Source of the DNA: an uncultured Bacteroidales bacterium
GTDB taxonomy: Bacteria; Bacteroidota; Bacteroidia; Bacteroidales; JAKIYJ01
Reading direction: 5' to 3'
Assembly (NCBI GenBank): GCA_964504265.1
Contig: CAZDEU010000002.1
Coordinates: 22,473 to 86,472 of the forward strand
DNA: 64,000 bases
The notes under the pieces are model-generated. The model worked only from the letters and a program-made list of their open reading frames with translations. It had not been told where the DNA came from and did not search any database. Each line of letters opens with the position of its first letter. The first letter of the stretch is position 1. Made by a program: the position numbers and the translations under genes. This document shows positions 1 to 64,000 of this stretch, piece after piece.

Positions 1-66
1 AACAATTGTTTGAATACGCAACTAAATTTGATGCTGAAAATTTAATTAAAAAATCATAAATATTTC

Positions 67-97
67 TTGTGTATCTTAATTATTATTATTACATTTA
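67..97 (+). promoter_or_regulatory. Bacteroidota-type promoter (-33 TTG, 20-nt spacer, -7 TAcaTTTA)
   Basis: TTG at 67-69 within cTTGtgta and TACATTTA at 90-97. The architecture and downstream GTAATTAAAAC match the copies at 2103, 3266, 6278, 9793, 10615 and 10888. Confidence 0.5.
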
Positions 98-149
98 TCG
101 TGTAATTAAAACTAAAAAATTGCATTACAATTAATAAAAATTAAAGAAA

Positions 150-356
150 ATGGAAACAGTTATTCAGAAACCAGTAGTTTGGAAGTTATTTGATAATTTC
201 AAAGCTTACACTGAAAGTAAACGTATTGCTAATAAAATAGCTAAGATTACTAGTAGTGAACCATCAGCATTATACTTTAGCAAAACTGGTAAGGAATTTG
301 CATGGGACTTTATAGTTCCAAGCGATAAGGTTACAGCAGTTAGAAGATTAAGGTAA
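150..356 (+). CDS. hypothetical protein (68 aa)
   Basis: ORF about 50 nt downstream of the promoter-like motif. No recognisable motifs. Confidence 0.5.
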   Translation: METVIQKPVVWKLFDNFKAYTESKRIANKIAKITSSEPSALYFSKTGKEFAWDFIVPSDKVTAVRRLR

Positions 357-361
357 TTAAA

Positions 362-454
362 TAGTTAATTGTTGTAGCTCAGACTTGTTTGAAACACAAA
401 GGATGCTACAAATTAAATCTGAGGTCTTAAAGACTATATACCGGAGATTAACTA
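362..454 (+). ncRNA. structured element (three-way junction), function unknown
   Basis: A 7-bp closing stem (AGTTAAT 362-368 / ATTAACT 448-454) encloses two hairpins, TTGTAGC...GCTACAA and AATCT...AGATT. It lies in a 300-nt ORF-free gap. Strand is assumed from context. Confidence 0.25.
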
Positions 455-465
455 TTTATTAAATG

Positions 466-534
466 AGGTCTATAAATCAGTAAGCGCGCCTGATATATTG
501 GTAAATATTGGTTCGATTCCAATTAGACTTTCCA
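466..534 (+). ncRNA. tRNA-like minihelix (acceptor-like stem + canonical T-arm + NCCA), not a canonical tRNA
   Basis: AGGTCTA (466-472) pairs with TAGACTT (524-530). The T-arm is ATTGG-TTCGATT-CCAAT (507-523), followed by T-CCA (531-534). Only about 65 nt lie between the ends, and no D arm or 7-nt anticodon loop can be drawn. Confidence 0.35.
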
Positions 535-591
535 GGCTGATTAACGAATGAGCTTCTTAGGATGAAACACGTGAAAGGCACAGTCACCGAT

Positions 592-637
592 AGCAAAGCG
601 GGCTACCAAAAGTTAAAATACTTTGCTTATTTTTATT
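592..637 (+). terminator. possible intrinsic terminator closing the RNA locus
   Basis: AGCAAAG (592-598) / CTTTGCT (621-627) stem followed by TATTTTTATT. The loop is large (22 nt). Confidence 0.4.
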
Positions 638-664
638 GAAATGATTAAATAACAAAATACTAAT

Positions 665-1096
665 ATGGAAAAATTACAAATTAATTGCCCTGCTGGTTAT
701 GAAATAGATACCGATAAATCAGATTTATCAAAAGGTATTGTATATTTTAAAGAAAGCAAAAAATATTTAAGTTATAATGATGTTGCTAAAGAACTATTTT
801 ATCATAATTATGAAAAAAATAATTCAACCACTAAAGAACAACTTGAATCAATACTGGCATTAAATATGTTATGCAACGTTGCTAAGCACTTGAATGGTGA
901 TTGGTTACCAAAAATTAATAGTTCCGGTAAACATAGAAATTATTGTATTTGTTTTACATCTAATAAATTTGTTATCGATGATTTTACATATGTTCAACAT
1001 AGTAATGTATATTTTAAGTCAAAAGAATTAGCACTTCAAGCAATTGAAATCCTAGGTGAAGAAACGATAATGAAAGCATTAACTTTAAATCACTAA
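665..1096 (+). CDS. hypothetical protein (143 aa)
   Basis: ORF in a tightly packed + strand block, with a 2-nt gap to the next ORF. Confidence 0.6.
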   Translation: MEKLQINCPAGYEIDTDKSDLSKGIVYFKESKKYLSYNDVAKELFYHNYEKNNSTTKEQLESILALNMLCNVAKHLNGDWLPKINSSGKHRNYCICFTSNKFVIDDFTYVQHSNVYFKSKELALQAIEILGEETIMKALTLNH

Positions 1097-1098
1097 TA

Positions 1099-1437
1099 AT
1101 GAAAAAGCAACAAGCTAAAAAACTATCAATTGTTAAATGGGAAGCAATTGTTAAAAATAACGGCAAAGAATTAAATTATAAACAGTTAACTGAGTTAGGG
1201 TTAACTAATTTATTTGCAGATTGTGGTTATTGTGAAAAGTATTTACATGATCTTGAAGACTCTAAAATATGCCGACATTGCCCATTGAATGCTAAGAAAT
1301 TAAATATTAAATATGATAAAGTATTTAATTATGGAGAAGCACATTGTTTATTTAACGATCACCCATATAATATTTGGCAAGAAAATCAAACAGTTGAAAA
1401 TGCAGAACGTATGTTAAACTTAATAATTAAATCTTAA
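1099..1437 (+). CDS. hypothetical Cys-rich protein (112 aa)
   Basis: The CGYCEKY ... CRHCP pattern (CxxC...CxxC) suggests a Zn-binding module. Confidence 0.6.
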   Translation: MKKQQAKKLSIVKWEAIVKNNGKELNYKQLTELGLTNLFADCGYCEKYLHDLEDSKICRHCPLNAKKLNIKYDKVFNYGEAHCLFNDHPYNIWQENQTVENAERMLNLIIKS

Positions 1438-1438
1438 T

Positions 1439-1639
1439 ATGAAAACATTAAAAGCATGCATAATAAGCTTAATAGCAATATTTATACTAGCATACATAAC
1501 CGGTTGCTTAGTAGAAACATCATTTAATGCAGCTACATGGCAATATTCTTTAAGAATGGGGTTATTTATAACTGCAGGAGCAATAATATTGTGTAGCTGG
1601 TTAGCAATTATATTAATTAACTATTTAGATCCAAGATAA
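1439..1639 (+). CDS. small membrane protein (66 aa, two hydrophobic segments)
   Basis: Translation shows LIAIFILAYITGCLV and LFITAGAIILCSWLAIILI. Confidence 0.6.
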   Translation: MKTLKACIISLIAIFILAYITGCLVETSFNAATWQYSLRMGLFITAGAIILCSWLAIILINYLDPR

Positions 1640-2046
1640 TGTGCAACCTAAAAACAAGATATAGAAAGCAAAAACAATTTGTAGGCTACAAAGTAGCTGT
1701 ACATGTAGATGGTAAATTCTATTCACCAGCAACCGGTATTGAATATAAAATTGGGAAGGTTGAAATTCCTAATGAAATTAACATGAAATATGCTACCGGT
1801 GCATTTGAAGATAATTTATTATGCCCGCGCCGGCCGTATTTTAATACTAATATGATTGGAAGAACTGCTGCTTTTGAATATATTGGTGATGCTAGGGGTT
1901 TATTTAATGATATCTTGCCGATGGATATGACTGATGATCTGAAAATTATACAAATCACTTTATCTAGAAGTCTTATGAAAGGCAACTATGATGGTGAAAA
2001 TGTTGTTGCCGGCAAATATATTGAGAGTATTAAAATAGTTCAGTAG
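1639..2046 (+). CDS. hypothetical protein (135 aa)
   Basis: Start overlaps the previous stop (TAATG). The antisense ORF 1719-1985 was judged spurious. Confidence 0.6.
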   Translation: MCNLKTRYRKQKQFVGYKVAVHVDGKFYSPATGIEYKIGKVEIPNEINMKYATGAFEDNLLCPRRPYFNTNMIGRTAAFEYIGDARGLFNDILPMDMTDDLKIIQITLSRSLMKGNYDGENVVAGKYIESIKIVQ

Positions 2047-2102
2047 TTTTATTTATAATTGATATAAATAAGATAATTAAGCAAAAATAATTGTTAAAAA
2101 GC

Positions 2103-2133
2103 TTGTGTACATAGAAATAGCTTACTATCTTTA
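2103..2133 (+). promoter_or_regulatory. Bacteroidota-type promoter (-33 TTG, 20-nt spacer, -7 TAtcTTTA)
   Basis: aaaaGCTTGTGTA ... TAGCTTACTATCTTTA. The upstream ATTGATATAAATAA..AATAAT..AAAAATAA block is shared with the copy at 10888. Confidence 0.6.
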
Positions 2134-2165
2134 TATCGTAATTAAAACAATAAAACTTGACAAAA

Positions 2166-3083
2166 ATGGCAACAACAATTAAATTAAACAAAATCGGTGA
2201 CTACCAAATGATCACCAAAAATTTCTCTCTCTGCAATACTGCTTTCACCTCAGCAAAAGTTAAAGTATCGATTGGTACAACTGAAACTGAAGTTACTCTT
2301 AAGTTAGAAGCTAATAACCACGTAGTTTGTGTTATTCCTGAACAAATTTCGAATGTAATATCCGGATTAGGATTTTCAACAGATTGGACTGATCTTAAAG
2401 CTGATTTCATTGATTTCATTCAAAATCGTGAACAACGTGAAAAGGAAGCAAAAGAAGCAAAACGTCGTGCTGAATATATTAATAGTCCAATGCATGGTTA
2501 TATTGAAACTCTTAAAGCAATTGCTGCTAAAGACGTTGTTATCAGGCCATCAATGACTTTAGAATATTTTTTGCAAAACACGTATAATAGAGAGTTTGAT
2601 ATTATTGTTGAATACAAAGGAGTTAGCGGATTTATTAAAAATAACAACAAAATTTATAAATCAGGGTCATGGCATGCTGAAAAGACTGATAGATGTTGGA
2701 TTGCTAATTTCAATTACAAAAATGTACGTTACAGCACTTTAGATAAAGCTTATAAAGCTTTAATTACAAAAATATCAGAAAAGATTGCTGCAGACGAAGC
2801 TAAATCCAAAGCTGAAATTGAAAAGAAACTTAAGTTACACAGCACTTTAGAACTTTTAAAATCTACCTTCCCTGAATTTGAATCAAAATCAGAAGAAAAA
2901 TGGTATTCATATGGTCATGGTAGTCATGCAACTGGACGTAGTTATACTGAATATACTATTAATAAATTGGTAATCTCAGTTAACAATCAACCAGAATCTG
3001 AAGTAACATTTAACTGCTTTGGGTTCAATAACTTAACTGCAGAAGAAGTTAAACAAATAATGAAAATCGGTTTAAAGAAATAA
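2166..3083 (+). CDS. hypothetical protein (305 aa from first ATG)
   Basis: The track ORF starts at TTG 2157. The first ATG is at 2166, about 30 nt after the -7 box. The middle is Lys/Glu-rich. Confidence 0.6.
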   Translation: MATTIKLNKIGDYQMITKNFSLCNTAFTSAKVKVSIGTTETEVTLKLEANNHVVCVIPEQISNVISGLGFSTDWTDLKADFIDFIQNREQREKEAKEAKRRAEYINSPMHGYIETLKAIAAKDVVIRPSMTLEYFLQNTYNREFDIIVEYKGVSGFIKNNNKIYKSGSWHAEKTDRCWIANFNYKNVRYSTLDKAYKALITKISEKIAADEAKSKAEIEKKLKLHSTLELLKSTFPEFESKSEEKWYSYGHGSHATGRSYTEYTINKLVISVNNQPESEVTFNCFGFNNLTAEEVKQIMKIGLKK

Positions 3084-3119
3084 CCTGCTTTTTACCTGTC
3101 AAGTTTAGGCAGGAGTTAG

Positions 3120-3156
3120 CCCAGTCGCTTGTTATAGTGGCTGGGTTATTTTGTTT
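3120..3156 (+). terminator. intrinsic terminator
   Basis: CCCAGTCGC (3120-3128) / GTGGCTGGG (3137-3145) form a 9-bp stem including G.T pairs, followed by TTATTTTGTTT. Confidence 0.6.
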
Positions 3157-3265
3157 ACGTTAACTACAATTAAATCTTATCTATGATAGTACATGTAAAT
3201 TCAAATATTCGAATGTCATGCGATTAACTATTTTTAAAATAATCGAAAAATAATTAGTGAAAAGC

Positions 3266-3296
3266 TTGTGTATTTAATATTAGCATACTATCTTTA
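3266..3296 (+). promoter_or_regulatory. Bacteroidota-type promoter (-33 TTG, 20-nt spacer, -7 TAtcTTTA)
   Basis: aaaaGCTTGTGTA ... TAGCATACTATCTTTA, 25 nt before ATG 3321. Confidence 0.6.
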
Positions 3297-3320
3297 GAGC
3301 ATAATTAAAATTTTAGCAAG

Positions 3321-3635
3321 ATGAAAACACAATTAGCATTACAGCCGGCAACACAGAGAAAAACATATTATGTATCTCTTTATAAAAATGAACCTACTTA
3401 TAAAAACAAGCAATTATTTTTTGCTTATTATGGCGAAGATTATCCTACAGAGCATGATGCGAAAATGGAAGCAATTAAAGATTTTTTAAGTAAACAGGGC
3501 GCCTGCGGTTTCTATAATACCGTAACATTGACAGAACATAATGGAATCCAATTGGCGGATGCAAACGAACCATATATGATGAAAAGTGCAATTGTTAAAA
3601 TACTTGCTGTAAAAAGAGTAAAATTATACCGCTAA
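3321..3635 (+). CDS. hypothetical protein (104 aa)
   Basis: ORF flanked by a promoter (3266) and a terminator (3657). Confidence 0.6.
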   Translation: MKTQLALQPATQRKTYYVSLYKNEPTYKNKQLFFAYYGEDYPTEHDAKMEAIKDFLSKQGACGFYNTVTLTEHNGIQLADANEPYMMKSAIVKILAVKRVKLYR

Positions 3636-3656
3636 ATTCTAGTGGAATTTATTTAA

Positions 3657-3687
3657 CCCTTGTATTAATTTACAGGGGTTTCTTTTT
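3657..3687 (+). terminator. intrinsic terminator
   Basis: CCCTTGT (3657-3663) / ACAGGGG (3672-3678) stem followed by TTTCTTTTT. Confidence 0.65.
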
Positions 3688-4231
3688 GACTATATATCAC
3701 ATAATTTTAAATATTCGAATGTCATTGAGTTAATATACTTACAGATGTTAAAATCCTATATAAGTATCATTATCATTAGAGCAACGAATATTAGTCTAGC
3801 CAGCGTTCTACTGTTTCAAGGAAATTTCCGCATACGTATACTTTTGGTATTTGAATTTCAAAATTACTATAAAAATAGTGATTCGCTAATATATTGATAT
3901 CCAGATCTTAAATGCAAGTTAGATAATTTTATAAATATTTCCGCAGCTACGAACTTTGATTTTATTGCAATTCCATCCAGCATAATACTATTCCTCTTTA
4001 ACATCTCCGGCGGTTGGAAAGATCATTGCTAATTAGCTTACACAAAGTAGACTACGATGATAGCTCGTTGCGGCATAATATGATTTGTATATTTAGTTAG
4101 CATTGTTAGCGTTCAACTGTTGGATGCCGCAGAAAAATAATTCGAGAAATTGTTATATAGTGCCTGTAATAACTAACAATGATTTCAATATACACGGCAA
4201 TCTGATTGGTCCGACTTGCAATCACTAAAAA

Positions 4232-4313
4232 ATAAAAAATCGAATTTACCTACTGTACGATTCGATGATTTCAATCGATTCGAAGGAATTTTCTGCCAGA
4301 TACAAAGTATATA
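4232..4313 (+). repeat. degenerate direct repeat A, copy 1
   Basis: ATAAAAAATCGA ... GATTCGAAGGAATTTTCTGCCAGATACA aligns with copy 2 about 305 nt downstream. Confidence 0.6.
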
Positions 4314-4538
4314 CAACGGCGCCAATTAGTTACAATGATTAGATTAGCTTATGTAATTATACAGCAGTTAGTACTGATCATGCACCAAAAATTTTAAAAA
4401 TCTTACCAAAGTTTGACAACTAAATTTTACTTGCCATGTACATCACGCAGAAATTTCTTTCGAATCGAACTTAAAGTAAAGCTTGAAGTAAAATCATGAT
4501 CATTATATATAGCTACTTAAGCTAATATTATTTTTTTT

Positions 4539-4607
4539 ATAAAAAATCGATGCAGCTACGAAATCACTTTTTCACTTGATTCGAAGGATTTTCATGCTAG
4601 TTATACA
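4539..4607 (+). repeat. degenerate direct repeat A, copy 2
   Basis: ATAAAAAATCGA ... GATTCGAAGGATTTTCATGCTAGTTATACA. A third, weaker copy lies around 3925-3990. Confidence 0.6.
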
Positions 4608-4826
4608 TTATCTTATTTAACTGCAAGTAGTTACACTGGCTATAAAATGATTTATCAATCAGTCCACGCGTACGATATGCTTAACGATGCTATCTAGAAA
4701 GGTAGGCCTAGGCATAAAGTGACAATTATCTTAAGAAAATCAATTCCCAGATAGTTACGTGCATAGCTACCCTTGTAACTATTTAATACTGGCCGCATAA
4801 GAAAATACCCTGAGATATACAGATAA

Positions 4827-4880
4827 GTCTAAAAATAATTCCTAGTAGAATGCTAGATTCTTTATGGCTTAAATGCTAAC
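4827..4880 (+). repeat. direct repeat B, copy 1
   Basis: GTCTAAAAATAATTCCTAGTAGAATGCTAGATTCTTTATGGCTTAAATGCTAAC. Confidence 0.65.
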
Positions 4881-4973
4881 TCCGTCTGTGTAATAATAAG
4901 TTACAAGGGCAATGAATAAGATAACTAGCAATTTAAGCTCTGCCTCTAAATCTATGCAGCAGCACAATTATAT

Positions 4974-5026
4974 GTCTAAAATATTTTCCTAGGAGAATGC
5001 TAGTTCTTTTATGGCATTAATGCAAC
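4974..5026 (+). repeat. direct repeat B, copy 2
   Basis: GTCTAAAATATTTTCCTAGGAGAATGCTAGTTCTTTTATGGCATTAATGCAAC. About 85% identical to copy 1, 147 nt downstream. Confidence 0.65.
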
Positions 5027-5393
5027 ATATATAAATATCTATACATAATAAGTGTATAGCAGTTATTATATACTAACATGCATGCAACTACTTATGTATT
5101 TAGCATTTCTGAAAAATAATGCTAATTAGATTAAGTATTTCATGGTAAGTTGATTCTTAATTTTCCGATACGTGATGCAGGAAAGCTAATTCAGTACTTA
5201 AGTACTGAAATTATAATCAACTATTAACCAATCGACTAATCAATTTCATAACGTATCGTCTAACATGCGGAGATATCTTTGTTGCCGGCATGCTAATGTA
5301 GATATGGAAGAACCTATACTGATATAAAATAATTGTTAAATAATTAGGAATCAACAAATATATTCACTACATTTATCCTTTAAATTAAATAAT

Positions 5394-5627
5394 ATGCATG
5401 AAATTTCAATGACTGAGTTATGTGAAGAACATAACAAATTAATTGATGAACATAATGCTTTAAAAGCAAACTATGAATCATTAGAAGGAAAATTTGATAG
5501 AATGACTAAATTAGCTGAAATGGCAACTGATATAGCTATTGCAAAAGAAACATATATTCAAGCCCAATCTAATGAAATAGCTAGATTACATGCATTATTA
5601 CGTTTAGCTAATATACATTACATATGA
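5394..5627 (+). CDS. hypothetical coiled-coil protein (77 aa)
   Basis: Heptad-like, Glu/Lys/Ala-rich translation. Confidence 0.55.
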   Translation: MHEISMTELCEEHNKLIDEHNALKANYESLEGKFDRMTKLAEMATDIAIAKETYIQAQSNEIARLHALLRLANIHYI

Positions 5628-5782
5628 TAACATTCATCATTAAACTAGTAATAGGTATAATAATAGCAGCTATAGCAGTAACGCTATTCTTATGGATAAT
5701 ATTACCAATAATCTGTATAATAATTTTTGCTTTCCTACTAATAGGATTAATATATTTAATCATTAAACTATTAACAAGATGA
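5624..5782 (+). CDS. small hydrophobic membrane peptide (52 aa, not in ORF track)
   Basis: ATGA overlap with the previous stop and ATGA-type overlap with the next start. Translation is MITFIIKLVIGIIIAAIAVTLFLWIILPIICIIIFAFLLIGLIYLIIKLLTR. Confidence 0.5.
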   Translation: MITFIIKLVIGIIIAAIAVTLFLWIILPIICIIIFAFLLIGLIYLIIKLLTR

Positions 5783-6021
5783 AAACAAAACAAACAAAAG
5801 CTACTATATCATCAGTAGCAGTAATACTATTAATAGTATCATACATAATGTCATATGTAGTATTTAATCCAATAACAGTACTTACATATACATTAATAGC
5901 ATTATCAGTATTAACTGTATTAGCAACATTATTTGTTATCTACATTATACTAATAGCAAGTTATGTTGATTTTACTGAAGCTGCTGATGAACAATTTGAA
6001 TATCCTAGTACTAAATTCTAA
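5779..6021 (+). CDS. membrane protein (80 aa, two TM segments)
   Basis: Hydrophobic translation. The antisense track ORF 5608-5793 is considered a mirror artefact. Confidence 0.6.
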   Translation: MKTKQTKATISSVAVILLIVSYIMSYVVFNPITVLTYTLIALSVLTVLATLFVIYIILIASYVDFTEAADEQFEYPSTKF

Positions 6022-6062
6022 ATACTTAAGTAACTACTTTTTAATTAATATCTTTTTATTAT

Positions 6063-6221
6063 ATGCAAAAACAAAGCGTTACACTGGCATTACTATTCAT
6101 AATATTTATAGCAGTAACAACTATATTACCAATTAAAAATACAATAGTAGATGCTGGATATATAGTATTTGCTATAGCAAGTTTATCTATTGTATTAGCA
6201 AACTGGAAATACATAAAATAA
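6063..6221 (+). CDS. small hydrophobic membrane peptide (52 aa, not in ORF track)
   Basis: MQKQSVTLALLFIIFIAVTTILPIKNTIVDAGYIVFAIASLSIVLANWKYIK. This is the third consecutive small membrane ORF. Confidence 0.45.
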   Translation: MQKQSVTLALLFIIFIAVTTILPIKNTIVDAGYIVFAIASLSIVLANWKYIK

Positions 6222-6277
6222 CAGTATTGCTAGCCTACTTCGCTAACAAAATTTATTTAAAATAAATCAGATTTCTC

Positions 6278-6308
6278 TTGGATTTCTGATAATAGCATAC
6301 TATCTTTA
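6278..6308 (+). promoter_or_regulatory. Bacteroidota-type promoter (-33 TTG, 20-nt spacer, -7 TAtcTTTA)
   Basis: cTTGgatttctgataatagcatacTATCTTTA. It lies inside the 45-nt block 6261-6305, which is repeated exactly at 10309-10353. Confidence 0.55.
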
Positions 6309-6331
6309 TGGCATAATTAAAAACAAAGATT

Positions 6332-6565
6332 ATGCAAGCAAATATCGAAAACTTCAAAGAAATGTTAAATAAAGCAAATGGTAATAAAGTAGAAATGCAA
6401 AAAGCATTTGACAGAATTACTTCTTATTTAGCTTCTTCTGTATTGGGTAGAGATTTTAACGAAACAGTTGAAAGTTATTTAAACAGAAAGCCAAATATTA
6501 AAGAAATACATGACTGGTCAAAGAAAGTAATAATAAGTCCAAATTTCACAATAATAGCAATATAA
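6332..6565 (+). CDS. hypothetical protein (77 aa)
   Basis: ORF 24 nt after the -7 box. Confidence 0.6.
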   Translation: MQANIENFKEMLNKANGNKVEMQKAFDRITSYLASSVLGRDFNETVESYLNRKPNIKEIHDWSKKVIISPNFTIIAI

Positions 6566-6768
6566 TGAAAAAGATAATTGACATACCAGAATATATAGTA
6601 AAAGACCTTAAAAAATTAGCGGTTGATGAAAATGTTGATTTAAAAAACTACATTCAAAACAAGCTAATAAAAATAGTCGAATTATCAAAAGTTAAATATT
6701 GTACTTGTGATAAAAATACAGATGGCAGCCAAAATAAAATATGTGATGGTGATTGTCTGTTTCATTAA
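6565..6768 (+). CDS. hypothetical protein with Cys-rich C-terminus (67 aa)
   Basis: Start overlaps the previous stop. The C-terminus reads CTCDKNTDGSQNKICDGDC. Confidence 0.6.
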   Translation: MKKIIDIPEYIVKDLKKLAVDENVDLKNYIQNKLIKIVELSKVKYCTCDKNTDGSQNKICDGDCLFH

Positions 6769-6774
6769 TATGAC

Positions 6775-6895
6775 TTATAACGGTGAGTATTGGCGTTGTT
6801 GCCATCATAGAACTTAATTAATAACACTAAAATATAAAATTATGGAAAACTTATCAGAAAATACGAAAGGCAATAACGCTAATACTGTGTTATCG
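6775..6895 (+). repeat. attC-like imperfect inverted repeat E0 (121 bp)
   Basis: R'' is TTATAAC (6775-6781) and R' is GTTATCG (6889-6895). Arms GAGTATTGGCG (6785-6795) and CGCTAATACT (6877-6886) pair over 10 bp including one G.T. Confidence 0.55.
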
Positions 6896-7042
6896 GCTGG
6901 CTATTCTTACAAAATAGGCAAATTTCAAATAATACTTGATGAAGATACTGAAGAATTGAAAATAATAGTACACACCAACAAAGATAGGATGACGATAAAA
7001 CCAAATACGGATAATAGTTGCACTCTTATAGCTTGCCGATAA
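6842..7042 (+). CDS. cassette ORF, hypothetical (66 aa; start uncertain)
   Basis: The ATG at 6842 lies in the apical loop of E0, and the ORF reads through the E0 R' box. The stop TAA (7040-7042) is embedded in the E1 R'' box. Confidence 0.4.
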   Translation: MENLSENTKGNNANTVLSAGYSYKIGKFQIILDEDTEELKIIVHTNKDRMTIKPNTDNSCTLIACR

Positions 7043-7164
7043 CGTTTTGCATAAGACCAGTAAAGGAATGCGAGATATGAACTATCAAGATAAACAACAG
7101 TTTGAACGGGCTGTAATGCTGAAATTACCGATACAACCTTTATTGGTTTTATGCGGTGTTACCG
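7037..7164 (+). repeat. attC-like imperfect inverted repeat E1 (128 bp)
   Basis: R'' is CGATAAC and R' is GTTACCG. Arms TTGCATAAGACCA (7046-7058) and TGGTTTTATGCGG (7144-7156) pair over 13 bp including 3 G.T. Confidence 0.6.
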
Positions 7165-7229
7165 CCCGTTTTTATTAATCTTTAAATCAATTTATTATAA
7201 GCAAAAAACTCGAAATATTAAAACAATCA

Positions 7230-7685
7230 TTGGCGAAAAAAGAACAGCAATTAAACGCCAAACTTGACCAACATTTTGCAACCGTAAAACAAGCAAACGG
7301 GCAACCGCTTAACGACAAAAGAAACGAACAAGCTACATTAAACAAGTGGGAGCGACAAAATGAAAGTATTAGAACAATGCAAAAAAGCATTGAAGCGACT
7401 AAACAGGCAATTGAAATTGAAGAAGGCAAAATAAGAGGAGTTGAACACGCTAATACTTTTATACCTGCTGAAATTCAAAAGCTGGTTGAAACTGGAGAAC
7501 TAATTCAATGGCGAAAACACCCACATACATTTTTTGTTGCTGGAGTTGATAAGGCTCGAATTGTTTGGGATGAAAAACGCAAAGTAGTTGCCCATAAGTT
7601 TGTCAGTGAAATAACTATTCAAGAACAGCGGGCAAAATTTGTCAGAATATACAATCCGCTGAACGCTCTTTTAAATGGGCGGTAA
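7230..7685 (+). CDS. cassette ORF, hypothetical protein (151 aa)
   Basis: Visibly more G+C-rich than the backbone (38% in 7231-7290). The stop TAA (7683-7685) lies inside the E2 R'' box CGGTAAC. Confidence 0.65.
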   Translation: MAKKEQQLNAKLDQHFATVKQANGQPLNDKRNEQATLNKWERQNESIRTMQKSIEATKQAIEIEEGKIRGVEHANTFIPAEIQKLVETGELIQWRKHPHTFFVAGVDKARIVWDEKRKVVAHKFVSEITIQEQRAKFVRIYNPLNALLNGR

Positions 7686-7812
7686 CGGCTGCGGCTAAAC
7701 TGCGTTGCCGATTAAAACGCAGAAACTTATCAAATTACAACAATGGACGAAAGAGATTATAAAGCTATGAATAAGCACGAAAACGGCAATGAAGTTTTAG
7801 CCGTTGTTAGCT
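7680..7812 (+). repeat. attC-like imperfect inverted repeat E2 (133 bp)
   Basis: R'' is CGGTAAC (7680-7686) and R' is GTTAGCT (7806-7812). Arms are CGGCTAAA (7692-7699) and TTTAGCCG (7796-7803). Confidence 0.5.
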
Positions 7813-8003
7813 GCTGGGCTGTATTATTACAATGGACGACAGGGTGTGAGGCGGATGCAGAATCAACGGAAGTAAAAGCTATATTTATGACTAAACAACA
7901 GGCTGATGAATATTGCAAAATACTAAAGCCTAAAATAAAATGGCATCAATATTATCAGGGCTGCTTAGAAGTTGAAGAAGTGCCTTTCGAGCCTTGCAGC
8001 TAA
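7743..8003 (+). CDS. cassette ORF, hypothetical (86 aa as tracked; in-frame ATG at 7887 would give 38 aa)
   Basis: The first 23 codons overlap the right arm and R' box of E2, so the true start may be downstream. The stop TAA (8001-8003) is embedded in the E3 R'' box. Confidence 0.45.
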   Translation: MDERDYKAMNKHENGNEVLAVVSCWAVLLQWTTGCEADAESTEVKAIFMTKQQADEYCKILKPKIKWHQYYQGCLEVEEVPFEPCS

Positions 8004-8126
8004 CGTTGACGGTAGCAGAAGTACGGGACTTAACCGAACAAAGCTATCCAGTAACAATGACCTTAATAAAATGCAGTACACTAACATAACCACTAACACC
8101 CGTATTACTGCTACCGTGTGTTAGGC
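7998..8126 (+). repeat. attC-like imperfect inverted repeat E3 (129 bp)
   Basis: R'' is AGCTAAC and R' is GTTAGGC. In the arms GACGGTAGCAGAAGTACGGG (8008-8027) and CCCGTATTACTGCTACCGTG (8099-8118), 17 of 20 positions are Watson-Crick, one is G.T and two are mismatched. Confidence 0.65.
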
Positions 8127-8139
8127 AACGTTTTTAATT

Positions 8140-8349
8140 ATGGAAGATTTAGTAAAAGCATTTCAGATTTTTTTAAAGTATTCGGATGATAAATATCCGA
8201 CACATTGTGAACATGATTATTTATACGTAAATGTTCATCCTGACAAAGTTTCTCAGGAAGATAAAGCAGAGTTAGAAAAACTTGGATTTATCATTGATGG
8301 TGAGTATGGAGGTGATGGTTTTGGCTCATTTAGGTTCGGTAGCTGTTAA
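8140..8349 (+). CDS. cassette ORF, hypothetical protein (69 aa)
   Basis: Starts 14 nt after the E3 R' box (..TTTTTAATTATG). Confidence 0.6.
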   Translation: MEDLVKAFQIFLKYSDDKYPTHCEHDYLYVNVHPDKVSQEDKAELEKLGFIIDGEYGGDGFGSFRFGSC

Positions 8350-8354
8350 ATGTT

Positions 8355-8488
8355 GCCTAACGGTACTGCGCTATAAAATCGTGCGGGATTTCGAAGCGCA
8401 AAATTATCAACCGAGTAGAAAATAACAATAGTAGTAAACCGCTTGCATACACTCTAAAACCCGCATGTTTTATGAGCGCATGTTAGGC
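8355..8488 (+). repeat. attC-like imperfect inverted repeat E4 (134 bp)
   Basis: R'' GCCTAAC matches RYYYAAC exactly and R' GTTAGGC matches GTTRRRY exactly. Arms TGCGCT/ATAAAA/CGTGCGGG pair with CCCGCATG/TTTTAT/AGCGCA, with bulges. Confidence 0.7.
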
Positions 8489-8504
8489 ACTGTACTTTTT
8501 AATT

Positions 8505-8804
8505 ATGAATAGAGTTGAAGAAATAAGAGAAATATTAAGAGAATTTGTTGAATATGATAAGGGTAAGCGTTTGAGACAAGAACTTAAAGACATAGCAGAT
8601 AAAACATATATTCAAAAATACTCTGATAAGGAGCAGATTGATTTTTTAGATAGACATGAAGCTTCAATAAGAAGTTTACATGCTCAATCAACAAATTTTC
8701 CGTATTATCTCGAAATGTTTACCGTTTTAACTCAACATATTTATGCTGATAATATTAGGCAAATTATTGATAAAGGAATAGATATTGAACGGGCACGGTC
8801 TTAG
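8505..8804 (+). CDS. cassette ORF, hypothetical protein (99 aa)
   Basis: Starts 17 nt after the E4 R' box. Confidence 0.6.
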   Translation: MNRVEEIREILREFVEYDKGKRLRQELKDIADKTYIQKYSDKEQIDFLDRHEASIRSLHAQSTNFPYYLEMFTVLTQHIYADNIRQIIDKGIDIERARS

Positions 8805-8810
8805 TATTGT

Positions 8811-8906
8811 GCCTAACGGCTGGCGGTATGGTTATATGTGCCTATCTACTGCCTGTCAATTTACCACAAACTTTTAAAGGCACATTAATTATACCGCTTG
8901 TTATAA
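8811..8906 (+). repeat. attC-like imperfect inverted repeat E5 (96 bp, short loop)
   Basis: R'' is GCCTAAC and R' is GTTATAA. Arms are GCGGTAT..ATGTGCCT (8823-8843) and AGGCACAT..ATACCGC (8878-8897). Confidence 0.6.
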
Positions 8907-8928
8907 GCTGTATTAAAAATTTTTAGCT

Positions 8929-9168
8929 ATGGATGCAGAAATTTTAAATTACCCAACAGAAACAGGTAAACCAAGAAACAATTCAAAACTTGCTTATGTA
9001 GATTGCTGCATGAGGCTTATGGACTGGCATAGACCATTTGAAGAAATGAGTAACGATGACTTAGATAGCTTATATTTTGTAGCTTTCAAAAGTTGGGCTT
9101 ATCATTTAACACGACAGGCTTATATTGATTACTTAAATAAATACAGGATAGAACGCTGTCCGTGTTAA
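8929..9168 (+). CDS. cassette ORF, hypothetical protein (79 aa)
   Basis: ORF between E5 and E6. Confidence 0.6.
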   Translation: MDAEILNYPTETGKPRNNSKLAYVDCCMRLMDWHRPFEEMSNDDLDSLYFVAFKSWAYHLTRQAYIDYLNKYRIERCPC

Positions 9169-9172
9169 TTGC

Positions 9173-9304
9173 GTATAACGCTATTGCGGTATGAAATGAA
9201 GCGGTGAACGGGCTGCTAATGTATCAACCGACACAGAATTACAAGCGAGTGATTAACTTGCAAAATGTACTTAACCCGCTTTGTTTTATGACCGCTTGTT
9301 AGCG
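9173..9304 (+). repeat. attC-like imperfect inverted repeat E6 (132 bp)
   Basis: R'' is GTATAAC and R' is GTTAGCG. Arms GCGGTATGAAATGAAGCGG and CCGCTTTGTTTTATGACCGC pair with G.T pairs. Confidence 0.65.
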
Positions 9305-9332
9305 GTAGTTATTAATTTAAAATCATTTAATT

Positions 9333-9560
9333 ATGAAAGAACTACTTATCAAATTAAAAATAGTGCAAGTCGTATCAAATGAGCAACGACATAAAGAAGG
9401 ATTGAAAAGATTAGGTAAAGGTTATTTTAAAGCTTATCGACTTAACCCATTCAATCCGCTGAGTTATATCCTTGTAGTAGTAACAATTCCAGTTTTATTA
9501 CTTATGTACGGTTTTGTTGGCTCATTTGAAAAGGCAATCAATCCGTTTCGGTGGGATTAA
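9333..9560 (+). CDS. cassette ORF, small membrane protein (75 aa)
   Basis: Hydrophobic segment LSYILVVVTIPVLLLMYGFVG. Lies between E6 and E7. Confidence 0.6.
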   Translation: MKELLIKLKIVQVVSNEQRHKEGLKRLGKGYFKAYRLNPFNPLSYILVVVTIPVLLLMYGFVGSFEKAINPFRWD

Positions 9561-9564
9561 TTAC

Positions 9565-9693
9565 CGCTAACGGTGAGCGTATGAAATCGAAAGGGATTAG
9601 AAAGCATATCACTATCCCACGATAAAACGTTTATAGAAATCACAGCACAACGCATACCACTGACCCCCTTTTGTTTTATACGCTGTGTTATAT
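9565..9693 (+). repeat. attC-like imperfect inverted repeat E7 (129 bp)
   Basis: R'' is CGCTAAC and R' is GTTATAT. Arms are GCGTATGAAATCGAAAGGG and CCCTTTTGTTTTATACGC. Confidence 0.65.
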
Positions 9694-9792
9694 GCTGCTT
9701 TTTAATTAGTTACAATCAAAGCACGGAGTGGGTGCGGAGTGCGGAGTGATAAAATATTTTCACTTTCATTGAAAAATAATTGATTTAAACTA

Positions 9793-9822
9793 TTGTTAAT
9801 TCAAAAATAAACCTTATCTTTA
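9793..9822 (+). promoter_or_regulatory. Bacteroidota-type promoter (-33 TTG, 19-nt spacer, -7 TAtcTTTA)
   Basis: TATTGTTAATTCAAAAATAAACCTTATCTTTATG, 24 nt before ATG 9846. Confidence 0.5.
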
Positions 9823-9845
9823 TGTCATAATTAATACTTACAATT

Positions 9846-10028
9846 ATGAATGCAACGATTGAAAAATTTCAGAAACAACAAATTGAAAAGGCTAATTTCA
9901 TTAAAGATAAAGCTCAGAAAGAAATTGAATCTTTAGAAGATGAGATATTAAGATTGAAAAAACAAATAAACGCTCAAAAATCGATAGTAAAACAGGCAAA
10001 TAAAGATATTCAACATTATTCAGAATGA
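9846..10028 (+). CDS. hypothetical coiled-coil protein (60 aa)
   Basis: Lys/Glu/Gln-rich, heptad-like translation. Confidence 0.55.
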   Translation: MNATIEKFQKQQIEKANFIKDKAQKEIESLEDEILRLKKQINAQKSIVKQANKDIQHYSE

Positions 10029-10183
10029 AAGGCGGCAAAAGAACAGGTGCAGGGAGAAAACCTTGCACCGATAAAAAACAGCAAATGACAATCTATGTTT
10101 TAACTTCTCAAATCGAAAAGTTAGGCAAAGATGCAATTCGTCAAGTATGCGAAAAAGCTATCAACGAAGCGGTTTTAAAGTAG
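10025..10183 (+). CDS. small basic protein (52 aa, not in ORF track)
   Basis: ATGA overlap with the upstream stop. Translation is MKGGKRTGAGRKPCTDKKQQMTIYVLTSQIEKLGKDAIRQVCEKAINEAVLK. The last base of the stop TAG (10181-10183) is the first base of GCATATAAC (10183-10191). Confidence 0.5.
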   Translation: MKGGKRTGAGRKPCTDKKQQMTIYVLTSQIEKLGKDAIRQVCEKAINEAVLK

Positions 10184-10184
10184 C

Positions 10185-10285
10185 ATATAACTATTATATA
10201 ATTGAATTCCTTTATAACTAATTGATTATAAATGAAAAAGGTATATCAACTTTAGGAAATTTTAAAAATATTCTTAAAGTTAGGA
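10185..10285 (+). repeat. possible degenerate attC-like element E8 (101 bp)
   Basis: GCATATAAC (10183-10191) is the exact complement of GTTATATGC (9687-9695, the E7 R' box). An R'-like GTTAGGA lies at 10279-10285 and the loop motif TATCAAC at 10244-10250. The arms are AT-rich and only weakly paired. Confidence 0.3.
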
Positions 10286-10308
10286 ATTATTCACATATAA
10301 CAATTCAA

Positions 10309-10353
10309 AATAAATCAGATTTCTCTTGGATTTCTGATAATAGCATACTATCT
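10309..10353 (+). repeat. exact 45-nt copy of 6261-6305 (promoter block)
   Basis: AATAAATCAGATTTCTCTTGGATTTCTGATAATAGCATACTATCT is identical in both places. Here the -7 box is degraded to TATCTAAT. Confidence 0.85.
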
Positions 10354-10498
10354 AATAGATGCTTTTTTAAACTTGAAGAAGCAATTCTTTATGCCATTGG
10401 TAGTAATGTTGGTAAACGTAATGACACTACTTTGTTAGTTCATATCGACACTTTTGTAACAATGATAACGAAAGACTAATTATTGTTGAGTAGCAATT

Positions 10499-10524
10499 AA
10501 ACCAGCGTAACTGCTGGTTTTTTA
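10499..10524 (+). terminator. intrinsic terminator
   Basis: AACCAGC (10500-10506) / GCTGGTT (10513-10519) stem followed by TTTTT. Confidence 0.65.
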
Positions 10525-10539
10525 ATGATCACTCCATGC

Positions 10540-10559
10540 AGCGATAAGCGCTTATCGCT
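10540..10559. repeat. perfect 20-bp palindrome AGCGATAAGC|GCTTATCGCT
   Basis: The same half-sites (AGCGATAA ... TTATCGCT) recur at 11590-11609. Confidence 0.7.
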
Positions 10560-10614
10560 CTTATTTAGATCAATTATAAATAATACTACAATTCAAAAAT
10601 ATCTTGCAAAAAGC

Positions 10615-10645
10615 TTGTATATACAAATAAAATATATTACTTTTA
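10615..10645 (+). promoter_or_regulatory. Bacteroidota-type promoter (-33 TTG, 20-nt spacer, -7 TActTTTA) with no obvious ORF downstream
   Basis: aaaaGCTTGTATATACAAATAAAATATATTACTTTTA. Confidence 0.45.
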
Positions 10646-10666
10646 TACTAGTAAACTTTAAATCAA

Positions 10667-10728
10667 GGTATTGGGCAGGTATGACTATATATCAAATTAT
10701 TTGGCTATATGCATGCCTAGCCAATACC
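10667..10728 (+). ncRNA. candidate small RNA hairpin downstream of orphan promoter
   Basis: GGTATTGGGCAGG (10667-10679) is complementary to CCTAGCCAATACC (10716-10728) at 11 of 13 positions. It begins about 20 nt after the -7 box. Confidence 0.3.
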
Positions 10729-10887
10729 ACTACATGCAGTTTAATACTATAAATGTAAGAATAATTTTGCACATACACAAATAAAATAACAATTATTTTT
10801 ACAGCAGTACTAGCTTAAGCTACATCACTACACTTATTTAGAATTGATATAAATAACAAAATAATCGAAAAATAAATCAATAAAAGC

Positions 10888-10918
10888 TTGTGTATCTGGA
10901 AATAGCTTACTATCTTTG
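10888..10918 (+). promoter_or_regulatory. Bacteroidota-type promoter (-33 TTG, 20-nt spacer, -7 TAtcTTTG, exact consensus)
   Basis: aaaaGCTTGTGTATCTGGAAATAGCTTACTATCTTTG, 20 nt before ATG 10939. Confidence 0.65.
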
Positions 10919-10938
10919 GACTATTAAAATTAAACAAA

Positions 10939-11145
10939 ATGACACACTTAACTTATATTAAAATAGATAAACATAGAGCAAAATATAATGATGTTCTACG
11001 TAAAGGATTAGCTAAATTAAATATATCAATTGATATCAAATCATCAAAATATGGTAAAAATATTTATGTAATTAATTCAGTTGATGTATTTAAAGCTCAA
11101 AAGTTTTTACTAAGCATATCTTTAACAAACCCGCAATATATTTAA
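10939..11145 (+). CDS. hypothetical protein (68 aa)
   Basis: ORF after the promoter. Confidence 0.6.
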   Translation: MTHLTYIKIDKHRAKYNDVLRKGLAKLNISIDIKSSKYGKNIYVINSVDVFKAQKFLLSISLTNPQYI

Positions 11146-11171
11146 TTATTAATCATATAAATCTAAACAAA

Positions 11172-11384
11172 ATGAAAGCAAATTTAACATTAGCAGCACA
11201 AGAAGGTAAACTAAACTACATTCTTAGCCAATTATATGCATTAACAACCGAAGAAAAGTGCTATATAGCTGATAACTTATGTGATGAATTGGAGATCGAA
11301 CTAAACGAAGTTATTAAGTTACCTAGCAAGATCTTAGTTGTTACTGATAATTTATCTTCACAATTCAAAGAAAACGGCAAATAA
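11172..11384 (+). CDS. hypothetical acidic protein (70 aa)
   Basis: Preceded by the leader CATATAAATCTAAACAAAATG, which is repeated before the next ORF. Confidence 0.6.
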   Translation: MKANLTLAAQEGKLNYILSQLYALTTEEKCYIADNLCDELEIELNEVIKLPSKILVVTDNLSSQFKENGK

Positions 11385-11411
11385 CGTATTAACCATATAA
11401 ATCTAAACAAA

Positions 11412-11573
11412 ATGAAATACTACGAATGCAACGAATGCGGTAACACATTCACATCAAAAGAACAACATGTAAGCAATTGCCCAATCTGTGGTAGCAACTT
11501 AGAGCATGTCAATCAGATTTCAAAAGAATATTATGATGCTTTAAGTATCGCTTGTGCTGACATTGAAGATTAG
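11412..11573 (+). CDS. zinc-ribbon protein (53 aa, not in ORF track)
   Basis: MKYYECNECGN...CPICGS (CxxC-x17-CxxC), with the same leader CATATAAATCTAAACAAAATG. Confidence 0.55.
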   Translation: MKYYECNECGNTFTSKEQHVSNCPICGSNLEHVNQISKEYYDALSIACADIED

Positions 11574-11579
11574 AATAAG

Positions 11580-12600
11580 TTGAAAATACAGCGATAATAA
11601 CTTATCGCTAATAACGGTTGCAGCTTAACAGTAAATTAGCACATAGCTACAAATTCATAAGAATGGCAATATACTTAAAAAGCAAACTTAGCCAGGGAAT
11701 ATTATAAGTTCAGCCGTTATTTTTTTATTATTAGTATACTTAATCGTTATTTTTATAAGTTTGAGATACAAATTAATAAATAGCAAAACAAATTGTTTCA
11801 GCAATGCACGCTGGTAATTTATAAGTCAAAAAATAAGTTCGTAGAGTTTGCAGAGAATTATTTATGCGGGTTTGAGGTGAATGTGGAAATGGGCAGGTGG
11901 TCTAATGTATACGTCAAATAAGAATCATTCTTGTTTAGGAATAATTCTTTACGCTTCACGTAGCTGCTTTATTTCCGCTTGCAGTAATTTTCGCTTGATT
12001 AGCTTGTATCTGCAAGTTTCTATTTTCACTTATTTCTATTTACTTATTGCTTAACATATAATACTTACCAGCAATTATAGTTTCTATTCTTTGCAATATT
12101 TTAACATATAAACCACCGTTTATATAAGTATCTGTTTATATGTTGACTGCTGGTTATACTGCCAGTTAGATTTTGGTAATTACATTGCTGAGTATGCTTA
12201 AGTTTTTATTAATTTTTATTTGATTTTATTTGTATATTATACTTACATTTGTTTTTAAATAAATTAATATTATGAAAATACATTATTAGAGTATTGATAA
12301 CAATGATAGCTCTTTAGAAAGTTACTGTGAGTATTTAATTAGGATAAGATTAGTTGTATTACTGTTACTAATTATGATACAGATACAGTTATATGGTTTG
12401 CCAGTAAAGCTATTATAGTTACGGATTGTATTTAAGGTTGAATATTATTTTATGCTAGCGCATAGTAGCAAAAATTATTAGTATAATTAGCATGTATTGC
12501 TTAAATAAAAATGATAATAATGCTAGTTACATGCTTAAAATATATGTCAAATTGTTTGTGCAAATCGAATTAATTTCTTATTTTTGAGATATTAAATTTT
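11580..12600. other. 1.0-kb ORF-free AT-rich tract with short iterated motifs
   Basis: TTTCTATT occurs at 12017, 12033 and 12081. GTTTATAT occurs at 12118 and 12134. There are hairpins at 11590-11609 and at 11978-11984/12010-12016. Confidence 0.6.
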
Positions 12601-12605
12601 TGAAA

Positions 12606-12791
12606 ATGAATAATCAAAATGCATGGCGTTATATTGATAATGCAGAAAACTTGGCAGCAATGCCAAACGACAGAGATTTTGAGGTATTGTTTGATGATAC
12701 TACAATACTCAAATTTAGTTGTGATAATTTTCCTATTGCTGAGATTGTTACTTGGCGTGAATTAAAAAATAGTACATATGGAAAGTTTTGA
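12606..12791 (+). CDS. hypothetical protein (61 aa from ATG)
   Basis: The track ORF begins at TTG 12600; the first ATG is at 12606. Confidence 0.5.
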   Translation: MNNQNAWRYIDNAENLAAMPNDRDFEVLFDDTTILKFSCDNFPIAEIVTWRELKNSTYGKF

Positions 12792-12906
12792 ATGTTTAAA
12801 TTGTGATAATGTGTGGAAGGATCAACATCCTCATAAACCATTATATTGCCCGAAATGCAAGAGTACTTTAGTTGTAACAAATGAAGAATACAATGAAACT
12901 GACTAA
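12778..12906 (+). CDS. zinc-ribbon protein (42 aa, not in ORF track)
   Basis: MESFECLNCDNVWKDQHPHKPLYCPKCKSTLVVTNEEYNETD (CxxC-x16-CxxC). Confidence 0.45.
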   Translation: MESFECLNCDNVWKDQHPHKPLYCPKCKSTLVVTNEEYNETD

Positions 12907-13588
12907 AGTAAAATGTTGCAAAGATGATTCCGGCCATTGGTATGTGATACCTAATGATATTGCTGTTGATTTCTATAAGGAATTAAATCATATTATTAAA
13001 ACTGAATCTGATGAATTATGTGCATTATTTGATGCTAAATATGGTGCATACATGACAGGTGGTGATCCTGTTGAAGTAAATATGCGTTTAATTGATATTT
13101 TATGGGCTGCATTTGGTGGAACATATACAAATGGATTTAAGTTACTTATTCCGCAAGTAAGGCTTATTCAGGGCGATGGAATTGATATTGAAATGATTGA
13201 AAAAATACTTTCAGCAGCTAAAGCAAAAGGATATTGTGCTGATAATTGGGTATTCGGCTCAGGTGGTGGATTACTTCAGAAATTTGACAGGGATACACAA
13301 AATTTTGCTATTAAAGCTTCATATGGTGAACGCATTGTTAATGGCAATATTGAATTCTTTAATTTAGTTAAAGAACCAATTACTTCTAAAGGAAAACGTT
13401 CTAAAGCAGGTAAATTGAAACTTCAAAAAGGGGTTAATCAATACTTAACATTGAGTAGTGCAAAAGAAACTGATGTTCAATTTAATAGTTATGTTGACTA
13501 CATGGATGTTGTATTTGATAACGGAAAATTAGTAAGAGAGCAAACATTTGACGAAATTAAAAAAATAATAGAAAAAGAATTTATTTAA
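12881..13588 (+). CDS. NAMPT (NadV)-family C-terminal fragment fused to an unrelated N-terminus; likely gene remnant
   Basis: From GGDPVEV onward the protein matches the C-terminal third of nicotinamide phosphoribosyltransferase (RLIQGDGI, FGSGGGLLQKFDRDTQNFAIKAS, KEPITSKGKRSKAGKL). About 300 N-terminal residues of the family are absent. Confidence 0.65.
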   Translation: MKNTMKLTKVKCCKDDSGHWYVIPNDIAVDFYKELNHIIKTESDELCALFDAKYGAYMTGGDPVEVNMRLIDILWAAFGGTYTNGFKLLIPQVRLIQGDGIDIEMIEKILSAAKAKGYCADNWVFGSGGGLLQKFDRDTQNFAIKASYGERIVNGNIEFFNLVKEPITSKGKRSKAGKLKLQKGVNQYLTLSSAKETDVQFNSYVDYMDVVFDNGKLVREQTFDEIKKIIEKEFI

Positions 13589-13593
13589 AAATC

Positions 13594-14292
13594 ATGAAAA
13601 TAATAGCAGTAGGTGACATTCATGGTAGAACTAATTGGGAACAAATAGTTAAACAACATCCGGAATTTGATAAGTTTGTATTCATTGGCGACTATTTTGA
13701 TCCATATGATGATATACCAGCAACTAAGCAAATAGAAAACTTTAACAATATTATTGCTTTTAAAGCAGCAAATAAAGATAAAGTAATAATGCTAATTGGT
13801 AATCATGATTATCATTATATGAAAGATGTAGATGAAAATTATAGTAGATTTAATTACCATAATGCTGCTGCTATTAGTAATGAATTCACCAGACATAATG
13901 AATTATTGCAATTGTGCTGTATTATTGATAAATATTTATTTGTGCATGCAGGTGTTACTAAGTATTGGTGTTATGCAAATAATATTAATATTGATTGTAA
14001 TTTAGAATATCAACTCAATAATTTGTTTACAACTAATAAACGTGCTTTTAGATTTACGCCCGGTGAATATTTCAGTATGACTGGTGATGAAATTTGTCAA
14101 TCACCGATTTGGGTAAGACCTCAAAGCTTAATGGCTGATGCTATTGATAATTATACTCAAATTGTTGGTCATACACAAGTTAAAGAGATAAATGTGAATA
14201 ATCCTTTTTGTAATGCAATCTTTATTGATGCATTAAATTATAATCAATATTTAGTAATTGAAGATGATAATCCGAAAGTTGGTTATATTTAA
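13594..14292 (+). CDS. calcineurin-like metallophosphoesterase (Ser/Thr phosphatase family)
   Basis: Motifs VGDIHGR, FIGDYFD, GNHD and VHAG. Confidence 0.85.
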   Translation: MKIIAVGDIHGRTNWEQIVKQHPEFDKFVFIGDYFDPYDDIPATKQIENFNNIIAFKAANKDKVIMLIGNHDYHYMKDVDENYSRFNYHNAAAISNEFTRHNELLQLCCIIDKYLFVHAGVTKYWCYANNINIDCNLEYQLNNLFTTNKRAFRFTPGEYFSMTGDEICQSPIWVRPQSLMADAIDNYTQIVGHTQVKEINVNNPFCNAIFIDALNYNQYLVIEDDNPKVGYI

Positions 14293-14304
14293 GTTATGTA
14301 GACA

Positions 14305-14330
14305 AACCAGCAAATTGCTGGTTTTATTTT
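14305..14330. terminator. hairpin terminator at convergence of + and - strand blocks
   Basis: AACCAGC (14305-14311) / GCTGGTT (14317-14323) stem followed by TTATTTT. Lies between the convergent stops at 14292 and 14333. Confidence 0.65.
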
Positions 14331-14332
14331 GA

Positions 14333-15058
14333 CTAAAATTTTAGTTTTGATATTTTTTCCCAATCAATTCCTGGTGATAAGTTGTTTGGTTCACAGTGAG
14401 TGCAATAACCCGGAATACAAGAAATTAAATTACTTCCCCGTTTCCATAATTCCTGAAATTTATAATGATCAATTGGATTGGTTGTTTGGTCTAAATGTGT
14501 GAACATTTTATGAACATCAATATACTTTTTTAATGTTTTAAATTTACATGAATAAGTATCGCATGTTGATGGTGTAGTTCTCCAATGGATATTACCATCA
14601 AACAATATTGATGATTTTAAACCACGATACATTTCTGAATAATATTTATCAGGGTGATCATATAAAGTAAAGAAATCCGCATCTATAGCATTATGAGCAT
14701 GAAGCAAAACACTACTCCATCCAGGTACATGCAAGTAATCATCTTCCACAAAATATAAAATATCATCATCATTCCATTGCTGTTGTTCTGCAAACTCAAT
14801 CATTTTTAAATAACTTTTTGCACCAGTACCGCCTTGTATATTGTATATACGTGTATTTGGCCATTCAAAATCCTTCAAAAAATGTGCAGATATATCTCCA
14901 TCAAATAGTATTGATACGTCATATGTTCTGTTTTCAAGAGCAATTGTATGCATAAAATTATTGCAACAGTTTTGATATGAGAACCATTCAGGACGTTTTT
15001 TATTCACACTTTGTGGTGAATAATTACAATGTCTTTTTATTATATGTAGTTTTGCCAT
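14333..15058 (-). CDS. hypothetical protein, possible glycosyltransferase
   Basis: Acidic DxD-like motif ILYFVEDDYLH. It is the last gene of the sugar-modification cluster. Confidence 0.4.
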   Translation of the reverse strand: MAKLHIIKRHCNYSPQSVNKKRPEWFSYQNCCNNFMHTIALENRTYDVSILFDGDISAHFLKDFEWPNTRIYNIQGGTGAKSYLKMIEFAEQQQWNDDDILYFVEDDYLHVPGWSSVLLHAHNAIDADFFTLYDHPDKYYSEMYRGLKSSILFDGNIHWRTTPSTCDTYSCKFKTLKKYIDVHKMFTHLDQTTNPIDHYKFQELWKRGSNLISCIPGYCTHCEPNNLSPGIDWEKISKLKF

Positions 15059-15063
15059 AATTC

Positions 15064-15738
15064 CTAATGTATTTGCCAGTTTGTATTCAAAATATCACCA
15101 ATAACTTCAACAGTGCTTAATTTATCAATTGGTCGTTGATATATATGAACATTATGCATATCTTTTTTATATAACACTTCTATCATATAGTTTAAGCTAG
15201 TTGATACGGTGTGAATTTCACTTGCATTTTCAATAACTTTTGCCCAATCTAATAAAGTAAATCCGTTATAGTAATCAAGTTTTATTGCATTGGGGTTATG
15301 AATTGTATTTACTTTGTAATTTAATTTTGGATTAGCAAAATTGCAATTAACTAATATATATTCACTAATATCTTTCAAATTAAGCACATCATAATATAAT
15401 TTATTTTCTTTATCAATATTGCGTTTCCACTTTAATTTTTTCCATTCATTATGATCTAATTGTACTAAATTATATTTTGCTGACATTGTATATTTATGAT
15501 TTAATATACTTTGTGCATTTCTAAAAGGTATTTGGGTATATTTCCCATTACATGAAATATTCCATTTAGATAAAGGAATAAAATTAATATCAAAATAATC
15601 TTGTAACCAAAAAAATTCATCTTGTATTGGCCAGATTACACTATTTTCTTTTTGCAATTCAATTGCAATTGGAGTTAAAAATAATATATCACCAATACCA
15701 AATGGTTGATCAATTACATACTTCATATTGATATCCAA
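15064..15738 (-). CDS. hypothetical protein (GT9-like N-terminal motif?)
   Basis: FGIGDILFLTPIAIEL resembles the heptosyltransferase N-terminus, but the protein is short (224 aa). Confidence 0.3.
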   Translation of the reverse strand: MDINMKYVIDQPFGIGDILFLTPIAIELQKENSVIWPIQDEFFWLQDYFDINFIPLSKWNISCNGKYTQIPFRNAQSILNHKYTMSAKYNLVQLDHNEWKKLKWKRNIDKENKLYYDVLNLKDISEYILVNCNFANPKLNYKVNTIHNPNAIKLDYYNGFTLLDWAKVIENASEIHTVSTSLNYMIEVLYKKDMHNVHIYQRPIDKLSTVEVIGDILNTNWQIH

Positions 15739-16516
15739 AATTAGCTAATTTTTTAACTTTAATATTTTGATCAAATATATCTTGCAAATAATCTAATGTA
15801 CATTGATTAAACATTTCAGGTTGAAGTTTGTTCTTTCCATGGCCACCTGCATGATGTATAATTTTAATTATTTTATTATTAAGCTGCAACCCATTTGGTG
15901 TAACTATTATATCTTTTAAACTATCCCAATGAGTAACATTACCAGACAAGCAACTTACACCATAATAAACATTTGTATCAATTGCATCTAATATTTTACA
16001 TTTAAATTTGCCACTTGCAACAATCATATTTAATACAGTTTGTTCTTGAAAACTATATTTATTAGCACGTGCAATATTTTCATTTACCCAATCAATAATA
16101 AATTGTTTATTTGTAATAGCAGTAAATCCGGCATTGACATATAATTGAGGATTTAATCCTTCTATATCACAAATGTATGTATCTTTACCTGCTTTATTAT
16201 AATCATTGTTATTTCTAACGCATAAAACATCATAATTACTATATTCAAATAATTCAGTTAATGGTGTAGTAATAATGCAATCGGCATCAAAATGAACCAC
16301 CATATCATATTCATCAATTAATATATTTGATATAACTGGGTGTATTGTATTCCAGTTAAATTGATTATTTAATGCAAATATACTATTAATCATTTTATCA
16401 CCAAATACATAAAAAGGAATATCAGGATGAAATCTTTTAGCTGATTTTACTAATTTATCAGCACCTATGCTATAAAACCAATTATCTGAAACGTGTGTGC
16501 AAAAAGCTATTTTCAT
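15710..16516 (-). CDS. putative DxD glycosyltransferase (GT8-like), paralog 1
   Basis: FHPDIPFYVF and HFDADCII. The N-terminal half aligns with the adjacent ORF 16513-17283. Confidence 0.5.
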   Translation of the reverse strand: MKIAFCTHVSDNWFYSIGADKLVKSAKRFHPDIPFYVFGDKMINSIFALNNQFNWNTIHPVISNILIDEYDMVVHFDADCIITTPLTELFEYSNYDVLCVRNNNDYNKAGKDTYICDIEGLNPQLYVNAGFTAITNKQFIIDWVNENIARANKYSFQEQTVLNMIVASGKFKCKILDAIDTNVYYGVSCLSGNVTHWDSLKDIIVTPNGLQLNNKIIKIIHHAGGHGKNKLQPEMFNQCTLDYLQDIFDQNIKVKKLANFGYQYEVCN

Positions 16517-17283
16517 CCTAAAATTGAAGTTTCAATAAAATGAACAACATTTCCATTAAATAATTCACTTGGTGCAGGTTTATTAACACCACCTCTAGCA
16601 AAATGATATGCTTTAACTATTTTACCATCTAATTCTAAATGATCATTAACTACTTCAATTTGCTTTTCTCTACCAAGAGATGAACAACCATAATAGCATT
16701 TAAAATCAGGATTATTATATTCAAAATGGCCGTCTAATACTTTAAGCTTATATGGCAGCATATGGCACAATATATTTAATACATCATTTTCTTTATTGCC
16801 AAATATATCTGAATATTTTAAGCTAGCATATTCATATTGATTCCAAAATAATTTAGATGTACTAGCAATTAAGCCACCTTGTATATATTTTTCATATGGA
16901 ATAAATGTATTACTTGAAAATGTTCCACAAGTATTTGCAAATGTATTAGTTCCTAATGCTGAATTTAACCAAACGTTGTAATTTGATGGAATTGCAACAT
17001 CATAATCACCTTCAAGTATTTCTGTTAATGGTGCTAATATCAAATGATCTGCATCAATATTAACAACTAATTCATAATCATTATATAATAACTTAGCAAA
17101 TGATGCTTTTGAATTATAAAAATTTAATCTATTATCGGTTGCAAATAGATCGTTTATTTCTTTTTGCTTAAACACTACTAAATCTATATCAGGATGAAAA
17201 TGTTTAAAACTTTTGATAAAATCATCAGTTCTGCATCCCTTGTAGTGGGAATCTCCTATTATTGTATAAAAACATGTTTTCAT
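16513..17283 (-). CDS. putative DxD glycosyltransferase (GT8-like), paralog 2
   Basis: FHPDIDLVVF and NIDADHLI. Tandem paralog of 15710-16516. Confidence 0.5.
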   Translation of the reverse strand: MKTCFYTIIGDSHYKGCRTDDFIKSFKHFHPDIDLVVFKQKEINDLFATDNRLNFYNSKASFAKLLYNDYELVVNIDADHLILAPLTEILEGDYDVAIPSNYNVWLNSALGTNTFANTCGTFSSNTFIPYEKYIQGGLIASTSKLFWNQYEYASLKYSDIFGNKENDVLNILCHMLPYKLKVLDGHFEYNNPDFKCYYGCSSLGREKQIEVVNDHLELDGKIVKAYHFARGGVNKPAPSELFNGNVVHFIETSILG

Positions 17284-17284
17284 T

Positions 17285-17992
17285 TTAATTTATTTTAATT
17301 GTACAAAACATTCCATCTGCATTAAAATATTCAACATTATAGCCATATTTACGAAATAATGATGAATAAAGGTCTCTATATATATCAAAAGTAGTATCAT
17401 TTATTTCATGTACTTCTATTAATATTTTACAAACATGTTTGCTTAAAAATTCTATTGTTTTTTCAATTAAAACAGTTAGTTCAGAACCTTCTATATCCAT
17501 TTTTAAAAAATCAATTTTAGATAAATTAAATTTTAACATAATATCCGGAATTGTTATTGAATTAACTGTAATTTTATTAGAACCATGCCCACATTGCAAT
17601 GAATTCGTTGTTGTGTTTGATGAATATTCATAAAAATCAATAATGCCAGTTTTATTTGCTACTGCAGCTTGTAATCTTATTACATTATTAAACTTTCCAG
17701 TAATTTGTTCATTTAAAGTAAAATGATGTGGGGTTGGTTCAACTGTTATAATTTTATCAGCCCATGGAGTTACGTGTAAAGCAAATAATCCAATATTACC
17801 ACCCAAATCTAAAATAATTTTATCATCTTTCGAAATATAATTAGCATAATAATTAAGGTCATTAAATTGGTGTAATATTTCTTGTGTACAATTTTTAATA
17901 TCATTAAAATGATCAATTAATTCTGGTGTATTTAATTCAATAATATAATCAGTTCCATCAATTAATTTCTCTATTACTTTATCATCATTCAT
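17285..17992 (-). CDS. SAM-dependent methyltransferase (FkbM-like)
   Basis: ILDLGGNIGLFALH (SAM motif I) and LKMDIEGSE, which is typical of the FkbM family. Confidence 0.7.
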   Translation of the reverse strand: MNDDKVIEKLIDGTDYIIELNTPELIDHFNDIKNCTQEILHQFNDLNYYANYISKDDKIILDLGGNIGLFALHVTPWADKIITVEPTPHHFTLNEQITGKFNNVIRLQAAVANKTGIIDFYEYSSNTTTNSLQCGHGSNKITVNSITIPDIMLKFNLSKIDFLKMDIEGSELTVLIEKTIEFLSKHVCKILIEVHEINDTTFDIYRDLYSSLFRKYGYNVEYFNADGMFCTIKIN

Positions 17993-18456
17993 CTCGTTAA
18001 GTTTAAATAAGTTGGTAGTCCATTGTATAAGAAAGCATTAAATTTTGCAGTCAAATCTTCATTGTCGACTGGGTATATGCTTAATATGTTCTTAAAATTA
18101 TAATATGATTGATCTTCATAATGTGAATAACCATCATGCTTATAATCATCACCGCGACCTCCGCCAAGTAATTTAATTGGTATATTTTCATGGTCAACAT
18201 ACGTCCTTAGCAATTCAAATGGTCTTAATATTAAAAAAGGAGATATACTATAAGCAATTGGAATCTTTCCTGAATCTGCTAATCCTATAGCCATTCCAAT
18301 CATTAATTGCTCTGCTGCACCTACATTAATAAAATTATTAGGAAAATCTTTTTTAATATCATCCCACATTTTATACCCTAAATCAGCTGTAATTACAATA
18401 ATATTATTATCTTTTTCAATAGCATTATATAGCAATTGTTTTGCTAATTTCCTCAT
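17989..18456 (-). CDS. transketolase-family protein, C-terminal (pyrimidine-binding) subunit
   Basis: ITADLGYKMW..FINVGAAEQLMIGMAIGLA..GKIP. Confidence 0.75.
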   Translation of the reverse strand: MRKLAKQLLYNAIEKDNNIIVITADLGYKMWDDIKKDFPNNFINVGAAEQLMIGMAIGLADSGKIPIAYSISPFLILRPFELLRTYVDHENIPIKLLGGGRGDDYKHDGYSHYEDQSYYNFKNILSIYPVDNEDLTAKFNAFLYNGLPTYLNLTR

Positions 18457-19114
18457 ATTCAGAATTATTTAATATTTTATAATGAGCATCAATACATTTG
18501 CCATTTAAATTGATTGATTTTAATATTGGATGATTCATATCAAATCTATGTATATTAATAGTTGGTAAAAATGCACGTAATCTTTTTGCTAATACATCAT
18601 AATCAATATATCTATATGCTGAAGTACCATTATAATTGACATGTATTTCAATATTATTAATTTTGTTATCACTAATAAATTGTAATGATTCCCAAACTAT
18701 TCCTTCACTACATTCACCATCTGAAATAATACAATATACTTTTCTATATTTATCAGCAACAGCAAAACCAGTTGCAATAGCAATACCACAACCAAGACTG
18801 CCGGTTGATGCATCTATATAAAAGCTTTTAGTTGGATGTATGCCATTTTCTAAATAATGAAATTCAGCATTATAATATGGTTTGCAAAAATATTCTAATA
18901 CAACATATAATGCTAAGCCAGCATGACCATTTGATAATACAAATTTATCTTTCTTTAAATCAATTTTTTTATAAATATTATATATGATTGGTAATGAAGA
19001 TATGCAGCTATTTAAATGAGATAAATTATGTTTATAACTTATATCAATTATGCGTTTTTCTAACTGTTTAATTATTTTTTTGTCGTTGAATTTGAATGTA
19101 TTTTTTAATTCCAT
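18425..19114 (-). CDS. transketolase-family protein, N-terminal (TPP-binding) subunit
   Basis: SNGHAGLALYVVLE, TGSLGCGIAIATGFA and ISDGECSEG. Confidence 0.8.
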   Translation of the reverse strand: MELKNTFKFNDKKIIKQLEKRIIDISYKHNLSHLNSCISSLPIIYNIYKKIDLKKDKFVLSNGHAGLALYVVLEYFCKPYYNAEFHYLENGIHPTKSFYIDASTGSLGCGIAIATGFAVADKYRKVYCIISDGECSEGIVWESLQFISDNKINNIEIHVNYNGTSAYRYIDYDVLAKRLRAFLPTINIHRFDMNHPILKSINLNGKCIDAHYKILNNSEYEEISKTIAI

Positions 19115-19931
19115 TTTTTAAATGAGTGCTAAATTGAAAATCATAACAGGAAATAGCATAATCCATATCAGCAACCCAATTGTTATTATCAAATACTCTT
19201 AATTGTTTTGCTTTCTTATATTGTAAATTATAATTGTATATTTCTTTAAAAATATCAAACACTTCATAATTTGAAGTTTTAATACCGGTTCCAAAATTAA
19301 CAATATCGCCGGCAGCCTTTGTGCGATTACTAAACATTATATTAATTATATTTGTAACTACATCATCAATATAAATAAAATCATGTGTACCTTCTGATAT
19401 GCTAGGTTCTATATTATTTTCAAAACAATTATATAATGTAGGAATAAATCTGTGTGCAGGTTCATGATTACCATAAACTGAAAATGGACGTATTGTTACA
19501 ATTGGTTTTTTAAATGCAGTTGAATAATCTTTGCAAAGTAATGTTGCTGTATGTTTTGTTACTTCATACATTGTCCTTGGTTTGCAAATTGACGTTTCTT
19601 TCATTGGTTCTGTTTGATAACCATATTCTGAAGAAGATCCAATATTTACAAATAATTTATAATTAACATTTCTTGAAGCTTCAAGCAATTTATATGTGAA
19701 TTCAACATTTGATTTAAACATTTTATGTTCATCATATATTTCAGCAGCGCAGTGAATAATATAATCAGGTTTAAATAAATCAAAATATGACATATTTGAT
19801 GCATCACTATGATTATTAAAATCATATTGCCTTGATATATTGCCAATTACAGCGTCAGGGTCAATTAATTTAATTCTTTCAATTAAATTTTTGCCAATAA
19901 AGCCGGTACCGCCAGTTATAACGTATCTCAT
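19068..19931 (-). CDS. NAD-dependent sugar epimerase/dehydratase (extended SDR)
   Basis: VITGGTGFIGKNL Rossmann motif and a YxxxK-type YEVTK. Confidence 0.85.
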   Translation of the reverse strand: MRYVITGGTGFIGKNLIERIKLIDPDAVIGNISRQYDFNNHSDASNMSYFDLFKPDYIIHCAAEIYDEHKMFKSNVEFTYKLLEASRNVNYKLFVNIGSSSEYGYQTEPMKETSICKPRTMYEVTKHTATLLCKDYSTAFKKPIVTIRPFSVYGNHEPAHRFIPTLYNCFENNIEPSISEGTHDFIYIDDVVTNIINIMFSNRTKAAGDIVNFGTGIKTSNYEVFDIFKEIYNYNLQYKKAKQLRVFDNNNWVADMDYAISCYDFQFSTHLKNGIKKYIQIQRQKNN

Positions 19932-20431
19932 TGTTTTTCTCCTACAACCATGAATGAATTATTTAAATCAACTCCACTTGCAAATATATTAACATAACCA
20001 CGTTGTTGCATGTAATCTGTTATAATTTGTGGAGTAAATATATGCAAATGTTTTGTATTGTTCCAAGGACGCCAATATTCTTGGCTGTAATCAGGTAAAT
20101 ATAAAAATAATATTCCACCAGATTTTAGATTTTGCCACCAATAGTCCATAACATCAACCCAACTATTTCCATCCAGGTGTTCCAAGCAGTGACTGCTATA
20201 TATATAATCTAATCCTCCAATTTTATGTGGAATATTCATTGCATGCCATTCGTTACCAAACTCAATATCAATTGGAAATGCACCAGGAAATGCCCAATCC
20301 TTTTTCTTGCAACCAATATCTGCCCCATATCCTTTACAAAAATGTTTTGCATATGGAATAGCAAATTGACTTGCATTTCCTTCTGCTTGAAAATGTGGAT
20401 AATTTTTTCCTTTATAATTAATTAACTCCAT
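19928..20431 (-). CDS. class I SAM-dependent methyltransferase
   Basis: GADIGCKK and SSHCLEHL motifs, with a GGILFLYLP post-I region. Confidence 0.6.
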   Translation of the reverse strand: MELINYKGKNYPHFQAEGNASQFAIPYAKHFCKGYGADIGCKKKDWAFPGAFPIDIEFGNEWHAMNIPHKIGGLDYIYSSHCLEHLDGNSWVDVMDYWWQNLKSGGILFLYLPDYSQEYWRPWNNTKHLHIFTPQIITDYMQQRGYVNIFASGVDLNNSFMVVGEKQ

Positions 20432-20826
20432 TATTTATTAAAATGTGAAAGTTCATGTTCAATATTACGATTTAATGCAGCATCTTCAGTAAATTTAGCA
20501 GGATATCTTTTTTGTAGTTTTTCAATATTTCCTTCCATTATATCATTTAATGTTGTTTGCAATACATTAACTGCTACTGCTATATACCACATTACATCAC
20601 CAGTTTCTTCTTTTATATTGATAATATCAATTGGTTTGCCATAAAAAATATGCTTTTTTAATTGGTCAACAAATTCACCACTTTCTGTTGCTAATCCCAT
20701 TGCTGCATGTAATAATCTTACTGTTTCAGGATTTTGTAACCTTTGCATGATAATATTCATATCAGCTGATTCAGTGATTCTTGCTAAATTAGCATAATTT
20801 TCTGATGTAACTTTAGATTGTTTCAT
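20431..20826 (-). CDS. mazG: MazG-like nucleoside triphosphate pyrophosphohydrolase
   Basis: GLATESGEF and EETGDVMWYIAVA (EExxD metal motif). Confidence 0.8.
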   Translation of the reverse strand: MKQSKVTSENYANLARITESADMNIIMQRLQNPETVRLLHAAMGLATESGEFVDQLKKHIFYGKPIDIINIKEETGDVMWYIAVAVNVLQTTLNDIMEGNIEKLQKRYPAKFTEDAALNRNIEHELSHFNK

Positions 20827-21445
20827 AAAAACTGTTTTGTTTGCGTTGTCTAATAATATCTTTTGTATGATTTAAATAAAATAAAGGATTATTTTGATCA
20901 AATCTTGTAATTGAATTAAATCCAGCTACATGTTCATGTATAACACCTTCCCATTTTATTTCTTTTTTATTTTTGTATAAACGATATTGATAATCTGGAA
21001 AATTTACATAGCCATTAACATCAACAATCCAATTCCACTTCTTAATATCCGCAGGTGTTATACCGTTAACGATATTAATTCTTGGAATTCCAAATACTTC
21101 AATATTATTATTTGCTTCAAGTATTTGTTTAATATTTGCAAATAGATTAACATCATCAATTAATTCATCAGCATCAATATGAAATATATAATCACCAGAA
21201 CATAGTTTAGATGCATAATTCCTTTGGTTAGCAAAATCTTTATTAAGTGGATTACAATCTATTATAATATTTTCAAATCCATCAACTAATTTTTTTAAAT
21301 CATAATATGCAGAATCAAATTCTAAACCATCATATAAAATTATTATTTCATCATTAATATCCTTATAATCTTTCAGTTGACGAAGTAATCCAGTTAATTC
21401 TTTGTAATCATTTTGATTATATAATATAACATAACTTATTTTCAT
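20813..21445 (-). CDS. family 2 glycosyltransferase
   Basis: ISYVILYNQND N-terminus and HIDADE DxD motif. Confidence 0.7.
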   Translation of the reverse strand: MKISYVILYNQNDYKELTGLLRQLKDYKDINDEIIILYDGLEFDSAYYDLKKLVDGFENIIIDCNPLNKDFANQRNYASKLCSGDYIFHIDADELIDDVNLFANIKQILEANNNIEVFGIPRINIVNGITPADIKKWNWIVDVNGYVNFPDYQYRLYKNKKEIKWEGVIHEHVAGFNSITRFDQNNPLFYLNHTKDIIRQRKQNSFYETI

Positions 21446-22014
21446 TATTCGTTTTCGTTTTTATTTGGTCTGATATAACGTGATACAATTTTCTTTTTAT
21501 CATCAACTTGAGCATTTACTGATTTAGACATTTGTTTATTATAGGAATCTTGCAATATATCTTTCTTATCAGTAAATTTATAATCTAATGCACGAATCAT
21601 TTTGATATTCATCGTGTTGAATGTCCTATAAGTATTATCAAAAGATGTATTCAATCGTTTTTTTAACTCAGTTAAGTAAAACTTTTTTGAATCTTTTTTA
21701 TCCATTATAAGTTTCTCAATTGCTACTTTTCTGATAGTTTTCATATGTATAGAATACTCTAATCCAATATCATCAACAAACCTATCAAAATACATTGGAT
21801 TCATATATTCTAATGTCAATGCATGCATTAATTTATGCGGAAACGGCCCAAATCCTGGGTGAAGAATTACAACATAATAATATTTGAAAGTTCTTGAATC
21901 AAGTGGTTTATAATATAATTCGCATAGCAACCCACTTTCTAAAAAAGTTCTTGGAATTGTATATTTTCCTAAGATTCGCGTTTTATAATGCGAAGTATAA
22001 ATTAATTCACCCAT
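21445..22014 (-). CDS. hypothetical protein (189 aa)
   Basis: ORF with start/stop coupling to its neighbours. Confidence 0.6.
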   Translation of the reverse strand: MGELIYTSHYKTRILGKYTIPRTFLESGLLCELYYKPLDSRTFKYYYVVILHPGFGPFPHKLMHALTLEYMNPMYFDRFVDDIGLEYSIHMKTIRKVAIEKLIMDKKDSKKFYLTELKKRLNTSFDNTYRTFNTMNIKMIRALDYKFTDKKDILQDSYNKQMSKSVNAQVDDKKKIVSRYIRPNKNENE

Positions 22015-22445
22015 TACTCAATCATATATGATTCAAATAATCTTAAAGCATCTTCAAATTCATTCCATTTAAATGCAATTGCAGTTTCAACGTCGAGTCT
22101 TGTTTCATAATACTCATCAATTTTTCCTGGAATTGGATATTTAATTCTTTCTAATAATGGAATTGCTGCTATTTTTGCTACATGCCATCCATAAGGATGT
22201 AATTCATTTTCGGTACTGAACATTGAATATATTGCACCAACCCTTTCTAAATATAATGAAGTTGGAATCCATATATAACCATCATTATCAACGACATGTA
22301 TATCTCTTATAAACAATGGTGATTGATTAAATAGTTGTTCAGCTTCCGGCGTATTTACTAGGGCTTTAGATTTTAAAAATCCACACTTCATGCAAACTGG
22401 GTAGTCTTTATTTATTATATCGTTTGAACATTTTTCACATTTCAT
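22014..22445 (-). CDS. hypothetical protein with N-terminal zinc ribbon (143 aa)
   Basis: MKCEKCSN...CMKCG. Confidence 0.6.
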   Translation of the reverse strand: MKCEKCSNDIINKDYPVCMKCGFLKSKALVNTPEAEQLFNQSPLFIRDIHVVDNDGYIWIPTSLYLERVGAIYSMFSTENELHPYGWHVAKIAAIPLLERIKYPIPGKIDEYYETRLDVETAIAFKWNEFEDALRLFESYMIE

Positions 22446-23725
22446 TTTTCTATTTTTTTAAGGGTTGGCAAATTTAATTCTAAATATTCTGGTTTCTTTG
22501 GAATATATTTATTTAAAATATCTAAGAATTTTTCATCCATAGCAACTGTTGAATAATTTTTAATAACGTTATTTCTTTGTATTTTAGCATTATTTAAATA
22601 CTTTTGATAATTATCATATACTGCACGAATTTTATGGCCTGCAGCCACATAATCAACAGTAAACCAACTACTTTCTGGTAATATAAATCCTTTCCATACA
22701 GCACTCTCATGAACTTTTTTAACTACTCCATTCAATGGAATAAATCCGGGTGTTACAAGAAATTCTAATTGACCACTCCAATTGCTACATAAAATAGGTT
22801 TGCCAGTTACGCTAAACTCAGCAAGAGGTCTACAGTACCCTTCGCCTTTTGTAAACGATATAAGAGCTTTAACTTTTTGATGATTGTAAAGCTGGTTCAT
22901 TTCCGCATCAGTTAAATTCCCATGCAATAAATACACATCAGGTAAATCATTTTCAATATCAGGATTTTCTTTTATTACTTCTTTTTTTATTTGTGAAATT
23001 TTGTTAAGCATGTTTGTTTCGTCCTGCGGACTAAAATTGGCTCCTGATGTTTTTAAAATTAATCCAGGTTTATGATTATTTATATATGCTGCAGTTTGCA
23101 TGAAAACTTTAATGGCCATTCCAATGTCCTTTCTATCTTCACCAGTAATTCCGCTAAGCCAGTGGCCGCATACAAGATAATTAAAATCTGGTAAGTCTTT
23201 AAAATAATTATCTATTTTTGATATATCTTTTGTTTTAAAATATGTTGTAAGATCCACCCCCTCAAAAAGTACGACGATTGGAACCTCTATTTTAATAACA
23301 TTTTTATTTTGTTTGTTTTGCCATTGTGAATTTTCAAATACTTGTTTAGTAAACTTGCTGGGTGTCAAGATTAGATTCATTCGATTACACCCTTCAATAA
23401 ATTCAGCACTCGCAATTGTCGTTTCTATACCAGCTGTAATGCCAATATTATAATTTCCAATTGGTTGAAATTCATTTGGAACTGATATTTGAATAAATAC
23501 ATCCGGTTTTCTAGGAATTTGGCCATTTTTATTAATTAATATTTTAATTGATTCCTCTAATGGATAGTCCATGGGGCATTCTCCCCAACGCGTTGATGCT
23601 ATATGATATTCCCATTCAGGATATATTTTTAATAATGATCTAACTATATCTCTTGAATGTTGACCATACCCAGATACTGTTTCAACTGGTGCTTGTATCA
23701 AACAAAGTGTTTTATCGTCTAGCAT
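22442..23725 (-). CDS. putative GT-B fold glycosyltransferase
   Basis: Its size, position next to the GT1 enzyme, and the C-terminal FTKGEGYCRPLAEFSVTGKPIL resemble the GT1/GT4 E-x7-E region. Confidence 0.5.
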   Translation of the reverse strand: MLDDKTLCLIQAPVETVSGYGQHSRDIVRSLLKIYPEWEYHIASTRWGECPMDYPLEESIKILINKNGQIPRKPDVFIQISVPNEFQPIGNYNIGITAGIETTIASAEFIEGCNRMNLILTPSKFTKQVFENSQWQNKQNKNVIKIEVPIVVLFEGVDLTTYFKTKDISKIDNYFKDLPDFNYLVCGHWLSGITGEDRKDIGMAIKVFMQTAAYINNHKPGLILKTSGANFSPQDETNMLNKISQIKKEVIKENPDIENDLPDVYLLHGNLTDAEMNQLYNHQKVKALISFTKGEGYCRPLAEFSVTGKPILCSNWSGQLEFLVTPGFIPLNGVVKKVHESAVWKGFILPESSWFTVDYVAAGHKIRAVYDNYQKYLNNAKIQRNNVIKNYSTVAMDEKFLDILNKYIPKKPEYLELNLPTLKKIEK

Positions 23726-25179
23726 ATAATAACTGGTTTATAAGGTTTAAATTTTGTTGCATTAATTAATTTAAAATGTGGTTGAGGTTTCCAATTATTG
23801 AAAATATAATCTGTATAACGTATTACATTATATCCCATATATTCAGCACTCATCATACTTTCTTCACCCTTTATCCATGCATAACCAACCAAACCTCTTC
23901 TATCTCTTTCTTCTTTTGATAAATTATAAACAGTTTCAATAGCATTTGCTACATCATTAATACTGCATCTATCATCATAAATATATGGAGTTGGCACAGA
24001 TCCTTGCAATGATATTGATGCTGGAAATATTGGTATTGCCCATTCACCACAATTTTTATATTTACCTTCATGATTACTAGGGAATGATTCATCAAATTCT
24101 ATCCATTTGTTTTGATTATCATTAAATCTGCATTGGTCTTGTAATCCACCAGTAACATTATTTATAATCATTGTTCCAGCTGATAAACTTTCCATACTAG
24201 AAAGACCGAATCCTTCGTTAGAAGCTATATTTATAGTTGCATCAGCAATATTGTAATACAAATTCATATCATTGTCGCTAATTATACTGCTAATTAACAT
24301 TATTTTGCATTCTGAAGCTAGATCTGTTATTAAGCTTAATAAATTAGTACCATTTTCATCAACTGCTGGTGTATGCATTATAAGAATACATTTGTCTCTT
24401 TTTTCAGCCGGAATTTTCTTTAAAAATCTTTTAAATGCTAATATTACATCACCCGGCATTTTTCTTCGTATGTTACGATTATTCCAAAATAATATAAATT
24501 CAGAATCAATTTCATTTTGTTTTTTAAATGCTAATTTTTCTTCATTACTAACGGGAAAATATAATTTGCTATTTGCCCCATGCGGTACATAAGCCAAATT
24601 TACTTTATCAGTATTATATTCAAAATCAAAATTAGTAGATATATCAGTATATGATTTATTTCCTAAAACATTTTTAACTAATGCATGCGTTTGGCGACTT
24701 ATATTCATTATTAAATCACATGCACGATATGAATCTCTATTGTATAACGGAGCAGGAGGGCAATCCCAAATGTTGTAATATAAAATTGGAATGTTTTGCC
24801 TTATTTCATGTGACATATTATATAACCATTGCCATTGTCTTGGGTCTGTAAAATGTAGTATTGCATCAGGTTTTTCAATATTTATTAAAGTTCTTAATAA
24901 ATCAGGAGTACCGTAATTATCATGAGGATATAATTTTACATCAGCCTTTTCTATACCAGCTGCTTCTGCAACATCTTGACTCATATCATATACTTTACCT
25001 TTATCAGGATGACCAATAGCTGCGCCAACTTGTACCCAATTAAAATAATGTGCTGTATTAATTATAATTTGTTTTGACATTGTTCCGACACCTGATGGTA
25101 GACGCATGTCATCACTTAAAAATAATATTTTTTTTCTTTGTTCTATTGGAACTATGCCAGTAACTTGTTTAACATCCAT
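23719..25179 (-). CDS. group 1 glycosyltransferase (GT-B)
   Basis: SNEGFGLSSMESLSAGTMIIN is the classic GT1/GT4 motif. Confidence 0.8.
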   Translation of the reverse strand: MDVKQVTGIVPIEQRKKILFLSDDMRLPSGVGTMSKQIIINTAHYFNWVQVGAAIGHPDKGKVYDMSQDVAEAAGIEKADVKLYPHDNYGTPDLLRTLINIEKPDAILHFTDPRQWQWLYNMSHEIRQNIPILYYNIWDCPPAPLYNRDSYRACDLIMNISRQTHALVKNVLGNKSYTDISTNFDFEYNTDKVNLAYVPHGANSKLYFPVSNEEKLAFKKQNEIDSEFILFWNNRNIRRKMPGDVILAFKRFLKKIPAEKRDKCILIMHTPAVDENGTNLLSLITDLASECKIMLISSIISDNDMNLYYNIADATINIASNEGFGLSSMESLSAGTMIINNVTGGLQDQCRFNDNQNKWIEFDESFPSNHEGKYKNCGEWAIPIFPASISLQGSVPTPYIYDDRCSINDVANAIETVYNLSKEERDRRGLVGYAWIKGEESMMSAEYMGYNVIRYTDYIFNNWKPQPHFKLINATKFKPYKPVIIC

Positions 25180-25525
25180 ATTGTAATATTTTTTTTGCTG
25201 TATGATTATGAATTATTGTTGGTATATCTTTATCAATTTCAATTGAAGCTAAATAATCATTTTTAAATAATTTTAATTCACTTAATTTTGTAAAAGCTAT
25301 AATGCATTCTAATTGTTTGTTTACAATATCAAAATCTTTTACATATAGAAATACCAACATAATATCACCTTTTTTAATTGTATTATTAAAAAATGATACA
25401 TCTGGTAACTTCTGCAAGTGTGCATCTGTTAATTTAAATTGTTTTTTTAATTGATTTAAAAAGTAAATTGTTTTAAGATTGCTTTTAGTAGCAACTTCAT
25501 AACTTTTTTCGAATATTTTTGCCAT
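25169..25525 (-). CDS. hypothetical protein (118 aa)
   Basis: ORF. It is the first gene of this minus-strand run after the 25.5-25.9 kb gap. Confidence 0.55.
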   Translation of the reverse strand: MAKIFEKSYEVATKSNLKTIYFLNQLKKQFKLTDAHLQKLPDVSFFNNTIKKGDIMLVFLYVKDFDIVNKQLECIIAFTKLSELKLFKNDYLASIEIDKDIPTIIHNHTAKKILQYGC

Positions 25526-25569
25526 TAAAATAAAACTTTGCTATAAGTATTTAAATTTTATCAAAACTA

Positions 25570-25746
25570 TCATTTTCTAAAAATAAATTTATCAGCGTAC
25601 CAATAAATACACCCGCCAACAAACTGCATTACTATTGTTGATACCCAAATCGGCCAATGCCAATTGTCAATAAATAAATATAAAAGTGGTGTGCATATAA
25701 CGAAACCAGATTGCCATCTTAAATGATACAATAAATATTTCTTCAT
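25570..25746 (-). CDS. small membrane protein (58 aa, not in ORF track)
   Basis: MKKYLLYHLRWQSGFVICTPLLYLFIDNWHWPIWVSTIVMQFVGGCIYWYADKFIFRK. Confidence 0.45.
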   Translation of the reverse strand: MKKYLLYHLRWQSGFVICTPLLYLFIDNWHWPIWVSTIVMQFVGGCIYWYADKFIFRK

Positions 25747-25760
25747 AACTTTATTATTTT

Positions 25761-25919
25761 TTAGTAATTTTCAAATTCTTGGCTAAAACACAATGCTTTA
25801 TGATCTTCTATATATTCTTTTAATATATACTTACCGCAATACAGACATCGTTCACACGTGCATCCTTTCTTTTTACCAGTTATATTGCAATCACAAAATT
25901 CTGAATCTATAATGTCCAT
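25761..25919 (-). CDS. small Cys-rich protein (52 aa, not in ORF track)
   Basis: MDIIDSEFCDCNITGKKKGCTCERCLYCGKYILKEYIEDHKALCFSQEFENY. Confidence 0.45.
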   Translation of the reverse strand: MDIIDSEFCDCNITGKKKGCTCERCLYCGKYILKEYIEDHKALCFSQEFENY

Positions 25920-25924
25920 TTTAA

Positions 25925-27322
25925 TTAAATTATAATGTGTAAGTTATTACGCGGTCTTGTTGTTGCTGTATAGAATATCTGGTTTGATTCTTTTTGTTTT
26001 CTATTTGATTGAATATCATTCCAAATTACAATTGCATTATCATATGTGCTACCCTGGCTTTTGTGGCAAGTAATACAATAATTATAATTAACATCAGCAA
26101 ATTGCTCTTGAAAATGATAATATTCTTTCCACTTTTTAGTTGCATTAAATGAGCCTTGCCGTTCTCTTAATGCTTCTTTTTTTAAAATTTCTATAAATTC
26201 ATTATATTTTTTTGCACTTGATTCATGAATTATTTTTAATTTTGTTTCTAATTCAGCACCAAAGAATGATTCATATACAACAGTTGCATTATATACAGTT
26301 AATTTATTTCCTTTGAAATTAACATACTCATCATTTATAGTATATTTACTAACTTCAACTTCATCATTTGTATTAAGTATTGTTTGTTTTGATTTCTTGT
26401 CAATAATAGGACGATTTAATATTAACTTTTCATTTTTAGTTATTTTACTATTAATATCACCATATGTAATGTATCTTATTATTTCATTATATCTATCTAC
26501 TTCGTTATTAGTCCATGCAAGAACTTTAGCATAATCTGAATCTTTTTTAAACTTTGCTGAATTAAAATATATGTCTAGTAATTTAGCAACACTTTCTAAA
26601 TTTTCATCACTTCTATTTCTTATAAATTCAACATTACCAATAGCACTATTTAAATTGCTAATTGTTTGTGGAATTACAATTTGACCATCAACACGATTTC
26701 TTACCCAATGTGCAAAATCTATAATAGGATTGCCTTCATTTTGCCTAACAATCTTATTTAATTGAACAGTTTCAATTCCATATTTTTTTTGTGATTGTTC
26801 ATCAAATGGAATAGATGATGTATGGTTGATTGGCGGAATTTGCGCTGAGTCTCCAACAAATAATAATTTTAATCCATATCCTTGCACGTAATCAAGTAAC
26901 ATTCTAAAAATGTTATCATCTAACATAGAAGCTTCATCTAATATCAAATAACGATAATTTTCAAGATTACATTTAGAACCAGGAATTCTTGTAAACGTTT
27001 GTTTGCCAAACCCATCTATATTTTCACGTAACCCAAGTATACTATGAATTGTAGAATATTGTAACTTTGTATCTCTTATTCCGCAAGCATTTCTTAATAT
27101 TTTCACAGATTTATTAGTAGGACCGCAAAAGGCAATTTGTTGATTTTTATCTAACAAATATTGTACTATTTTTGATACAACATACGTTTTTCCAGTTCCT
27201 GCTGCACCATTTAATAAGAACATTCCTTTATGTTGACCTTCAAAGAAATCCGCAATTAATTTTGCAGCTTCATATTGGTCTTCGTTGAAATCATATTTTA
27301 TGCGTAATTCTTCAATCGTCAT
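25925..27322 (-). CDS. SF1 RecD/Dda-like DNA helicase
   Basis: Walker A GAAGTGKT, Walker B YLILDEASM, and the C-terminal motif ITCHKSQGSTYD. Confidence 0.85.
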   Translation of the reverse strand: MTIEELRIKYDFNEDQYEAAKLIADFFEGQHKGMFLLNGAAGTGKTYVVSKIVQYLLDKNQQIAFCGPTNKSVKILRNACGIRDTKLQYSTIHSILGLRENIDGFGKQTFTRIPGSKCNLENYRYLILDEASMLDDNIFRMLLDYVQGYGLKLLFVGDSAQIPPINHTSSIPFDEQSQKKYGIETVQLNKIVRQNEGNPIIDFAHWVRNRVDGQIVIPQTISNLNSAIGNVEFIRNRSDENLESVAKLLDIYFNSAKFKKDSDYAKVLAWTNNEVDRYNEIIRYITYGDINSKITKNEKLILNRPIIDKKSKQTILNTNDEVEVSKYTINDEYVNFKGNKLTVYNATVVYESFFGAELETKLKIIHESSAKKYNEFIEILKKEALRERQGSFNATKKWKEYYHFQEQFADVNYNYCITCHKSQGSTYDNAIVIWNDIQSNRKQKESNQIFYTATTRPRNNLHIII

Positions 27323-27347
27323 TTATTATGCTATTTTATTATTAAAT

Positions 27348-28559
27348 TTATAAAGAATTAATCTTTATTGGATTAAGCACTAATCCTATATCGGTTGGCA
27401 CGTATGCATCACCGAATTCTTTTCTTCCAATGTTGAGACTACCGTTAATGTCTGCGTTAATTAATAAATTTTTTGAAGTTTTAAATAATCCTCTTTTAAT
27501 GCGATTACCTAAATAATTTTCATGTTTACAAATTTTTTCATTATCTAAAGCAGAACACTTCGAAGTGTAATTTTCAGTTATAACTTTGCAATTAATTCCT
27601 TCCAATTTACATTTATACTCTATCATTTTGATAAATGTTAAATGCGGAATACTTACAAATTGCTGGTTATTTCTCTTTCCTAAATTTACTTCTTGCTTCC
27701 ATTCAGGGTTATAACCTACTACTAAACTACTTACATTATTTTTTGCTAAATAATTGACTATAATTCTGGAAGATTTATGAAGATAGTCTTTGATTTTGTT
27801 ATTTCGCTTTGTTGTAAAGTTTGTAAGTTTTTTACTTGTTTTCTTTTTGTGATTTTTTTCTAAACTACATTGTATTTTTGCTTTATGTTTATTATAATAT
27901 TGATTAATTGATTTTAATGGTTTGCCATTAATTATTATTGCATTATTGTTATTAAATGTAAGAGTTGCCAAATTATTAATACCTAAATCTATTGCTGAAT
28001 AATTATTGTTTGTAATTAATTCTTTTTCAGGAACTTCATATACAACTTCTATAGTGTAGTTGCCAGATTTAGGAATAATTCTAACTTCTTTTATTTTTGT
28101 TGTTATGTTTGTTTTTATTGGTTGTAGATTAGTTTTTTTTGGAAAATGAACAAACCCATTTTTTAAAATTTTAGTATTAAATCCTGAAAAAATTAGAATA
28201 TTTCTGCCTTTTAATTTATCTTTATATTTTGGAAATTTTGGACAACCATTTAACGATGTTTTATCCTTTTTATATTTTTTTATTAATGCAAAGAATGATT
28301 TAATATTATGATCTAATAATAATAAAATTTGTTGAGAAACTTGTGAATTTAGTTTTCTATAATCATTAAATTGTTCTTCTTTATTTTTCAGTATTTTTTC
28401 AATTGCATGATATCTTAAAGTTTTGCCAGTTAATAAATAATGTTGCTTTATTTCATATAAAGCTTGATTATAAAGATTTTTAGATAGAAAGCATAATGCA
28501 TCAATTTGTTTCCAAGATTGGTGATGTTTTGATATATTGTGTTGTTCTACTAAAATCAT
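27348..28559 (-). CDS. tnpB: TnpB-like RNA-guided nuclease (IS200/IS605 OrfB, IS1341-type; no tnpA)
   Basis: RuvC-I SAIDLGINNLATL; VVGYNPEWKQEVNLGKRNNQQF; ENYTSKCSALDNE; and GNRIKRGLFKTSKNLLINADINGSLNIGRK, the characteristic C-terminal RuvC-III block. The canonical CxxC pairs of the Zn finger are not present. Confidence 0.85.
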   Translation of the reverse strand: MILVEQHNISKHHQSWKQIDALCFLSKNLYNQALYEIKQHYLLTGKTLRYHAIEKILKNKEEQFNDYRKLNSQVSQQILLLLDHNIKSFFALIKKYKKDKTSLNGCPKFPKYKDKLKGRNILIFSGFNTKILKNGFVHFPKKTNLQPIKTNITTKIKEVRIIPKSGNYTIEVVYEVPEKELITNNNYSAIDLGINNLATLTFNNNNAIIINGKPLKSINQYYNKHKAKIQCSLEKNHKKKTSKKLTNFTTKRNNKIKDYLHKSSRIIVNYLAKNNVSSLVVGYNPEWKQEVNLGKRNNQQFVSIPHLTFIKMIEYKCKLEGINCKVITENYTSKCSALDNEKICKHENYLGNRIKRGLFKTSKNLLINADINGSLNIGRKEFGDAYVPTDIGLVLNPIKINSL

Positions 28560-28580
28560 ACTTATATATAATTTTTATTT

Positions 28581-28598
28581 ACATATAAGTATGTATTT
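28581..28598 (-). promoter_or_regulatory. conserved upstream motif (minus strand AAATACATACTTATATGT); candidate middle/late promoter
   Basis: 22 nt upstream of the tnpB ATG. Member of the ACATAYWTAT family (see finding). A second copy lies at 28692-28706. Confidence 0.4.
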
Positions 28599-28720
28599 AA
28601 ATAAAATTTTATAATAAATTTTGAAAACAATTATATACAAGAATTATTACAATATTTATATATTTTTGCAATTATTTTTATTAATAATCCAAGATAAGTA
28701 TATCACAAAAGTGAATTCAA

Positions 28721-28753
28721 TAAAAAACCCATGCAAATAGGATCACATGGGTT
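28721..28753 (-). terminator. intrinsic terminator (minus strand)
   Basis: AACCCATG (28726-28733) / CATGGGTT (28746-28753) stem, followed on the minus strand by TTTTTT. Lies downstream of stop 28782. Confidence 0.7.
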
Positions 28754-28781
28754 AAAGAATATTTGACTTCTTTTTGCTATT

Positions 28782-28970
28782 TTATTTATTTTTTAATAAT
28801 TCATTTCCTTTTGCTGTTGTATAATAGCTATAACCATGACCAGAATGATATTTTTCTCTAATATAGCCATTTTTAATAAGTTCATCTAAAATTTTATCCG
28901 GTATTTTATTAAGAACATCATGTTTTGCAAAAATATCAATTGTGCTTTTTGATGCATCATATCCTATCAA
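28782..28970 (-). CDS. hypothetical protein, possibly winged-helix (62 aa; TTG start in track, start uncertain)
   Basis: LIKNGYIREKY...YYTTAKGNELL resembles a wHTH wing. Confidence 0.4.
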   Translation of the reverse strand: MIGYDASKSTIDIFAKHDVLNKIPDKILDELIKNGYIREKYHSGHGYSYYTTAKGNELLKNK

Positions 28971-29133
28971 CCTTTTTAATTTTTGCAGCTTTATAAAAAT
29001 TTTTAAGCCAATTTAGTGATGTTGATGATAATGAAGATTCTTTAATTATATCAATTAATTTTATCATTATTTTCATTTATTTTTTGAATTTCTTCTTTAA
29101 TAATTTGTATTAGTTCTGATTTTTTCATTATTT

Positions 29134-29451
29134 TTATTTATTTTTAATAATACTCATAAAATCATGAGCATCTGCATGATTCATATGGTAATCATGTTTT
29201 GCAAAATTTTTATCTTCGAATTCTTTTTGTTTTTGTCTATGAAATTTTGCAGCATCTTTATGATCTTTCGAAGTATAATCTTTATGATTACTTTTAAAAC
29301 TACTAGTTGGATTTAAACCACCTCTATCATAATTAGCTATAGCATTACCACCATATATGGCTTTTCCTGATTTGGTGTGGCCAATTACTTTTCCGCCGCG
29401 GCTACCTTCGCCTGTTTTAGCTTCTTTAATTATATCAATTAATTTTATCAT
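29134..29451 (-). CDS. hypothetical basic/His-rich protein (105 aa)
   Basis: ORF. Its first 10 codons and 5 upstream nt are duplicated exactly at 29038-29072. Confidence 0.55.
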   Translation of the reverse strand: MIKLIDIIKEAKTGEGSRGGKVIGHTKSGKAIYGGNAIANYDRGGLNPTSSFKSNHKDYTSKDHKDAAKFHRQKQKEFEDKNFAKHDYHMNHADAHDFMSIIKNK

Positions 29452-29834
29452 TATTTAACAGTAAATTTATTAAGTGTTCTTGATGATATTTTATCTATAT
29501 TATACCCCAGCAATACTGAAATAGGATAAATACCCATTGATAGAATATCAAATCCTGCTAAAGTAAAGTTTAATCCAGCATCTTTATAAAATCTCAACCA
29601 TAAAAAAGTTACAATTGCATTTATCAATAATGTAATAAATTTATTTACAACATTATTTCTCCACCAGTAACTCCAAGAAAATTTATGAGGACTTTTCTTG
29701 CTATTAACAATTCCTTCTCTAGTATTTTTTGCCCAAAATAAAACTGCACCAATGATGCTAAATATATAGCATACGATAAGTGTTGTAGTTGTTAAATTTT
29801 GTCCTAATAATTCATGAATAATTGTAGTTTTCAT
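29451..29834 (-). CDS. membrane protein (127 aa, 3-4 TM segments)
   Basis: Hydrophobic segments LIVCYIFSIIGAVLFWA, FITLLINAIVTFLWL and ILSMGIYPISVLLGY. Confidence 0.6.
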   Translation of the reverse strand: MKTTIIHELLGQNLTTTTLIVCYIFSIIGAVLFWAKNTREGIVNSKKSPHKFSWSYWWRNNVVNKFITLLINAIVTFLWLRFYKDAGLNFTLAGFDILSMGIYPISVLLGYNIDKISSRTLNKFTVK

Positions 29835-29942
29835 CTTAAAGAGCTTTTAAGATAAATATGCAATTAATTAAAAATCATTATTTATTTGTAAAATTTTTTA
29901 ATTAATTTAGCTGTTTCAAATGTTATTATTTCATCAATCATG

Positions 29943-30464
29943 TTAAATAATTTTAAACATTTTATCTTGCATTACAGGCCACCAATATCTACCACCATTA
30001 TAATTTTCATCTTCTGGGAATTTTGGTAAATAAAATTCTCTATTCTTTTCAATTAGTCTAGCACGATGTGACCTATGGAAATTTTCATTATCTAACCAAA
30101 AAGGAAAAGGATAATTATTTGCATTATACCTGTAATCTTCCCATTTTATAAAGTTTAGTATTTCGCCATCACCATCTATAAATTCCGGATTTGAAAATGT
30201 ACAATATTGGTAATGCAACGTTGTATTTATTTTATGTACTTTTTTGCAATGTAAAAGAAACATATTATAATAATGTTTAAGCAAATCCTCATAACCAACC
30301 CACATTTGAACTGCAGGATGATTTATATAACGATGTGACTTACTTGTTACATCTGTTAAGCATTCGATAATTTGTTTTGCTTCTACGACTTGTTTCCAGC
30401 AACGTTTTTTGTCTAAAACTTGCGCTGATAGTTGGAAGCTGCTGTAGGGAAGGAATGTCTGCAT
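29943..30464 (-). CDS. hypothetical protein; MQTFLPY...HPAVQMW family (often annotated pyrimidine-dimer DNA glycosylase-like)
   Basis: N-terminal MQTFLPYSSFQLSAQVLDKKRCWKQVVEAKQI and NHPAVQMW were recognised from memory only. Confidence 0.35.
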   Translation of the reverse strand: MQTFLPYSSFQLSAQVLDKKRCWKQVVEAKQIIECLTDVTSKSHRYINHPAVQMWVGYEDLLKHYYNMFLLHCKKVHKINTTLHYQYCTFSNPEFIDGDGEILNFIKWEDYRYNANNYPFPFWLDNENFHRSHRARLIEKNREFYLPKFPEDENYNGGRYWWPVMQDKMFKII

Positions 30465-30466
30465 TT

Positions 30467-30646
30467 TTAAATTTTAATTAATTGGTAATAAAATCTTTTA
30501 GTTATTTCATTATTTTTACTATGTATTGCAGCCATTTTATCATTCATTTTGGTAATTTCACCAATTACGAATTCTTTATAATTTCTACGCATATATACAA
30601 CTTTATCACCAATATTCAATTCGTTACCCAAAAAATCTGTTTTCAT
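30467..30646 (-). CDS. hypothetical protein (59 aa, not in ORF track)
   Basis: MKTDFLGNELNIGDKVVYMRRNYKEFVIGEITKMNDKMAAIHSKNNEITKRFYYQLIKI. Confidence 0.45.
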   Translation of the reverse strand: MKTDFLGNELNIGDKVVYMRRNYKEFVIGEITKMNDKMAAIHSKNNEITKRFYYQLIKI

Positions 30647-30713
30647 ATGATTTTAATTTAAAGAACAAATGTAAGAAATATTTTTCAAATTTCAAAGAAA
30701 ATAATGATTTAAA

Positions 30714-30739
30714 TGAAAAAGGTGCAATTTCTGCACCTT
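30714..30739 (-). terminator. intrinsic terminator (minus strand)
   Basis: AAGGTGCA (30719-30726) / TGCACCTT (30732-30739) stem, followed on the minus strand by TTTTTCATT. Confidence 0.65.
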
Positions 30740-30744
30740 TAAAA

Positions 30745-30972
30745 TTATTTTGGTATTGATTCTTCTAAAACTTCACCGCATTGCCCGCATTCAAACACTT
30801 GCACTGGTAATATTGATTCTTTACCAGCTAATAATGCTGATACTTTCCTCAATAAAAATACAGTTATAAATCTATCGTGCCCACATGCTTTACATACAAT
30901 TGGGGTTGTTTCGTCTAATGAAATATTAAAATTCTTGTTGTCCATATATGTCTTCTTTTTTATTTTTATCAA
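30745..30972 (-). CDS. zinc-ribbon protein (75 aa)
   Basis: CKACGH ... CGQCGE. Overlaps the GroEL 3' end. Confidence 0.5.
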   Translation of the reverse strand: MIKIKKKTYMDNKNFNISLDETTPIVCKACGHDRFITVFLLRKVSALLAGKESILPVQVFECGQCGEVLEESIPK

Positions 30973-32566
30973 TTATGTTTGTAATAACTGCTTCTGTTGT
31001 AAGTAACATACCAGCTGCACTAGCTGCTTTTTGTAATGCTGTTTTTATTACTTTTGTTGGATCAATAATACCTGCTTCATACATATCTACTTTAACATTA
31101 TTTCTAATATCATGACCAATTTGAAATTCAGTATTTTTTAAATCAGGAATTACATCATAATCATTATAACCAGCATTTGAAATAAGTTTCATGAATGGTT
31201 TTTTAATTGAATCTAATACAATATTATAACCAATTTGATTATCTTTTGTCATACTAATAGAAGTAGTTGCTGGTGATTCTTGTATCAATTTAGAAATCTT
31301 ATATAAAGCAATTCCTCCGCCTGGTAATATTCCTTCTTCAAGTGCTGCTCTAGTAGCATGTAATGCATCATCAACACGGTCTTTCTTTTCTTTTAATTCA
31401 ATTTCAGTTTCAGCACCAATATTAAGAATAGCAACTCCTCCAGCTAATTTAGCAAGTCTTTCTTGCATACGTTCTTTATCATATGCGGAGTCTGCTATAT
31501 CAATTGCTGATTTAATTTCATTAATTCTTTCAGCAATTTTTTCTGTATCGCCTGCGCCACTGATAATAGTAGTTTCTTTTGAATTAACTACAACACGTTT
31601 AGCTTGACCAAACATATCAACTGTTACTTTATCAAGTGTATGGCCTTTTTCTGGTGATATTACTGTGCCATTTGTAACAACTGCTATATCTTCTAATATT
31701 GCAGCACGTCTATTTCCAAAATCTGGTGCCTTTACTGCACAAACAGCTAAAGTTCCTCTCATTTTGTTAACAACTAATCCAGCAAGAGCTTCCCCATCTA
31801 CATCTTCAGCAATAATCAACAAAGGTTTATTTTTAGTAATTACTTGCTCAAGCACTTTAATAAATTCTTTTGTCATTGAATTTAATTTGTGATTGAATAT
31901 GAAAATATATGGATCTTTCATTTCAACTTGCATTTCATTATTATTAGTAATAAAATAAGGTGATAAATATCCACGTTCAAATTGCATACCTTCAACTACT
32001 TCTAATGTAGTTTCGTTACGTTTGCTTTCTTCAACCGTTATAACTCCATCAAGACCAACTTTTTCCATTGCTGATGCAATTAGTTTACCAATTTCAACAT
32101 CATTGTTTGCTGAAACAGTTCCTACTTGAATGATTTCATCAGTTGTTTTAATATCCTTTTTATGTGATTTTAATTCAGCAATTACATCTTTAACTGCCAT
32201 ATCAATACCACGTTTAATCTCTATTGGATTACATTTAAGTTGGTTGATATTATATAATGCTTGATCAAATATTTCATGGGCAAGAATAGTTGCTGTTGTA
32301 GTACCATCACCAGCTACATCACCAGTTTGAATTGCTGCTTCTTTAATTATTTCGCAACCCATATTTTCAACAGGATCCTGTAATGTTATTGATTTAGCAA
32401 CTGTTACACCATCTTTTGTGATACTAGGTTTGTGATATTCATTTTCAATAAGTACATTACGACCCCCAGGCCCCAATGTAGCACTCACAGCATCATATAA
32501 CTTATCTGCACCAGCTTTTAACTTATTTTTTGCATCTTCTTTAAAATGTAACTCTTTATTGTTCAT
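30926..32566 (-). CDS. groL: chaperonin GroEL (Cpn60)
   Basis: Full-length match to the GroEL pattern: [45 protein letters not shown] and ILPGGG. It has no GGM tail. Confidence 0.95.
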
Positions 32567-32568
32567 GT

Positions 32569-32865
32569 TTATTTATTAATAACTGTTAGTATATCGTTTT
32601 CTTTGCCAATAATGAATGTTTCGCCATCATGCTCAAATTTAAGCATTCCAAATTTAGGATATAATACTGTATCACCTACCTTTGTAAACAATGGATTTAT
32701 TTTTCCAGTTGTAAAATCCATATATCCCGGGCCAACCGCTATAACTTCACCAATAGTTGCTTCATTTTGAGCACTTTCTGGCAAAATAACTCCACCTGTA
32801 GAAACATCTTTTCTATCTTGCGGTTTAATTATAATTTTGTCAAGTATTGGGCTGAATTTATTCAT
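32569..32865 (-). CDS. groES: co-chaperonin GroES (Cpn10)
   Basis: 98 aa, with IIIKPQD...TGGVILPESA...GEVIAVGPG and LYPKFG...FIIGKENDILTVI. Confidence 0.9.
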   Translation of the reverse strand: MNKFSPILDKIIIKPQDRKDVSTGGVILPESAQNEATIGEVIAVGPGYMDFTTGKINPLFTKVGDTVLYPKFGMLKFEHDGETFIIGKENDILTVINK

Positions 32866-33037
32866 ATTTTATATTATCAAATTCGTTTCTAATTTCATTT
32901 GGCAATTCTTCTATAATCATTTCCCTAAGAAACGATGATACTGTTCGATGCTTTAATGCTGCAGTTGACAAAATAATATTGTACAATTCATCTTCAACAT
33001 GAACTTGTAATTTGTTGTTTTTTAATGTGTTACTCAT
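32858..33037 (-). CDS. ribbon-helix-helix (CopG/Arc-like) protein (59 aa, not in ORF track)
   Basis: KLQVHVEDELYNIILSTAALKHRTVSSFLREMIIEEL has a beta-alpha-alpha pattern. The start and stop overlap the neighbouring genes. Confidence 0.45.
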   Translation of the reverse strand: MSNTLKNNKLQVHVEDELYNIILSTAALKHRTVSSFLREMIIEELPNEIRNEFDNIKYE

Positions 33038-33500
33038 CTTTCGTTTTATTTATTTTAATTAAACTTGTTATTTTTTTTTCGTCTAAACCAAATTTCTTTA
33101 ATATTTCTTTCACTTGTAAAAACATCATTGGATTGCTGAAATAAATGTTTAAATATTCTTCAGCTTCATTTACTGAACACTCATAATAAATTGAAATATA
33201 ATTAACTAATTCTTTATTATATTTATCAACTCCTTTGCCCTTTACATATTTTAAATATATTTTCTTTTTAGGTAAAGTATTTAATAAAATATTATATGAT
33301 TGTTCAGGAGTTAATAATGAAACAGTATATTGCTGCAACATATTAATTAATTCCAAACAATCACTATTCATTGACAACCACTTATTAATCATGTAAGGTG
33401 AATAGCATTTACGTTCACTTTCTGTATATGATTTCCATGGAGTTTTATTAATAGTTAAATTACTTAAAAAATCTATAATACTAATTGCTTTTGTTGCCAT
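33030..33500 (-). CDS. clamp-loader small subunit (T4 gp62-like)
   Basis: It follows the AAA+ clamp-loader gene. YSPYMINKWLSMNSDCLELINMLQ and NILLNTLPKKK resemble the T4 gp62 layout. Confidence 0.5.
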   Translation of the reverse strand: MATKAISIIDFLSNLTINKTPWKSYTESERKCYSPYMINKWLSMNSDCLELINMLQQYTVSLLTPEQSYNILLNTLPKKKIYLKYVKGKGVDKYNKELVNYISIYYECSVNEAEEYLNIYFSNPMMFLQVKEILKKFGLDEKKITSLIKINKTKDE

Positions 33501-33669
33501 CTACTCCTTCACTTAGTTTTGACCTCTCACTTTCAGGTACATAAGGTATAATACGTTTCTTTTTGTTATGTTTATTACTACATTTTTCGCAATTACCACA
33601 ACACTCTTCTTTAATCAAATATTGTGGTATAAAATTAATATTACTAGTATTGCTAAATATATTGAACAT
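33481..33669 (-). CDS. small Cys-rich protein (62 aa)
   Basis: CCGNCEKCSNKHNKKKR. Confidence 0.45.
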   Translation of the reverse strand: MFNIFSNTSNINFIPQYLIKEECCGNCEKCSNKHNKKKRIIPYVPESERSKLSEGVDGNKSN

Positions 33670-34601
33670 TATAAACTATTTATAATATTAATAAACATAG
33701 CCATTACATTAATTTCTTTATCAACAACGGATACATCACGAAATTGACCGTCTGCAATATGCATAGTTAATTCAGCTTGTTTAGTTGCATCTTTAGTAAT
33801 ATCTTCTATACTGTCATACATAAACCTATATAAATGTTCAAATGTACGAACTTTGCTATCTGCTAATATTTGTCTAATAGTTAAGAAAGCAGTTTGTTTA
33901 TTCCTTTCTTTCTTTAATATTTCAACAATCTTCATCATATAATTTTGTTCAATAATACTTTGTGTATCTAATTCTAGAACTCCATTATTTGAATGTAATT
34001 GGCATGTATTAATAACCTTACGAATATCAGGATAAGATGATTTTACAATGGTTGCAACATCTTCTGTTTTAAATTGTATTTTTTCTTCAGTTAAGATGCG
34101 GATTGTATGTTTTGCTACTTCTTGCATTGATGGTGCAACAATTTGGAACATCTGGCATCTTGAACGAATTGGTTCAATTATTTTTTCAATATAATTACAA
34201 GTTAAAATAAATCTTGTGTGCATTGAAAATTGTTCCATAAGAGCCCTCAAAGCTGCTTGTCCATTAGCTGTTATATAATCACTTTCATCAAGTATAACGC
34301 ACTTTAGAGATTTAAATCCAATTGTGCTTGCAAAATTTTTAACTTTTGTTCTTATTGTTTCAACATTATTTTCATCTGAAGCATTTATATAAATGTAATC
34401 ACATTCAATATTATTAACAATAAGTTTTGCTAAAGTAGTTTTTCCAGTTCCTGCTGTACCTGATAGAAGTAAGTGAGGTATATCATTATCAGCAAGATAA
34501 TTTTTAACCTTGCTAATTAAATGTTCGTTTCCAATATAATTTTCTAACTTAATTGGGCGGTATTTCTCCACCCATAAAGTATGCTCTTTATTTTCTATCA
34601 T
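33669..34601 (-). CDS. AAA+ clamp loader (RFC small subunit / T4 gp44-like)
   Basis: WVEKYRP, Walker A GTAGTGKTT, Walker B ILDESD, and SRC motif PIRSRC. Confidence 0.9.
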   Translation of the reverse strand: MIENKEHTLWVEKYRPIKLENYIGNEHLISKVKNYLADNDIPHLLLSGTAGTGKTTLAKLIVNNIECDYIYINASDENNVETIRTKVKNFASTIGFKSLKCVILDESDYITANGQAALRALMEQFSMHTRFILTCNYIEKIIEPIRSRCQMFQIVAPSMQEVAKHTIRILTEEKIQFKTEDVATIVKSSYPDIRKVINTCQLHSNNGVLELDTQSIIEQNYMMKIVEILKKERNKQTAFLTIRQILADSKVRTFEHLYRFMYDSIEDITKDATKQAELTMHIADGQFRDVSVVDKEINVMAMFINIINSL

Positions 34602-34604
34602 TTA

Positions 34605-35321
34605 TTAATTCAATTCAAGCTTAACCATGAAATATTGACTTGTATACCCAACACTATCAAATTCTAACTTTAATAAACCAGCACTACTAATATAAAGTGT
34701 TCCAGTTATTAAATCTTTATTAGCATTTAACACAGCTTTTAAATAATCACTATTAAAGCAAATTGGAATTAATGTTGTTTTGCTTTTTGCTTTAGTTGAA
34801 AAAGTAATCCTGTTTGAATTAACTTGATTAAACCCATGAATTAATTCTATTGTTTCAGCATCTTTTGATTTGAAAGCAATAATAGTTGAATCAATTGCAC
34901 CCTTAGTTTTATTAAACTTATTAATAAAATCAGTTGTGATTTCAAACGAATGTTCAAAGTCCGGTAATTGTTTTGGGATGCCTGCTTTAGGAATAATAGC
35001 TGGGTCTGAAAGAATATAAGTTAAATTAACTTCATCATCTACTAATGTAATATTTACTGATTTTCCACCTTGTTGATTAACTTTGAAATCTAAATCTTCA
35101 CCAACAGCACTAAGCATTTTTACTAATGTTGATGTTTCATAAATACCAAATTCCATATCAGCATTATCAAATTGCTTCATACTGACATTACCAATAAGAG
35201 TTTTGTCTTCAGTATTAAATAATACTTTAGCTGTTTTTTGGGAGATTTCCCATTTGACTGATTCTACTTGCGAGCCAAGCGAATATTTTTCAATAAACTG
35301 TAACAGTTCTTTCTTTTTCAT
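34605..35321 (-). CDS. probable sliding clamp (gp45-like)
   Basis: 238 aa, immediately upstream of the clamp loader in the transcription direction. The call rests on size and synteny only. Confidence 0.5.
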   Translation of the reverse strand: MKKKELLQFIEKYSLGSQVESVKWEISQKTAKVLFNTEDKTLIGNVSMKQFDNADMEFGIYETSTLVKMLSAVGEDLDFKVNQQGGKSVNITLVDDEVNLTYILSDPAIIPKAGIPKQLPDFEHSFEITTDFINKFNKTKGAIDSTIIAFKSKDAETIELIHGFNQVNSNRITFSTKAKSKTTLIPICFNSDYLKAVLNANKDLITGTLYISSAGLLKLEFDSVGYTSQYFMVKLELN

Positions 35322-35345
35322 TTTATAACTTTATTTAAATAATTT

Positions 35346-35365
35346 ATTATATGTATGTCATTTTT
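35346..35365 (-). promoter_or_regulatory. conserved upstream motif (minus strand AAAAATGACATACATATAAT)
   Basis: 25 nt upstream of ATG 35321. Confidence 0.4.
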
Positions 35366-35400
35366 ATTAATTCAATATATTGAAAACTTGCAGAAATATT

Positions 35401-35658
35401 TTAATTTCTTCTAGCAGAATCAATTGCATCTTCTTCACTACAATCTTGTTCTCTTAAATTTTCAATCACTTCTTCACGTAAATCAATTTGATTATTAATT
35501 GGTCTACCCCACCATTCTTCACGCATTTGTAAAGTTTTATTATAATTATCTAAACAACGTTGTAAATATTCAGCAAGAATAAAATCTGGTGTATCACTTT
35601 CATTCTCAAGTGAACATTGATTAATTAACGTTTCTAATTCTTTTTTAAAATTTTTCAT
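35401..35658 (-). CDS. hypothetical acidic protein (85 aa)
   Basis: ORF directly after the DpdA-like gene. Confidence 0.55.
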   Translation of the reverse strand: MKNFKKELETLINQCSLENESDTPDFILAEYLQRCLDNYNKTLQMREEWWGRPINNQIDLREEVIENLREQDCSEEDAIDSARRN

Positions 35659-35661
35659 AAT

Positions 35662-36873
35662 TTAAAATTCAAAAAATGTTTTAATACTTTCTTTATCACT
35701 TACATCAGTAGCATCAGCACTGATTTTCAAATATATATTTTTGTATTTTTCATACACTTCAAGTGGTTTATTTACACCCTCAAACATTTCTTTGATACTA
35801 CAATAAACTTGCCACCAATCATTGTTGAAAACTTCTTTAATTGCTTGGTCATCTGAATCTATAATTGTATTAATTTTCTTTATTGCATCTAAAAATACAT
35901 ATAGATTATGCAAAGTAGTTATTTTAACAGAACGTCTATCCCATGGAGCTAAATCAACCCCAACAGTATGGCCTTTACATGCAATACAATCAAGCAAACA
36001 TGGTAAACTAGCATCGTTATCATATGTTACACTGCCATCTTTTGGAAAATATAATGACTTCCAAGTTAATTTATCCCAATTAAATCCATAATAAAATGTT
36101 CCATAATTAGTTGCTCTACTTGGCGAACTGCTATCAGTCGTTAATACTATTTTATGGCTAAATCTTTTATTAACAAACTTTTGCATTATAGCAAGCATTA
36201 ACAAATGGTCTATCCCCGTTATGCCTAAATAATGAATCCATTTATTTTTTGGGTTATCAAGTTCACCGTTTTCAAGTAATAATGCCATTGTAAATGCCAT
36301 TCTTTTTATATCACGGCAATTTGATGGAGCCCAACCTTGGAAATCAAATCCTTTAACTGCTTTGTACCACGCAACATATTCAGCTTCATTTGACGAACTT
36401 CCTTGCAACACATTTAAAAAATCTGTTTTACCTGATTGTTTCTTTTCAAATATTTTAAAATTTTCTAAACTAATATCAAGTGCTTCATTAAATCTTCCTA
36501 AATAATTTAAACGTGGCGGAATATCTAAGTTCATAGCAATATCTGAATTAGTTTCTAACCATTCAAATATTTCATCACGTAATAATGTTGACCATTTTAA
36601 AGCACCAGTTGCTATTTGATATCCACCACTATCACCCATTACAAGTGAATTCTCTAATCCCCATGTTTTTCGAAAAGTCTTTTCTTTATAATTATGGCCT
36701 GCTGTTGTAAGATAAAATTTATATCTCCATGCTTCAGGCATATCATCTGAATAATATCGAATTGGTATTTTATTATTAACATCTAATGGATTAATAATTT
36801 CATTAAGTTTTAGCCATTGGCGCATTCCACCAGTAGACATTGATGGAAAGTAAATAAATTTATGTTTATTCAT
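35662..36873 (-). CDS. dpdA: tRNA-guanine transglycosylase-family enzyme, DpdA-like (7-deazaguanine DNA base exchange)
   Basis: GDSGGYQ (the TGT catalytic DSGGFQ motif) and a Zn site CLLDCIAC...TLHNLY (CxxxCxxC-x25-H). The phage context points to DNA rather than tRNA as the substrate. Confidence 0.75.
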   Translation of the reverse strand: MNKHKFIYFPSMSTGGMRQWLKLNEIINPLDVNNKIPIRYYSDDMPEAWRYKFYLTTAGHNYKEKTFRKTWGLENSLVMGDSGGYQIATGALKWSTLLRDEIFEWLETNSDIAMNLDIPPRLNYLGRFNEALDISLENFKIFEKKQSGKTDFLNVLQGSSSNEAEYVAWYKAVKGFDFQGWAPSNCRDIKRMAFTMALLLENGELDNPKNKWIHYLGITGIDHLLMLAIMQKFVNKRFSHKIVLTTDSSSPSRATNYGTFYYGFNWDKLTWKSLYFPKDGSVTYDNDASLPCLLDCIACKGHTVGVDLAPWDRRSVKITTLHNLYVFLDAIKKINTIIDSDDQAIKEVFNNDWWQVYCSIKEMFEGVNKPLEVYEKYKNIYLKISADATDVSDKESIKTFFEF

Positions 36874-38062
36874 TATGATTTATTAAGTATTTAATTGCTT
36901 CTTTTTCGTGCCATATATTGTATTCGCGGTCTATTCCGTTAACTATAATATAACACATTAATTCTCTTCCATAATCAGAATTTTCAATGATATTATTAGT
37001 ATACAAATTAGTTTCATTATCACTTGTATAATGAATTGCATTATCTAATGTTTGTATAGCACTTTCAACATTAAATGCTGTATATCTTAATCTTGGTGGT
37101 ATCATTTCTTTAAATGACCTAAAATCAGGATATACTAAATTACATCTAAATATTGATGCTTCTACACCAGTAAATGAAACATAATCTTGTAATGCACTAT
37201 TAAATTGAACACTTGCTGAAGATAGTTCTTCGTAATATTGTTCCTTTGTTAAATTTTCTTTTATTTTAAATCTTGGTTCTTCTTGTGCAAATTTATATAA
37301 TTCATCAACTATACCGGGCATGTTACTTCTTAACTTGGATGCACTAGTAGTACAAACCCATTCCCATCTCGGATATCTTTTTAAGAATTTCTTTGCAACT
37401 TCTAACATAAAAAATGGATTCTTTTCTGAATCATATCTACTAGTATATACAACTTTACTAGTTTTAACTTTATCAGTTTTGTTAATTTTATTTTTAACTA
37501 ATCTAGAATCAACTGTTAGAGATACAACATGAATAGGGCATTCAAATCCAGCAGCTTTTAACTCATCTCTGTGAATTGTTGATGCAACGAAGATTGCGTT
37601 AAGTCGCTTACTTAAGCCAATTTCATATGGCCTCATCCAATTTCTCATGTTATATGTGAAGTCAAATTGATCCACGGACTGTGCCCAGCACGTAGCATAC
37701 ACATTAATTTTAATATTATATAAATCAAGTGCATAAAAAATACTTTCTACACCTGCAGTCCAAAATTCTTGCAAAAATATTGTGTCACCATTTTTAACTT
37801 CACCTGCAGCTATTTTATTAAGAAAGTTTTTACATTGTTGTAATGCAAACTTCCCGCGGCCGATGGCATCTAGAACTTGCCCCACCTGCACATCTCCATT
37901 AGCTGAATCATCTCCTTCTATTACAACAAAATTAATTTTATTTTTGTACTTTTCAAATGTCGCAGGTATCCACTCGTTAGATAATTGATGCGTGTAACGC
38001 GACTTTAATGATTCCAATGGGAAATAAAATACATTGTGTTTTTCTTTAATAACGTTATTCAT
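36866..38062 (-). CDS. hypothetical protein, possible GT-B glycosyltransferase
   Basis: VVYTSRYDSEKNP and YVSFTGVEASIFRCNLVYPD resemble the GT1/GT4 C-terminal domain. Translationally coupled to the DpdA-like gene. Confidence 0.35.
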   Translation of the reverse strand: MNNVIKEKHNVFYFPLESLKSRYTHQLSNEWIPATFEKYKNKINFVVIEGDDSANGDVQVGQVLDAIGRGKFALQQCKNFLNKIAAGEVKNGDTIFLQEFWTAGVESIFYALDLYNIKINVYATCWAQSVDQFDFTYNMRNWMRPYEIGLSKRLNAIFVASTIHRDELKAAGFECPIHVVSLTVDSRLVKNKINKTDKVKTSKVVYTSRYDSEKNPFFMLEVAKKFLKRYPRWEWVCTTSASKLRSNMPGIVDELYKFAQEEPRFKIKENLTKEQYYEELSSASVQFNSALQDYVSFTGVEASIFRCNLVYPDFRSFKEMIPPRLRYTAFNVESAIQTLDNAIHYTSDNETNLYTNNIIENSDYGRELMCYIIVNGIDREYNIWHEKEAIKYLINHNE

Positions 38063-38071
38063 ATTTAATTT

Positions 38072-38419
38072 TTAAATTTCTACAATAGCTCCATTTTCTG
38101 CATCTTCAAGCACTTCCACAGATTGGCACCCGAATTCATTTAATATTTCAGTTGCAATCATTTCACATGACATATTATTAAACATTAAACAATCATATGT
38201 TTTGGAATAATATTTCTTTTTAAGATAATCAATTATAAATCTCTTAAAGAGTATAATCTCTACATCGCGATCTGCATGTGATACAAGTCTTTTTACTTTT
38301 ATGTAAAATTGATGCCTATGCAAATGCTGAAGAAATCCAACTGTTTGTGCTTTTTCAAATGCATCTTTCCATTGATGCAAACCCTCAATCTGAATCGATA
38401 TTACTACAAATGTCTTCAT
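38072..38419 (-). CDS. QueD/PTPS-like T-fold protein (divergent)
   Basis: The layout IEGLHQW / LQHLHRHQFYIKVK / DRDVEIILFK / MSCEMIATEI / VEVLEDAENGAIV parallels QueD (AAHxL / HGHxFxVxV / DFxxLK / TSExLA / VxExxxxxA). HRH replaces HGH. Confidence 0.45.
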   Translation of the reverse strand: MKTFVVISIQIEGLHQWKDAFEKAQTVGFLQHLHRHQFYIKVKRLVSHADRDVEIILFKRFIIDYLKKKYYSKTYDCLMFNNMSCEMIATEILNEFGCQSVEVLEDAENGAIVEI

Positions 38420-38421
38420 AA

Positions 38422-38853
38422 TTAAATTTTTATGGTATCAAACTTATAACTATCAGCATCTACGTGTTGCATAATATGCTTAGCTACAACATAAGTATTG
38501 TATTCCCCATTGTCAATTGTAATGCAATCTTGTTTTTTTAAATAATCGATGTCGCACGTTGGAACTTGCATTCTATAAAGAATATGTGCATGATTGTAAA
38601 TTCTTTTTGGAATTTTACGTAATGTTTTATCATTTGCTTCTAATGAAATTGCAATTTTAGTTGCATCCATAATATCTGCAATTAAATCCCATGATTTTTT
38701 ATTTGCAATACAAGCTTCAACCCATTCATATGTAAAATATAAATGAGGATAATCTTTATAATTTTTTGGAATTTCACTACGAATAAATAATGTTGGAATA
38801 TCAGAAAAAGTGCCCTCCACTTCAATTCCTGCCCAGTAAGCAAGTCCTTTCAT
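38422..38853 (-). CDS. hypothetical protein (143 aa)
   Basis: First gene of the 38853-35401 run. Confidence 0.55.
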   Translation of the reverse strand: MKGLAYWAGIEVEGTFSDIPTLFIRSEIPKNYKDYPHLYFTYEWVEACIANKKSWDLIADIMDATKIAISLEANDKTLRKIPKRIYNHAHILYRMQVPTCDIDYLKKQDCITIDNGEYNTYVVAKHIMQHVDADSYKFDTIKI

Positions 38854-38887
38854 AACTTTTAAAATTTTATAACTTTTACTTTTGTGA

Positions 38888-38904
38888 CAATATATATGTC
38901 AAAA
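38888..38904 (-). promoter_or_regulatory. conserved upstream motif (minus strand TTTTGACATATATATTG)
   Basis: 35 nt upstream of ATG 38853. Identical 17-mer to 60558-60574. Confidence 0.45.
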
Positions 38905-39064
38905 TTTTTGAAACAATATAAAAAAATATGCTTTTCTATAATTATTTTACGAAATTATTAGAAAAGCATTAAAACCTTTAATTCAACCAAGACTCGCAAT
39001 TAACTTCAATAACCTAGTTATATTCATTAACCCTGTAAGTTTATTTGGATGCAACAGTTTAATT

Positions 39065-39421
39065 TTAATCTACAACAATTTCTTTTGTAGGATTCAACTT
39101 TTTAGCTAGCTTAGCTATTTTCACAACTAATATGCCAGCTTCATACTTAGCAGTTACTTTTGATGCATCTACATCATCCGGTAGTTGCCAATAGTAATCA
39201 ATTTTGTTTGATTGATACTTCAATTGCTTATCAACCTTGATTGTTAATTTATTTTCAGCAACTTTTATTTTAAAGTCTTCTTTTTCCAACCCAGGCGCAA
39301 CTACATCAATAACGTATACGTTATCAAGTGTTTTAACATTTGCGACTTTCTGGTATGGGAATTCGAATGCATCAAAAAAAGTGCCATTAAATAAATCTTC
39401 AAATTTACTTGCATAATACAT
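39065..39421 (-). CDS. small heat-shock protein (Hsp20/alpha-crystallin)
   Basis: VIDVVAPGLEKEDFKIKVAENKLTIKV ... AKYEAGILVVKI. Confidence 0.85.
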   Translation of the reverse strand: MYYASKFEDLFNGTFFDAFEFPYQKVANVKTLDNVYVIDVVAPGLEKEDFKIKVAENKLTIKVDKQLKYQSNKIDYYWQLPDDVDASKVTAKYEAGILVVKIAKLAKKLNPTKEIVVD

Positions 39422-39462
39422 ATTTACCTCCAGTTTTATAAAAATGTTATTTTAATTTTTCA

Positions 39463-39479
39463 ATTATATGTATGTTAAT
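39463..39479 (-). promoter_or_regulatory. conserved upstream motif (minus strand ATTAACATACATATAAT)
   Basis: 42 nt upstream of ATG 39421. Confidence 0.4.
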
Positions 39480-39481
39480 TT

Positions 39482-39973
39482 TTAAAATTCAATCAATTTT
39501 TTTACTTCTTCATGCAAATTTTCTATTGTACTATTATTATCAATTACTAAATCATATTTATAATTATATACATTTTTGTCTGCATGATTATCAGGAATAT
39601 GTTTTAATCTTTTTTGTGCATCTACTAATAAAGTAACACATTGATCACCAAAATATTCTTTAAATTTAGCAATTTCTTTAGGTTCCCTGCAATGAATAAA
39701 TATTACTGAATATTGATTTTGTAAATTAACAAAGTTAATTAATGATTTAAATATTCCATCATTATATTCTGTAATTAAATCTTTTAAATCAGATAAAAAC
39801 TTTCTTGATTTATCATCTTTAGTTCCGTCCCAACCTATACTTGTAGCTATTTCTTTAGGTATTTCAACAGTTGATTTATTAAAAACTATTTTATTTTGCA
39901 ATTTAGTAAATATTTCAACTACAGTATCTTTGCCTGATCTAGCTGTTCCATTTATTATTATAACTTTTTTCAT
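39482..39973 (-). CDS. P-loop kinase, dNMP kinase-like
   Basis: IIINGTARSGKDT Walker A, typical of phage deoxynucleotide monophosphate kinases. Confidence 0.55.
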   Translation of the reverse strand: MKKVIIINGTARSGKDTVVEIFTKLQNKIVFNKSTVEIPKEIATSIGWDGTKDDKSRKFLSDLKDLITEYNDGIFKSLINFVNLQNQYSVIFIHCREPKEIAKFKEYFGDQCVTLLVDAQKRLKHIPDNHADKNVYNYKYDLVIDNNSTIENLHEEVKKLIEF

Positions 39974-40186
39974 TTTATTCCATTTATTGTGAGGACTTTT
40001 ATTTTACAATTATATCATCAAAAATCACAGGTATTTTACTTTGTAAATCTTTAAGTAAAGGAATCATTAATTCTCTCATTTGTGAATGCGCAGCAGTTGA
40101 AGTTCTCTGTTTAAAAATAGTTCGCCATTCTCTCAAATTTGCTGTTTACTTAAAATTTCATAACTTGAATTAATTAATTTCATATT

Positions 40187-40747
40187 TTAAAAATTTATAT
40201 CTACACAATCTATATTAAAGTCATTAAACATAATACAATCACCTGAAAATAAATATAATCCACTCATTCCTTTATTTTCAAATTCAGATATCAATGCTGA
40301 TTCAAAGGTTTTTGGCTTTTGAGTTCTTTTACCACACGCTTCAACAATTAAGTTTCTTTTTGAACTTCGCAATGGTTTAACTTTTTTATTGGTAAAAAGC
40401 ATTAAATGCTCTGTATTGTTTCTAAAATGATTTCCAAGACCATAAAATAAATTACCTTTAGTCGTAAGCTTTGACCATGTAACTAATGTTTTATATTTAT
40501 AAGTTTTAAAATCACTATTAAATACATTTTCAATCATTGAATTAGTAACCCATATGAACAAATATTTAGCATTAATTTTGTCAAAAATTAAATTTAAATC
40601 AGTATTATCCCATAAATTATATGATAGTTGATTTATTTTTAATTTTGGTCTTATATCATCATATGACCAAGGCGGGTCAACAATAGCGTAATCATATATA
40701 ACTTCTTCTTTCAAGAAATCTTTATAATCTGCATGTATTTGTTTCAT
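40187..40747 (-). CDS. MT-A70 family DNA N6-adenine methyltransferase
   Basis: DYAIVDPPWSY (catalytic DPPW). Confidence 0.8.
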   Translation of the reverse strand: MKQIHADYKDFLKEEVIYDYAIVDPPWSYDDIRPKLKINQLSYNLWDNTDLNLIFDKINAKYLFIWVTNSMIENVFNSDFKTYKYKTLVTWSKLTTKGNLFYGLGNHFRNNTEHLMLFTNKKVKPLRSSKRNLIVEACGKRTQKPKTFESALISEFENKGMSGLYLFSGDCIMFNDFNIDCVDINF

Positions 40748-40819
40748 TCAATTAAATTTTTGTGATTTTTAATATTTTAACTACTTAATAAAGATACTAA
40801 ATTCCAAATTTTGTATTAT

Positions 40820-40966
40820 CTATTTTCTCTTCTTTTTCTTTGGTGTAAAATTAGTAGGTTTTCTGCGTTTGGGTGCTCGTATTCTATTACCTTCATCATC
40901 AAATATATAATAATCCGGATTTTCAACCATTGCAACAGTACCGGCACCAAAACTTTTTTCAATCAT
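40820..40966 (-). CDS. possible small basic protein (48 aa, not in ORF track)
   Basis: MIEKSFGAGTVAMVENPDYYIFDDEGNRIRAPKRRKPTNFTPKKKKRK. It fills the 230-nt gap between the RNR and the methylase. Confidence 0.3.
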   Translation of the reverse strand: MIEKSFGAGTVAMVENPDYYIFDDEGNRIRAPKRRKPTNFTPKKKKRK

Positions 40967-40976
40967 TTTTGGTATT

Positions 40977-43550
40977 TTAACATTTCCCATATTCGCAATA
41001 TTTACATCTTACACATCCTTCTGAATAATATAGTCCATCTTCTGCATTACAGTTAGGACATTTAGTATTTGAAGGTGTATCATTTTCTTTTATATAGTTT
41101 TTAAGAACTCTTCCAATTGCTTTACCAAATGAAATGATATCATCTTTTGATTTATCAAGTTGTTCATAAGCAAATTTAACATCAGCACCATGCCTTAATG
41201 CCAGTGCAGTCATTCTTGTTAATGCTTCTTCCCCGCCGGTATCAAATAGTTCATTAATATTTTCAATTAAAGCAACTCCCGGAATTTCTAAATTATAAAC
41301 TCCGCCTTTTCTAATTTTAATTAATTTGCCTTCTGTAAACTTTTCTGCTATTGTTACATTTTCTTTTTTAAATGCAAATACTTCATAAGGCATGCCATTT
41401 AATTTACCAACTAATACCATCCATCTTACACCCTTTGATGTAACATATTTAATATCACATGGAATTTCTTTTGGTCTTTTTGGTGCTGAATTTGTAATTA
41501 TGTGGCCATTACGAGGAACTTGTCCGCGGACTAGTCCGCCGTCTTCTTTATTAATTAATACACCACTTCTTGAACCTTCACGATATACAGTACAACCCTT
41601 GCAACCTTCTTTCCAAGCTTTAATATATAAATCATTTACTTGTTCAACTGTTGTATTAATAGGTAAGTTAGCTGTAACACTAATTGAATGATCAATATAT
41701 TGTTGTATTTGCCCTTGCATATGTACTTTTTCAAGTGCATCGATGTCATTTGCCGTTGCACCATAATAAGGAGATTTCTTAATGATATCATCCAATGTTT
41801 TTTTATCAAGAGCTTCTAGAAAACGTTTACATGAAAGAATATCACTAAATTCATTAGCATTATTAATTAAATACCAATCAACTAATTTATGATGCAAAAC
41901 ATTAAATTCTTGCCATTTTTCGCCGGTTTCATCTACAAAATCAACACGTGCATTTTTATCACTTGGATTTATTTTCTTTCTGCGTGTATATGCAAGTTTA
42001 AATACTGGTTCAATTCCTCCAGAAGTTTGAGTCATTTGGGATGTTGTACCAGTTGGGGCAACTGTAGCAAGAGATATATTTCGTCTACCACATTGTTTAT
42101 GAATTTCAAGTAAATCATTATCTAATATTCTATTTATAAATGGATTATTTTTTTCTTTATCATAATTCCATATAGGAAATGCACCACGTTCTTTTGCCAT
42201 TATAATAGATGATTCATATAAATTTACAATATATTCTTTTTGCAAATTAGTAGCAAATTCAGTTGCTTCACCTGTACCATATTTTAATCCTAATGCCGCA
42301 ATACAATCACCTAATCCTGTAAATCCTGTGCCAGTTCTTCTTCCATTAATTGCTGATTGTTTTATTTTTTTCCATAAATTAATTTCAATTTGTTTAATTT
42401 CATCTTCTTCAGGATCTTGGTTTATTTTTTCAAGTATTGTATCAATTTTTTCTAATTCCAAATCAATAATATCATCAGCAAGACGTTGTGCTATAATTGA
42501 ATGTTTTTTAAATAATTTAAAATCAAAAAAAGCTTCATTTGTAAATGCATTATTAACATATGAATAAAAATTAATTGCTAGCAAACGGCAGGAATCATTT
42601 GGACAAAGTGGAATTTCCCCGCACGGGTTGCAAGTTACAGTGTTAAATCCTTCTTCTTTATAACAATCAGTGGGGGATTCCCTTATAATTGTGTCCCAAA
42701 ATAATATTCCAGGTTCAGCAGATTTCCATGCATTATACATTAATTTTTTCCAAAGTTCTTTTGCTTTAATTTTTTTAATATACCCACCATCAACTACATA
42801 TAATTTATTATAATCATAATTAGATGATATAATTGTATCAACATTTAAATCAATTGGATATCTTAATAAATAATCATCATCAGCAACAACACTATACATA
42901 AAATCATCAGTCATTTTGACCGATATATTTGCTCCAGTAACCTTTCCTTTTTCTAATTTAGCATCTATAAAATCCGCAACATCTGGGTGTTTACATGATA
43001 TTGAAATTAATAATGCACCTCTTCTTCCATCCTGCGCTACTTCTCTTGTTGTATTCGAATATCGTTCCATAAAAGGAACAACTCCAGTTGATGTTAATGC
43101 TGAATTTTTAACTGGCGATCCTTTGGGTCTTATATGAGATAAATCTGTACCTACCCCACCGCGTCTTTTCATAAGTTGAGCTTGTTCTTGGTCTATTTGC
43201 ATGATGCCACCATATGAATCTGCGCCATTGCCTATTACAAAACAATTACTTAAACTAACTACTTGTTCATTATTACCAATCCCAGCCATTGGGCTACCCT
43301 GAGGAACAATATATCTAAATTTGTCAATCAAATCAAATATTTCTTGTTCACTTATTGGGTTTGGATATTTTTGTTCAATACGTGCTAATTCTTTAGCTAT
43401 TCTTTTGTGCATGTCTGTTGGTGATTGTTCTAATAATTCACCTTTATCGTTTTTCAAACAATATTTTCCAATCCAAATATTTGCTGCTAGTTCATCACCA
43501 TTAAAATATTCAAGTGATGCTTTAAATGCTTGTTCGTAAGTGTATATCAT
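40977..43550 (-). CDS. nrdJ: class II (adenosylcobalamin-dependent) ribonucleotide reductase
   Basis: 857 aa, with the active-site loop TCNPCGEIPL and a C-terminal Cys cluster CPNCN...CVRCKYCEYGKC. Confidence 0.85.
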   Translation of the reverse strand: MIYTYEQAFKASLEYFNGDELAANIWIGKYCLKNDKGELLEQSPTDMHKRIAKELARIEQKYPNPISEQEIFDLIDKFRYIVPQGSPMAGIGNNEQVVSLSNCFVIGNGADSYGGIMQIDQEQAQLMKRRGGVGTDLSHIRPKGSPVKNSALTSTGVVPFMERYSNTTREVAQDGRRGALLISISCKHPDVADFIDAKLEKGKVTGANISVKMTDDFMYSVVADDDYLLRYPIDLNVDTIISSNYDYNKLYVVDGGYIKKIKAKELWKKLMYNAWKSAEPGILFWDTIIRESPTDCYKEEGFNTVTCNPCGEIPLCPNDSCRLLAINFYSYVNNAFTNEAFFDFKLFKKHSIIAQRLADDIIDLELEKIDTILEKINQDPEEDEIKQIEINLWKKIKQSAINGRRTGTGFTGLGDCIAALGLKYGTGEATEFATNLQKEYIVNLYESSIIMAKERGAFPIWNYDKEKNNPFINRILDNDLLEIHKQCGRRNISLATVAPTGTTSQMTQTSGGIEPVFKLAYTRRKKINPSDKNARVDFVDETGEKWQEFNVLHHKLVDWYLINNANEFSDILSCKRFLEALDKKTLDDIIKKSPYYGATANDIDALEKVHMQGQIQQYIDHSISVTANLPINTTVEQVNDLYIKAWKEGCKGCTVYREGSRSGVLINKEDGGLVRGQVPRNGHIITNSAPKRPKEIPCDIKYVTSKGVRWMVLVGKLNGMPYEVFAFKKENVTIAEKFTEGKLIKIRKGGVYNLEIPGVALIENINELFDTGGEEALTRMTALALRHGADVKFAYEQLDKSKDDIISFGKAIGRVLKNYIKENDTPSNTKCPNCNAEDGLYYSEGCVRCKYCEYGKC

Positions 43551-44926
43551 TATGTTGTTTTAAAAAGTTCTTGATATTTATTTGCTAAATGTTTTTTGAC
43601 AAATGCACTACCATTGTCCATATCTTTTTGTGCTGACTTTCCGTCGATACTAGATGCTTCATATATTGTAATTAATCCAGTGCTCATGTTTGTCTTGCAT
43701 GGGTATGTCAATCCATCAGGACCAAATCTATTTTTGATTATAAATACTCTTGCAGTTCCAGCAGCTTTATCTTCAGTTTTTCTTGCTAATGAAAATACAA
43801 AATCACCAATCATAATCTTTTCATATGATGCTGCAATTTTATTTCCTTCAATTATATTTGAATTTTCTGATTCTCTCCCTGCTTGGCTAGCAGTCCAGAT
43901 AGGAATTTTATAAATTCCAGCTAATCCACGTAAATCTGTAAATATATTTCCGATAAGTTCATCAGAACGCAAGTTTTTATGTGTAATGTTTGGTTTTAAT
44001 AAATCAGCATAATCTAATATTATTATATCAGGTTTTTTGCCAACTTGTATCATTTTTTCAATATGTGCTTCAATAGTTAATATTGATGCATTTCTTGAAG
44101 GATATGATTTTATTATTAATTCACCGGGTAATTCTGATATTTTTTGTTTAAATTCTTCAACATGAAATTTTAAATCTTGAAATGGCATGCCATGCAATAT
44201 AGCATCATACCTCATAGCTGTATATTCATCTGAAAGTTCTAAGGTATAATGTAAGACTGTATAACCTTTCTTTATGGATGCTGCACCAATATTAGCTAAA
44301 ATCCATGATTTTCCTCCACCCGCTGATGACGCTACTATTCCAAGTTCACCAGCCCCAAGGCCACCATTACACAAATCATTAATAACTTCCCAATCAGTTG
44401 GAATTGGATTTCTATTTTTATCTTCATATCTAGAAGTTACGCTAGTCTTATAATCCAACCCAACATCTTTATTCATTCCAGCTTTTAAAGCATCATCTAT
44501 TAAAAGTTTAATTCCACCAAAATCACCCTTCTCAAGCAATTCTACTGAATCATATATAGCTTTCTTAAGATTTTGATTTATACAAAATTTTAAAGTTTCA
44601 TCTTTAATAAATTGTAAATCACTTGCTGTAACATATTGAAATGCATTCTTTAATATATCTTTTGCATTGTTTATTAATATTGTATCATCAATTTCTTTAA
44701 ACTTTGCCGCAAATACTTCAACTGATGGTAATGATTTATATTGTTTAAAATAATTAATTGTAATATCAACTATTTTTTTTATAGCATCATTTTCAAAAAA
44801 ATCAGGTTTTAAAATATCATGGATTTGTTCAAAGTATGCCTGATCTGTTAATATTGAAGTGATTAGTTTAATTTGATACGTATACCCAAATTCAGATATT
44901 TTTTGAACTTCACTCATTTCTAGCAA
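43550..44926 (-). CDS. DnaB/gp41-like replicative DNA helicase
   Basis: Walker A SSAGGGKSW, Walker B IIILDYADL, and a RecA-like C-terminal domain. Confidence 0.85.
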   Translation of the reverse strand: MLEMSEVQKISEFGYTYQIKLITSILTDQAYFEQIHDILKPDFFENDAIKKIVDITINYFKQYKSLPSVEVFAAKFKEIDDTILINNAKDILKNAFQYVTASDLQFIKDETLKFCINQNLKKAIYDSVELLEKGDFGGIKLLIDDALKAGMNKDVGLDYKTSVTSRYEDKNRNPIPTDWEVINDLCNGGLGAGELGIVASSAGGGKSWILANIGAASIKKGYTVLHYTLELSDEYTAMRYDAILHGMPFQDLKFHVEEFKQKISELPGELIIKSYPSRNASILTIEAHIEKMIQVGKKPDIIILDYADLLKPNITHKNLRSDELIGNIFTDLRGLAGIYKIPIWTASQAGRESENSNIIEGNKIAASYEKIMIGDFVFSLARKTEDKAAGTARVFIIKNRFGPDGLTYPCKTNMSTGLITIYEASSIDGKSAQKDMDNGSAFVKKHLANKYQELFKTT

Positions 44927-45968
44927 ATAAACTTAATTTATTAAATGTTTGATTAATCCAAATATCAGGATTTTTAAATACAACACCATCCTCAATCATT
45001 AATTTCATTATATCTAATTTATGCAATTGATTTATTGGTTGCAGAATATAATTATCAATTATAATACGCTTTTCTCTTGGTATATATTCGTCTGATAATT
45101 TAACTAAACTATAATTTTTATATAAAACAGCTTCGTTAGCTAATATTTTTTTATAAAAGTTATTTTCTTCATTTTTACTTTTGATAAGTATATCACTAAT
45201 TTGAATTCGTTTTGATTTATCATTAAATTCTTTAAAGTTTTTTAATAATGTCTTCAAGCCAACTCCATGCACTCCGGGGATATTATCACTTTTATCACCC
45301 ATGAAACATTTTACTACACCATGATTTTGAGGCGCATAATTAAATTCTTCAAAAAATGATTGTTCATTATATATTTTTTTCTTTGTCGGACTCCATACAC
45401 TTATTTTATCATTTATAAGTTGATAAAAATCTTGGTCTGAAGACATTATAATTACTTCACTATTTTTAAATGTATTTGTTGCTAAATAACCAATAGCATC
45501 ATCAGCTTCTATGTCATTAGCAATATAATATTGAACTGGTAATTTTTGTAAATATAAAGCAATTCTTTTCATTTGAAATTGCATTGCTGCACGTTCGTTT
45601 ATACGATCAACAAATATTGGATGCTTAGTTATTCTTGCAGCTTGACTGCGATTACCTTTATATTCTGGATAGATTTCTTTTCTTCTTTTACTGCCACCCT
45701 CGCCATCAAACAATATGATACAGCGAGTTGGATTGAATGTTTTTATTGCATAACCAATACTATATAAAAATCCTACAATACCGCCAATTGGTACTCCGTT
45801 ATCATTTACATAAGTATTTACACAAAAAGCACGAATAAATGTATTCATACCATCAATTAATAATATTCTAGAATTTTTGTGTAATTCTTCTCTTGGTTCT
45901 TCTTTTATTTGTGCTAATAAAGCAGCATAATGTGGGTTCATATATAACTTTTTAAAAAAGAAAGCCAC
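44910..45968 (-). CDS. 5'-3' exonuclease / flap endonuclease (T4 RNase H-like)
   Basis: LLIDGMNTFIRAF, EADD, and GDKSDNIPGVHGVGLKT (H3TH). Confidence 0.85.
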   Translation of the reverse strand: MAFFFKKLYMNPHYAALLAQIKEEPREELHKNSRILLIDGMNTFIRAFCVNTYVNDNGVPIGGIVGFLYSIGYAIKTFNPTRCIILFDGEGGSKRRKEIYPEYKGNRSQAARITKHPIFVDRINERAAMQFQMKRIALYLQKLPVQYYIANDIEADDAIGYLATNTFKNSEVIIMSSDQDFYQLINDKISVWSPTKKKIYNEQSFFEEFNYAPQNHGVVKCFMGDKSDNIPGVHGVGLKTLLKNFKEFNDKSKRIQISDILIKSKNEENNFYKKILANEAVLYKNYSLVKLSDEYIPREKRIIIDNYILQPINQLHKLDIMKLMIEDGVVFKNPDIWINQTFNKLSLFARNE

Positions 45969-45979
45969 TTTAAAGTGGC
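45964..45979 (-). terminator. intrinsic terminator (minus strand)
   Basis: GCCACTTTAAAGTGGC palindrome followed on the minus strand by TTTCTTTTTT. Lies downstream of stop 45995. Confidence 0.65.
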
Positions 45980-45994
45980 ATTCAATGTTGTGTA

Positions 45995-47167
45995 TTATTG
46001 GTCTTCTGAAACGTCTGTTTCGATATCATCTTTACTTAATTCAGATGACTTATATTTCATTATGAATAAGTCGCATAATTCTCTATAGAGAGTATCATGA
46101 ATTTCTGGTTTTGATTTTTTCAAATCTTCATAATCTGATTCTTTAAACTCATATATTTCTTCACCAGTTTCAGGATTAGCATATACATATTTTGATCCAA
46201 CTTTTGTTAAAATTTTATAAGTTTTCAATAATTCAAGCATACTACCTGTATCATCTATTCCTCTATCAAAATAAATATCAAATTCAACTGCTTTATGGGG
46301 CGGACCCACGCGGTTTTTAATTACTTTAACTAATGTTTTAACACCAATTATTTGATCAACCCCATGAACTTTAGCTTTTAACTTTCCAACTGATGTAATT
46401 CGCAACCTAACTGATGCGTGAAATGGGAGTGCTTTACCTGCGCTAGTAGAGTATTTTTCACCAAACATTGCATTCATATTAACACGCAATTGATTTGTGA
46501 ATACTACCAATACATTTTCTCTTGCAATAAGATTAGTAATTTTGCGCAATCCCTTACCCATTACAATTGCTTTCTGAGTTGCATAACCATCTTTATCAAA
46601 ATTAGCATCCATTTCAGCTTTAGTTGATGCACCCATTACTGAATCTACAACTATTGTTAAAAATGTTTTTTTATTTGTTTCTCTAAATTTGATAATTGAT
46701 TTTTCAACAGCATCTAAGCAATCTTCAATTGTCTCAAGCTGCATGTAAAGTAATTTCTTTTTATCAACACCAATTGCTTCGATAAATTCTGAAGATAATG
46801 CGCTTTCAGTATCAATATATACAGCAAACCCGCCACGTTTTTGAGTTTCAGCACATATATGTGCTGCCAGCAGAGTCTTGCCACTCCCCTCAAGTCCTGA
46901 AAACTCCAGTATTTTACCGCATGGAACGCCGCAATTTGGTCTGTTTGATACAGCCAAGTCAAGTAACGTAGACCCCGTGCTTATCCAATCCTTTACATCA
47001 GTTGCAATATCGTCATCTTGGCCAAATATTGATGCAACTTTATAATTTAAACCTTTAAAGTCAGCATTTAACGATGCTTGGAGTACAGAAGCTAAATCCT
47101 CTATTTCAACTGATTTAGAGGATTTATTTGTGTCTACAGCTTTAGGAACTTTTTCCTTTTTTGCCAT
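45995..47167 (-). CDS. RecA-family recombinase (UvsX functional analogue)
   Basis: Walker A GLEGSGKT, Walker B VVDSV, and FTNQ. Confidence 0.8.
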   Translation of the reverse strand: MAKKEKVPKAVDTNKSSKSVEIEDLASVLQASLNADFKGLNYKVASIFGQDDDIATDVKDWISTGSTLLDLAVSNRPNCGVPCGKILEFSGLEGSGKTLLAAHICAETQKRGGFAVYIDTESALSSEFIEAIGVDKKKLLYMQLETIEDCLDAVEKSIIKFRETNKKTFLTIVVDSVMGASTKAEMDANFDKDGYATQKAIVMGKGLRKITNLIARENVLVVFTNQLRVNMNAMFGEKYSTSAGKALPFHASVRLRITSVGKLKAKVHGVDQIIGVKTLVKVIKNRVGPPHKAVEFDIYFDRGIDDTGSMLELLKTYKILTKVGSKYVYANPETGEEIYEFKESDYEDLKKSKPEIHDTLYRELCDLFIMKYKSSELSKDDIETDVSEDQ

Positions 47168-47169
47168 AA

Positions 47170-47961
47170 TTATTTCTTACTTTTTATTGCTGGTTTTGCT
47201 GGAAATAAATCATCCAACTCTTTATCAATATCAGTCATTTTTGCTGCTGGTGGAGTATCATGTACTTCTTCAGTAGTTGCTGCAGCTTCATCTGTTTCAG
47301 TTTCTTCTGAAGAATTCATATATTTATCAAGAGCTTCTGCTATTTCAGCATAAGTAGACTTTTTATAAATATCAAAAATATTAGGTTGCTCACTTAATAA
47401 TTTTGTAACTAAATCAGTGTCAGTTGAAATTGGTGATTGGCTTGGTTTCATTCTTATGGTCATTTTACCATAATCATTCTTAGCTTCAGCAGGAGTTTGA
47501 TATTCAACCGTTATGTCTCTACCGTGCATTGGATCAGTAATATCACCATAATCAGGGTCAGACATTGTTTTTAGCAATTCAGTGTAAATTTCTTTACCAA
47601 ATGCCCAAAATTTAATACCTTCTTTTTCTTTACCGCGAATAATCACTGGTACATAGGTTCTTAATTTTGGTTCCATTTTTTTACCAAGCTTCCAGTCTTC
47701 TTTATTGCCAGTTTGTTTTAACTTGTCACTAAATTCAACTATTGGGTCTGATTCATTAAATGTTGATAACGAAAGGATCGGACGTTTTGATATGTTGTAA
47801 TGAAAATACAACTCTGTGAAAGGATTATCAATTTGAAATTGATTTGGAACGATTCTTAAAATCGTAGTGCCTGGTTCAGGCTTCCATTGAAGGTTTGAAC
47901 GATTTGAAGCGGTCTGCATTGCAGCCAACTTTTTCTTGATAGCATCTAAGTTAATAGCCAT
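47170..47961 (-). CDS. ssDNA-binding protein (T4 gp32-like)
   Basis: N-terminal WKPEPGTTILRIVP pattern, an acidic C-terminal tail (ETETDEAAATTEE), and a position next to the recombinase. Confidence 0.65.
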   Translation of the reverse strand: MAINLDAIKKKLAAMQTASNRSNLQWKPEPGTTILRIVPNQFQIDNPFTELYFHYNISKRPILSLSTFNESDPIVEFSDKLKQTGNKEDWKLGKKMEPKLRTYVPVIIRGKEKEGIKFWAFGKEIYTELLKTMSDPDYGDITDPMHGRDITVEYQTPAEAKNDYGKMTIRMKPSQSPISTDTDLVTKLLSEQPNIFDIYKKSTYAEIAEALDKYMNSSEETETDEAAATTEEVHDTPPAAKMTDIDKELDDLFPAKPAIKSKK

Positions 47962-48020
47962 GTTGTTTAATTTTTAATTGTTAATAATTAATTTTTATTA
48001 CAGTCGACGTAATTTTAATA

Positions 48021-48040
48021 TTACATAAGTATGTCAAAAA
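48021..48040 (-). promoter_or_regulatory. conserved upstream motif (minus strand TTTTTGACATACTTATGTAA)
   Basis: 60 nt upstream of ATG 47961. Confidence 0.45.
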
Positions 48041-48042
48041 TT

Positions 48043-48429
48043 CTAATTCAACTCAACTACTTCCCTTAATTTTATATGCAAAATCCTTGTAGAATTGTCA
48101 GGGTTACTGAGTATGAATTTATTTTGGTAATTTTCCCAATTAATTTTATAATTTTTATCCAATACACCGTTATTCGATTCACATATTAAACAATTCAATG
48201 CATTGATAGTATACAATATATTTAAATTATTTTTTCTATGAATTGATAAAGTATTTTGTAATGGTTGTATTGTTTGTGTTACGCTATATACATAAATGTA
48301 TTCAGTAACTAATGGTAATACATCATAACTGTAAACTTTTTTATCTTTTAAAATATAACGTTCCTTTATTTTATTTAATGTTGAAAGTAACGACCATTTA
48401 TCTGTAAATGTGCATAATAGCTGTTGCAT
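48043..48429 (-). CDS. hypothetical protein (128 aa)
   Basis: ORF coupled to the upstream gene. Confidence 0.55.
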   Translation of the reverse strand: MQQLLCTFTDKWSLLSTLNKIKERYILKDKKVYSYDVLPLVTEYIYVYSVTQTIQPLQNTLSIHRKNNLNILYTINALNCLICESNNGVLDKNYKINWENYQNKFILSNPDNSTRILHIKLREVVELN

Positions 48430-50480
48430 TATAATTCTTGATTTTTTATGCGTTGTTCAAATTTCTTTGTATCTTTTGCATTTATTGATTCTGCACCATA
48501 TACTTCGACATGCGCTTTATATAAGTTTGTTGCAAAGTTTGAATTTAATTTCATTTCAAATTTAAAAATTCCGCCATATCCCATGCCATCTTCACGAATT
48601 TTTATATTTGCAATCTTAATATTTTTCTTTATACCTTCAACATCAGCAATATAATTAATTGTTGGATTTTCATCATCACCCCCAATTTCTAGTTTATCTG
48701 CTATTTTTTCATAATCAGTTGTACCAAACATTTTTTCCAATGTAAACATATCAAGTGATAATGAACCAATACACATTGATTCTTCAGCACTTGCAATTGA
48801 TTTAATTGGTAAATTTTCACGAATACTATTAATTACACCGAATTTAATTTCTTTGTTACTTGCAATTGCTAAAGTAGCATTTTTAGCAAATCCTCTAGAT
48901 TCTTGTAAATGTTGATTGACAAATTTGTCTGATTTAACATCACCTAATTTTGCTGATAATTGTATTGATAATAATATGTATTTATTTATATGTCTTTGGT
49001 CTTTGCTTGGTACTTCTTCTCCTTTTTTATTTTTCGTACCTAAAAATTTTGAACTTCTAATTATATCAATTAGTGTTTCATTAGCTTTTTTATTATTAAT
49101 AGCATCTTGTAACTTTGCAAAGAATTCTGTTAACTCTTTTTTATATGTATCTATTTTTGCATTACCTTTAGCAATATCATCAATTGCTTCTTTAAATTCA
49201 TCTGAATCTAAATCTGATAATTGAATATTATTTATAACGTTATCTTCGTTAGCTTTCAAAAAATCTTCAAATTGTAATTTTCTTTTTTCTTTAAATATAT
49301 TAACATCAACATTAGATGGCAACTCATCTGTATATTTAGTGAATTCACCAACTGATCCATTCCATAAATTAACAACATCATCTTTCTTTAATGATGGTTC
49401 ATCTAATATATATTTACCATCAACTAATATTTTTACATAAATATCTGAAGAAAATCCTTTGTTTTGTTTATAGTCTAGCAACCCTAATTGTGATACATCA
49501 TTTTCATTATCCCAACTTAATGCATCTATAGTTGCTTTTTCTCCATATTGTTTTTTAATTCTTACACGAAATGCATTTGCACAATTATTTGCTGCAGTTA
49601 CCCAATCATGTGTGAGAACTGATTTATTACCGGTTTGTTTTATATGTGCAACTAATTCTTTAGTTAATTTATTTGCTTCATCTGCTTGTAAACTGCATAA
49701 CACCAAAGTCATTAATTCACCTGCTTGTGATTGTATATCACCAGCTCCTGCAGTGTTAATTATGTTTTTAATTTGGTGCATATTTTTATTTTTACCATTA
49801 TAATTCAGCATTCTTTCTAATGCTTTTATGTACTTTTGTGGTACTAATTGTAAATTATAATTTTGAAATGAATATGCTGGTTCTATTTTTTCTATATTTA
49901 ATTTAGCAAATTCTTCCTCTGTTGGGGAAATTTGTTCTGTATATAAAGCAGATTCCTTTGTATTTACAGGTACTAATGTTTTATCTTTTTGATTATACAA
50001 TACATTAGTTTCTTTATTTTGTGTATCAATTTTCTCATCAGCAAGTTTATCTTGCAAATGTTCTATTTCTCCATCACTCATAAAATTTTTATCGTATTGT
50101 TTATCACCAACAGTTAAAATATTTTTATTTTTTTTGTTTTTAATAAACTCTGCTTCTTTCTTTTTTTCCATATGTAACTTTTCTAATTCAAATTTAGCAA
50201 TATTATAAATTTCACTATCATTTCCATTTGGGTCAAATTGCAAAGCTGTTGCTATCTTTATATCATTTCCGGTTTTCGGGTTTTTAATTGTATGTTGCAA
50301 CAATTCATCACTTTCAGCTTCACGTAAATTTGTAATACATTCATCAATCAATTTATTATCATCAGTAATTTCTAATAATATTTCTTTAACTGTTTGAAGT
50401 GTTTTTTCTTGCTTAAAGTCTATAACTGATGGATTTTTTAATCTCCATTGTAATTCTTGTAATATGTAATCTAAAATCAT
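48429..50480 (-). CDS. large hypothetical protein (683 aa) in replication module
   Basis: Long ORF translationally coupled to PolA. No motif recognised. Confidence 0.6.
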   Translation of the reverse strand: MILDYILQELQWRLKNPSVIDFKQEKTLQTVKEILLEITDDNKLIDECITNLREAESDELLQHTIKNPKTGNDIKIATALQFDPNGNDSEIYNIAKFELEKLHMEKKKEAEFIKNKKNKNILTVGDKQYDKNFMSDGEIEHLQDKLADEKIDTQNKETNVLYNQKDKTLVPVNTKESALYTEQISPTEEEFAKLNIEKIEPAYSFQNYNLQLVPQKYIKALERMLNYNGKNKNMHQIKNIINTAGAGDIQSQAGELMTLVLCSLQADEANKLTKELVAHIKQTGNKSVLTHDWVTAANNCANAFRVRIKKQYGEKATIDALSWDNENDVSQLGLLDYKQNKGFSSDIYVKILVDGKYILDEPSLKKDDVVNLWNGSVGEFTKYTDELPSNVDVNIFKEKRKLQFEDFLKANEDNVINNIQLSDLDSDEFKEAIDDIAKGNAKIDTYKKELTEFFAKLQDAINNKKANETLIDIIRSSKFLGTKNKKGEEVPSKDQRHINKYILLSIQLSAKLGDVKSDKFVNQHLQESRGFAKNATLAIASNKEIKFGVINSIRENLPIKSIASAEESMCIGSLSLDMFTLEKMFGTTDYEKIADKLEIGGDDENPTINYIADVEGIKKNIKIANIKIREDGMGYGGIFKFEMKLNSNFATNLYKAHVEVYGAESINAKDTKKFEQRIKNQEL

Positions 50481-51799
50481 TTTATTTTGTATTTTTGCAT
50501 ATTGTGATAGTTCAAACCATATTTTATTGAAACAGGATATTTATCACCATTTAAAATATCAATTAAAGTTGGCAGTGTATCTTTTAGTTCTGTTAATTTG
50601 ATATCAAAAAGAAAACTATCATATTGATACAATATAAGTCTACTTAAATAGATATCTAAATATTTAGAAATATCTAAAATCAATTGCATATTTCTCTCTG
50701 TCTCATGAGCTTGCAATAAATAGTTAAACAATTTGTATTGATTTTCAAATTTACCTAATATCTTCTTACCTGCTATTTTTGTATATACATCTTTATTAAT
50801 ATATTTTTCATTCCAAAGATTTCGCACAAAATCATCTGTTTGTTGAAAAAATGGAATAACTTTAAATTCTTTTTGTATTCCACCATACAGCAATTGCCAC
50901 GTTATTAATTTTGCTTCTTTTATTTCTTCAGGTGTTACAACATCTTTCTGAAAATATTGTTTAGCTAAATATGCATGAGCATTTTCATTTGGTAAATTAT
51001 ACCCAATTAAATCAGCAATTAATCTGATATGATATGATTCAAAATCACATTCAACTAATAATCCATCAGTACCAAATCTGCTGCAAATAACACTTCGTTC
51101 TCCATTTTCTTTATTAAGTGCAGCAAAATTAATATTTGCATAACAGTTAGATGGCCTACCAGTTGCTGTATTTAGATTATAATTACTATAAATTAAATTA
51201 TTTGTAAAATATTTTTGTTTATATGGAAAATATTTGTTTAAATTAGTATAAGCAATTCCATTTTTTTCAATATTATATAATGCTTCATTTGCTATATCAT
51301 TATAAAAATTAAATCCTTCAATTTGCGCAAAATCATAAGTTAAAAATAAATCTTTAAGATTGCGACCCCACACATTTAAAATTTGAATTGAAATTGCATT
51401 TCTTATATTTGCAGCATTATAATGTTTTTCTTCTAAAACTCGCTGGGTGTTATGCTTATATGTATTTACATCAATTATTTGTGAATTTATAAAATGTAAA
51501 TATAGGTTGATATCAATTATATTGTCATGTGCACCTAGGATATGCATCAATGACTTCTTATCAAAAGTAAATATCTTAACTTCATTCCAATTTACATTCG
51601 AAATATCAATTAATTTTGACGGATGATCATAAATAAATAAATATTCTTCATGTGTTTTTAATACATAACAATACATTGCACATAATTTATTACATGCAAC
51701 ATGTTTGTTTGTATCTAGCAATATTGGATGCAAGAATACATAATTATTTTTAATTTCAGATAATGCAGTATTTAACTGATTCTCATGTAGGATAAGCAT
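50477..51799 (-). CDS. family A DNA polymerase (compact, 440 aa)
   Basis: Motif A CDFESYHIRLIA, motif B EAKLITWQLLYGG, and motif C LYQYDSFLFD. No clear DxE exonuclease motif was seen in the N-terminus. Confidence 0.75.
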   Translation of the reverse strand: MLILHENQLNTALSEIKNNYVFLHPILLDTNKHVACNKLCAMYCYVLKTHEEYLFIYDHPSKLIDISNVNWNEVKIFTFDKKSLMHILGAHDNIIDINLYLHFINSQIIDVNTYKHNTQRVLEEKHYNAANIRNAISIQILNVWGRNLKDLFLTYDFAQIEGFNFYNDIANEALYNIEKNGIAYTNLNKYFPYKQKYFTNNLIYSNYNLNTATGRPSNCYANINFAALNKENGERSVICSRFGTDGLLVECDFESYHIRLIADLIGYNLPNENAHAYLAKQYFQKDVVTPEEIKEAKLITWQLLYGGIQKEFKVIPFFQQTDDFVRNLWNEKYINKDVYTKIAGKKILGKFENQYKLFNYLLQAHETERNMQLILDISKYLDIYLSRLILYQYDSFLFDIKLTELKDTLPTLIDILNGDKYPVSIKYGLNYHNMQKYKIK

Positions 51800-52373
51800 A
51801 TTCTGCGTAACTTGTAATTATATTTGATAAATCCAAAACTTTTTGTTCTTCAACTTGTTTTCTATTAAAATCAATTATACCATCAATAATTAATCCATTA
51901 TGATATGATGATTCTAATTTGCCTGTAATTTGCCACTCTATACGAATAGCAACATAAAAATTTTCATTAATTCCAGAACCTTTTTTGATCCAACTATTAT
52001 ATTGACCTTCGTCAATTTCAGTAACAGCGGAATGTTCATCGTTTCTTTGGCGAATGAAATGACGATAAATTTTACCATTTTCAATATCCTTGCTAGTTAT
52101 AACAGGAATATATTGTTTGGGTATTAAATTATTTTTGACTATATATATTCTATTTTTTAAATTACAATATGTAATATAATCTAAATTATTCGAATATGTA
52201 TATAATTTTATTGCATCATCTTGATATGTGCAACCAACATAATATACATCATCTAAAATATAATATTGACCAATATATTCATCACCATTAGCATACATCA
52301 ATTCTTTTCCATTAGTATAATATATACTACTTATTTTTGATTGTTTTATTTGGGCTAAGGGTGAGTATTTCAT
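51783..52373 (-). CDS. hypothetical protein (196 aa)
   Basis: ORF between the tail-hub region and PolA. Confidence 0.55.
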   Translation of the reverse strand: MKYSPLAQIKQSKISSIYYTNGKELMYANGDEYIGQYYILDDVYYVGCTYQDDAIKLYTYSNNLDYITYCNLKNRIYIVKNNLIPKQYIPVITSKDIENGKIYRHFIRQRNDEHSAVTEIDEGQYNSWIKKGSGINENFYVAIRIEWQITGKLESSYHNGLIIDGIIDFNRKQVEEQKVLDLSNIITSYAEYAYPT

Positions 52374-54628
52374 AATATTGGTGCGCTTTTTAATTGAATA
52401 ACTGTATCAAATGTTGTAGTCCAACCAGAACTATTTATTACGTGAGTTACATCTTTAATCATAAAATATGTGCTATCTAGATAACGAGTTGGTAAATAAT
52501 CAATATTTATAATATTACCAAATTTCACTCCACTGATACCATCTAATGTAATTGAAACTGATATTGGTAAAATTACAGTTTGTTTATCACTAACTACATT
52601 ATTACCAATCTGCAAAACATCTACAATATATTTATTTAATGCTGTCTTGCATGTATCTGATATATCTGGTGTATATGATCTATATAATTTTTCTATAGCA
52701 TCCGCCATCTGCCCATAATAATCATATTGAATTCCAAATGTTTTATCATTTGCAGTCAACGTTCCTTGCTCAATATTTTTATATATTAAATTTGTAAGAT
52801 GTGCACCATATAATAAGAATCCATATGAAGATGTATTACCAGCTGCTGATGCACTGGGATTTGTGTTATACATTGTCATAGCTTTTATTTCTTCAGAAAC
52901 TAATGTTGATACATTAACATCCTTTACAATACTATCTTTATTATAAACCTTAAATGTAATTGTCTTTGGGTCTGTAGTTGGGTATTCTGAATTTTTATCA
53001 ATAATTGAAATAATATTTGGTTTATCTTCATCTATATGCAATTGAAAATGCCATAATCCGCCACATGACTCAGATATTTTATTAAATAATGTTATTAAAA
53101 ATTCTGATAATGTAGATGATTGTCTATATGTATCATATAAATATTGTACATTAATTAATATAGAATGTAATTTAATTTTATTGTCTTTAAATTCTGCAGC
53201 AAGTTGTGGGGTATTAATTGGCCCTAAATAATTTTTTAATCTATCATATTTATCAGTATAATTGCCATTATCTTTTACTTTTTTACCGTTTTGCAAAATG
53301 ATATCCTCCGAAGGATTTTGATATGATGATAATAAACAAATAGAAGGATCACCAGATACTATGCCAGGTCTATAATTAATCCATACATTTGAATTATCTA
53401 ATTTAACTATTTGCCCGTTTTCATCTTTTGGGCACAAACTATTATTGACAATTGTATCTAGATATGCAACAGATGTATAATGCTGTATTTCATCATTTGA
53501 TGATTTATCAATTTGATCTTTAATATCTGGTGCTACTGTGTCTTCTGGTAATATTTTATAATTTGTTGAAAGTCGTACTATATTATTATTTGAATCATAT
53601 ATAGTTTTCGGAACATCAATTTCAGTTGAAACTTGAGTACTGCTATATCTTTGTGAACCAGCATATAATGAATCAGGTACGTTTTTAGCAACTTTATTGT
53701 TGATTATTGAGTTTAATTCATTTTTAAAATTTTCAATAATAATTTTATTTGAATCTACATCTTCTTTTTGTAAATTTTTAGATGTTGAATGTATTTCCAT
53801 TGATAAAAACATATCAGCAATTGATGTTATAGTAGTAGTGCAATCAAACCCACCCAATGAATTTAATTGATATTGAAAATCACTAACAATACCTTGCATA
53901 GCATCATAATGTCCATTTGTTTTTTTTATTTTTTCAATAATTTTTAAAAGTGCTTTATCATCACTTATTGGTGTATTAACTAATTCATCTAATGCACGAA
54001 ATGTTTGACCATTTGTTGTATCAATTGACCAACCCCATTCAACTAATACTGAATTTCCAAATGCCATATATAATCTTTCTAGCATTTGTAGTTGATTTAA
54101 ATCCCAACATACAAATTCAACAACAGCTTCACGAGTTGACCCCATCGAACCTTTATTCTTTATAGTAGCACCTTTTATACCAGGCATTGGACGTAATCCA
54201 AATGATCCACCAGCATCTTTATATTGTTTATTATATTGTATTTTTCTTGTAACCCCGACTGCAAGTGGGGCTGGAACAGTTGGTTGATTTTGTTGCATCA
54301 TAGATGCATCTATAGCATCTAATAATGGCATATTTAATAAATCAACAGAAGTTATATTTGAATTAGCATCAATTGTTACAATTTTTTCTTGTTTTGATGT
54401 ATACATATCATCTGACGTATTATATACATCATATAATCCAAATTTATTACCTTTCAATCCGGCTGATAATTCCCATTCTTTTCGTAAATTTTCATCACCA
54501 TCAATAGCCATTAAAGAATTCATGCGAATCCACGGTGTTTTTTGATTATACACCAATTTATTAATTTTAGAAGATTGTCTGTCTTCTAATGTTTTTAATA
54601 TTTCTAATCGAATTTGATGATCAAACAT
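52370..54628 (-). CDS. tail/baseplate-hub associated protein (752 aa)
   Basis: Position downstream of the tape measure and the LysM protein. The call rests on synteny only. Confidence 0.4.
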   Translation of the reverse strand: MFDHQIRLEILKTLEDRQSSKINKLVYNQKTPWIRMNSLMAIDGDENLRKEWELSAGLKGNKFGLYDVYNTSDDMYTSKQEKIVTIDANSNITSVDLLNMPLLDAIDASMMQQNQPTVPAPLAVGVTRKIQYNKQYKDAGGSFGLRPMPGIKGATIKNKGSMGSTREAVVEFVCWDLNQLQMLERLYMAFGNSVLVEWGWSIDTTNGQTFRALDELVNTPISDDKALLKIIEKIKKTNGHYDAMQGIVSDFQYQLNSLGGFDCTTTITSIADMFLSMEIHSTSKNLQKEDVDSNKIIIENFKNELNSIINNKVAKNVPDSLYAGSQRYSSTQVSTEIDVPKTIYDSNNNIVRLSTNYKILPEDTVAPDIKDQIDKSSNDEIQHYTSVAYLDTIVNNSLCPKDENGQIVKLDNSNVWINYRPGIVSGDPSICLLSSYQNPSEDIILQNGKKVKDNGNYTDKYDRLKNYLGPINTPQLAAEFKDNKIKLHSILINVQYLYDTYRQSSTLSEFLITLFNKISESCGGLWHFQLHIDEDKPNIISIIDKNSEYPTTDPKTITFKVYNKDSIVKDVNVSTLVSEEIKAMTMYNTNPSASAAGNTSSYGFLLYGAHLTNLIYKNIEQGTLTANDKTFGIQYDYYGQMADAIEKLYRSYTPDISDTCKTALNKYIVDVLQIGNNVVSDKQTVILPISVSITLDGISGVKFGNIINIDYLPTRYLDSTYFMIKDVTHVINSSGWTTTFDTVIQLKSAPIL

Positions 54629-54890
54629 TATATTGCGAAACTGATGTGTTATTTGGAATTCTTAGTCTTATACCCGGCGCTACAAAAAATGTTCCTTTAC
54701 CCAAATTATTTGCTATAGCAATTATATACCACAATCTAGCATCTTTAAGATATTTTGCTGCTAATAAATCAAGTCTATCACCACGTTTTGATTCAATATA
54801 AATATCACCCAATACTATTGGAATATCAGGATAAATTGTTTGTTTATATTTGTCTGCTACTATATCCGTTGTGCTATATCTACTTATCAT
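54621..54890 (-). CDS. LysM-domain tail protein (P2 gpX-like)
   Basis: GDRLDLLAAKYLKDARLWYIIAIANN LysM pattern. 89 aa, in the tail module. Confidence 0.65.
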   Translation of the reverse strand: MISRYSTTDIVADKYKQTIYPDIPIVLGDIYIESKRGDRLDLLAAKYLKDARLWYIIAIANNLGKGTFFVAPGIRLRIPNNTSVSQYNV

Positions 54891-56491
54891 TATATGCTAT
54901 TTAAACGTAATGGATCACTATATTCTCTTTCAGATGCAGGTTTCAATTTTTTAAGTTCTTGTGCTTTAATATTTTTAATATTTGTCAATTGTTTATTTAA
55001 ATAACTTCCTGCTAATATATTAGCATCTGTTTCAAGTATTTCATAACTTATATTAACTTTCATGTACATTGGTAATTCTGCATCTAAATCCCATATATAA
55101 GAATCATCTATGTCATATGTTAATGATGTTATTATACCTGCAACAGAATTTTTACCATTTGCAAATAATAAATTACCAATTTTTAATTTCATTATAGGAG
55201 CCTGCATTCTAGATGCACCACGCGGCATGCAACACCCCTGTAAATAATCTAATTTTTTATACATATTAATTAAATCACCACTTAAAGCAACCGTTATAAA
55301 ATTAAAATCTATTGTACGATTGAATCCTTTGTATAAATGGAATTTTTCAGGTCTGCCAACATAATTGATGCCTTCCCATTCCGGATTGATTTTTATACTC
55401 AATCCTTGAATTGTTGCTCTAAATTGTAACCATTTATTTCCATCTAATACATTATTAAAAGCTAATTTTATAAAATCTGGGGTTAGTTCTTCATCAATTA
55501 ATACATCATTATATATTGGGTCTATATGATCATTACTTAAAATATTTTTGGATGTATTTGGTATTTTATATTTTATATGTTTATTTTGCAATACATCTGT
55601 TTCATAATTTGAAAAGTATTTTAATTGCCCATCAATATATTCATCAAAATATTTAAATCTGTTTGGTGTGTTTGATGCTGATGGATACCCTAATGCTAAT
55701 GCATTAATTAAATAAGTTGTTTTATATTCAGAATCATTAACATCAGTTACAGTTAGTGATCCACCACCATCATATTTAATAGTAATATCGCGTTTCTTAT
55801 ATTTACTTTCAAAATCATATGAATTTACCCATTCAACCGGATTTCCTGGTGCATTTGTAAAGACTTTTGTAAATCCTAATCCATACAAACTGTTTGGCCC
55901 ACCAAGTCCAGATTGCATTGGAATTAGTTTTCCGGGCATAAGATTTACACCTAATTTTTTTGCAGCTTTAGAAACAAATTTACCTAATTTTGATTTTTTA
56001 GCACCTGCTGTTGCTGTTTTAGCTGTTTGAAATGTATTATATAACGATACTAATCTATTTTTACCACCAGTTCTATCAATTTGTTCATAATTTCTTGCAA
56101 CTAATGCTCCATCTCTTCTAAATCTAAATCCAAATGGAGCTGTTGCCATATTTGCAGCTAATTTAATTGGATTATAAATTTGAGTATCAATATTTTCTGA
56201 AATAGGATTTGATATTTGCAACCCCATTTGTGAGAGATGAAATAATATTCCTTTTGGTGTAGATGAAAATTTAGCAAAATTAACTGTATCATATGCAGCT
56301 ACTTTTAGCTTTAATGCTAGTCCGGTTGGATCCCCAGAAGTTATTGTATCTTTTTTGTATGGTGATTCAACTTGCTTTTCAATAGAGGGTGTAATTGGCG
56401 GATTAACTAATAAACTAGCTTCATATAAAGAACGTTGTTGATCAACATCCAATAAATGCTTATTTTGAATTTTGTTAATATCTAAAGCCAT
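54890..56491 (-). CDS. tail protein following tape measure (533 aa)
   Basis: Synteny only. Confidence 0.4.
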   Translation of the reverse strand: MALDINKIQNKHLLDVDQQRSLYEASLLVNPPITPSIEKQVESPYKKDTITSGDPTGLALKLKVAAYDTVNFAKFSSTPKGILFHLSQMGLQISNPISENIDTQIYNPIKLAANMATAPFGFRFRRDGALVARNYEQIDRTGGKNRLVSLYNTFQTAKTATAGAKKSKLGKFVSKAAKKLGVNLMPGKLIPMQSGLGGPNSLYGLGFTKVFTNAPGNPVEWVNSYDFESKYKKRDITIKYDGGGSLTVTDVNDSEYKTTYLINALALGYPSASNTPNRFKYFDEYIDGQLKYFSNYETDVLQNKHIKYKIPNTSKNILSNDHIDPIYNDVLIDEELTPDFIKLAFNNVLDGNKWLQFRATIQGLSIKINPEWEGINYVGRPEKFHLYKGFNRTIDFNFITVALSGDLINMYKKLDYLQGCCMPRGASRMQAPIMKLKIGNLLFANGKNSVAGIITSLTYDIDDSYIWDLDAELPMYMKVNISYEILETDANILAGSYLNKQLTNIKNIKAQELKKLKPASEREYSDPLRLNSI

Positions 56492-56492
56492 T

Positions 56493-58649
56493 TTAATTTT
56501 CTATTGAATTAATTTTTGATGTCATTTTACCAAGCCATACACCAATTTGCTTTTCATTTATTCTAATATCAGCACCTTGTTCTAATAATATTATTAATTT
56601 ATCTAATCTATTTACAATTTCAGCATTAGATGGTTGATTAAAAGATTCATTATTTGATTCGGTACCAATACCTGCTATATTATAATTTTGTAATTGTGGT
56701 AATGCTGTTAATGCACCTGTATTAGTTACAACATTTCCAATTGAGTCTGCTAATTTATTCATTGCATCAGCAGTTGCATATATACCATCAATTGGCATAT
56801 CAATTATTGATTTACCAAAATCTAATATTTGTGCACCAAAACTTGGCAACATTGGCATTGTACTTGCAAATGATTGTAATGGATTGCTTAATTGTTGCAT
56901 TGCTTTACCTATGCCATATATTGCAACAGCCATAATTCCAATAGCAGCAGCTCCAGCTACTATAGCAACAGCACCAATACCAGAACTCATTAATGCACCC
57001 ATACCAACCATTACACCAACTAATCCAGTTAATGCAACACCAGCAACAGCAATGGTTTCCCACTGTATTCCTTGAAATTCTTGCATTGCTTTTCCTAACA
57101 CCCACATTGAACCAGCTATAATTCCGATAGCTGCAGCACCCATTAATATACTTGGCATTGCTTTTCCCAAACCTTGCCATATTCCACCAACTTTTGCAAC
57201 ATTTGGATCAACTTTTGGTATTTTTGGAGTTGCTTTTTTTTTGGAACCTAATGCTTCAGCTGGTGTAAATAACTTATTTATTTTACCTATTAAACCGGGC
57301 ATAATTTTCATATTTGTTAGCATTGTTCCGAGTGTAGGAAGCAATCTAACTAAGTTAGCCCCAAACGCAACAGTTCCGGTTACTAAACCTATATTACCCC
57401 ATATTGTATTTTTAATATTTTTAAGTGATAATAATATATCCCCAGATACAGTTCTTGAATTACTTGTTTTTTCATTTAATGCTGCTTGTTGTGAGACCAT
57501 TGCAGTCATTTCTTCAACACTCAATCCAATAGATTGTGCAAGAGCTCTACGTTGAAGAACATTCATTTTTTCTAATTCATTAATTCCACCAAGTTGGGTA
57601 ACAATACTTTTTAATGCACCAGCATGATCACCTGCTAATGATAGTTCTCTTGCTGCATTATAATTAAGTTGTTTACCCAATAACACAGATGCATGCATTT
57701 CAGCTTCAATTGAACTTGTTACATCTAATATAGAATCAGAAATACTTGACATTCCTTTTAATCCAATTCCTAATTTTGTAGCGGCTATAGCTGCGTCTGT
57801 AATATTTTTACTTCCATTTTTTGAATACGAAGCCCAATATTCAGCATTATTTGCCATATCTTCCATTACCTTTCCGGGTGCTAAACCACTTTGTGTAATT
57901 ATTGCTGCAGTTTGTTCTAATGTTGCTCCATTTATTCTTTTTTGCATTATATATAAATCTGCTGCTGCAGATTCTGCCATACCATAATAATTAGCAGCTT
58001 TTCCTATTTCAACAATTGTATCTGTAGTTGCTAATCTTAAATCACCCGTTGAACTTATTAATTTACCGGCAATTTCATTTGCATTATCTAAAGAAATTCC
58101 ATAAGCAATTCCTTCAACAGCAGCAAATCCAGTATTTTTTGCCATTTTTAAAGTTTGAGTTCCAGTTAATCCAGCACTCTTTTGTAATGCAAAAAATGTT
58201 GAAGTTACATCAACTAATTTTTCAACCAAAGTAGCACCAAATACTACAGCAGTTAATTTTAAATCATTTGCCATTAGGGTAATGTCACCCCACATTGATT
58301 TTAAAGATTTATGCCAATTTACAAATATATTGCCTGATAATAATTCATCTCGTTGGTCTGCTAATTTAGACTCAATTTCAGATTCTAAATTAAGTCTTTC
58401 TCTAGCATCATTAGCTACTTGTGCAGCATATTTTAATTCATCACGAGATAAATTTTTATGAGATGATGCTTTTTGTAATATCTCTTTTTCTAAATCAGTA
58501 AGTTGTTTATATTTATCGATATCGCTACTTACAATATCTGAAATATCGTCCATAATAGTGCGTAACTCTTCATAAATCTTCTTATTTTGATTTAAGCCGA
58601 TTTGTTGTGGTGTCAATTGCCAACCAAATAAAGAGTCATCTAAAGCCAT
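56493..58649 (-). CDS. tail tape measure protein
   Basis: 718 aa, with a coiled-coil N-terminus, Gly/Ala-rich TM-like repeats (GAAAIGIIAGS, VAGAAAIGIMAVAIYGIG), and a position after the chaperone genes. Confidence 0.8.
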   Translation of the reverse strand: MALDDSLFGWQLTPQQIGLNQNKKIYEELRTIMDDISDIVSSDIDKYKQLTDLEKEILQKASSHKNLSRDELKYAAQVANDARERLNLESEIESKLADQRDELLSGNIFVNWHKSLKSMWGDITLMANDLKLTAVVFGATLVEKLVDVTSTFFALQKSAGLTGTQTLKMAKNTGFAAVEGIAYGISLDNANEIAGKLISSTGDLRLATTDTIVEIGKAANYYGMAESAAADLYIMQKRINGATLEQTAAIITQSGLAPGKVMEDMANNAEYWASYSKNGSKNITDAAIAATKLGIGLKGMSSISDSILDVTSSIEAEMHASVLLGKQLNYNAARELSLAGDHAGALKSIVTQLGGINELEKMNVLQRRALAQSIGLSVEEMTAMVSQQAALNEKTSNSRTVSGDILLSLKNIKNTIWGNIGLVTGTVAFGANLVRLLPTLGTMLTNMKIMPGLIGKINKLFTPAEALGSKKKATPKIPKVDPNVAKVGGIWQGLGKAMPSILMGAAAIGIIAGSMWVLGKAMQEFQGIQWETIAVAGVALTGLVGVMVGMGALMSSGIGAVAIVAGAAAIGIMAVAIYGIGKAMQQLSNPLQSFASTMPMLPSFGAQILDFGKSIIDMPIDGIYATADAMNKLADSIGNVVTNTGALTALPQLQNYNIAGIGTESNNESFNQPSNAEIVNRLDKLIILLEQGADIRINEKQIGVWLGKMTSKINSIEN

Positions 58650-58927
58650 TATTTACGAATAAGTTTTTTCATTAATATTGATATTTCTTCTTTTGATAAA
58701 TTACCTTTTATATAGTGTTCAAGTTCTTTTCTATTTTGTTCTAATACATCTAAACGTTTTTTAAATTCTCCTTCAACTTCTTTTTTAATAGCAGCAGTTC
58801 TGCCAGTTGTAATAAGATTATCAACATAATTTAAAAAATTAGTTACAATATCTTCATTTAAAGATTGCTTATTAGTTTGTTTTATAATTTCTTCACGAAT
58901 TATTGTGCGAAGTTCAGATTTTTTCAT
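58649..58927 (-). CDS. hypothetical coiled-coil protein (92 aa)
   Basis: Starts MKKSELRTIIREEI. Coupled to the tape measure start. Confidence 0.55.
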   Translation of the reverse strand: MKKSELRTIIREEIIKQTNKQSLNEDIVTNFLNYVDNLITTGRTAAIKKEVEGEFKKRLDVLEQNRKELEHYIKGNLSKEEISILMKKLIRK

Positions 58928-58943
58928 AATTAACGGTTATATA

Positions 58944-58961
58944 GTATAAATATACATTCAC
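58944..58961 (-). promoter_or_regulatory. conserved upstream motif, weaker copy (minus strand GTGAATGTATATTTATAC)
   Basis: 17 nt upstream of ATG 58927, just after the terminator at 58966-58990. Confidence 0.3.
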
Positions 58962-58965
58962 AAAA

Positions 58966-58990
58966 AAATCCGTAGTTTGGCCACGGATTT
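58966..58990 (-). terminator. intrinsic terminator (works on both strands)
   Basis: AAATCCGT (58966-58973) / ACGGATTT (58983-58990) stem, flanked by A7 and a T run. Confidence 0.7.
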
Positions 58991-59204
58991 ATCTTTTTTT
59001 AGGTTTATTTTGTTGTTTTATGCGTTCTATTTGTTGTTTTTCAGCTTCTTTAACTTCATTTAGTGTATTAAAAATATATTTTCTTAACCAAACTGGCATG
59101 TTATACACTGTATTATAATCGAACCCACCATTGCCATAATAAGCAATATCAAATATTTGCCTGTATCTACTTAGTTTATCCTCAGACCGTAGGCCAAAAA
59201 AAAT
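58989..59204 (-). CDS. +1-frame extension of tail assembly chaperone (GT-like frameshift product, about 68 extra codons)
   Basis: The +1 frame opens at a TGA 9 codons before the zero-frame stop, spans the U8 run (59196-59203), and ends at a TAA at 58989-58991 that overlaps the first bases of the terminator stem on the minus strand. Confidence 0.5.
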   Translation of the reverse strand: MFFGLRSEDKLSRYRQIFDIAYYGNGGFDYNTVYNMPVWLRKYIFNTLNEVKEAEKQQIERIKQQNKPKKR

Positions 59205-60018
59205 GAACAGTCATTGGAAGTGATGCTTGATTTACAGTATCACAATTATCACATACATATTCAATTTCTCTATTAATTGTTGGTGTAATTGTTTTTAAAT
59301 GTTTTCTAAATGCAAGTGAATCATATGCTAGCATATGATCTACAAAATCACGAATTATTTTTTGGTCTCTTTTATCATCAATTGCAATGATTACCCGTTT
59401 TAATCTTGTTGTTAATTCAACCGAATCACCTTCTTTTTTATTTAATTTTTTATTCATTACACCGATTGCTTTTAATTCTTCATTAATTGCTTTATCGTCT
59501 GCAATAGTTAATAATTTAAATGTTAATTTTACACCAGATTTTGGTAATGTAAATTCATATTCATTAAGTTCATTTAATAAATCTGTGTTTATTTCTGCAT
59601 CTTTTAATGTAAATAAATCAATCGTTTTCGTACGTTTTTCATTACAATTACTACAAACCAATTCAACATCATAATTACTACCATAACCTAATATTCTTGC
59701 AGCCATAATTAATGCATCTTTATCACCAAGTAATAAATCGTCATAATTAATATTATCTACAATTAAAGCTTGAAGTAATTTTTCAATAACATTTCCTTTC
59801 TGAATATATTGTTGATTTGATAAAATATCTTCTTCTTTTGTTGTCATATAGCGTAAGTTAACTACTCCTGACGATAACGGATTTGATTTAGGATAACATT
59901 TTCCTTTTGATGGTAAATCAACTTGTTCAGTCATATATTGGCTTGATTGCTTTTGTGTAGCTAAAACTGTATCTACAACTTGTGCTGGTAATTTTGCTTT
60001 ATAATCTTCTGGTGTCAT
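59182..60018 (-). CDS. tail assembly chaperone (gpG-like)
   Basis: Position between the tube and the tape measure. Ends ..HFFWPTV* with a slippery U8 run. Carries Cys pairs CSNCN and CDNCD. Confidence 0.6.
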   Translation of the reverse strand: MTPEDYKAKLPAQVVDTVLATQKQSSQYMTEQVDLPSKGKCYPKSNPLSSGVVNLRYMTTKEEDILSNQQYIQKGNVIEKLLQALIVDNINYDDLLLGDKDALIMAARILGYGSNYDVELVCSNCNEKRTKTIDLFTLKDAEINTDLLNELNEYEFTLPKSGVKLTFKLLTIADDKAINEELKAIGVMNKKLNKKEGDSVELTTRLKRVIIAIDDKRDQKIIRDFVDHMLAYDSLAFRKHLKTITPTINREIEYVCDNCDTVNQASLPMTVHFFWPTV

Positions 60019-60019
60019 A

Positions 60020-60532
60020 TTATGAATTTAATTTATATATCGATGTTAATTGTCTCATTATTTGATTATTATCTAACCCATATCCAACTACAAAGTCATC
60101 TTTAGCAACTTTATAACCAAAATAATCTGGGTTAATATTAACTTTTCTTGCATCTGGTTTATCTAATAAAGATACAATAGTTAATTTTTTTATTTTGCAA
60201 TTTTCTAAATGTTCTTTAATGCTTTGTATTGTTTTTCCTGTATCTACAATATCTTCAATTAAAATTATTTCTTTATTAGTTATACTTGCCATTTCTGGAA
60301 ATAAACTATACTTGATTTCATTTGATTGTTGATTATCTTTATATGAAGCAACTTTAATAAATTCAACTGTATGATCGAATACTAATTGTTTCATTAAATC
60401 GGTAGCAAAAAATATTCCGCCTGTTAATGTAATTAAACATACAGGCGGTTCCATGTAATAATTACTATTTAGAATTCTTGCTATGCGTGATACTGCTATG
60501 CTAATATCAACTTCACTGAGTAATTTTTTCAT
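60020..60532 (-). CDS. hpt: hypoxanthine-guanine phosphoribosyltransferase
   Basis: PRPP motif IILIEDIVDTGKT and C-terminal FVVGYGLDNNQIMRQL. Confidence 0.88.
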   Translation of the reverse strand: MKKLLSEVDISIAVSRIARILNSNYYMEPPVCLITLTGGIFFATDLMKQLVFDHTVEFIKVASYKDNQQSNEIKYSLFPEMASITNKEIILIEDIVDTGKTIQSIKEHLENCKIKKLTIVSLLDKPDARKVNINPDYFGYKVAKDDFVVGYGLDNNQIMRQLTSIYKLNS

Positions 60533-60557
60533 ATGTAACTTTATTTCATAAAATATA

Positions 60558-60574
60558 CAATATATATGTCAAAA
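60558..60574 (-). promoter_or_regulatory. conserved upstream motif (minus strand TTTTGACATATATATTG)
   Basis: 26 nt upstream of the HPRT ATG. Identical to 38888-38904. Confidence 0.45.
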
Positions 60575-60627
60575 AAAAGATTACAAGCATTTCTACATGT
60601 AATCTTTTATAATTTAAATTAAAAATC

Positions 60628-61116
60628 TTAATATTGAAGAATTGGGTAGTCGAAACGCAATGATACCGAAATACTTACTGCATCTGAAGTTGACCAATCT
60701 AAATCACCAAAATTAGAAGTTTTAATCCACGTTCCCTTTAAAGTCCATTCACTTACGATATCACCGATCGGGCCAATTACCTGAATTGATACATCTTTCT
60801 TATACATATCTGCATATCCATCTCTACCGGTTGTGCTTTCATGTGATAATCGAATCCATTCCATTACTGATTGTGCTCCTGATGGAACAATAGCATCATA
60901 TAATTCAATTCCTAATTCAGACCAGCGAGATTTGCCTTTTACGTAATATTCTGTATTAATATGGTGAATAACTACTTCATCACTTTCAAAATTTGGTGTG
61001 CCAGTTTTACGAATCATATATGATGGAACTCCATCAATACTCATTATAAAACGATTCTGTAATTTTGGTTCAAATTGAGTGAAAAATAATTGTGTGTTGT
61101 CAAGAATACTGCTCAT
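60628..61116 (-). CDS. tail tube protein (T4 gp19-like)
   Basis: 162 aa, directly after the sheath. Shows the FQPKLQNRFIMSIDGVPSYMIRK...GKSRWSELGIELYD pattern. Confidence 0.8.
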   Translation of the reverse strand: MSSILDNTQLFFTQFEPKLQNRFIMSIDGVPSYMIRKTGTPNFESDEVVIHHINTEYYVKGKSRWSELGIELYDAIVPSGAQSVMEWIRLSHESTTGRDGYADMYKKDVSIQVIGPIGDIVSEWTLKGTWIKTSNFGDLDWSTSDAVSISVSLRFDYPILQY

Positions 61117-61130
61117 TATTTTCTATTTAT

Positions 61131-61146
61131 AAATAAGTATGTTAAT
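61131..61146 (-). promoter_or_regulatory. conserved upstream motif (minus strand ATTAACATACTTATTT)
   Basis: 15 nt upstream of ATG 61116. Confidence 0.4.
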
Positions 61147-61184
61147 TTTAAAAAAGTAAGGTATATTTCAACCCTACTTTTATT

Positions 61185-63500
61185 TTATGCACCGAATGAA
61201 GCTCCGGTACTTGTTACATTTAAATCAATTATAATGAATTCAGCAGTTTTTGTTGGTTTTAAATATAATGCACCATGAAGTTCATTTCTATCTAATGTAT
61301 CACCAGTATTATTTGTTTCATCCATTACAACTTTAAATTCATATAATCCAGCTTTTTGTTGAATCATTTCCAAATATGGATTTACTGAATTTAAAAATTG
61401 TGTATATAATTGTTGAGTTGCACCTTCAAAAACAAGGTATTTAGATGTTGATGCAATAAATTTCTTAACATTAATAAGCAATCTACGTACATTAACTCTA
61501 TCTAATGCTGAAGCTCTATTTTGCATTGTCTTTTGCCCCCAAATTGTGATACCTACATTAGGGAATGATGCAATTGGATTAATGCGTTCTTCATATAAAG
61601 AATCACGATCAGCTTGTTTTAAGTTTACATATACATCAGATGCATTTGTTAAACCACGATTTAACCCTGCAGGAGCAAACCATTCGTATCCAACTTTATC
61701 ATTATATGAAATAGCTTCAATTGCTGCAACAGAAGGTGGACACCAAACATATTTATTTTTATCTACATCTAATTTTTTAATCCATGGCCAATATGTAGCT
61801 GCATAACTACTATTTACAGAACTAACTGCATCTATTACTGTTGTAATTGTTGTTGTAGTTGGAATAACCGGATCAAATACTAAGAATGCATCACCACGAG
61901 TTTCAACCATATCAATTGCATTTGTAATTACTGCAGGAGCCAAATCATATGTTATACCAGGCATAAATACTGCATTAACATCATAATTATCAACATCACT
62001 TAATAAAGTAATTGCTCTATTAAATGCAACTGATCCACTAGCTGTATTTGCTGAAAGATCATATCCCATTACATTTGTTGCAACAGTGATATCAGTTCCC
62101 ATTTTAGATTCTATAGCAGGATCTACACCATCAAATCCACCTTGCATAGGAACAATGAATTTTCTATTAGCTACATCAGCATTTTCAAATGTTACACCAC
62201 CGTTAAAATAAACAGCACTTGACAAATTGAAATCAGCATTGTTACCAGAAATTGCATTACTAGCTATTGGTGTTAAATAATTTAAATTATCTGTTGTATC
62301 AAAATCAAAATTAAATCCAAAATGAATTTTATCATTATACTGGCTATTATATGATTGTGTTACAACCATTGATGCTGTTGGCATTACATATGAACCGCTA
62401 AATGGTTGTGATATAGCCCTAAATCCAGCAGGTACTAATGAAGGTGATAATGATTTCTTTTCTACGTTTGCTTGAATATCAACATAGATATATTTACTCA
62501 TATTTGCATAATCACCTGAAGTAATTAATTTATCAACTACAAAACTAGTAGATTTAGTACCTATTTTTTTACCAATATAATTAGTAGAATCAGGGTCTAA
62601 TGTTAGATTATTAAATTGTTCTAATACTATTTGTTGTCTATCATTATCATTAACATCTCTTACAACTACTGAAAAAGTTCCATAATCAGAACCAACTACT
62701 TCAGAAGCAAGTTTAATGTTTGTAATAGCAACCTTTACTTCTCTGTTTGTTGAAGTTCCATGTGAAATTGATTTAAATTGGAATAAATTTTGTGCTACAC
62801 CTGAAACCAATTGTGAAGTAATTATTGGAGTATAAGCTTGAGAATAATCAGTTGCTAAAGGTAATGAAATTAAATTAACTACAACTACACCTGCAGTACC
62901 AGAAGATGATACATGAAGGTCAGCATAATTTTTAAATAATGTATAATTAAATGCATCTGCGGTTGAATTAATTGGGTTTGACCCTAAAATCTTACCAATT
63001 GATCCAGTTGATGTTGATAACATTGACAATCCTGTATAAGTTTGACCAACAGTACCAACAATGTTTGTACCACTTACAATTAATGAAAAGTTTTGTGATT
63101 GTGTTGCTGCACCAACTAAAGCGCCAGATGTAAATGCTGCTGATGGTGATTTACTTGTATGATGAAGTAATCCAACTGTTTTAATTCCATAAGAACCACT
63201 TAATGTAAGAGCAATTGCACTTGCATGGCTATAGCCACCAAGCCCCAAAGTTCTTACAATTGTTGCAGTTCCAGAATTTTTAAGATATTCACGTAGAGCA
63301 ACTGGTAAATATGAATTTCCGTTTGATGCTCCAAATTTTATTTGATAATCAGCATAAGATGATACTTTCGTAGGTACAAATGCAGGCCCCTTTGTTGTTG
63401 GCCCAATAAATGCTGCACCTATTTCTGCTATCCCTTGCTGTACAAATGATTGATCGTTTTCACGAGTAAATACACCCGCTGATACTATGCGTTCTGCCAT
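61185..63500 (-). CDS. contractile tail sheath protein
   Basis: 771 aa, with N-terminal SAGVFTRENDQS and the C-terminal conserved block NPIASFPNVGITIWGQKT...ALDRVNVRRLL. Confidence 0.9.
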   Translation of the reverse strand: MAERIVSAGVFTRENDQSFVQQGIAEIGAAFIGPTTKGPAFVPTKVSSYADYQIKFGASNGNSYLPVALREYLKNSGTATIVRTLGLGGYSHASAIALTLSGSYGIKTVGLLHHTSKSPSAAFTSGALVGAATQSQNFSLIVSGTNIVGTVGQTYTGLSMLSTSTGSIGKILGSNPINSTADAFNYTLFKNYADLHVSSSGTAGVVVVNLISLPLATDYSQAYTPIITSQLVSGVAQNLFQFKSISHGTSTNREVKVAITNIKLASEVVGSDYGTFSVVVRDVNDNDRQQIVLEQFNNLTLDPDSTNYIGKKIGTKSTSFVVDKLITSGDYANMSKYIYVDIQANVEKKSLSPSLVPAGFRAISQPFSGSYVMPTASMVVTQSYNSQYNDKIHFGFNFDFDTTDNLNYLTPIASNAISGNNADFNLSSAVYFNGGVTFENADVANRKFIVPMQGGFDGVDPAIESKMGTDITVATNVMGYDLSANTASGSVAFNRAITLLSDVDNYDVNAVFMPGITYDLAPAVITNAIDMVETRGDAFLVFDPVIPTTTTITTVIDAVSSVNSSYAATYWPWIKKLDVDKNKYVWCPPSVAAIEAISYNDKVGYEWFAPAGLNRGLTNASDVYVNLKQADRDSLYEERINPIASFPNVGITIWGQKTMQNRASALDRVNVRRLLINVKKFIASTSKYLVFEGATQQLYTQFLNSVNPYLEMIQQKAGLYEFKVVMDETNNTGDTLDRNELHGALYLKPTKTAEFIIIDLNVTSTGASFGA

Positions 63501-63534
63501 TTTAGAAATTTGAATTAATTAAAATTATACTTTT

Positions 63535-63550
63535 ATATAGATAAGTATAC
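63535..63550 (-). promoter_or_regulatory. conserved upstream motif (minus strand GTATACTTATCTATAT)
   Basis: 35 nt upstream of ATG 63500. Confidence 0.4.
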
Positions 63551-63620
63551 AAATTTAATTCAAACATGCAACGACAATACATAAAAATCCCGATGTAAAC
63601 AATTTACAACGGGCAATATT

Positions 63621-63890
63621 CTATTTTATTGAAGTAAACGTGCCGTCTTGAACATTAATCTCACCTTCACCGTATTTTTCCTTTAGTTCAGCAAGAATTT
63701 GTTCTTCTTTTATTGATATTTCTTTATATTCTAATAATGCTTGTTCTTTCTTTGATTGCAAAATACTTAAATCATTTTTAAGAATTTCTTCTTGTTGTAT
63801 AATTTGACCAAGCAACAATGTATTATTAGTAATACTAGTTTGTAATTCGTTAACTTTTTTAATTTCTTCTTCGGTGATTTTTGTTTGCAT
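63621..63890 (-). CDS. hypothetical coiled-coil protein (89 aa)
   Basis: Glu/Lys/Leu/Gln-rich translation, upstream of the sheath. Confidence 0.55.
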   Translation of the reverse strand: MQTKITEEEIKKVNELQTSITNNTLLLGQIIQQEEILKNDLSILQSKKEQALLEYKEISIKEEQILAELKEKYGEGEINVQDGTFTSIK

Positions 63891-64000
63891 TATAACTTAA
63901 AATTTTTCTGTGATTACTATTTTTGTAGGTTGTATTTGTTTATATGATTGCATTTTCTTTTGCAAATTATCTGGTATTATATAACCATCCATTTTAATTT

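Follow-up and report, generated by a model that had tools for sequence, protein, structure and literature searches.

In the window (the whole 64,000-nt stretch of DNA analysed here), we found an element of ~1.36 kb (about 27328–28683), encoding a TnpB as its only protein, between a Dda/PIF1-like SF1 helicase gene (25925–27322, minus strand) and the promoter-like motif of that gene. The insertion point is in the helicase 5′ leader, 5 nt before the ATG and downstream of the helicase's own promoter-like motif, and 25 nt separate the tnpB stop codon from the helicase ATG at 27322, as given in a preliminary description of this DNA. By sequence comparison, the tnpB element is an insertion, because two related phage contigs have the same site uninterrupted. 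We propose a non-autonomous TnpB/omega-RNA element whose transcription would start from phage promoter-like motifs and which could home into alleles without TnpB, a reading that we give slightly better than even chances. Phage-borne solo TnpBs have already been described, and this locus is a clean further example of them, not a new system. It bears on the persistence of intact solo TnpBs and on their role in lytic phages. TnpB's demonstrated role is the rescue of the transposon after TnpA-mediated excision.

The tnpB ORF (27348–28559, minus strand) encodes 403 aa and, as the preliminary description had claimed, is a full-length TnpB, with matches to both Pfam and NCBIfam profiles. In Pfam, the protein matched OrfB_IS605 (2e-24, 86 bits with a cut-off of 30.5) and Cas12f1-like_TNB (6e-10); in NCBIfam, it scored 177 bits with the guided_TnpB model (cut-off 100). 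The curated IS607_TnpB model gave just 17 bits. When PDB was searched by phmmer with the single TnpB protein there was no match, and its PDB relatives were found only through a profile search. The AF2 model of the protein (pLDDT 85) matched Cas12f, TnpB and Fanzor2 structures (8h1j and 8exa among the matches) in Foldseek with E values from 1e-11 to 1e-15, and on the basis of this model the protein is assigned a TnpB/Cas12f fold.

In an alignment of 41 sequences, we found that D191 (IDLG), E329 (ENYTSKC) and D370 (NADIN) are invariant and all present in the window's TnpB; however, the canonical RuvC-II Glu is missing, the position reading VVG282YN284, and a relocated Glu is found instead. This alternative Glu lies in E329-N-Y-T-S-K-C335, six residues N-terminal of the former zinc finger, and the catalytic triad is probably intact in a rearranged D-Ealt-D form. 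The Ealt position is defined as a Glu six residues before the first zinc-finger Cys (PMC10711439, PMC13565253), and with a relocated Glu and no canonical one the window's protein is, judged from its residues, an Ealt (RuvC-II-rearranged) TnpB/Fanzor type. Altae-Tran et al. 2023 described such proteins as RIIr clades (PMC10691335), and Yoon et al. 2023 as a D-phi-G/Ealt clade that forms the sister group of pro-Fanzors and Fanzors (PMC10711439); these proteins share with the window's TnpB the replaced canonical Glu (Gly282 or Asn284 in the window), the Glu six residues before the first zinc-finger Cys and the RuvC-III motif NADxN. The RuvC-II-rearranged TnpB clades are predicted to be active, and some are virus-specific (PMC10691335). 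In contrast to the DPG of pro-Fanzors, the window's TnpB has DLG, and both CxxC pairs have also been lost. We rejected an assignment to pro-Fanzors or Fanzors, whose DPG at RuvC-I is replaced by IDLG (D191-L-G), and the invariant D191, E329 and D370 do not fit a TldR-type nuclease-dead repressor. The zinc finger is absent, as had been noted: neither CxxC pair is found in the window's TnpB or in 40 relatives, a loss common to all 41 aligned sequences and thus clade-wide, and C335 is the sole surviving zinc-finger Cys in the window's protein. Some TnpB branches are known to have lost the zinc finger (PMC10691335).

This TnpB is present in a single copy, the only one in the window; a second 403-aa ORF (35662–36873) was considered and is not a TnpB. 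Neither a serine-recombinase nor a Y1 tnpA was found in the window, in agreement with the earlier reading. The best tblastn match for a serine-recombinase tnpA in the window had an E value of 6.4, and tblastn for Y1 tnpA, with an IS608 TnpA as query and no positive control, gave 0 matches in the window and the 106 loci covered by this search, a weak negative. Because a serine-recombinase tnpA lies directly upstream of tnpB in 21 of ~190 related loci, the family of the window's TnpB is, on this sequence evidence, IS607-type and not IS605-type; its closest cellular relatives are the IS607 partners of serine-recombinase TnpA. Although the IS607 family link holds, there is no tnpA at the window's locus, and this copy would therefore be non-autonomous. 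From the family it also follows that the ends and TAM should obey serine-recombinase logic. The closest relatives overall (50–67% identity) are all solo and all on phage-like contigs.

The comparison with TnpB-less related phages that the preliminary description had called for yielded two alleles, L058 and L059, that are empty at the same site (helicases 79–81% identical). The filled alleles are the window and L057, an identical 5.6-kb contig that is the only exact-protein match found. Within the lineage of the window itself, no empty allele turned up: a helicase scan of IMG/VR gave no closer phage relative, a flank-pattern scan of IMG/VR gave chance matches only, and an exact-protein look-up of the 105-aa neighbour gave no match. 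With the insertion known only in one lineage, no tnpA in the window and a tnpB gene that is a mild compositional outlier, the element could be an idle passenger that landed once via a host IS607 TnpA acting in trans; its TnpB would have no use in the phage, and it would persist since loss needs a precise deletion and the helicase relies on read-through. We consider this unlikely: the ORF is intact with every catalytic position conserved, and the solo TnpB clade at 50–67% identity is intact across different phage contexts, which argues for long-term selection on the protein.

To place the right end, we used a conserved end motif, ...AAAATAGCAT|, which puts it at 27328. The right-end tail ATTTAATAATAAAATAGCAT (27328–27347, minus strand) finishes with a conserved motif, A(A/T)A(G/A)CAT. 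This motif closes the conserved sequence in the window, L060, L071, L104, L109, L110, L017 and L103/L105, with divergence right after it, and it occurs at most 60 nt past the stop in 43 of 88 loci as compared to 27 of 249 control windows. Cellular copies finish in AACTAT|. With these ends, the reconstructed empty site reads ...GGATTAT|AATAAATGACGATTG, the predicted empty junction is CTTGGATTATAATAAATGACG and the circle junction expected is AAAATAGCAT-TAATAAAAAT; the L058 empty allele reads TTTATT|AATAAATGACAATTG.

Set against the empty sites of L058 and L059, the left end measures ~124 nt (28560–28683, minus strand; 10% GC); its outer limit may be either 28683 or 28693, a 10-nt ambiguity, and the similarity behind this boundary is within noise for 10% GC DNA. 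An 11-mer, TTATTAATAAA, is common to the left end and the L058 leader, with similarity tests marginal only. We rejected the idea that the left end is a degenerate duplicate of the helicase leader/start, which ranked 19 of 5116 windows but was not significant as compared to low-GC genomic controls. A candidate TAM/crossover TTAT (28684–28687, minus strand) is immediately 5′ of the left end, and an alternative candidate TTAT (28694–28697, minus strand) lies within ATACTTAT. The left junctions in relatives read GTAT| in cellular elements (by copy comparison) and in L060, and TTTAT| in L103/L105.

Both inferred junctions of the window's element carry AT (TTAT| at the left, with the position uncertain by 10 nt, and GCAT| at the right). 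In IS607 TnpB/omega-RNA elements (CboIStron TnpB, ISXfa1; PMC10690162, PMC10711439), TnpB is likewise paired with a serine-recombinase TnpA, as it is among the window's relatives; these elements lack inverted repeats and target duplication and have one dinucleotide at both junctions, features that the window's element may share (its left junction being uncertain), and in both the omega-RNA is expected across the tnpB 3′ end and right end. Homing and retention have been published as the role of IS607 TnpBs. In contrast, the window's element has no tnpA, and its clade has AT ends and a [G/T]TAT TAM-like junction where typical IS607 elements end in GG with G-rich TAMs (PMC13565253). There was no significant flanking direct repeat at the window's element (loci with z > 4 were reported, and the similarity here is within noise). 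L060 and L103 have clear flanking direct repeats, and a crAss-like group has weaker ones. For L060, the best reading is that the element inserted into a tandem repeat, and a search for homologues that would settle this gave none.

The preliminary description placed two copies of an ACATAYWTAT motif upstream of tnpB and had the element carry the phage's own motif. We found that the core ATACTTAT is present at both places (28585–28592 and 28694–28701), but only the first copy fits the motif exactly, the second reading ATATACTTAT; one copy is inside the element and the other is pre-existing flank. The flank promoter-like motif GTGATATACTTAT (28694–28706, minus strand) is kept in the empty-site relatives. 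The internal copy ACATACTTAT (28585–28594, minus strand) lies within an inverted repeat with 21-nt arms (I7, 28551–28599) that holds this copy and the tnpB start-codon region. In the window, 13 of 14 ATACTTAT matches are on the coding strand, and an extended motif, TTGACATAyWTAT, is found upstream of about a dozen minus-strand genes. Further upstream, a previously noted terminator is indeed an intrinsic-terminator-like hairpin of the upstream gene (28726–28753, minus strand), and it is conserved in L058, with both arms changed and the pairing kept.

The two ATACTTAT copies upstream of tnpB are 109 nt apart, and the GroEL–helicase interval is hypervariable among relatives, both of which would fit a gene that came in, like morons or PeSL cassettes, when repeated phage promoter motifs recombined, and whose ends are not transposon ends. 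This is very unlikely, as the right-end terminal motif is common to elements in unrelated contexts and to multi-copy cellular IS607 elements, the right junction has no motif copy, and the left junction is TTAT, as in relatives.

At the 3′ end of the tnpB ORF, three hairpins with compensatory changes occupy the final 66 nt (all on the minus strand). HP0 (27393–27413) lies within the ORF and shows compensatory changes at two pairs, among the window, L109, L105, L103 and L017. HP1 is the GGATTA-gtgct-TAATCC hairpin of the preliminary description, which we located at 27370–27386 with its 3′ arm ending 19 nt before the stop; it covaries among relatives (RNAalifold on 20 sequences: 5 pairs, 2 changed on both sides). 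HP2 (TAAAGA/TCTTTA, 27351–27367) reaches the stop codon, and in relatives its position is kept while the stem sequences differ. HP2 was assessed by an anchored hairpin-enrichment test, MAFFT having given no common register across subgroups: a stem of at least 6 bp ending at most 3 nt from the stop is found in 26% of 88 loci as compared to 4.6% of control positions. The MFE z-score of the 240-nt 3′ region is –1.8, which is not exceptional, and third-codon-position identity at the 3′ end is modestly raised (0.81 as compared to about 0.65). The covariance-model scan foreseen for an omega-RNA came back empty, with no Rfam family match in 26500–29500 at any threshold; at E ≤ 10, we saw only a terminator mis-scored as CyaR and two chance snoRNA matches. 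A RAGATH-18-type RNA has been reported for some IS607 TnpBs, whereas the window has no Rfam match of any kind. The alignments support a conserved structure at the tnpB 3′ end, as expected for an omega-RNA.

Since the right end is at 27328, the predicted omega-RNA guide/target is AATAAATGACGATTGAAGAA (27308–27327, minus strand), corresponding to helicase positions –5 to +15 with a register of ±1–2 nt. This guide was derived from the right-end boundary and the published IS607/IS605 omega-RNA architecture (PMC10690162, PMC10711439), and as a prediction it agrees with the earlier proposal of a guide on the helicase leader or first codons. As compared to the empty alleles, the predicted guide has 3/20 mismatches plus a 1-nt TAM offset in L058 and 5/20 mismatches in L059; these empty alleles are therefore no demonstration of homing.

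In the homing model that we favor, an IS607-family TnpB/omega-RNA unit would have entered at a [G/T]TAT site, either moved by a TnpA acting in trans or acquired from another phage through recombination. Transcription would start at the promoter-like motifs at 28694–28706 and 28585–28594 and read through tnpB into the helicase, and the 3′ part of the transcript would become the omega-RNA scaffold with the 16–20 nt past 27328 as guide. The complex would cleave genomes that carry TTAT immediately next to the guide sequence (TTAT+AATAAATGACGATTGA), that is, alleles that lack TnpB, whether in a co-infecting relative or following excision. When recombination repairs the cut off the filled allele, the element would be copied together with markers beside it, as in intronless homing but guided by RNA. 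The resident copy would escape cleavage because the element lies between TAM and target and has GCAT, not TTAT, at its right end. Since the phage lacks a tnpA, no excision would arise that needs repair, and homing would matter only in co-infection. IS607 TnpB is known to drive homing (PMC10690162).

The gene could instead have been domesticated, either as an exclusion weapon that cuts the helicase start of related phages without copying itself, or for RNA-guided control of the region around the helicase start. The gene is solo, the internal promoter-like motif copy overlaps the start-codon hairpin, the right end adjoins a start codon in 5 of 13 relatives, and homing endonucleases that kill competitors are known in phages (PMC13565253). 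However, presence or absence at differing loci of differing phages looks mobile and not fixed, the intact nuclease triad speaks against a TldR-like repressor, and, as the resident target has no TAM, binding of the complex to its own locus is not expected; we regard domestication as quite improbable. Returning to homing, we offer a broader and doubtful extension: a transposase-free, phage-adapted TnpB lineage might pass from phage to phage during co-infection through RNA-guided cutting and recombination alone, with a preference for [G/T]TAT where conserved phage genes have their start codons. The guide would be the neighbour's first codons and the right end its new leader, the neighbour would depend on transcription through the element, and omega-RNA maturation and translation of the neighbour would be mutually exclusive.

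Solo tnpB genes have been described in epsilon crAss-like phages (PMC11054128), cyanophage A-1(L) (bioRxiv 10.64898/2026.02.14.705889), Bacillus phage G (gp662) and Lak megaphages; they are likewise solo, in lytic-type genomes and patchy among relatives, and PHROG 506 already collects them. As compared to these, the window's locus allows the insertion site, empty alleles, right-end boundary and a specific predicted guide to be stated. T4-like free-standing homing endonucleases (Seg, Mob), which carry out intronless homing and marker exclusion, are also selfish nuclease genes wedged between conserved phage genes, and the window's predicted target is also in a conserved replication gene of relatives without the element. 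In Seg and Mob, recognition is by protein, whereas an RNA guide and TAM are proposed here, and the analogy is functional only. The locus provides the pieces for testing RNA-guided intronless homing (a filled allele and two related empty ones, a right end, a 20-nt predicted guide and a candidate TAM), together with a rearranged, zinc-finger-less active site. As a compact (403 aa) predicted nuclease of the Ealt type with a candidate AT-rich TAM, the protein may also interest tool developers.

The tnpB ORF (27348-28559, minus strand) encodes a 403-aa product that scores above the curated thresholds of Pfam OrfB_IS605, Cas12f1-like_TNB and NCBIfam guided_TnpB in profile searches and is included in PHROG 506, annotated "transposase". 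An AlphaFold2 model made with 41 homologues as input (mean pLDDT 85) resembles the structures of Cas12f, ISDra2 TnpB, ISFba1 TnpB and Fanzor2 with E values of 1e-11 to 1e-15. A Dda/PIF1-like helicase gene has its ATG at 27322, at a distance of 25 nt from the tnpB stop codon; a terminator-like hairpin lies upstream of tnpB at 28726-28753, the hairpin GGATTA-gtgct-TAATCC is found at 27370-27386, and ATACTTAT is present upstream at 28585-28592 and 28694-28701. Since the ORF, profile matches, spacing, hairpins and motif copies could all be located, the preliminary description, which had claimed a full-length TnpB in this setting, is accurate. The window contains no second TnpB copy. Among 22 large window genes, tnpB has the lowest GC content (23.6%) and the sole negative coding-strand GC skew, with typical GC3; this composition is consistent with acquisition of the gene and its subsequent, largely complete adaptation to that of the phage.

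Across 41 aligned relatives, which share 51-67% identity, D191 (IDLG), E329 and D370 (NADxN) are invariant. When we aligned profiles with ISDra2 TnpB and AsCas12f, the canonical RuvC-II glutamate position fell at G282 or N284. E329 is six residues N-terminal to C335, the last surviving cysteine of the former zinc finger; both CxxC pairs are gone throughout the clade, which bears out the earlier claim that the finger is missing. E329 occupies the "Ealt" position of a relocated glutamate, known from Fanzors and one TnpB clade (PMC10711439, PMC13565253). The arrangement is also consistent with RuvC-II-rearranged TnpB clades, for which activity is predicted and some of which are reported to be virus-specific (PMC10691335). 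The window TnpB is not a pro-Fanzor, because its RuvC-I motif reads DLG rather than DPG.

The window phage contig has 28% GC and is 89 kb in the protein index; INPHARED and IMG/VR yielded no close relatives. The insertion is carried by an identical 5.6-kb contig from another run. In two other relatives, L059 and the syntenic 60-kb contig's L058, whose helicases are 79% (L058) and 81% (L059) identical to that of the window, we found the same terminator, TTTTTTATTGAATT..., ATACTTAT, a 19-nt leader and the helicase ATG in the same order, with tnpB absent. As judged from these empty alleles, the tnpB locus in the window is an insertion. The GroEL-helicase interval of the window and L058 differs in other ways too, and in this group of phages it is a hypervariable region of accessory genes; in the tnpB-less L058 (449-9873), the stretch from the clamp-loader genes to the helicase encodes Tad3, Cpn10/Cpn60, a radical-SAM protein and a C39 peptidase.

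On the left, similarity of the window to both empty sites is solid as far as ATACTTAT (28694). Beyond it, agreement with the L058 leader over TTATTAATAAA suggests that the flank extends to ...CTTGGATTAT (28684), an extension that does not reach significance when compared with low-GC controls. This leaves 28683 or 28693 as the left end, and both options come directly after TTAT. Cellular copies, compared with one another, start directly after GTAT; the related element in L060 also starts after GTAT, and those in L103 and L105 start after TTTAT. With either left end, AT would stand at both junctions, as a serine-recombinase crossover would leave. The L060 element (1640-3050) lies between 48-nt imperfect direct repeats (z 10.8). 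The C-terminus of a neighbouring 442-aa ORF is encoded by the upstream copy, whose last bases are GTAT; the downstream copy begins directly after the right-end motif, and the element probably inserted into a tandem repeat, separating two of its units.

On the right, multi-copy cellular elements end 15-54 nt past the stop, at ...AACTAT (copy-to-copy comparison). The phage clade has the counterpart A(A/T)A(G/A)CAT, read as AAAATAGCAT in the window, AAATAGCAT in L060, AAAGCAT in L071 and GAAACAT in L103 and L105, and present in 43 of 88 loci as compared to 27 of 249 control windows. Because this terminal motif is conserved and sequences diverge directly after it, we place the right end of the window element at 27328. 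The predicted guide that follows from this end, AATAAATGACGATTGAAGAA (27327-27308, minus strand), covers helicase positions -5 to +15, and the empty relatives differ from it at 3/20 (L058) and 5/20 (L059) positions. In five of the 13 related phage elements, the next gene downstream has the same orientation and the inferred right end falls between -3 and +5 nt relative to its start codon (window 27323-27328; L110:2887-2892; L103:5311; L105:3627-3633; L017:5256-5258); in these five, the predicted guide corresponds to the neighbour's first codons and the putative right end supplies its leader. An epsilon-crAss-like TnpB group (L034, L020, L014, L015, L068, L097, L098) shares sequence to ...TATAATCACCT, about 47 nt past the tnpB stop, where the contigs diverge; the right-end terminus of this subfamily is therefore distinct and is similar to that of the Asgard copies, which end in AATAACCT.

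The final 66 nt of the ORF hold three minus-strand hairpins: HP0 (27393-27413; compensatory changes at two pairs), HP1 (GGATTA-gtgct-TAATCC; two pairs changed on both sides among 20 sequences) and HP2 (27351-27367), which ends at the stop codon. Relatives have the same architecture with differing stem sequences, and their HP2 stems, unrelated in sequence, likewise terminate at the stop codon. Stems of 6 bp or more that end at most 3 nt from the stop were found in 26% of 88 loci as compared to 4.6% of 1,444 control positions. The simplest mechanism for the window element would be that of published IS607 and IS605 TnpBs, omega-RNA-guided cutting followed by recombinational copying (PMC10690162): the predicted omega-RNA would guide cutting of sites that carry TAM plus target and lack the element, the element would then be copied by recombination, and here both steps would act between co-infecting phages.

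Among 185,579 species genomes, TnpB relatives in cyanobacteria, Chloroflexota, Asgard archaea and Firmicutes are at most 49% identical and often multi-copy per genome. At one related locus, L184, a 190-aa MerR-HTH serine recombinase gene ends exactly at the tnpB start; with this recombinase as query, a serine-recombinase tnpA was found directly upstream of tnpB in 21 of ~190 fetched loci and nowhere in the window. We therefore assign the lineage to the IS607 type and the window copy to its non-autonomous members. In Helicobacter phage matches, a resolvase is adjacent to the TnpB gene. A search with a Y1 TnpA sequence, run without a positive control, gave no match in the window or in 106 of the fetched loci. 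The nearest relatives (50-67% identity) are all solo, in phage-like contigs, with sheath, methyltransferase or GIY-YIG genes as neighbours; in one such contig, whose solo TnpB is 59% identical, the second gene downstream encodes a Cas3-like HD plus DEAD helicase (L110:3287-5626). Solo tnpB with patchy distribution is already known from epsilon crAss-like phages (PMC11054128) and cyanophage A-1(L) (bioRxiv 10.64898/2026.02.14.705889), and the window element is a well-resolved further case.

The extended motif TTGACATAyWTAT occurs 17-70 nt upstream of ~12 minus-strand genes, and ATACTTAT matches have a strong strand bias (13/14). The flanking copy (28694-28706, minus strand) is the helicase's own motif, because it is conserved in empty alleles. 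The internal copy (28585-28594, minus strand) lies inside the left end and forms an inverted repeat with 21-nt arms with the tnpB start region. No promoter-like motif was found between tnpB and the helicase; therefore, the helicase must be transcribed through the element. We rejected a CyaR/RyeE sRNA at 28721-28809 (minus strand), where Rfam gives a sub-threshold match (27 bits, as against a gathering score of 47) that is accounted for by the terminator hairpin and its T-run. Within 1-13000 of the window, AAAGCTTGTGTA-N11/12-TAGC(T/A)TACTATCTTT(A/G) precedes small plus-strand ORFs (starts 2166, 3321, 6332, 9846 and 10939). This plus-strand element, which differs from the minus-strand TTGACATAyWTAT, matches the Bacteroidota -33 TTG / -7 TAnnTTTG promoter type, which suggests that this is an early region read by host RNA polymerase and that the host is a member of the Bacteroidota.

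Follow-up and report, generated by a model that had tools for sequence, protein, structure and literature searches.

A T4-like phage operon pairing a predicted DpdA-type transglycosylase and DpdL with a GT4-type glycosyltransferase

7-Deazaguanine modifications of DNA are a major counter-defence of phages. In a T4-like phage from an uncultured Bacteroidales assembly, a DpdA-like transglycosylase gene adjoins genes for a glycosyltransferase-like and a QueD-like protein, which raises the question of which base this locus would place in DNA and whether that base carries a sugar. The window (the whole stretch of 64,000 nucleotides that was analysed, on the 89-kb contig C2) had been read in a first-pass annotation as coding for 7-deazaguanine DNA modification, through a DpdA-like transglycosylase operon that includes a GT-B-like and a QueD-like gene, and the identities of these parts hold in the analyses below.

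Layout and limits of the operon

Positions 35401-38853 of the minus strand contain five tightly packed open reading frames (ORFs), all found where the first-pass annotation had placed them, which form one operon with the 5ʹ to 3ʹ order p143-DpdL-GT4-DpdA-p85 (Table 1). The stop of the 398-aa glycosyltransferase (GT) gene and the start of the 403-aa TGT gene share an 8-nt overlap (ATGAATAA), and the remaining junctions are 2, 9 and 3 nt. The 5ʹ limit of the operon is a terminator-like hairpin within the 211-nt gap 38854-39064, 3ʹ of an Hsp20 gene, with an RNA fold of -13.7 kcal/mol (z -3.98) that none of 200 shuffles equalled; a simple terminator scan missed it because the hairpin has few G-C pairs. 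A sigma-70 promoter scan of this AT-rich DNA gave nothing informative, and PADLOC returned no matches. The last gene product, p85, had a homologue only in the closest relative, L015, and was found in none of 80 related viral loci, indicating that it is lineage-specific.

Other genes of the phage were also noted. A dNMP-kinase-like gene lies directly upstream of the operon, and a separate large cluster of sugar-tailoring and glycosyltransferase genes spans 14.3-25.2 kb. The MT-A70 gene reported earlier at 40187-40747 was recovered with Pfam (E 3e-12).

Table 1. Positions of the operon genes and associated features in the window
Feature	Position	Strand	Basis
p143, 143 aa, first operon gene	38422..38853	-	Conserved module member, apparently new fold
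Predicted DpdL, 115 aa, Cys-less QueD/T-fold paralogue	38072..38419	-	LxxxHRHxF motif and homology to phiST DpdL
GT4-type glycosyltransferase, 398 aa, modelled GT-B fold	36866..38062	-	AF2 and Foldseek
Predicted long DpdA-type (TGT-superfamily) transglycosylase, 403 aa	35662..36873	-	TGT models and catalytic residues
p85, 85 aa, last operon gene, 3-nt spacer before it	35401..35658	-	PHROG families without assigned function
Terminator-like hairpin (9+5 bp stem, then U-run)	38930..38967	-	Sequence and RNA fold
HGPRT-type 6-oxopurine phosphoribosyltransferase	60020..60532	-	TIGR01203 E 1.3e-41; Pfam Pribosyltran E 2.8e-21

Predicted identities of the encoded proteins

The 403-aa protein contains the TGT catalytic motif GDSGGYQ (residues 80-86) and the Zn site (C292-x3-C296-x2-C299, then H322-N-L-Y) that the first-pass annotation had described. 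Its matches to TGT models were weak but consistent (TIGR00449, E 1.3e-5; TIGR00432, E 2.9e-6), with a Pfam TGT score of 18.8 bits that fell short of the 26.3-bit GA. PF01702 was matched by 19 of the 39 members of its TGT-like family (best E 3.5e-7), and single-sequence as well as profile searches of this family against PDB sequences gave no useful match. D81-S-G-G-x-Q86, D117, D247-S-S and N323 were invariant in all 39 sequences, including the catalytic Asp pair D81 and D247 (the second in a D-S-S context), while the Cys triad of the Zn site, present in the window protein, was retained in only 22 members.

When compared with known DpdA proteins, the 403-aa protein reached an hhalign probability of 96.8% to the DpdA2 of Acidovorax phage ACP17 and 39.8% to that of Vibrio phage nt-1; phmmer E values to DpdA2 proteins were 4e-4 to 0.04, compared to 1e-49 to 1e-69 within DpdA2. 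It grouped with proteins of PA5oct, Phosso and Vibrio phage 2.275.O as a clade separate from DpdA2, and the homologues in PA5oct and Vibrio phage 2.275.O adjoin Que genes. DpdA2 of the Vibrio phages nt-1 and VH7D, which was shown to insert preQ0, preQ1 and, weakly, CDG into DNA, is likewise a long protein (400-600 aa) with the same DSGG...DSS catalytic layout. These comparisons suggest that the window protein is distantly related to the validated DpdA2, to which it is linked via the DpdA2 proteins of ACP17 and BUCT-ZZ01, and it is predicted to be a DNA guanine/7-deazaguanine exchange enzyme of the DpdA type in the TGT superfamily. A DpdA3 identity was rejected, as phiST CGPG_00065 gave an hhalign probability of 6.6% and no phmmer matches.

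The 115-aa protein had been described as a divergent QueD/PTPS-like protein with HRH in place of HGH. The HRH motif is indeed present, in the reading L-QHL-HRH-Q-F, that is, a LxxxHRHxF signature that replaces the CxxxHGH of QueD; the protein belongs, however, to an already named family, DpdL. It was 35.7% identical to phiST DpdL (E 6e-12, with 97% of the length aligned) and 46% identical to its counterpart in Chryseobacterium phage MA9V-3, and it matched phrog_17812 (E 8e-21); across phages, a DpdL HMM gave E values from 1e-31 to 1e-53. Pfam PTPS did not match the 115-aa protein in hmmscan at E up to 1. DpdL was previously found by HHpred to be similar to the T-fold/PTPS family and was predicted to be a CDG decarboxylase, converting CDG to 7-deazaguanine (Cui et al. 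2023, PMC10516641), and from its homology the 115-aa protein is predicted to be such an enzyme.

A GT-B fold had been set beforehand as the deciding check on the 398-aa protein. Its AF2 model (pLDDT 87.1, pTM 0.87) matched more than 50 GT4-type structures in Foldseek at probability 1.0, with GlgM, glycogen synthase, TreT, BshA, MshA and PimA on top (TM 0.55-0.66), and we judge from this model that the protein is a genuine GT-B/GT4 glycosyltransferase. Among the 36 members of its family, PF13692 was found in 23 and PF00534 in 21, with no match for the window protein itself. Eight of nine distant homologues matched Glycos_transf_1, two of them above the 26.4-bit cut-off, one at the cut-off and the rest weakly (to E 0.089), and sequence and profile searches of the family against PDB sequences gave no useful match. 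R209, K214 and D293-x7-E301 were invariant in the family and were assigned by inspection to the donor site (Arg/Lys pair, E-x7-E), and the N-terminal (acceptor) domain was strongly conserved.

Several GT-B enzymes glycosylate deazapurines or nucleic-acid bases. HuiG N-glycosylates a 7-deazapurine base, and animal QTMAN/GTDC1 mannosylates queuosine in tRNA. These enzymes and the T4 alpha- and beta-glucosyltransferases all have the GT-B fold and an NDP-sugar donor, as predicted for the phage protein, and their acceptors are a modified base or nucleic acid. However, none of these enzymes showed a detectable sequence relationship to the 398-aa GT. A QTMAN-like identity was discarded, as neither a search of nine homologues (E up to 1) nor the family scan gave a match to QTMAN_N (PF12038).

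The 143-aa protein, p143, had been listed simply as unknown. That it lacks a known fold neighbour was borne out: its AF2 model (pLDDT 95.1) had best E values of 0.23 and 1.3e-3 against PDB and BFVD, respectively, with TM of 0.33 or less, and its sequence had no Pfam or PDB match, indicating an apparently new fold. It is not a bystander, however, being a conserved module member in 53 of 54 loci. The family comprises 58 clusters at 50% identity, in which G9, E13, G14, H37, D109, Y136 and D139 are invariant. The idea of a stripped-down QueE/radical SAM protein was rejected: there is no Cys cluster, QueE was absent among the best 50 Foldseek matches, and the hhalign probabilities to QueE of 5% and 1%, over about 25 N-terminal residues only, were non-significant.

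Conservation of the module and source of the precursor

In all 80 related viral contigs, the GT gene lies directly before the TGT gene, which indicates a linkage beyond chance. Where enough flank was available (54 viral loci), p143 was upstream of GT in all except one and DpdL was present in 39; the other 15 lack DpdL and keep p143, GT and TGT. In relatives, the module adjoins a DNA polymerase gene. The cultured phages ACP17, BUDD and BCSR5 have all four genes (p143, DpdL, GT and DpdA/TGT), while PA5oct, BUCT-ZZ01 and Phosso have TGT/DpdA2, GT and DpdL, with no p143 detected in the stretches examined (13 kb of the locus in PA5oct). Although gene order is shuffled, GT adjoins DpdL and/or DpdA in phages of Bacteroidota-type, marine, Pseudomonas, Acidovorax, Xanthomonas, Burkholderia, Sinorhizobium and Synechococcus hosts, and it is missing from QueC-containing relatives such as nt-1, which also lacks DpdL, and Vibrio phage 2.275.O. 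GT and p143 accompany the deazaguanine pathway in hundreds of phages. DpdL and the pathway to 2ʹ-deoxy-7-deazaguanine (dDG) are already known; we found no published description of the GT or p143 partner, and these companions of DpdL and DpdA are apparently undescribed in print.

The neighboring genes also bear on the nature of the base. QueD and QueE were found upstream of the module in all 24 related loci and FolE in 22, whereas QueC was found in none, which indicates CDG or DG, and not preQ0, as the source of the base. The "preQ0-type" base proposed earlier is therefore replaced by one of the CDG/DG branch. FolE, QueC and QueE had been reported as absent from the window, which is correct and extends to QueD; none of the four was found on the whole of C2, and FolE, QueD and QueE were likewise not found within 10 kb of the module in L015. 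Since related viral contigs with the module reach 112-197 kb, the phage genome is probably only partly recovered in C2. Genes for QueD, QueE and QueC are present in the host bin. Contig C1 was considered as a source of FolE, QueD, QueE and QueC for the same phage and was rejected; C1 encodes a separate DpdA along with a clamp, clamp loader, helicase and PolA, differs in GC content and is a second phage. Of the 24 related loci, 10 have a PRTase homologue within their FolE-QueD-QueE cluster, as do BUCT-ZZ01 and PA5oct, and the HGPRT-type gene of the window, 22 kb from the operon, is a possible accessory of the module.

Proposed pathway and competing explanations

We read the operon as one half, tailoring and insertion, of a 7-deazaguanine DNA-modification pathway that does not depend on QueC, with a probability of about 0.78 for the whole assignment except the sugar step. 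CDG (7-carboxy-7-deazaguanine) would be supplied via FolE, QueD and QueE, encoded either by phage sequence missing from the recovered contig or, for QueD and QueE, by the host. DpdL would convert CDG to 7-deazaguanine, which the DpdA-type enzyme would exchange for guanine in replicated phage DNA, and the modified DNA would be protected from restriction. The GT4 enzyme, with p143 as a helper or acting earlier, may glycosylate the deazaguanine from an NDP-sugar donor, either as a free base (compare HuiG and huimycin) or as a base already in DNA (compare the T4 glucosyltransferases on hmC). This transfer is the least certain part of our account and is put forward tentatively, as a step that we consider possible and not probable. 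The idea of a decorated base, offered as speculation in the first-pass annotation, receives strong support from synteny. Counting against the sugar step, 7-deazaguanine has no side-chain hydroxyl to take a sugar, and phiST produces dDG without this GT. Weighing against the account as a whole are the lack of FolE, QueD and QueE on C2, the sub-threshold Pfam TGT score together with the unmatched PDB profile searches, and the 15 loci that keep the other genes but not DpdL.

The phiST system (FolE, QueD, QueE, DpdL, DpdA3; Cui, Hutinet et al., NAR 2023, PMC10516641) shares the QueC-independent logic, a DpdL orthologue (36% identical, with the same LxxxHRHxF) and the location of the module among replication genes. 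It differs in that the transglycosylase here is not DpdA3, in that C2 lacks FolE, QueD and QueE, and in that phiST has neither GT4 nor p143, carrying instead MazG and an AAA_18 ATPase, of which no counterparts were detectable in this genome. ACP17 has a p143-like gene, DpdA, GT4 and DpdL beside QueD, FolE and QueE, although its order is p143-DpdA-GT-DpdL and its DpdA is a true DpdA2. When dpdA and dpdL of ACP17 alone were expressed together in E. coli, no dDG was formed, and the authors proposed further enzymes (PMC10516641); the GT and the small p143-like gene, which that work does not mention, adjoin the tested dpdA and dpdL. In the Pseudomonas jumbo phage PA5oct, genes for a same-clade TGT (E about 1e-22), GT and DpdL follow one another, QueE and PRTase are nearby, and, as a difference, no p143 homologue was detected in the examined stretch. 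PA5oct DNA withstands enzymes whose sites contain G, and its restriction digests and sensitivity to END nucleases were taken to indicate a modified G (PMC12191111).

The end product could instead be plain dDG, with GT4 and p143 serving in the synthesis or delivery of the base, for instance via an intermediate that is briefly glycosylated or bound to protein, or partnering the long DpdA. We regard this as unlikely, though deserving of serious weight: phiST DNA, in which DpdL is present, is 100% dDG (PMC10516641), DG has no obvious acceptor group, the insufficiency of ACP17 dpdA and dpdL in E. coli agrees with a requirement for helper proteins, the GT/TGT overlap and invariable adjacency would suit a complex, and the N-terminal residues of p143 bear a weak resemblance to the part of QueE that begins substrate binding at its N-terminus. 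However, the GT keeps its putative donor-site residues and a strongly conserved N-terminal domain, as in an active transferase, and phiST-type systems need neither GT nor p143 for dDG.

It is improbable that the base enters at the nucleotide level before replication, an HGPRT-type enzyme loading the deazapurine on PRPP and the polymerase incorporating the nucleotide after reduction and phosphorylation, with a secondary or non-DNA role for the TGT-like protein. The PRTases in CDG clusters of relatives, BUCT-ZZ01 and PA5oct, the one in the window, the dNMP-kinase-like gene just 5ʹ of the operon, the adjoining polymerase gene in relatives and the precedent of the tubercidin pathway all speak for such a route, but most loci lack a PRTase while the TGT is in all 80, related DpdA2 enzymes insert bases directly into DNA, and a PRTase could equally recycle guanine freed by the exchange. 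Less probable again is a GT unrelated to the pathway, with its target elsewhere (a different DNA base, a virion protein, the host envelope) and co-regulation as its only link to the operon. The separate glycosyltransferase cluster of this phage would fit such a role; the adjacency to DpdL and/or DpdA across diverse hosts despite shuffled order, and the absence of GT from nt-1 and Vibrio phage 2.275.O, argue against it. Lower still do we place a remnant module without substrate: the missing CDG-synthesis genes in C2 and around L015 would agree with decay, yet all five ORFs are intact with every family-invariant residue kept, the contig is probably a partial genome, and the host bin encodes QueD, QueE and QueC. 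Action of the TGT-like enzyme on tRNA or other RNA, which its superfamily membership might suggest, is the least probable, as the window has no tRNA genes, the host has its own bacterial TGT, the nearest characterised relatives (DpdA2 of nt-1 and VH7D) act on DNA, and PA5oct, with a member of the clade, has restriction-resistant DNA (PMC12191111).

The QueC-independent scheme of DpdL and DpdA, as published, was not reconstituted. In most phages that are not of the phiST type, DpdL and DpdA are accompanied by GT and p143, which are obvious candidates for the missing enzymes and may yield a DNA base not yet described. By a doubtful extension of the tentative sugar step, the phages with this module (ACP17, PA5oct, BUDD, BCSR5, BUCT-ZZ01 and hundreds of uncultured marine T4-like phages) might carry a sugar-bearing 7-deazaguanine in virion DNA, made by GT4 and p143, with the sub-types with and without DpdL corresponding to two bases. 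These five named carriers are already cultured. The matter is relevant to phage therapy, PA5oct being a therapeutic candidate, and to the sequencing and restriction of such DNA. If true, a sugar-bearing 7-deazaguanine would give DNA its first known glycosylated purine.

Operon structure and genomic setting

The contig carrying the window (C2) is 89 kb long with 28.5% GC, in a 3.2-Mb assembly of 353 contigs. As it codes for gp32, UvsX/RecA, a DnaB-type helicase, a clamp, a clamp loader, tail sheath, gp19, and a baseplate protein, the phage is a T4-like myovirus. The five open reading frames described in the first-pass annotation were all present on the minus strand, together with the motifs quoted for them. 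Spacers of 2, 9, and 3 nt occur within the set, and the genes for the 398-aa and 403-aa proteins overlap by 8 nt (ATGAATAA). On the upstream side, a 211-nt gap separates the Hsp20 gene from the operon and contains a strong hairpin with a U-run after it (-13.7 kcal/mol, z -3.98), which suggests that the five genes are transcribed as a unit of their own. The MT-A70 methyltransferase, also predicted earlier, was confirmed (Pfam E 3e-12) and is likely a second layer of DNA modification. A solo TnpB and a DenV-type glycosylase are encoded elsewhere in the window.

Features of the window, with the operon genes numbered in reading order
Feature	Coordinates	Strand	Remarks
p143 gene	38853-38422	minus	143-aa; first
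DpdL gene	38419-38072	minus	115-aa; second
GT gene	38062-36866	minus	398-aa; third
TGT gene	36873-35662	minus	403-aa; fourth
85-aa protein gene	35658-35401	minus	fifth, last
MT-A70 methyltransferase	40187-40747	minus	
dNMP-kinase-like protein	39482-39973	minus	163-aa, P-loop; just upstream of operon, past Hsp20
HGPRT-type phosphoribosyltransferase	60020-60532	minus	TIGR01203 E 1e-41; between baseplate and tail-tube genes
Sugar-tailoring cluster	14333-25179	minus	FkbM-type and class I methyltransferases, split transketolase, NAD-dependent epimerase/dehydratase, GT2, 486-aa GT4, other genes
TnpB	27348-28559	minus	OrfB_IS605 and Cas12f1-like TNB domain; adjoins Dda/PIF1-like helicase
DenV-type pyrimidine-dimer glycosylase	29943-30464	minus	

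Identities of the operon products

By sequence comparison, the 403-aa protein (TGT) is assigned to the long DpdA-type transglycosylases. Its Pfam TGT score of 18.8 bits lies under the cut-off, three TGT models match it with E values of 1e-3 to 3e-6, and PF01702 is matched independently by 19 of the 39 family members. D81-S-G-G-x-Q86, D117, D247-S-S, and N323 are invariant in all 39 sequences, and the Zn site C292/C296/C299/H322 is present in the window protein; profile searches of the family against PDB sequences gave no matches. In a similarity matrix, the protein clades with those of PA5oct, Sinorhizobium phage Phosso, and Vibrio phage 2.275.O (E 1e-18 to 1e-24), whereas only a distant tie (E 4e-4 to 0.04) connects this clade to the DpdA2 proteins of ACP17, BUCT-ZZ01, and nt-1. 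The hhalign probability was 96.8% against ACP17 DpdA2 and 39.8% against nt-1 DpdA2; ACP17 DpdA is itself 34%–36% identical to the DpdA2 of nt-1 and VH7D, both experimentally validated. Assignment to DpdA3, the phiST type, was rejected (hhalign probability 6.6%), and the protein is also unlike the host bacterial TGT and the short DpdA of C1, a second phage contig in the assembly.

DpdL was defined from Cellulophaga phage phiST, as a paralogue of QueD with LxxxHRHxF in place of CxxxHGH, and was proposed as the predicted 7-carboxy-7-deazaguanine (CDG) decarboxylase behind a genome with 100% 2'-deoxy-7-deazaguanine (dDG) (Cui, Hutinet et al., NAR 2023, PMC10516641). The 115-aa protein carries L-QHL-HRH-Q-F at this motif and shares 35.7% identity with phiST DpdL (E 6e-12) and 46% with a homologue from a Chryseobacterium phage. 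The earlier label "QueD-like" is refined to DpdL, a predicted CDG decarboxylase.

For the 398-aa protein (GT), a GT-B fold had been named beforehand as the decisive check, and the AlphaFold model was confident (pLDDT 87.1, pTM 0.87), with Foldseek matches to retaining GT4-type enzymes at probability 1.0 and TM 0.55–0.66, including GlgM, glycogen synthase, TreT, BshA, MshA, PimA, and SenB. Among 36 family members, 23 matched PF13692 and 21 matched PF00534. The latter was also matched, mostly weakly, by eight of nine distant homologues, of which two exceeded the cut-off of 26.4 bits, one equalled it, and the rest ranged down to E 0.089; no QTMAN_N relationship was found in these nine. R209, K214, and D293-x7-E301 are invariant and correspond, by inspection, to the E-x7-E motif and the Arg/Lys pair that binds the donor in GT4 enzymes; conservation is also high in the N-terminal (acceptor) domain. 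Judged by the model and these motifs, this is a genuine glycosyltransferase of the GT-B/GT4 kind. The sugar-tailoring cluster of the window might supply or extend a glycan.

The 143-aa protein (p143), previously listed as unknown, still has a fold with no known neighbour, but it is now recognized as a member of the module, its gene being present in 53 of the 54 related loci whose upstream flank spans 1.5 kb or more. An exhaustive HMMER search gave a family of 58 clusters, about 140 aa in length, with G9, E13, G14, H37, D109, Y136, and D139 invariant. Although the model was very confident (pLDDT 95.1), searches with it gave nothing significant in the PDB (best E 0.23) or BFVD (best E 1.3e-3, TM 0.30), and the sequence matched nothing in Pfam or PDB sequences. 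Its N-terminal W-G-x-E-V-E-G-R...T-L-F-x-R resembles, as a weak motif over only about 25 residues, the QGEG...F-x-R with which QueE begins (hhalign probability 1%–5%), and p143 has no cluster cysteines. This resemblance is a hint, and nothing more, that p143 might bind a deazapurine or pterin.

Distribution of the module and precursor supply

A census based on the GT profile drew on 80 IMG/VR loci, in all of which the TGT gene directly follows the GT gene; a relative is encoded by 277 viral contigs. In metagenomes, the GT and TGT families each number 700 clusters or more at 90% identity. Of the 54 loci reaching 1.5 kb or more upstream, 39 had DpdL. In the 24 loci reaching 7 kb or more upstream, QueD and QueE were always found, FolE was found in 22, and an HGPRT-type PRTase in 10; QueC was absent from all 24, which places the operon in the CDG/7-deazaguanine branch instead of the "preQ0-type" pathway first suggested. 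A T4-type DNA polymerase gene lies between the precursor genes (QueD/QueE/FolE) and the module in related loci.

Among loci L016–L095, the TGT Zn site was CCCH in 26 of 27 DpdL-positive loci, and N-H-[S/C/Y]-N occupied these positions in 12 of 12 DpdL-negative loci, where the precursor order also differs (QueD-QueE-FolE-PRT). This correlation could reflect two substrate types, or may simply mark two lineages. The window is of the DpdL-positive/CCCH sub-type with the predominant gene order. In a related metagenomic phage (locus L014, 12318-14855), an intein (Pfam Intein_splicing) is carried by the AAA+ clamp-loader gene that follows the module downstream.

The set also recurs, in shuffled order, in cultured phages.

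Gene order in cultured phages
Phage	Genes
ACP17	QueD, FolE, p143-like, DpdA2, GT, DpdL, QueE
Xanthomonas phage BUDD	FolE, p143, GT, DpdA2, DpdL, QueE
Burkholderia phage BCSR5	QueD, DpdL, p143, GT, TGT, QueE, FolE
PA5oct	TGT, GT, DpdL, PRTase-like, QueE
BUCT-ZZ01	QueE, PRTase, QueD, FolE, DpdA2, DpdL, GT
Phosso	DpdL, GT, FolE, QueE at one locus; TGT elsewhere

In contrast, nt-1 and Vibrio phage 2.275.O, which contain QueC and belong to the same TGT clades, lack GT and DpdL, and phiST-type systems combine DpdL with DpdA3, MazG, and an ATPase and lack GT and p143. GT and p143 therefore follow the QueC-less branch and not a particular DpdA clade. Regarding the dNMP-kinase-like gene, a DNMK gene lies directly ahead of the 143-aa gene in L015, the closest relative, and an AAA_18 ATPase sits between DpdL and DpdA3 in phiST; a kinase may be loosely associated with DpdL systems.

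FolE and QueE, reported missing from the window, were absent from the whole of contig C2, as was QueD. Across the assembly, the only phage-type FolE, QueD, and QueE were on C1 (105 kb, 24.9% GC), and host-like contigs held a bacterial TGT along with QueD, QueE, and QueC. Because C1 encodes a short DpdA and QueC of its own, as well as a separate clamp, clamp loader, helicase (DnaB), and PolA, it belongs to a distinct phage, and its inclusion in the C2 phage was rejected. This leaves two sources for the precursor, a segment of the phage genome that was not recovered or the host. The TGT of L015 is 88% identical, and this locus has the same split arrangement as the window. On C1, positions 59566-64813 (G000; L006 7564-12814) hold a canonical cluster in which QueD, QueE, FolE, and a 271-aa short DpdA precede three extra enzymes and then QueC; the three are a radical-SAM protein, an aldo/keto reductase whose C-terminal tail is Cys-rich, and a HAD-like protein.

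Proposed pathway and the sugar step

From the established part identities, operon structure, and linkage to the CDG branch, a pathway can be proposed in which DpdL would decarboxylate CDG to 7-deazaguanine, the DpdA-type enzyme would exchange guanine of replicated DNA for it, and the GT4 enzyme would put a sugar on the deazaguanine, before or after insertion. The dDG genome of phiST lends external support (PMC10516641). Also in support, PA5oct DNA resists enzymes whose sites include G but is sensitive to END nucleases (PMC12191111), and ACP17 dpdA and dpdL alone gave no dDG, for which the authors suggest that further enzymes are needed (PMC10516641).

We give the putative sugar transfer about one chance in three. 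It has a precedent in the N-glycosylation of a 7-deazapurine base by the GT-B enzyme HuiG; on the other side, 7-deazaguanine has no side-chain hydroxyl and phiST needs no GT. By analogy with tubercidin biosynthesis, a nucleotide-level route could be backed by the HGPRT-type enzyme, whose homologue lies inside the FolE-QueD-QueE cluster in relatives, but this enzyme could equally recycle guanine freed by base exchange.

The overall interpretation in the first-pass annotation, a DpdA-like operon for a possibly decorated deazaguanine, was supported with three refinements: the identity of DpdL, the CDG/7-deazaguanine branch, and the membership of p143. In the literature searched on DpdL, DpdA with glycosyltransferase, glycosylated deazaguanine, PA5oct, and ACP17, we found no description of GT or p143. 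The DpdL and DpdA core is of an already known kind; what is new is its obligate GT4 and orphan-fold partners, and the module bearing them is open to direct testing in cultured phages.
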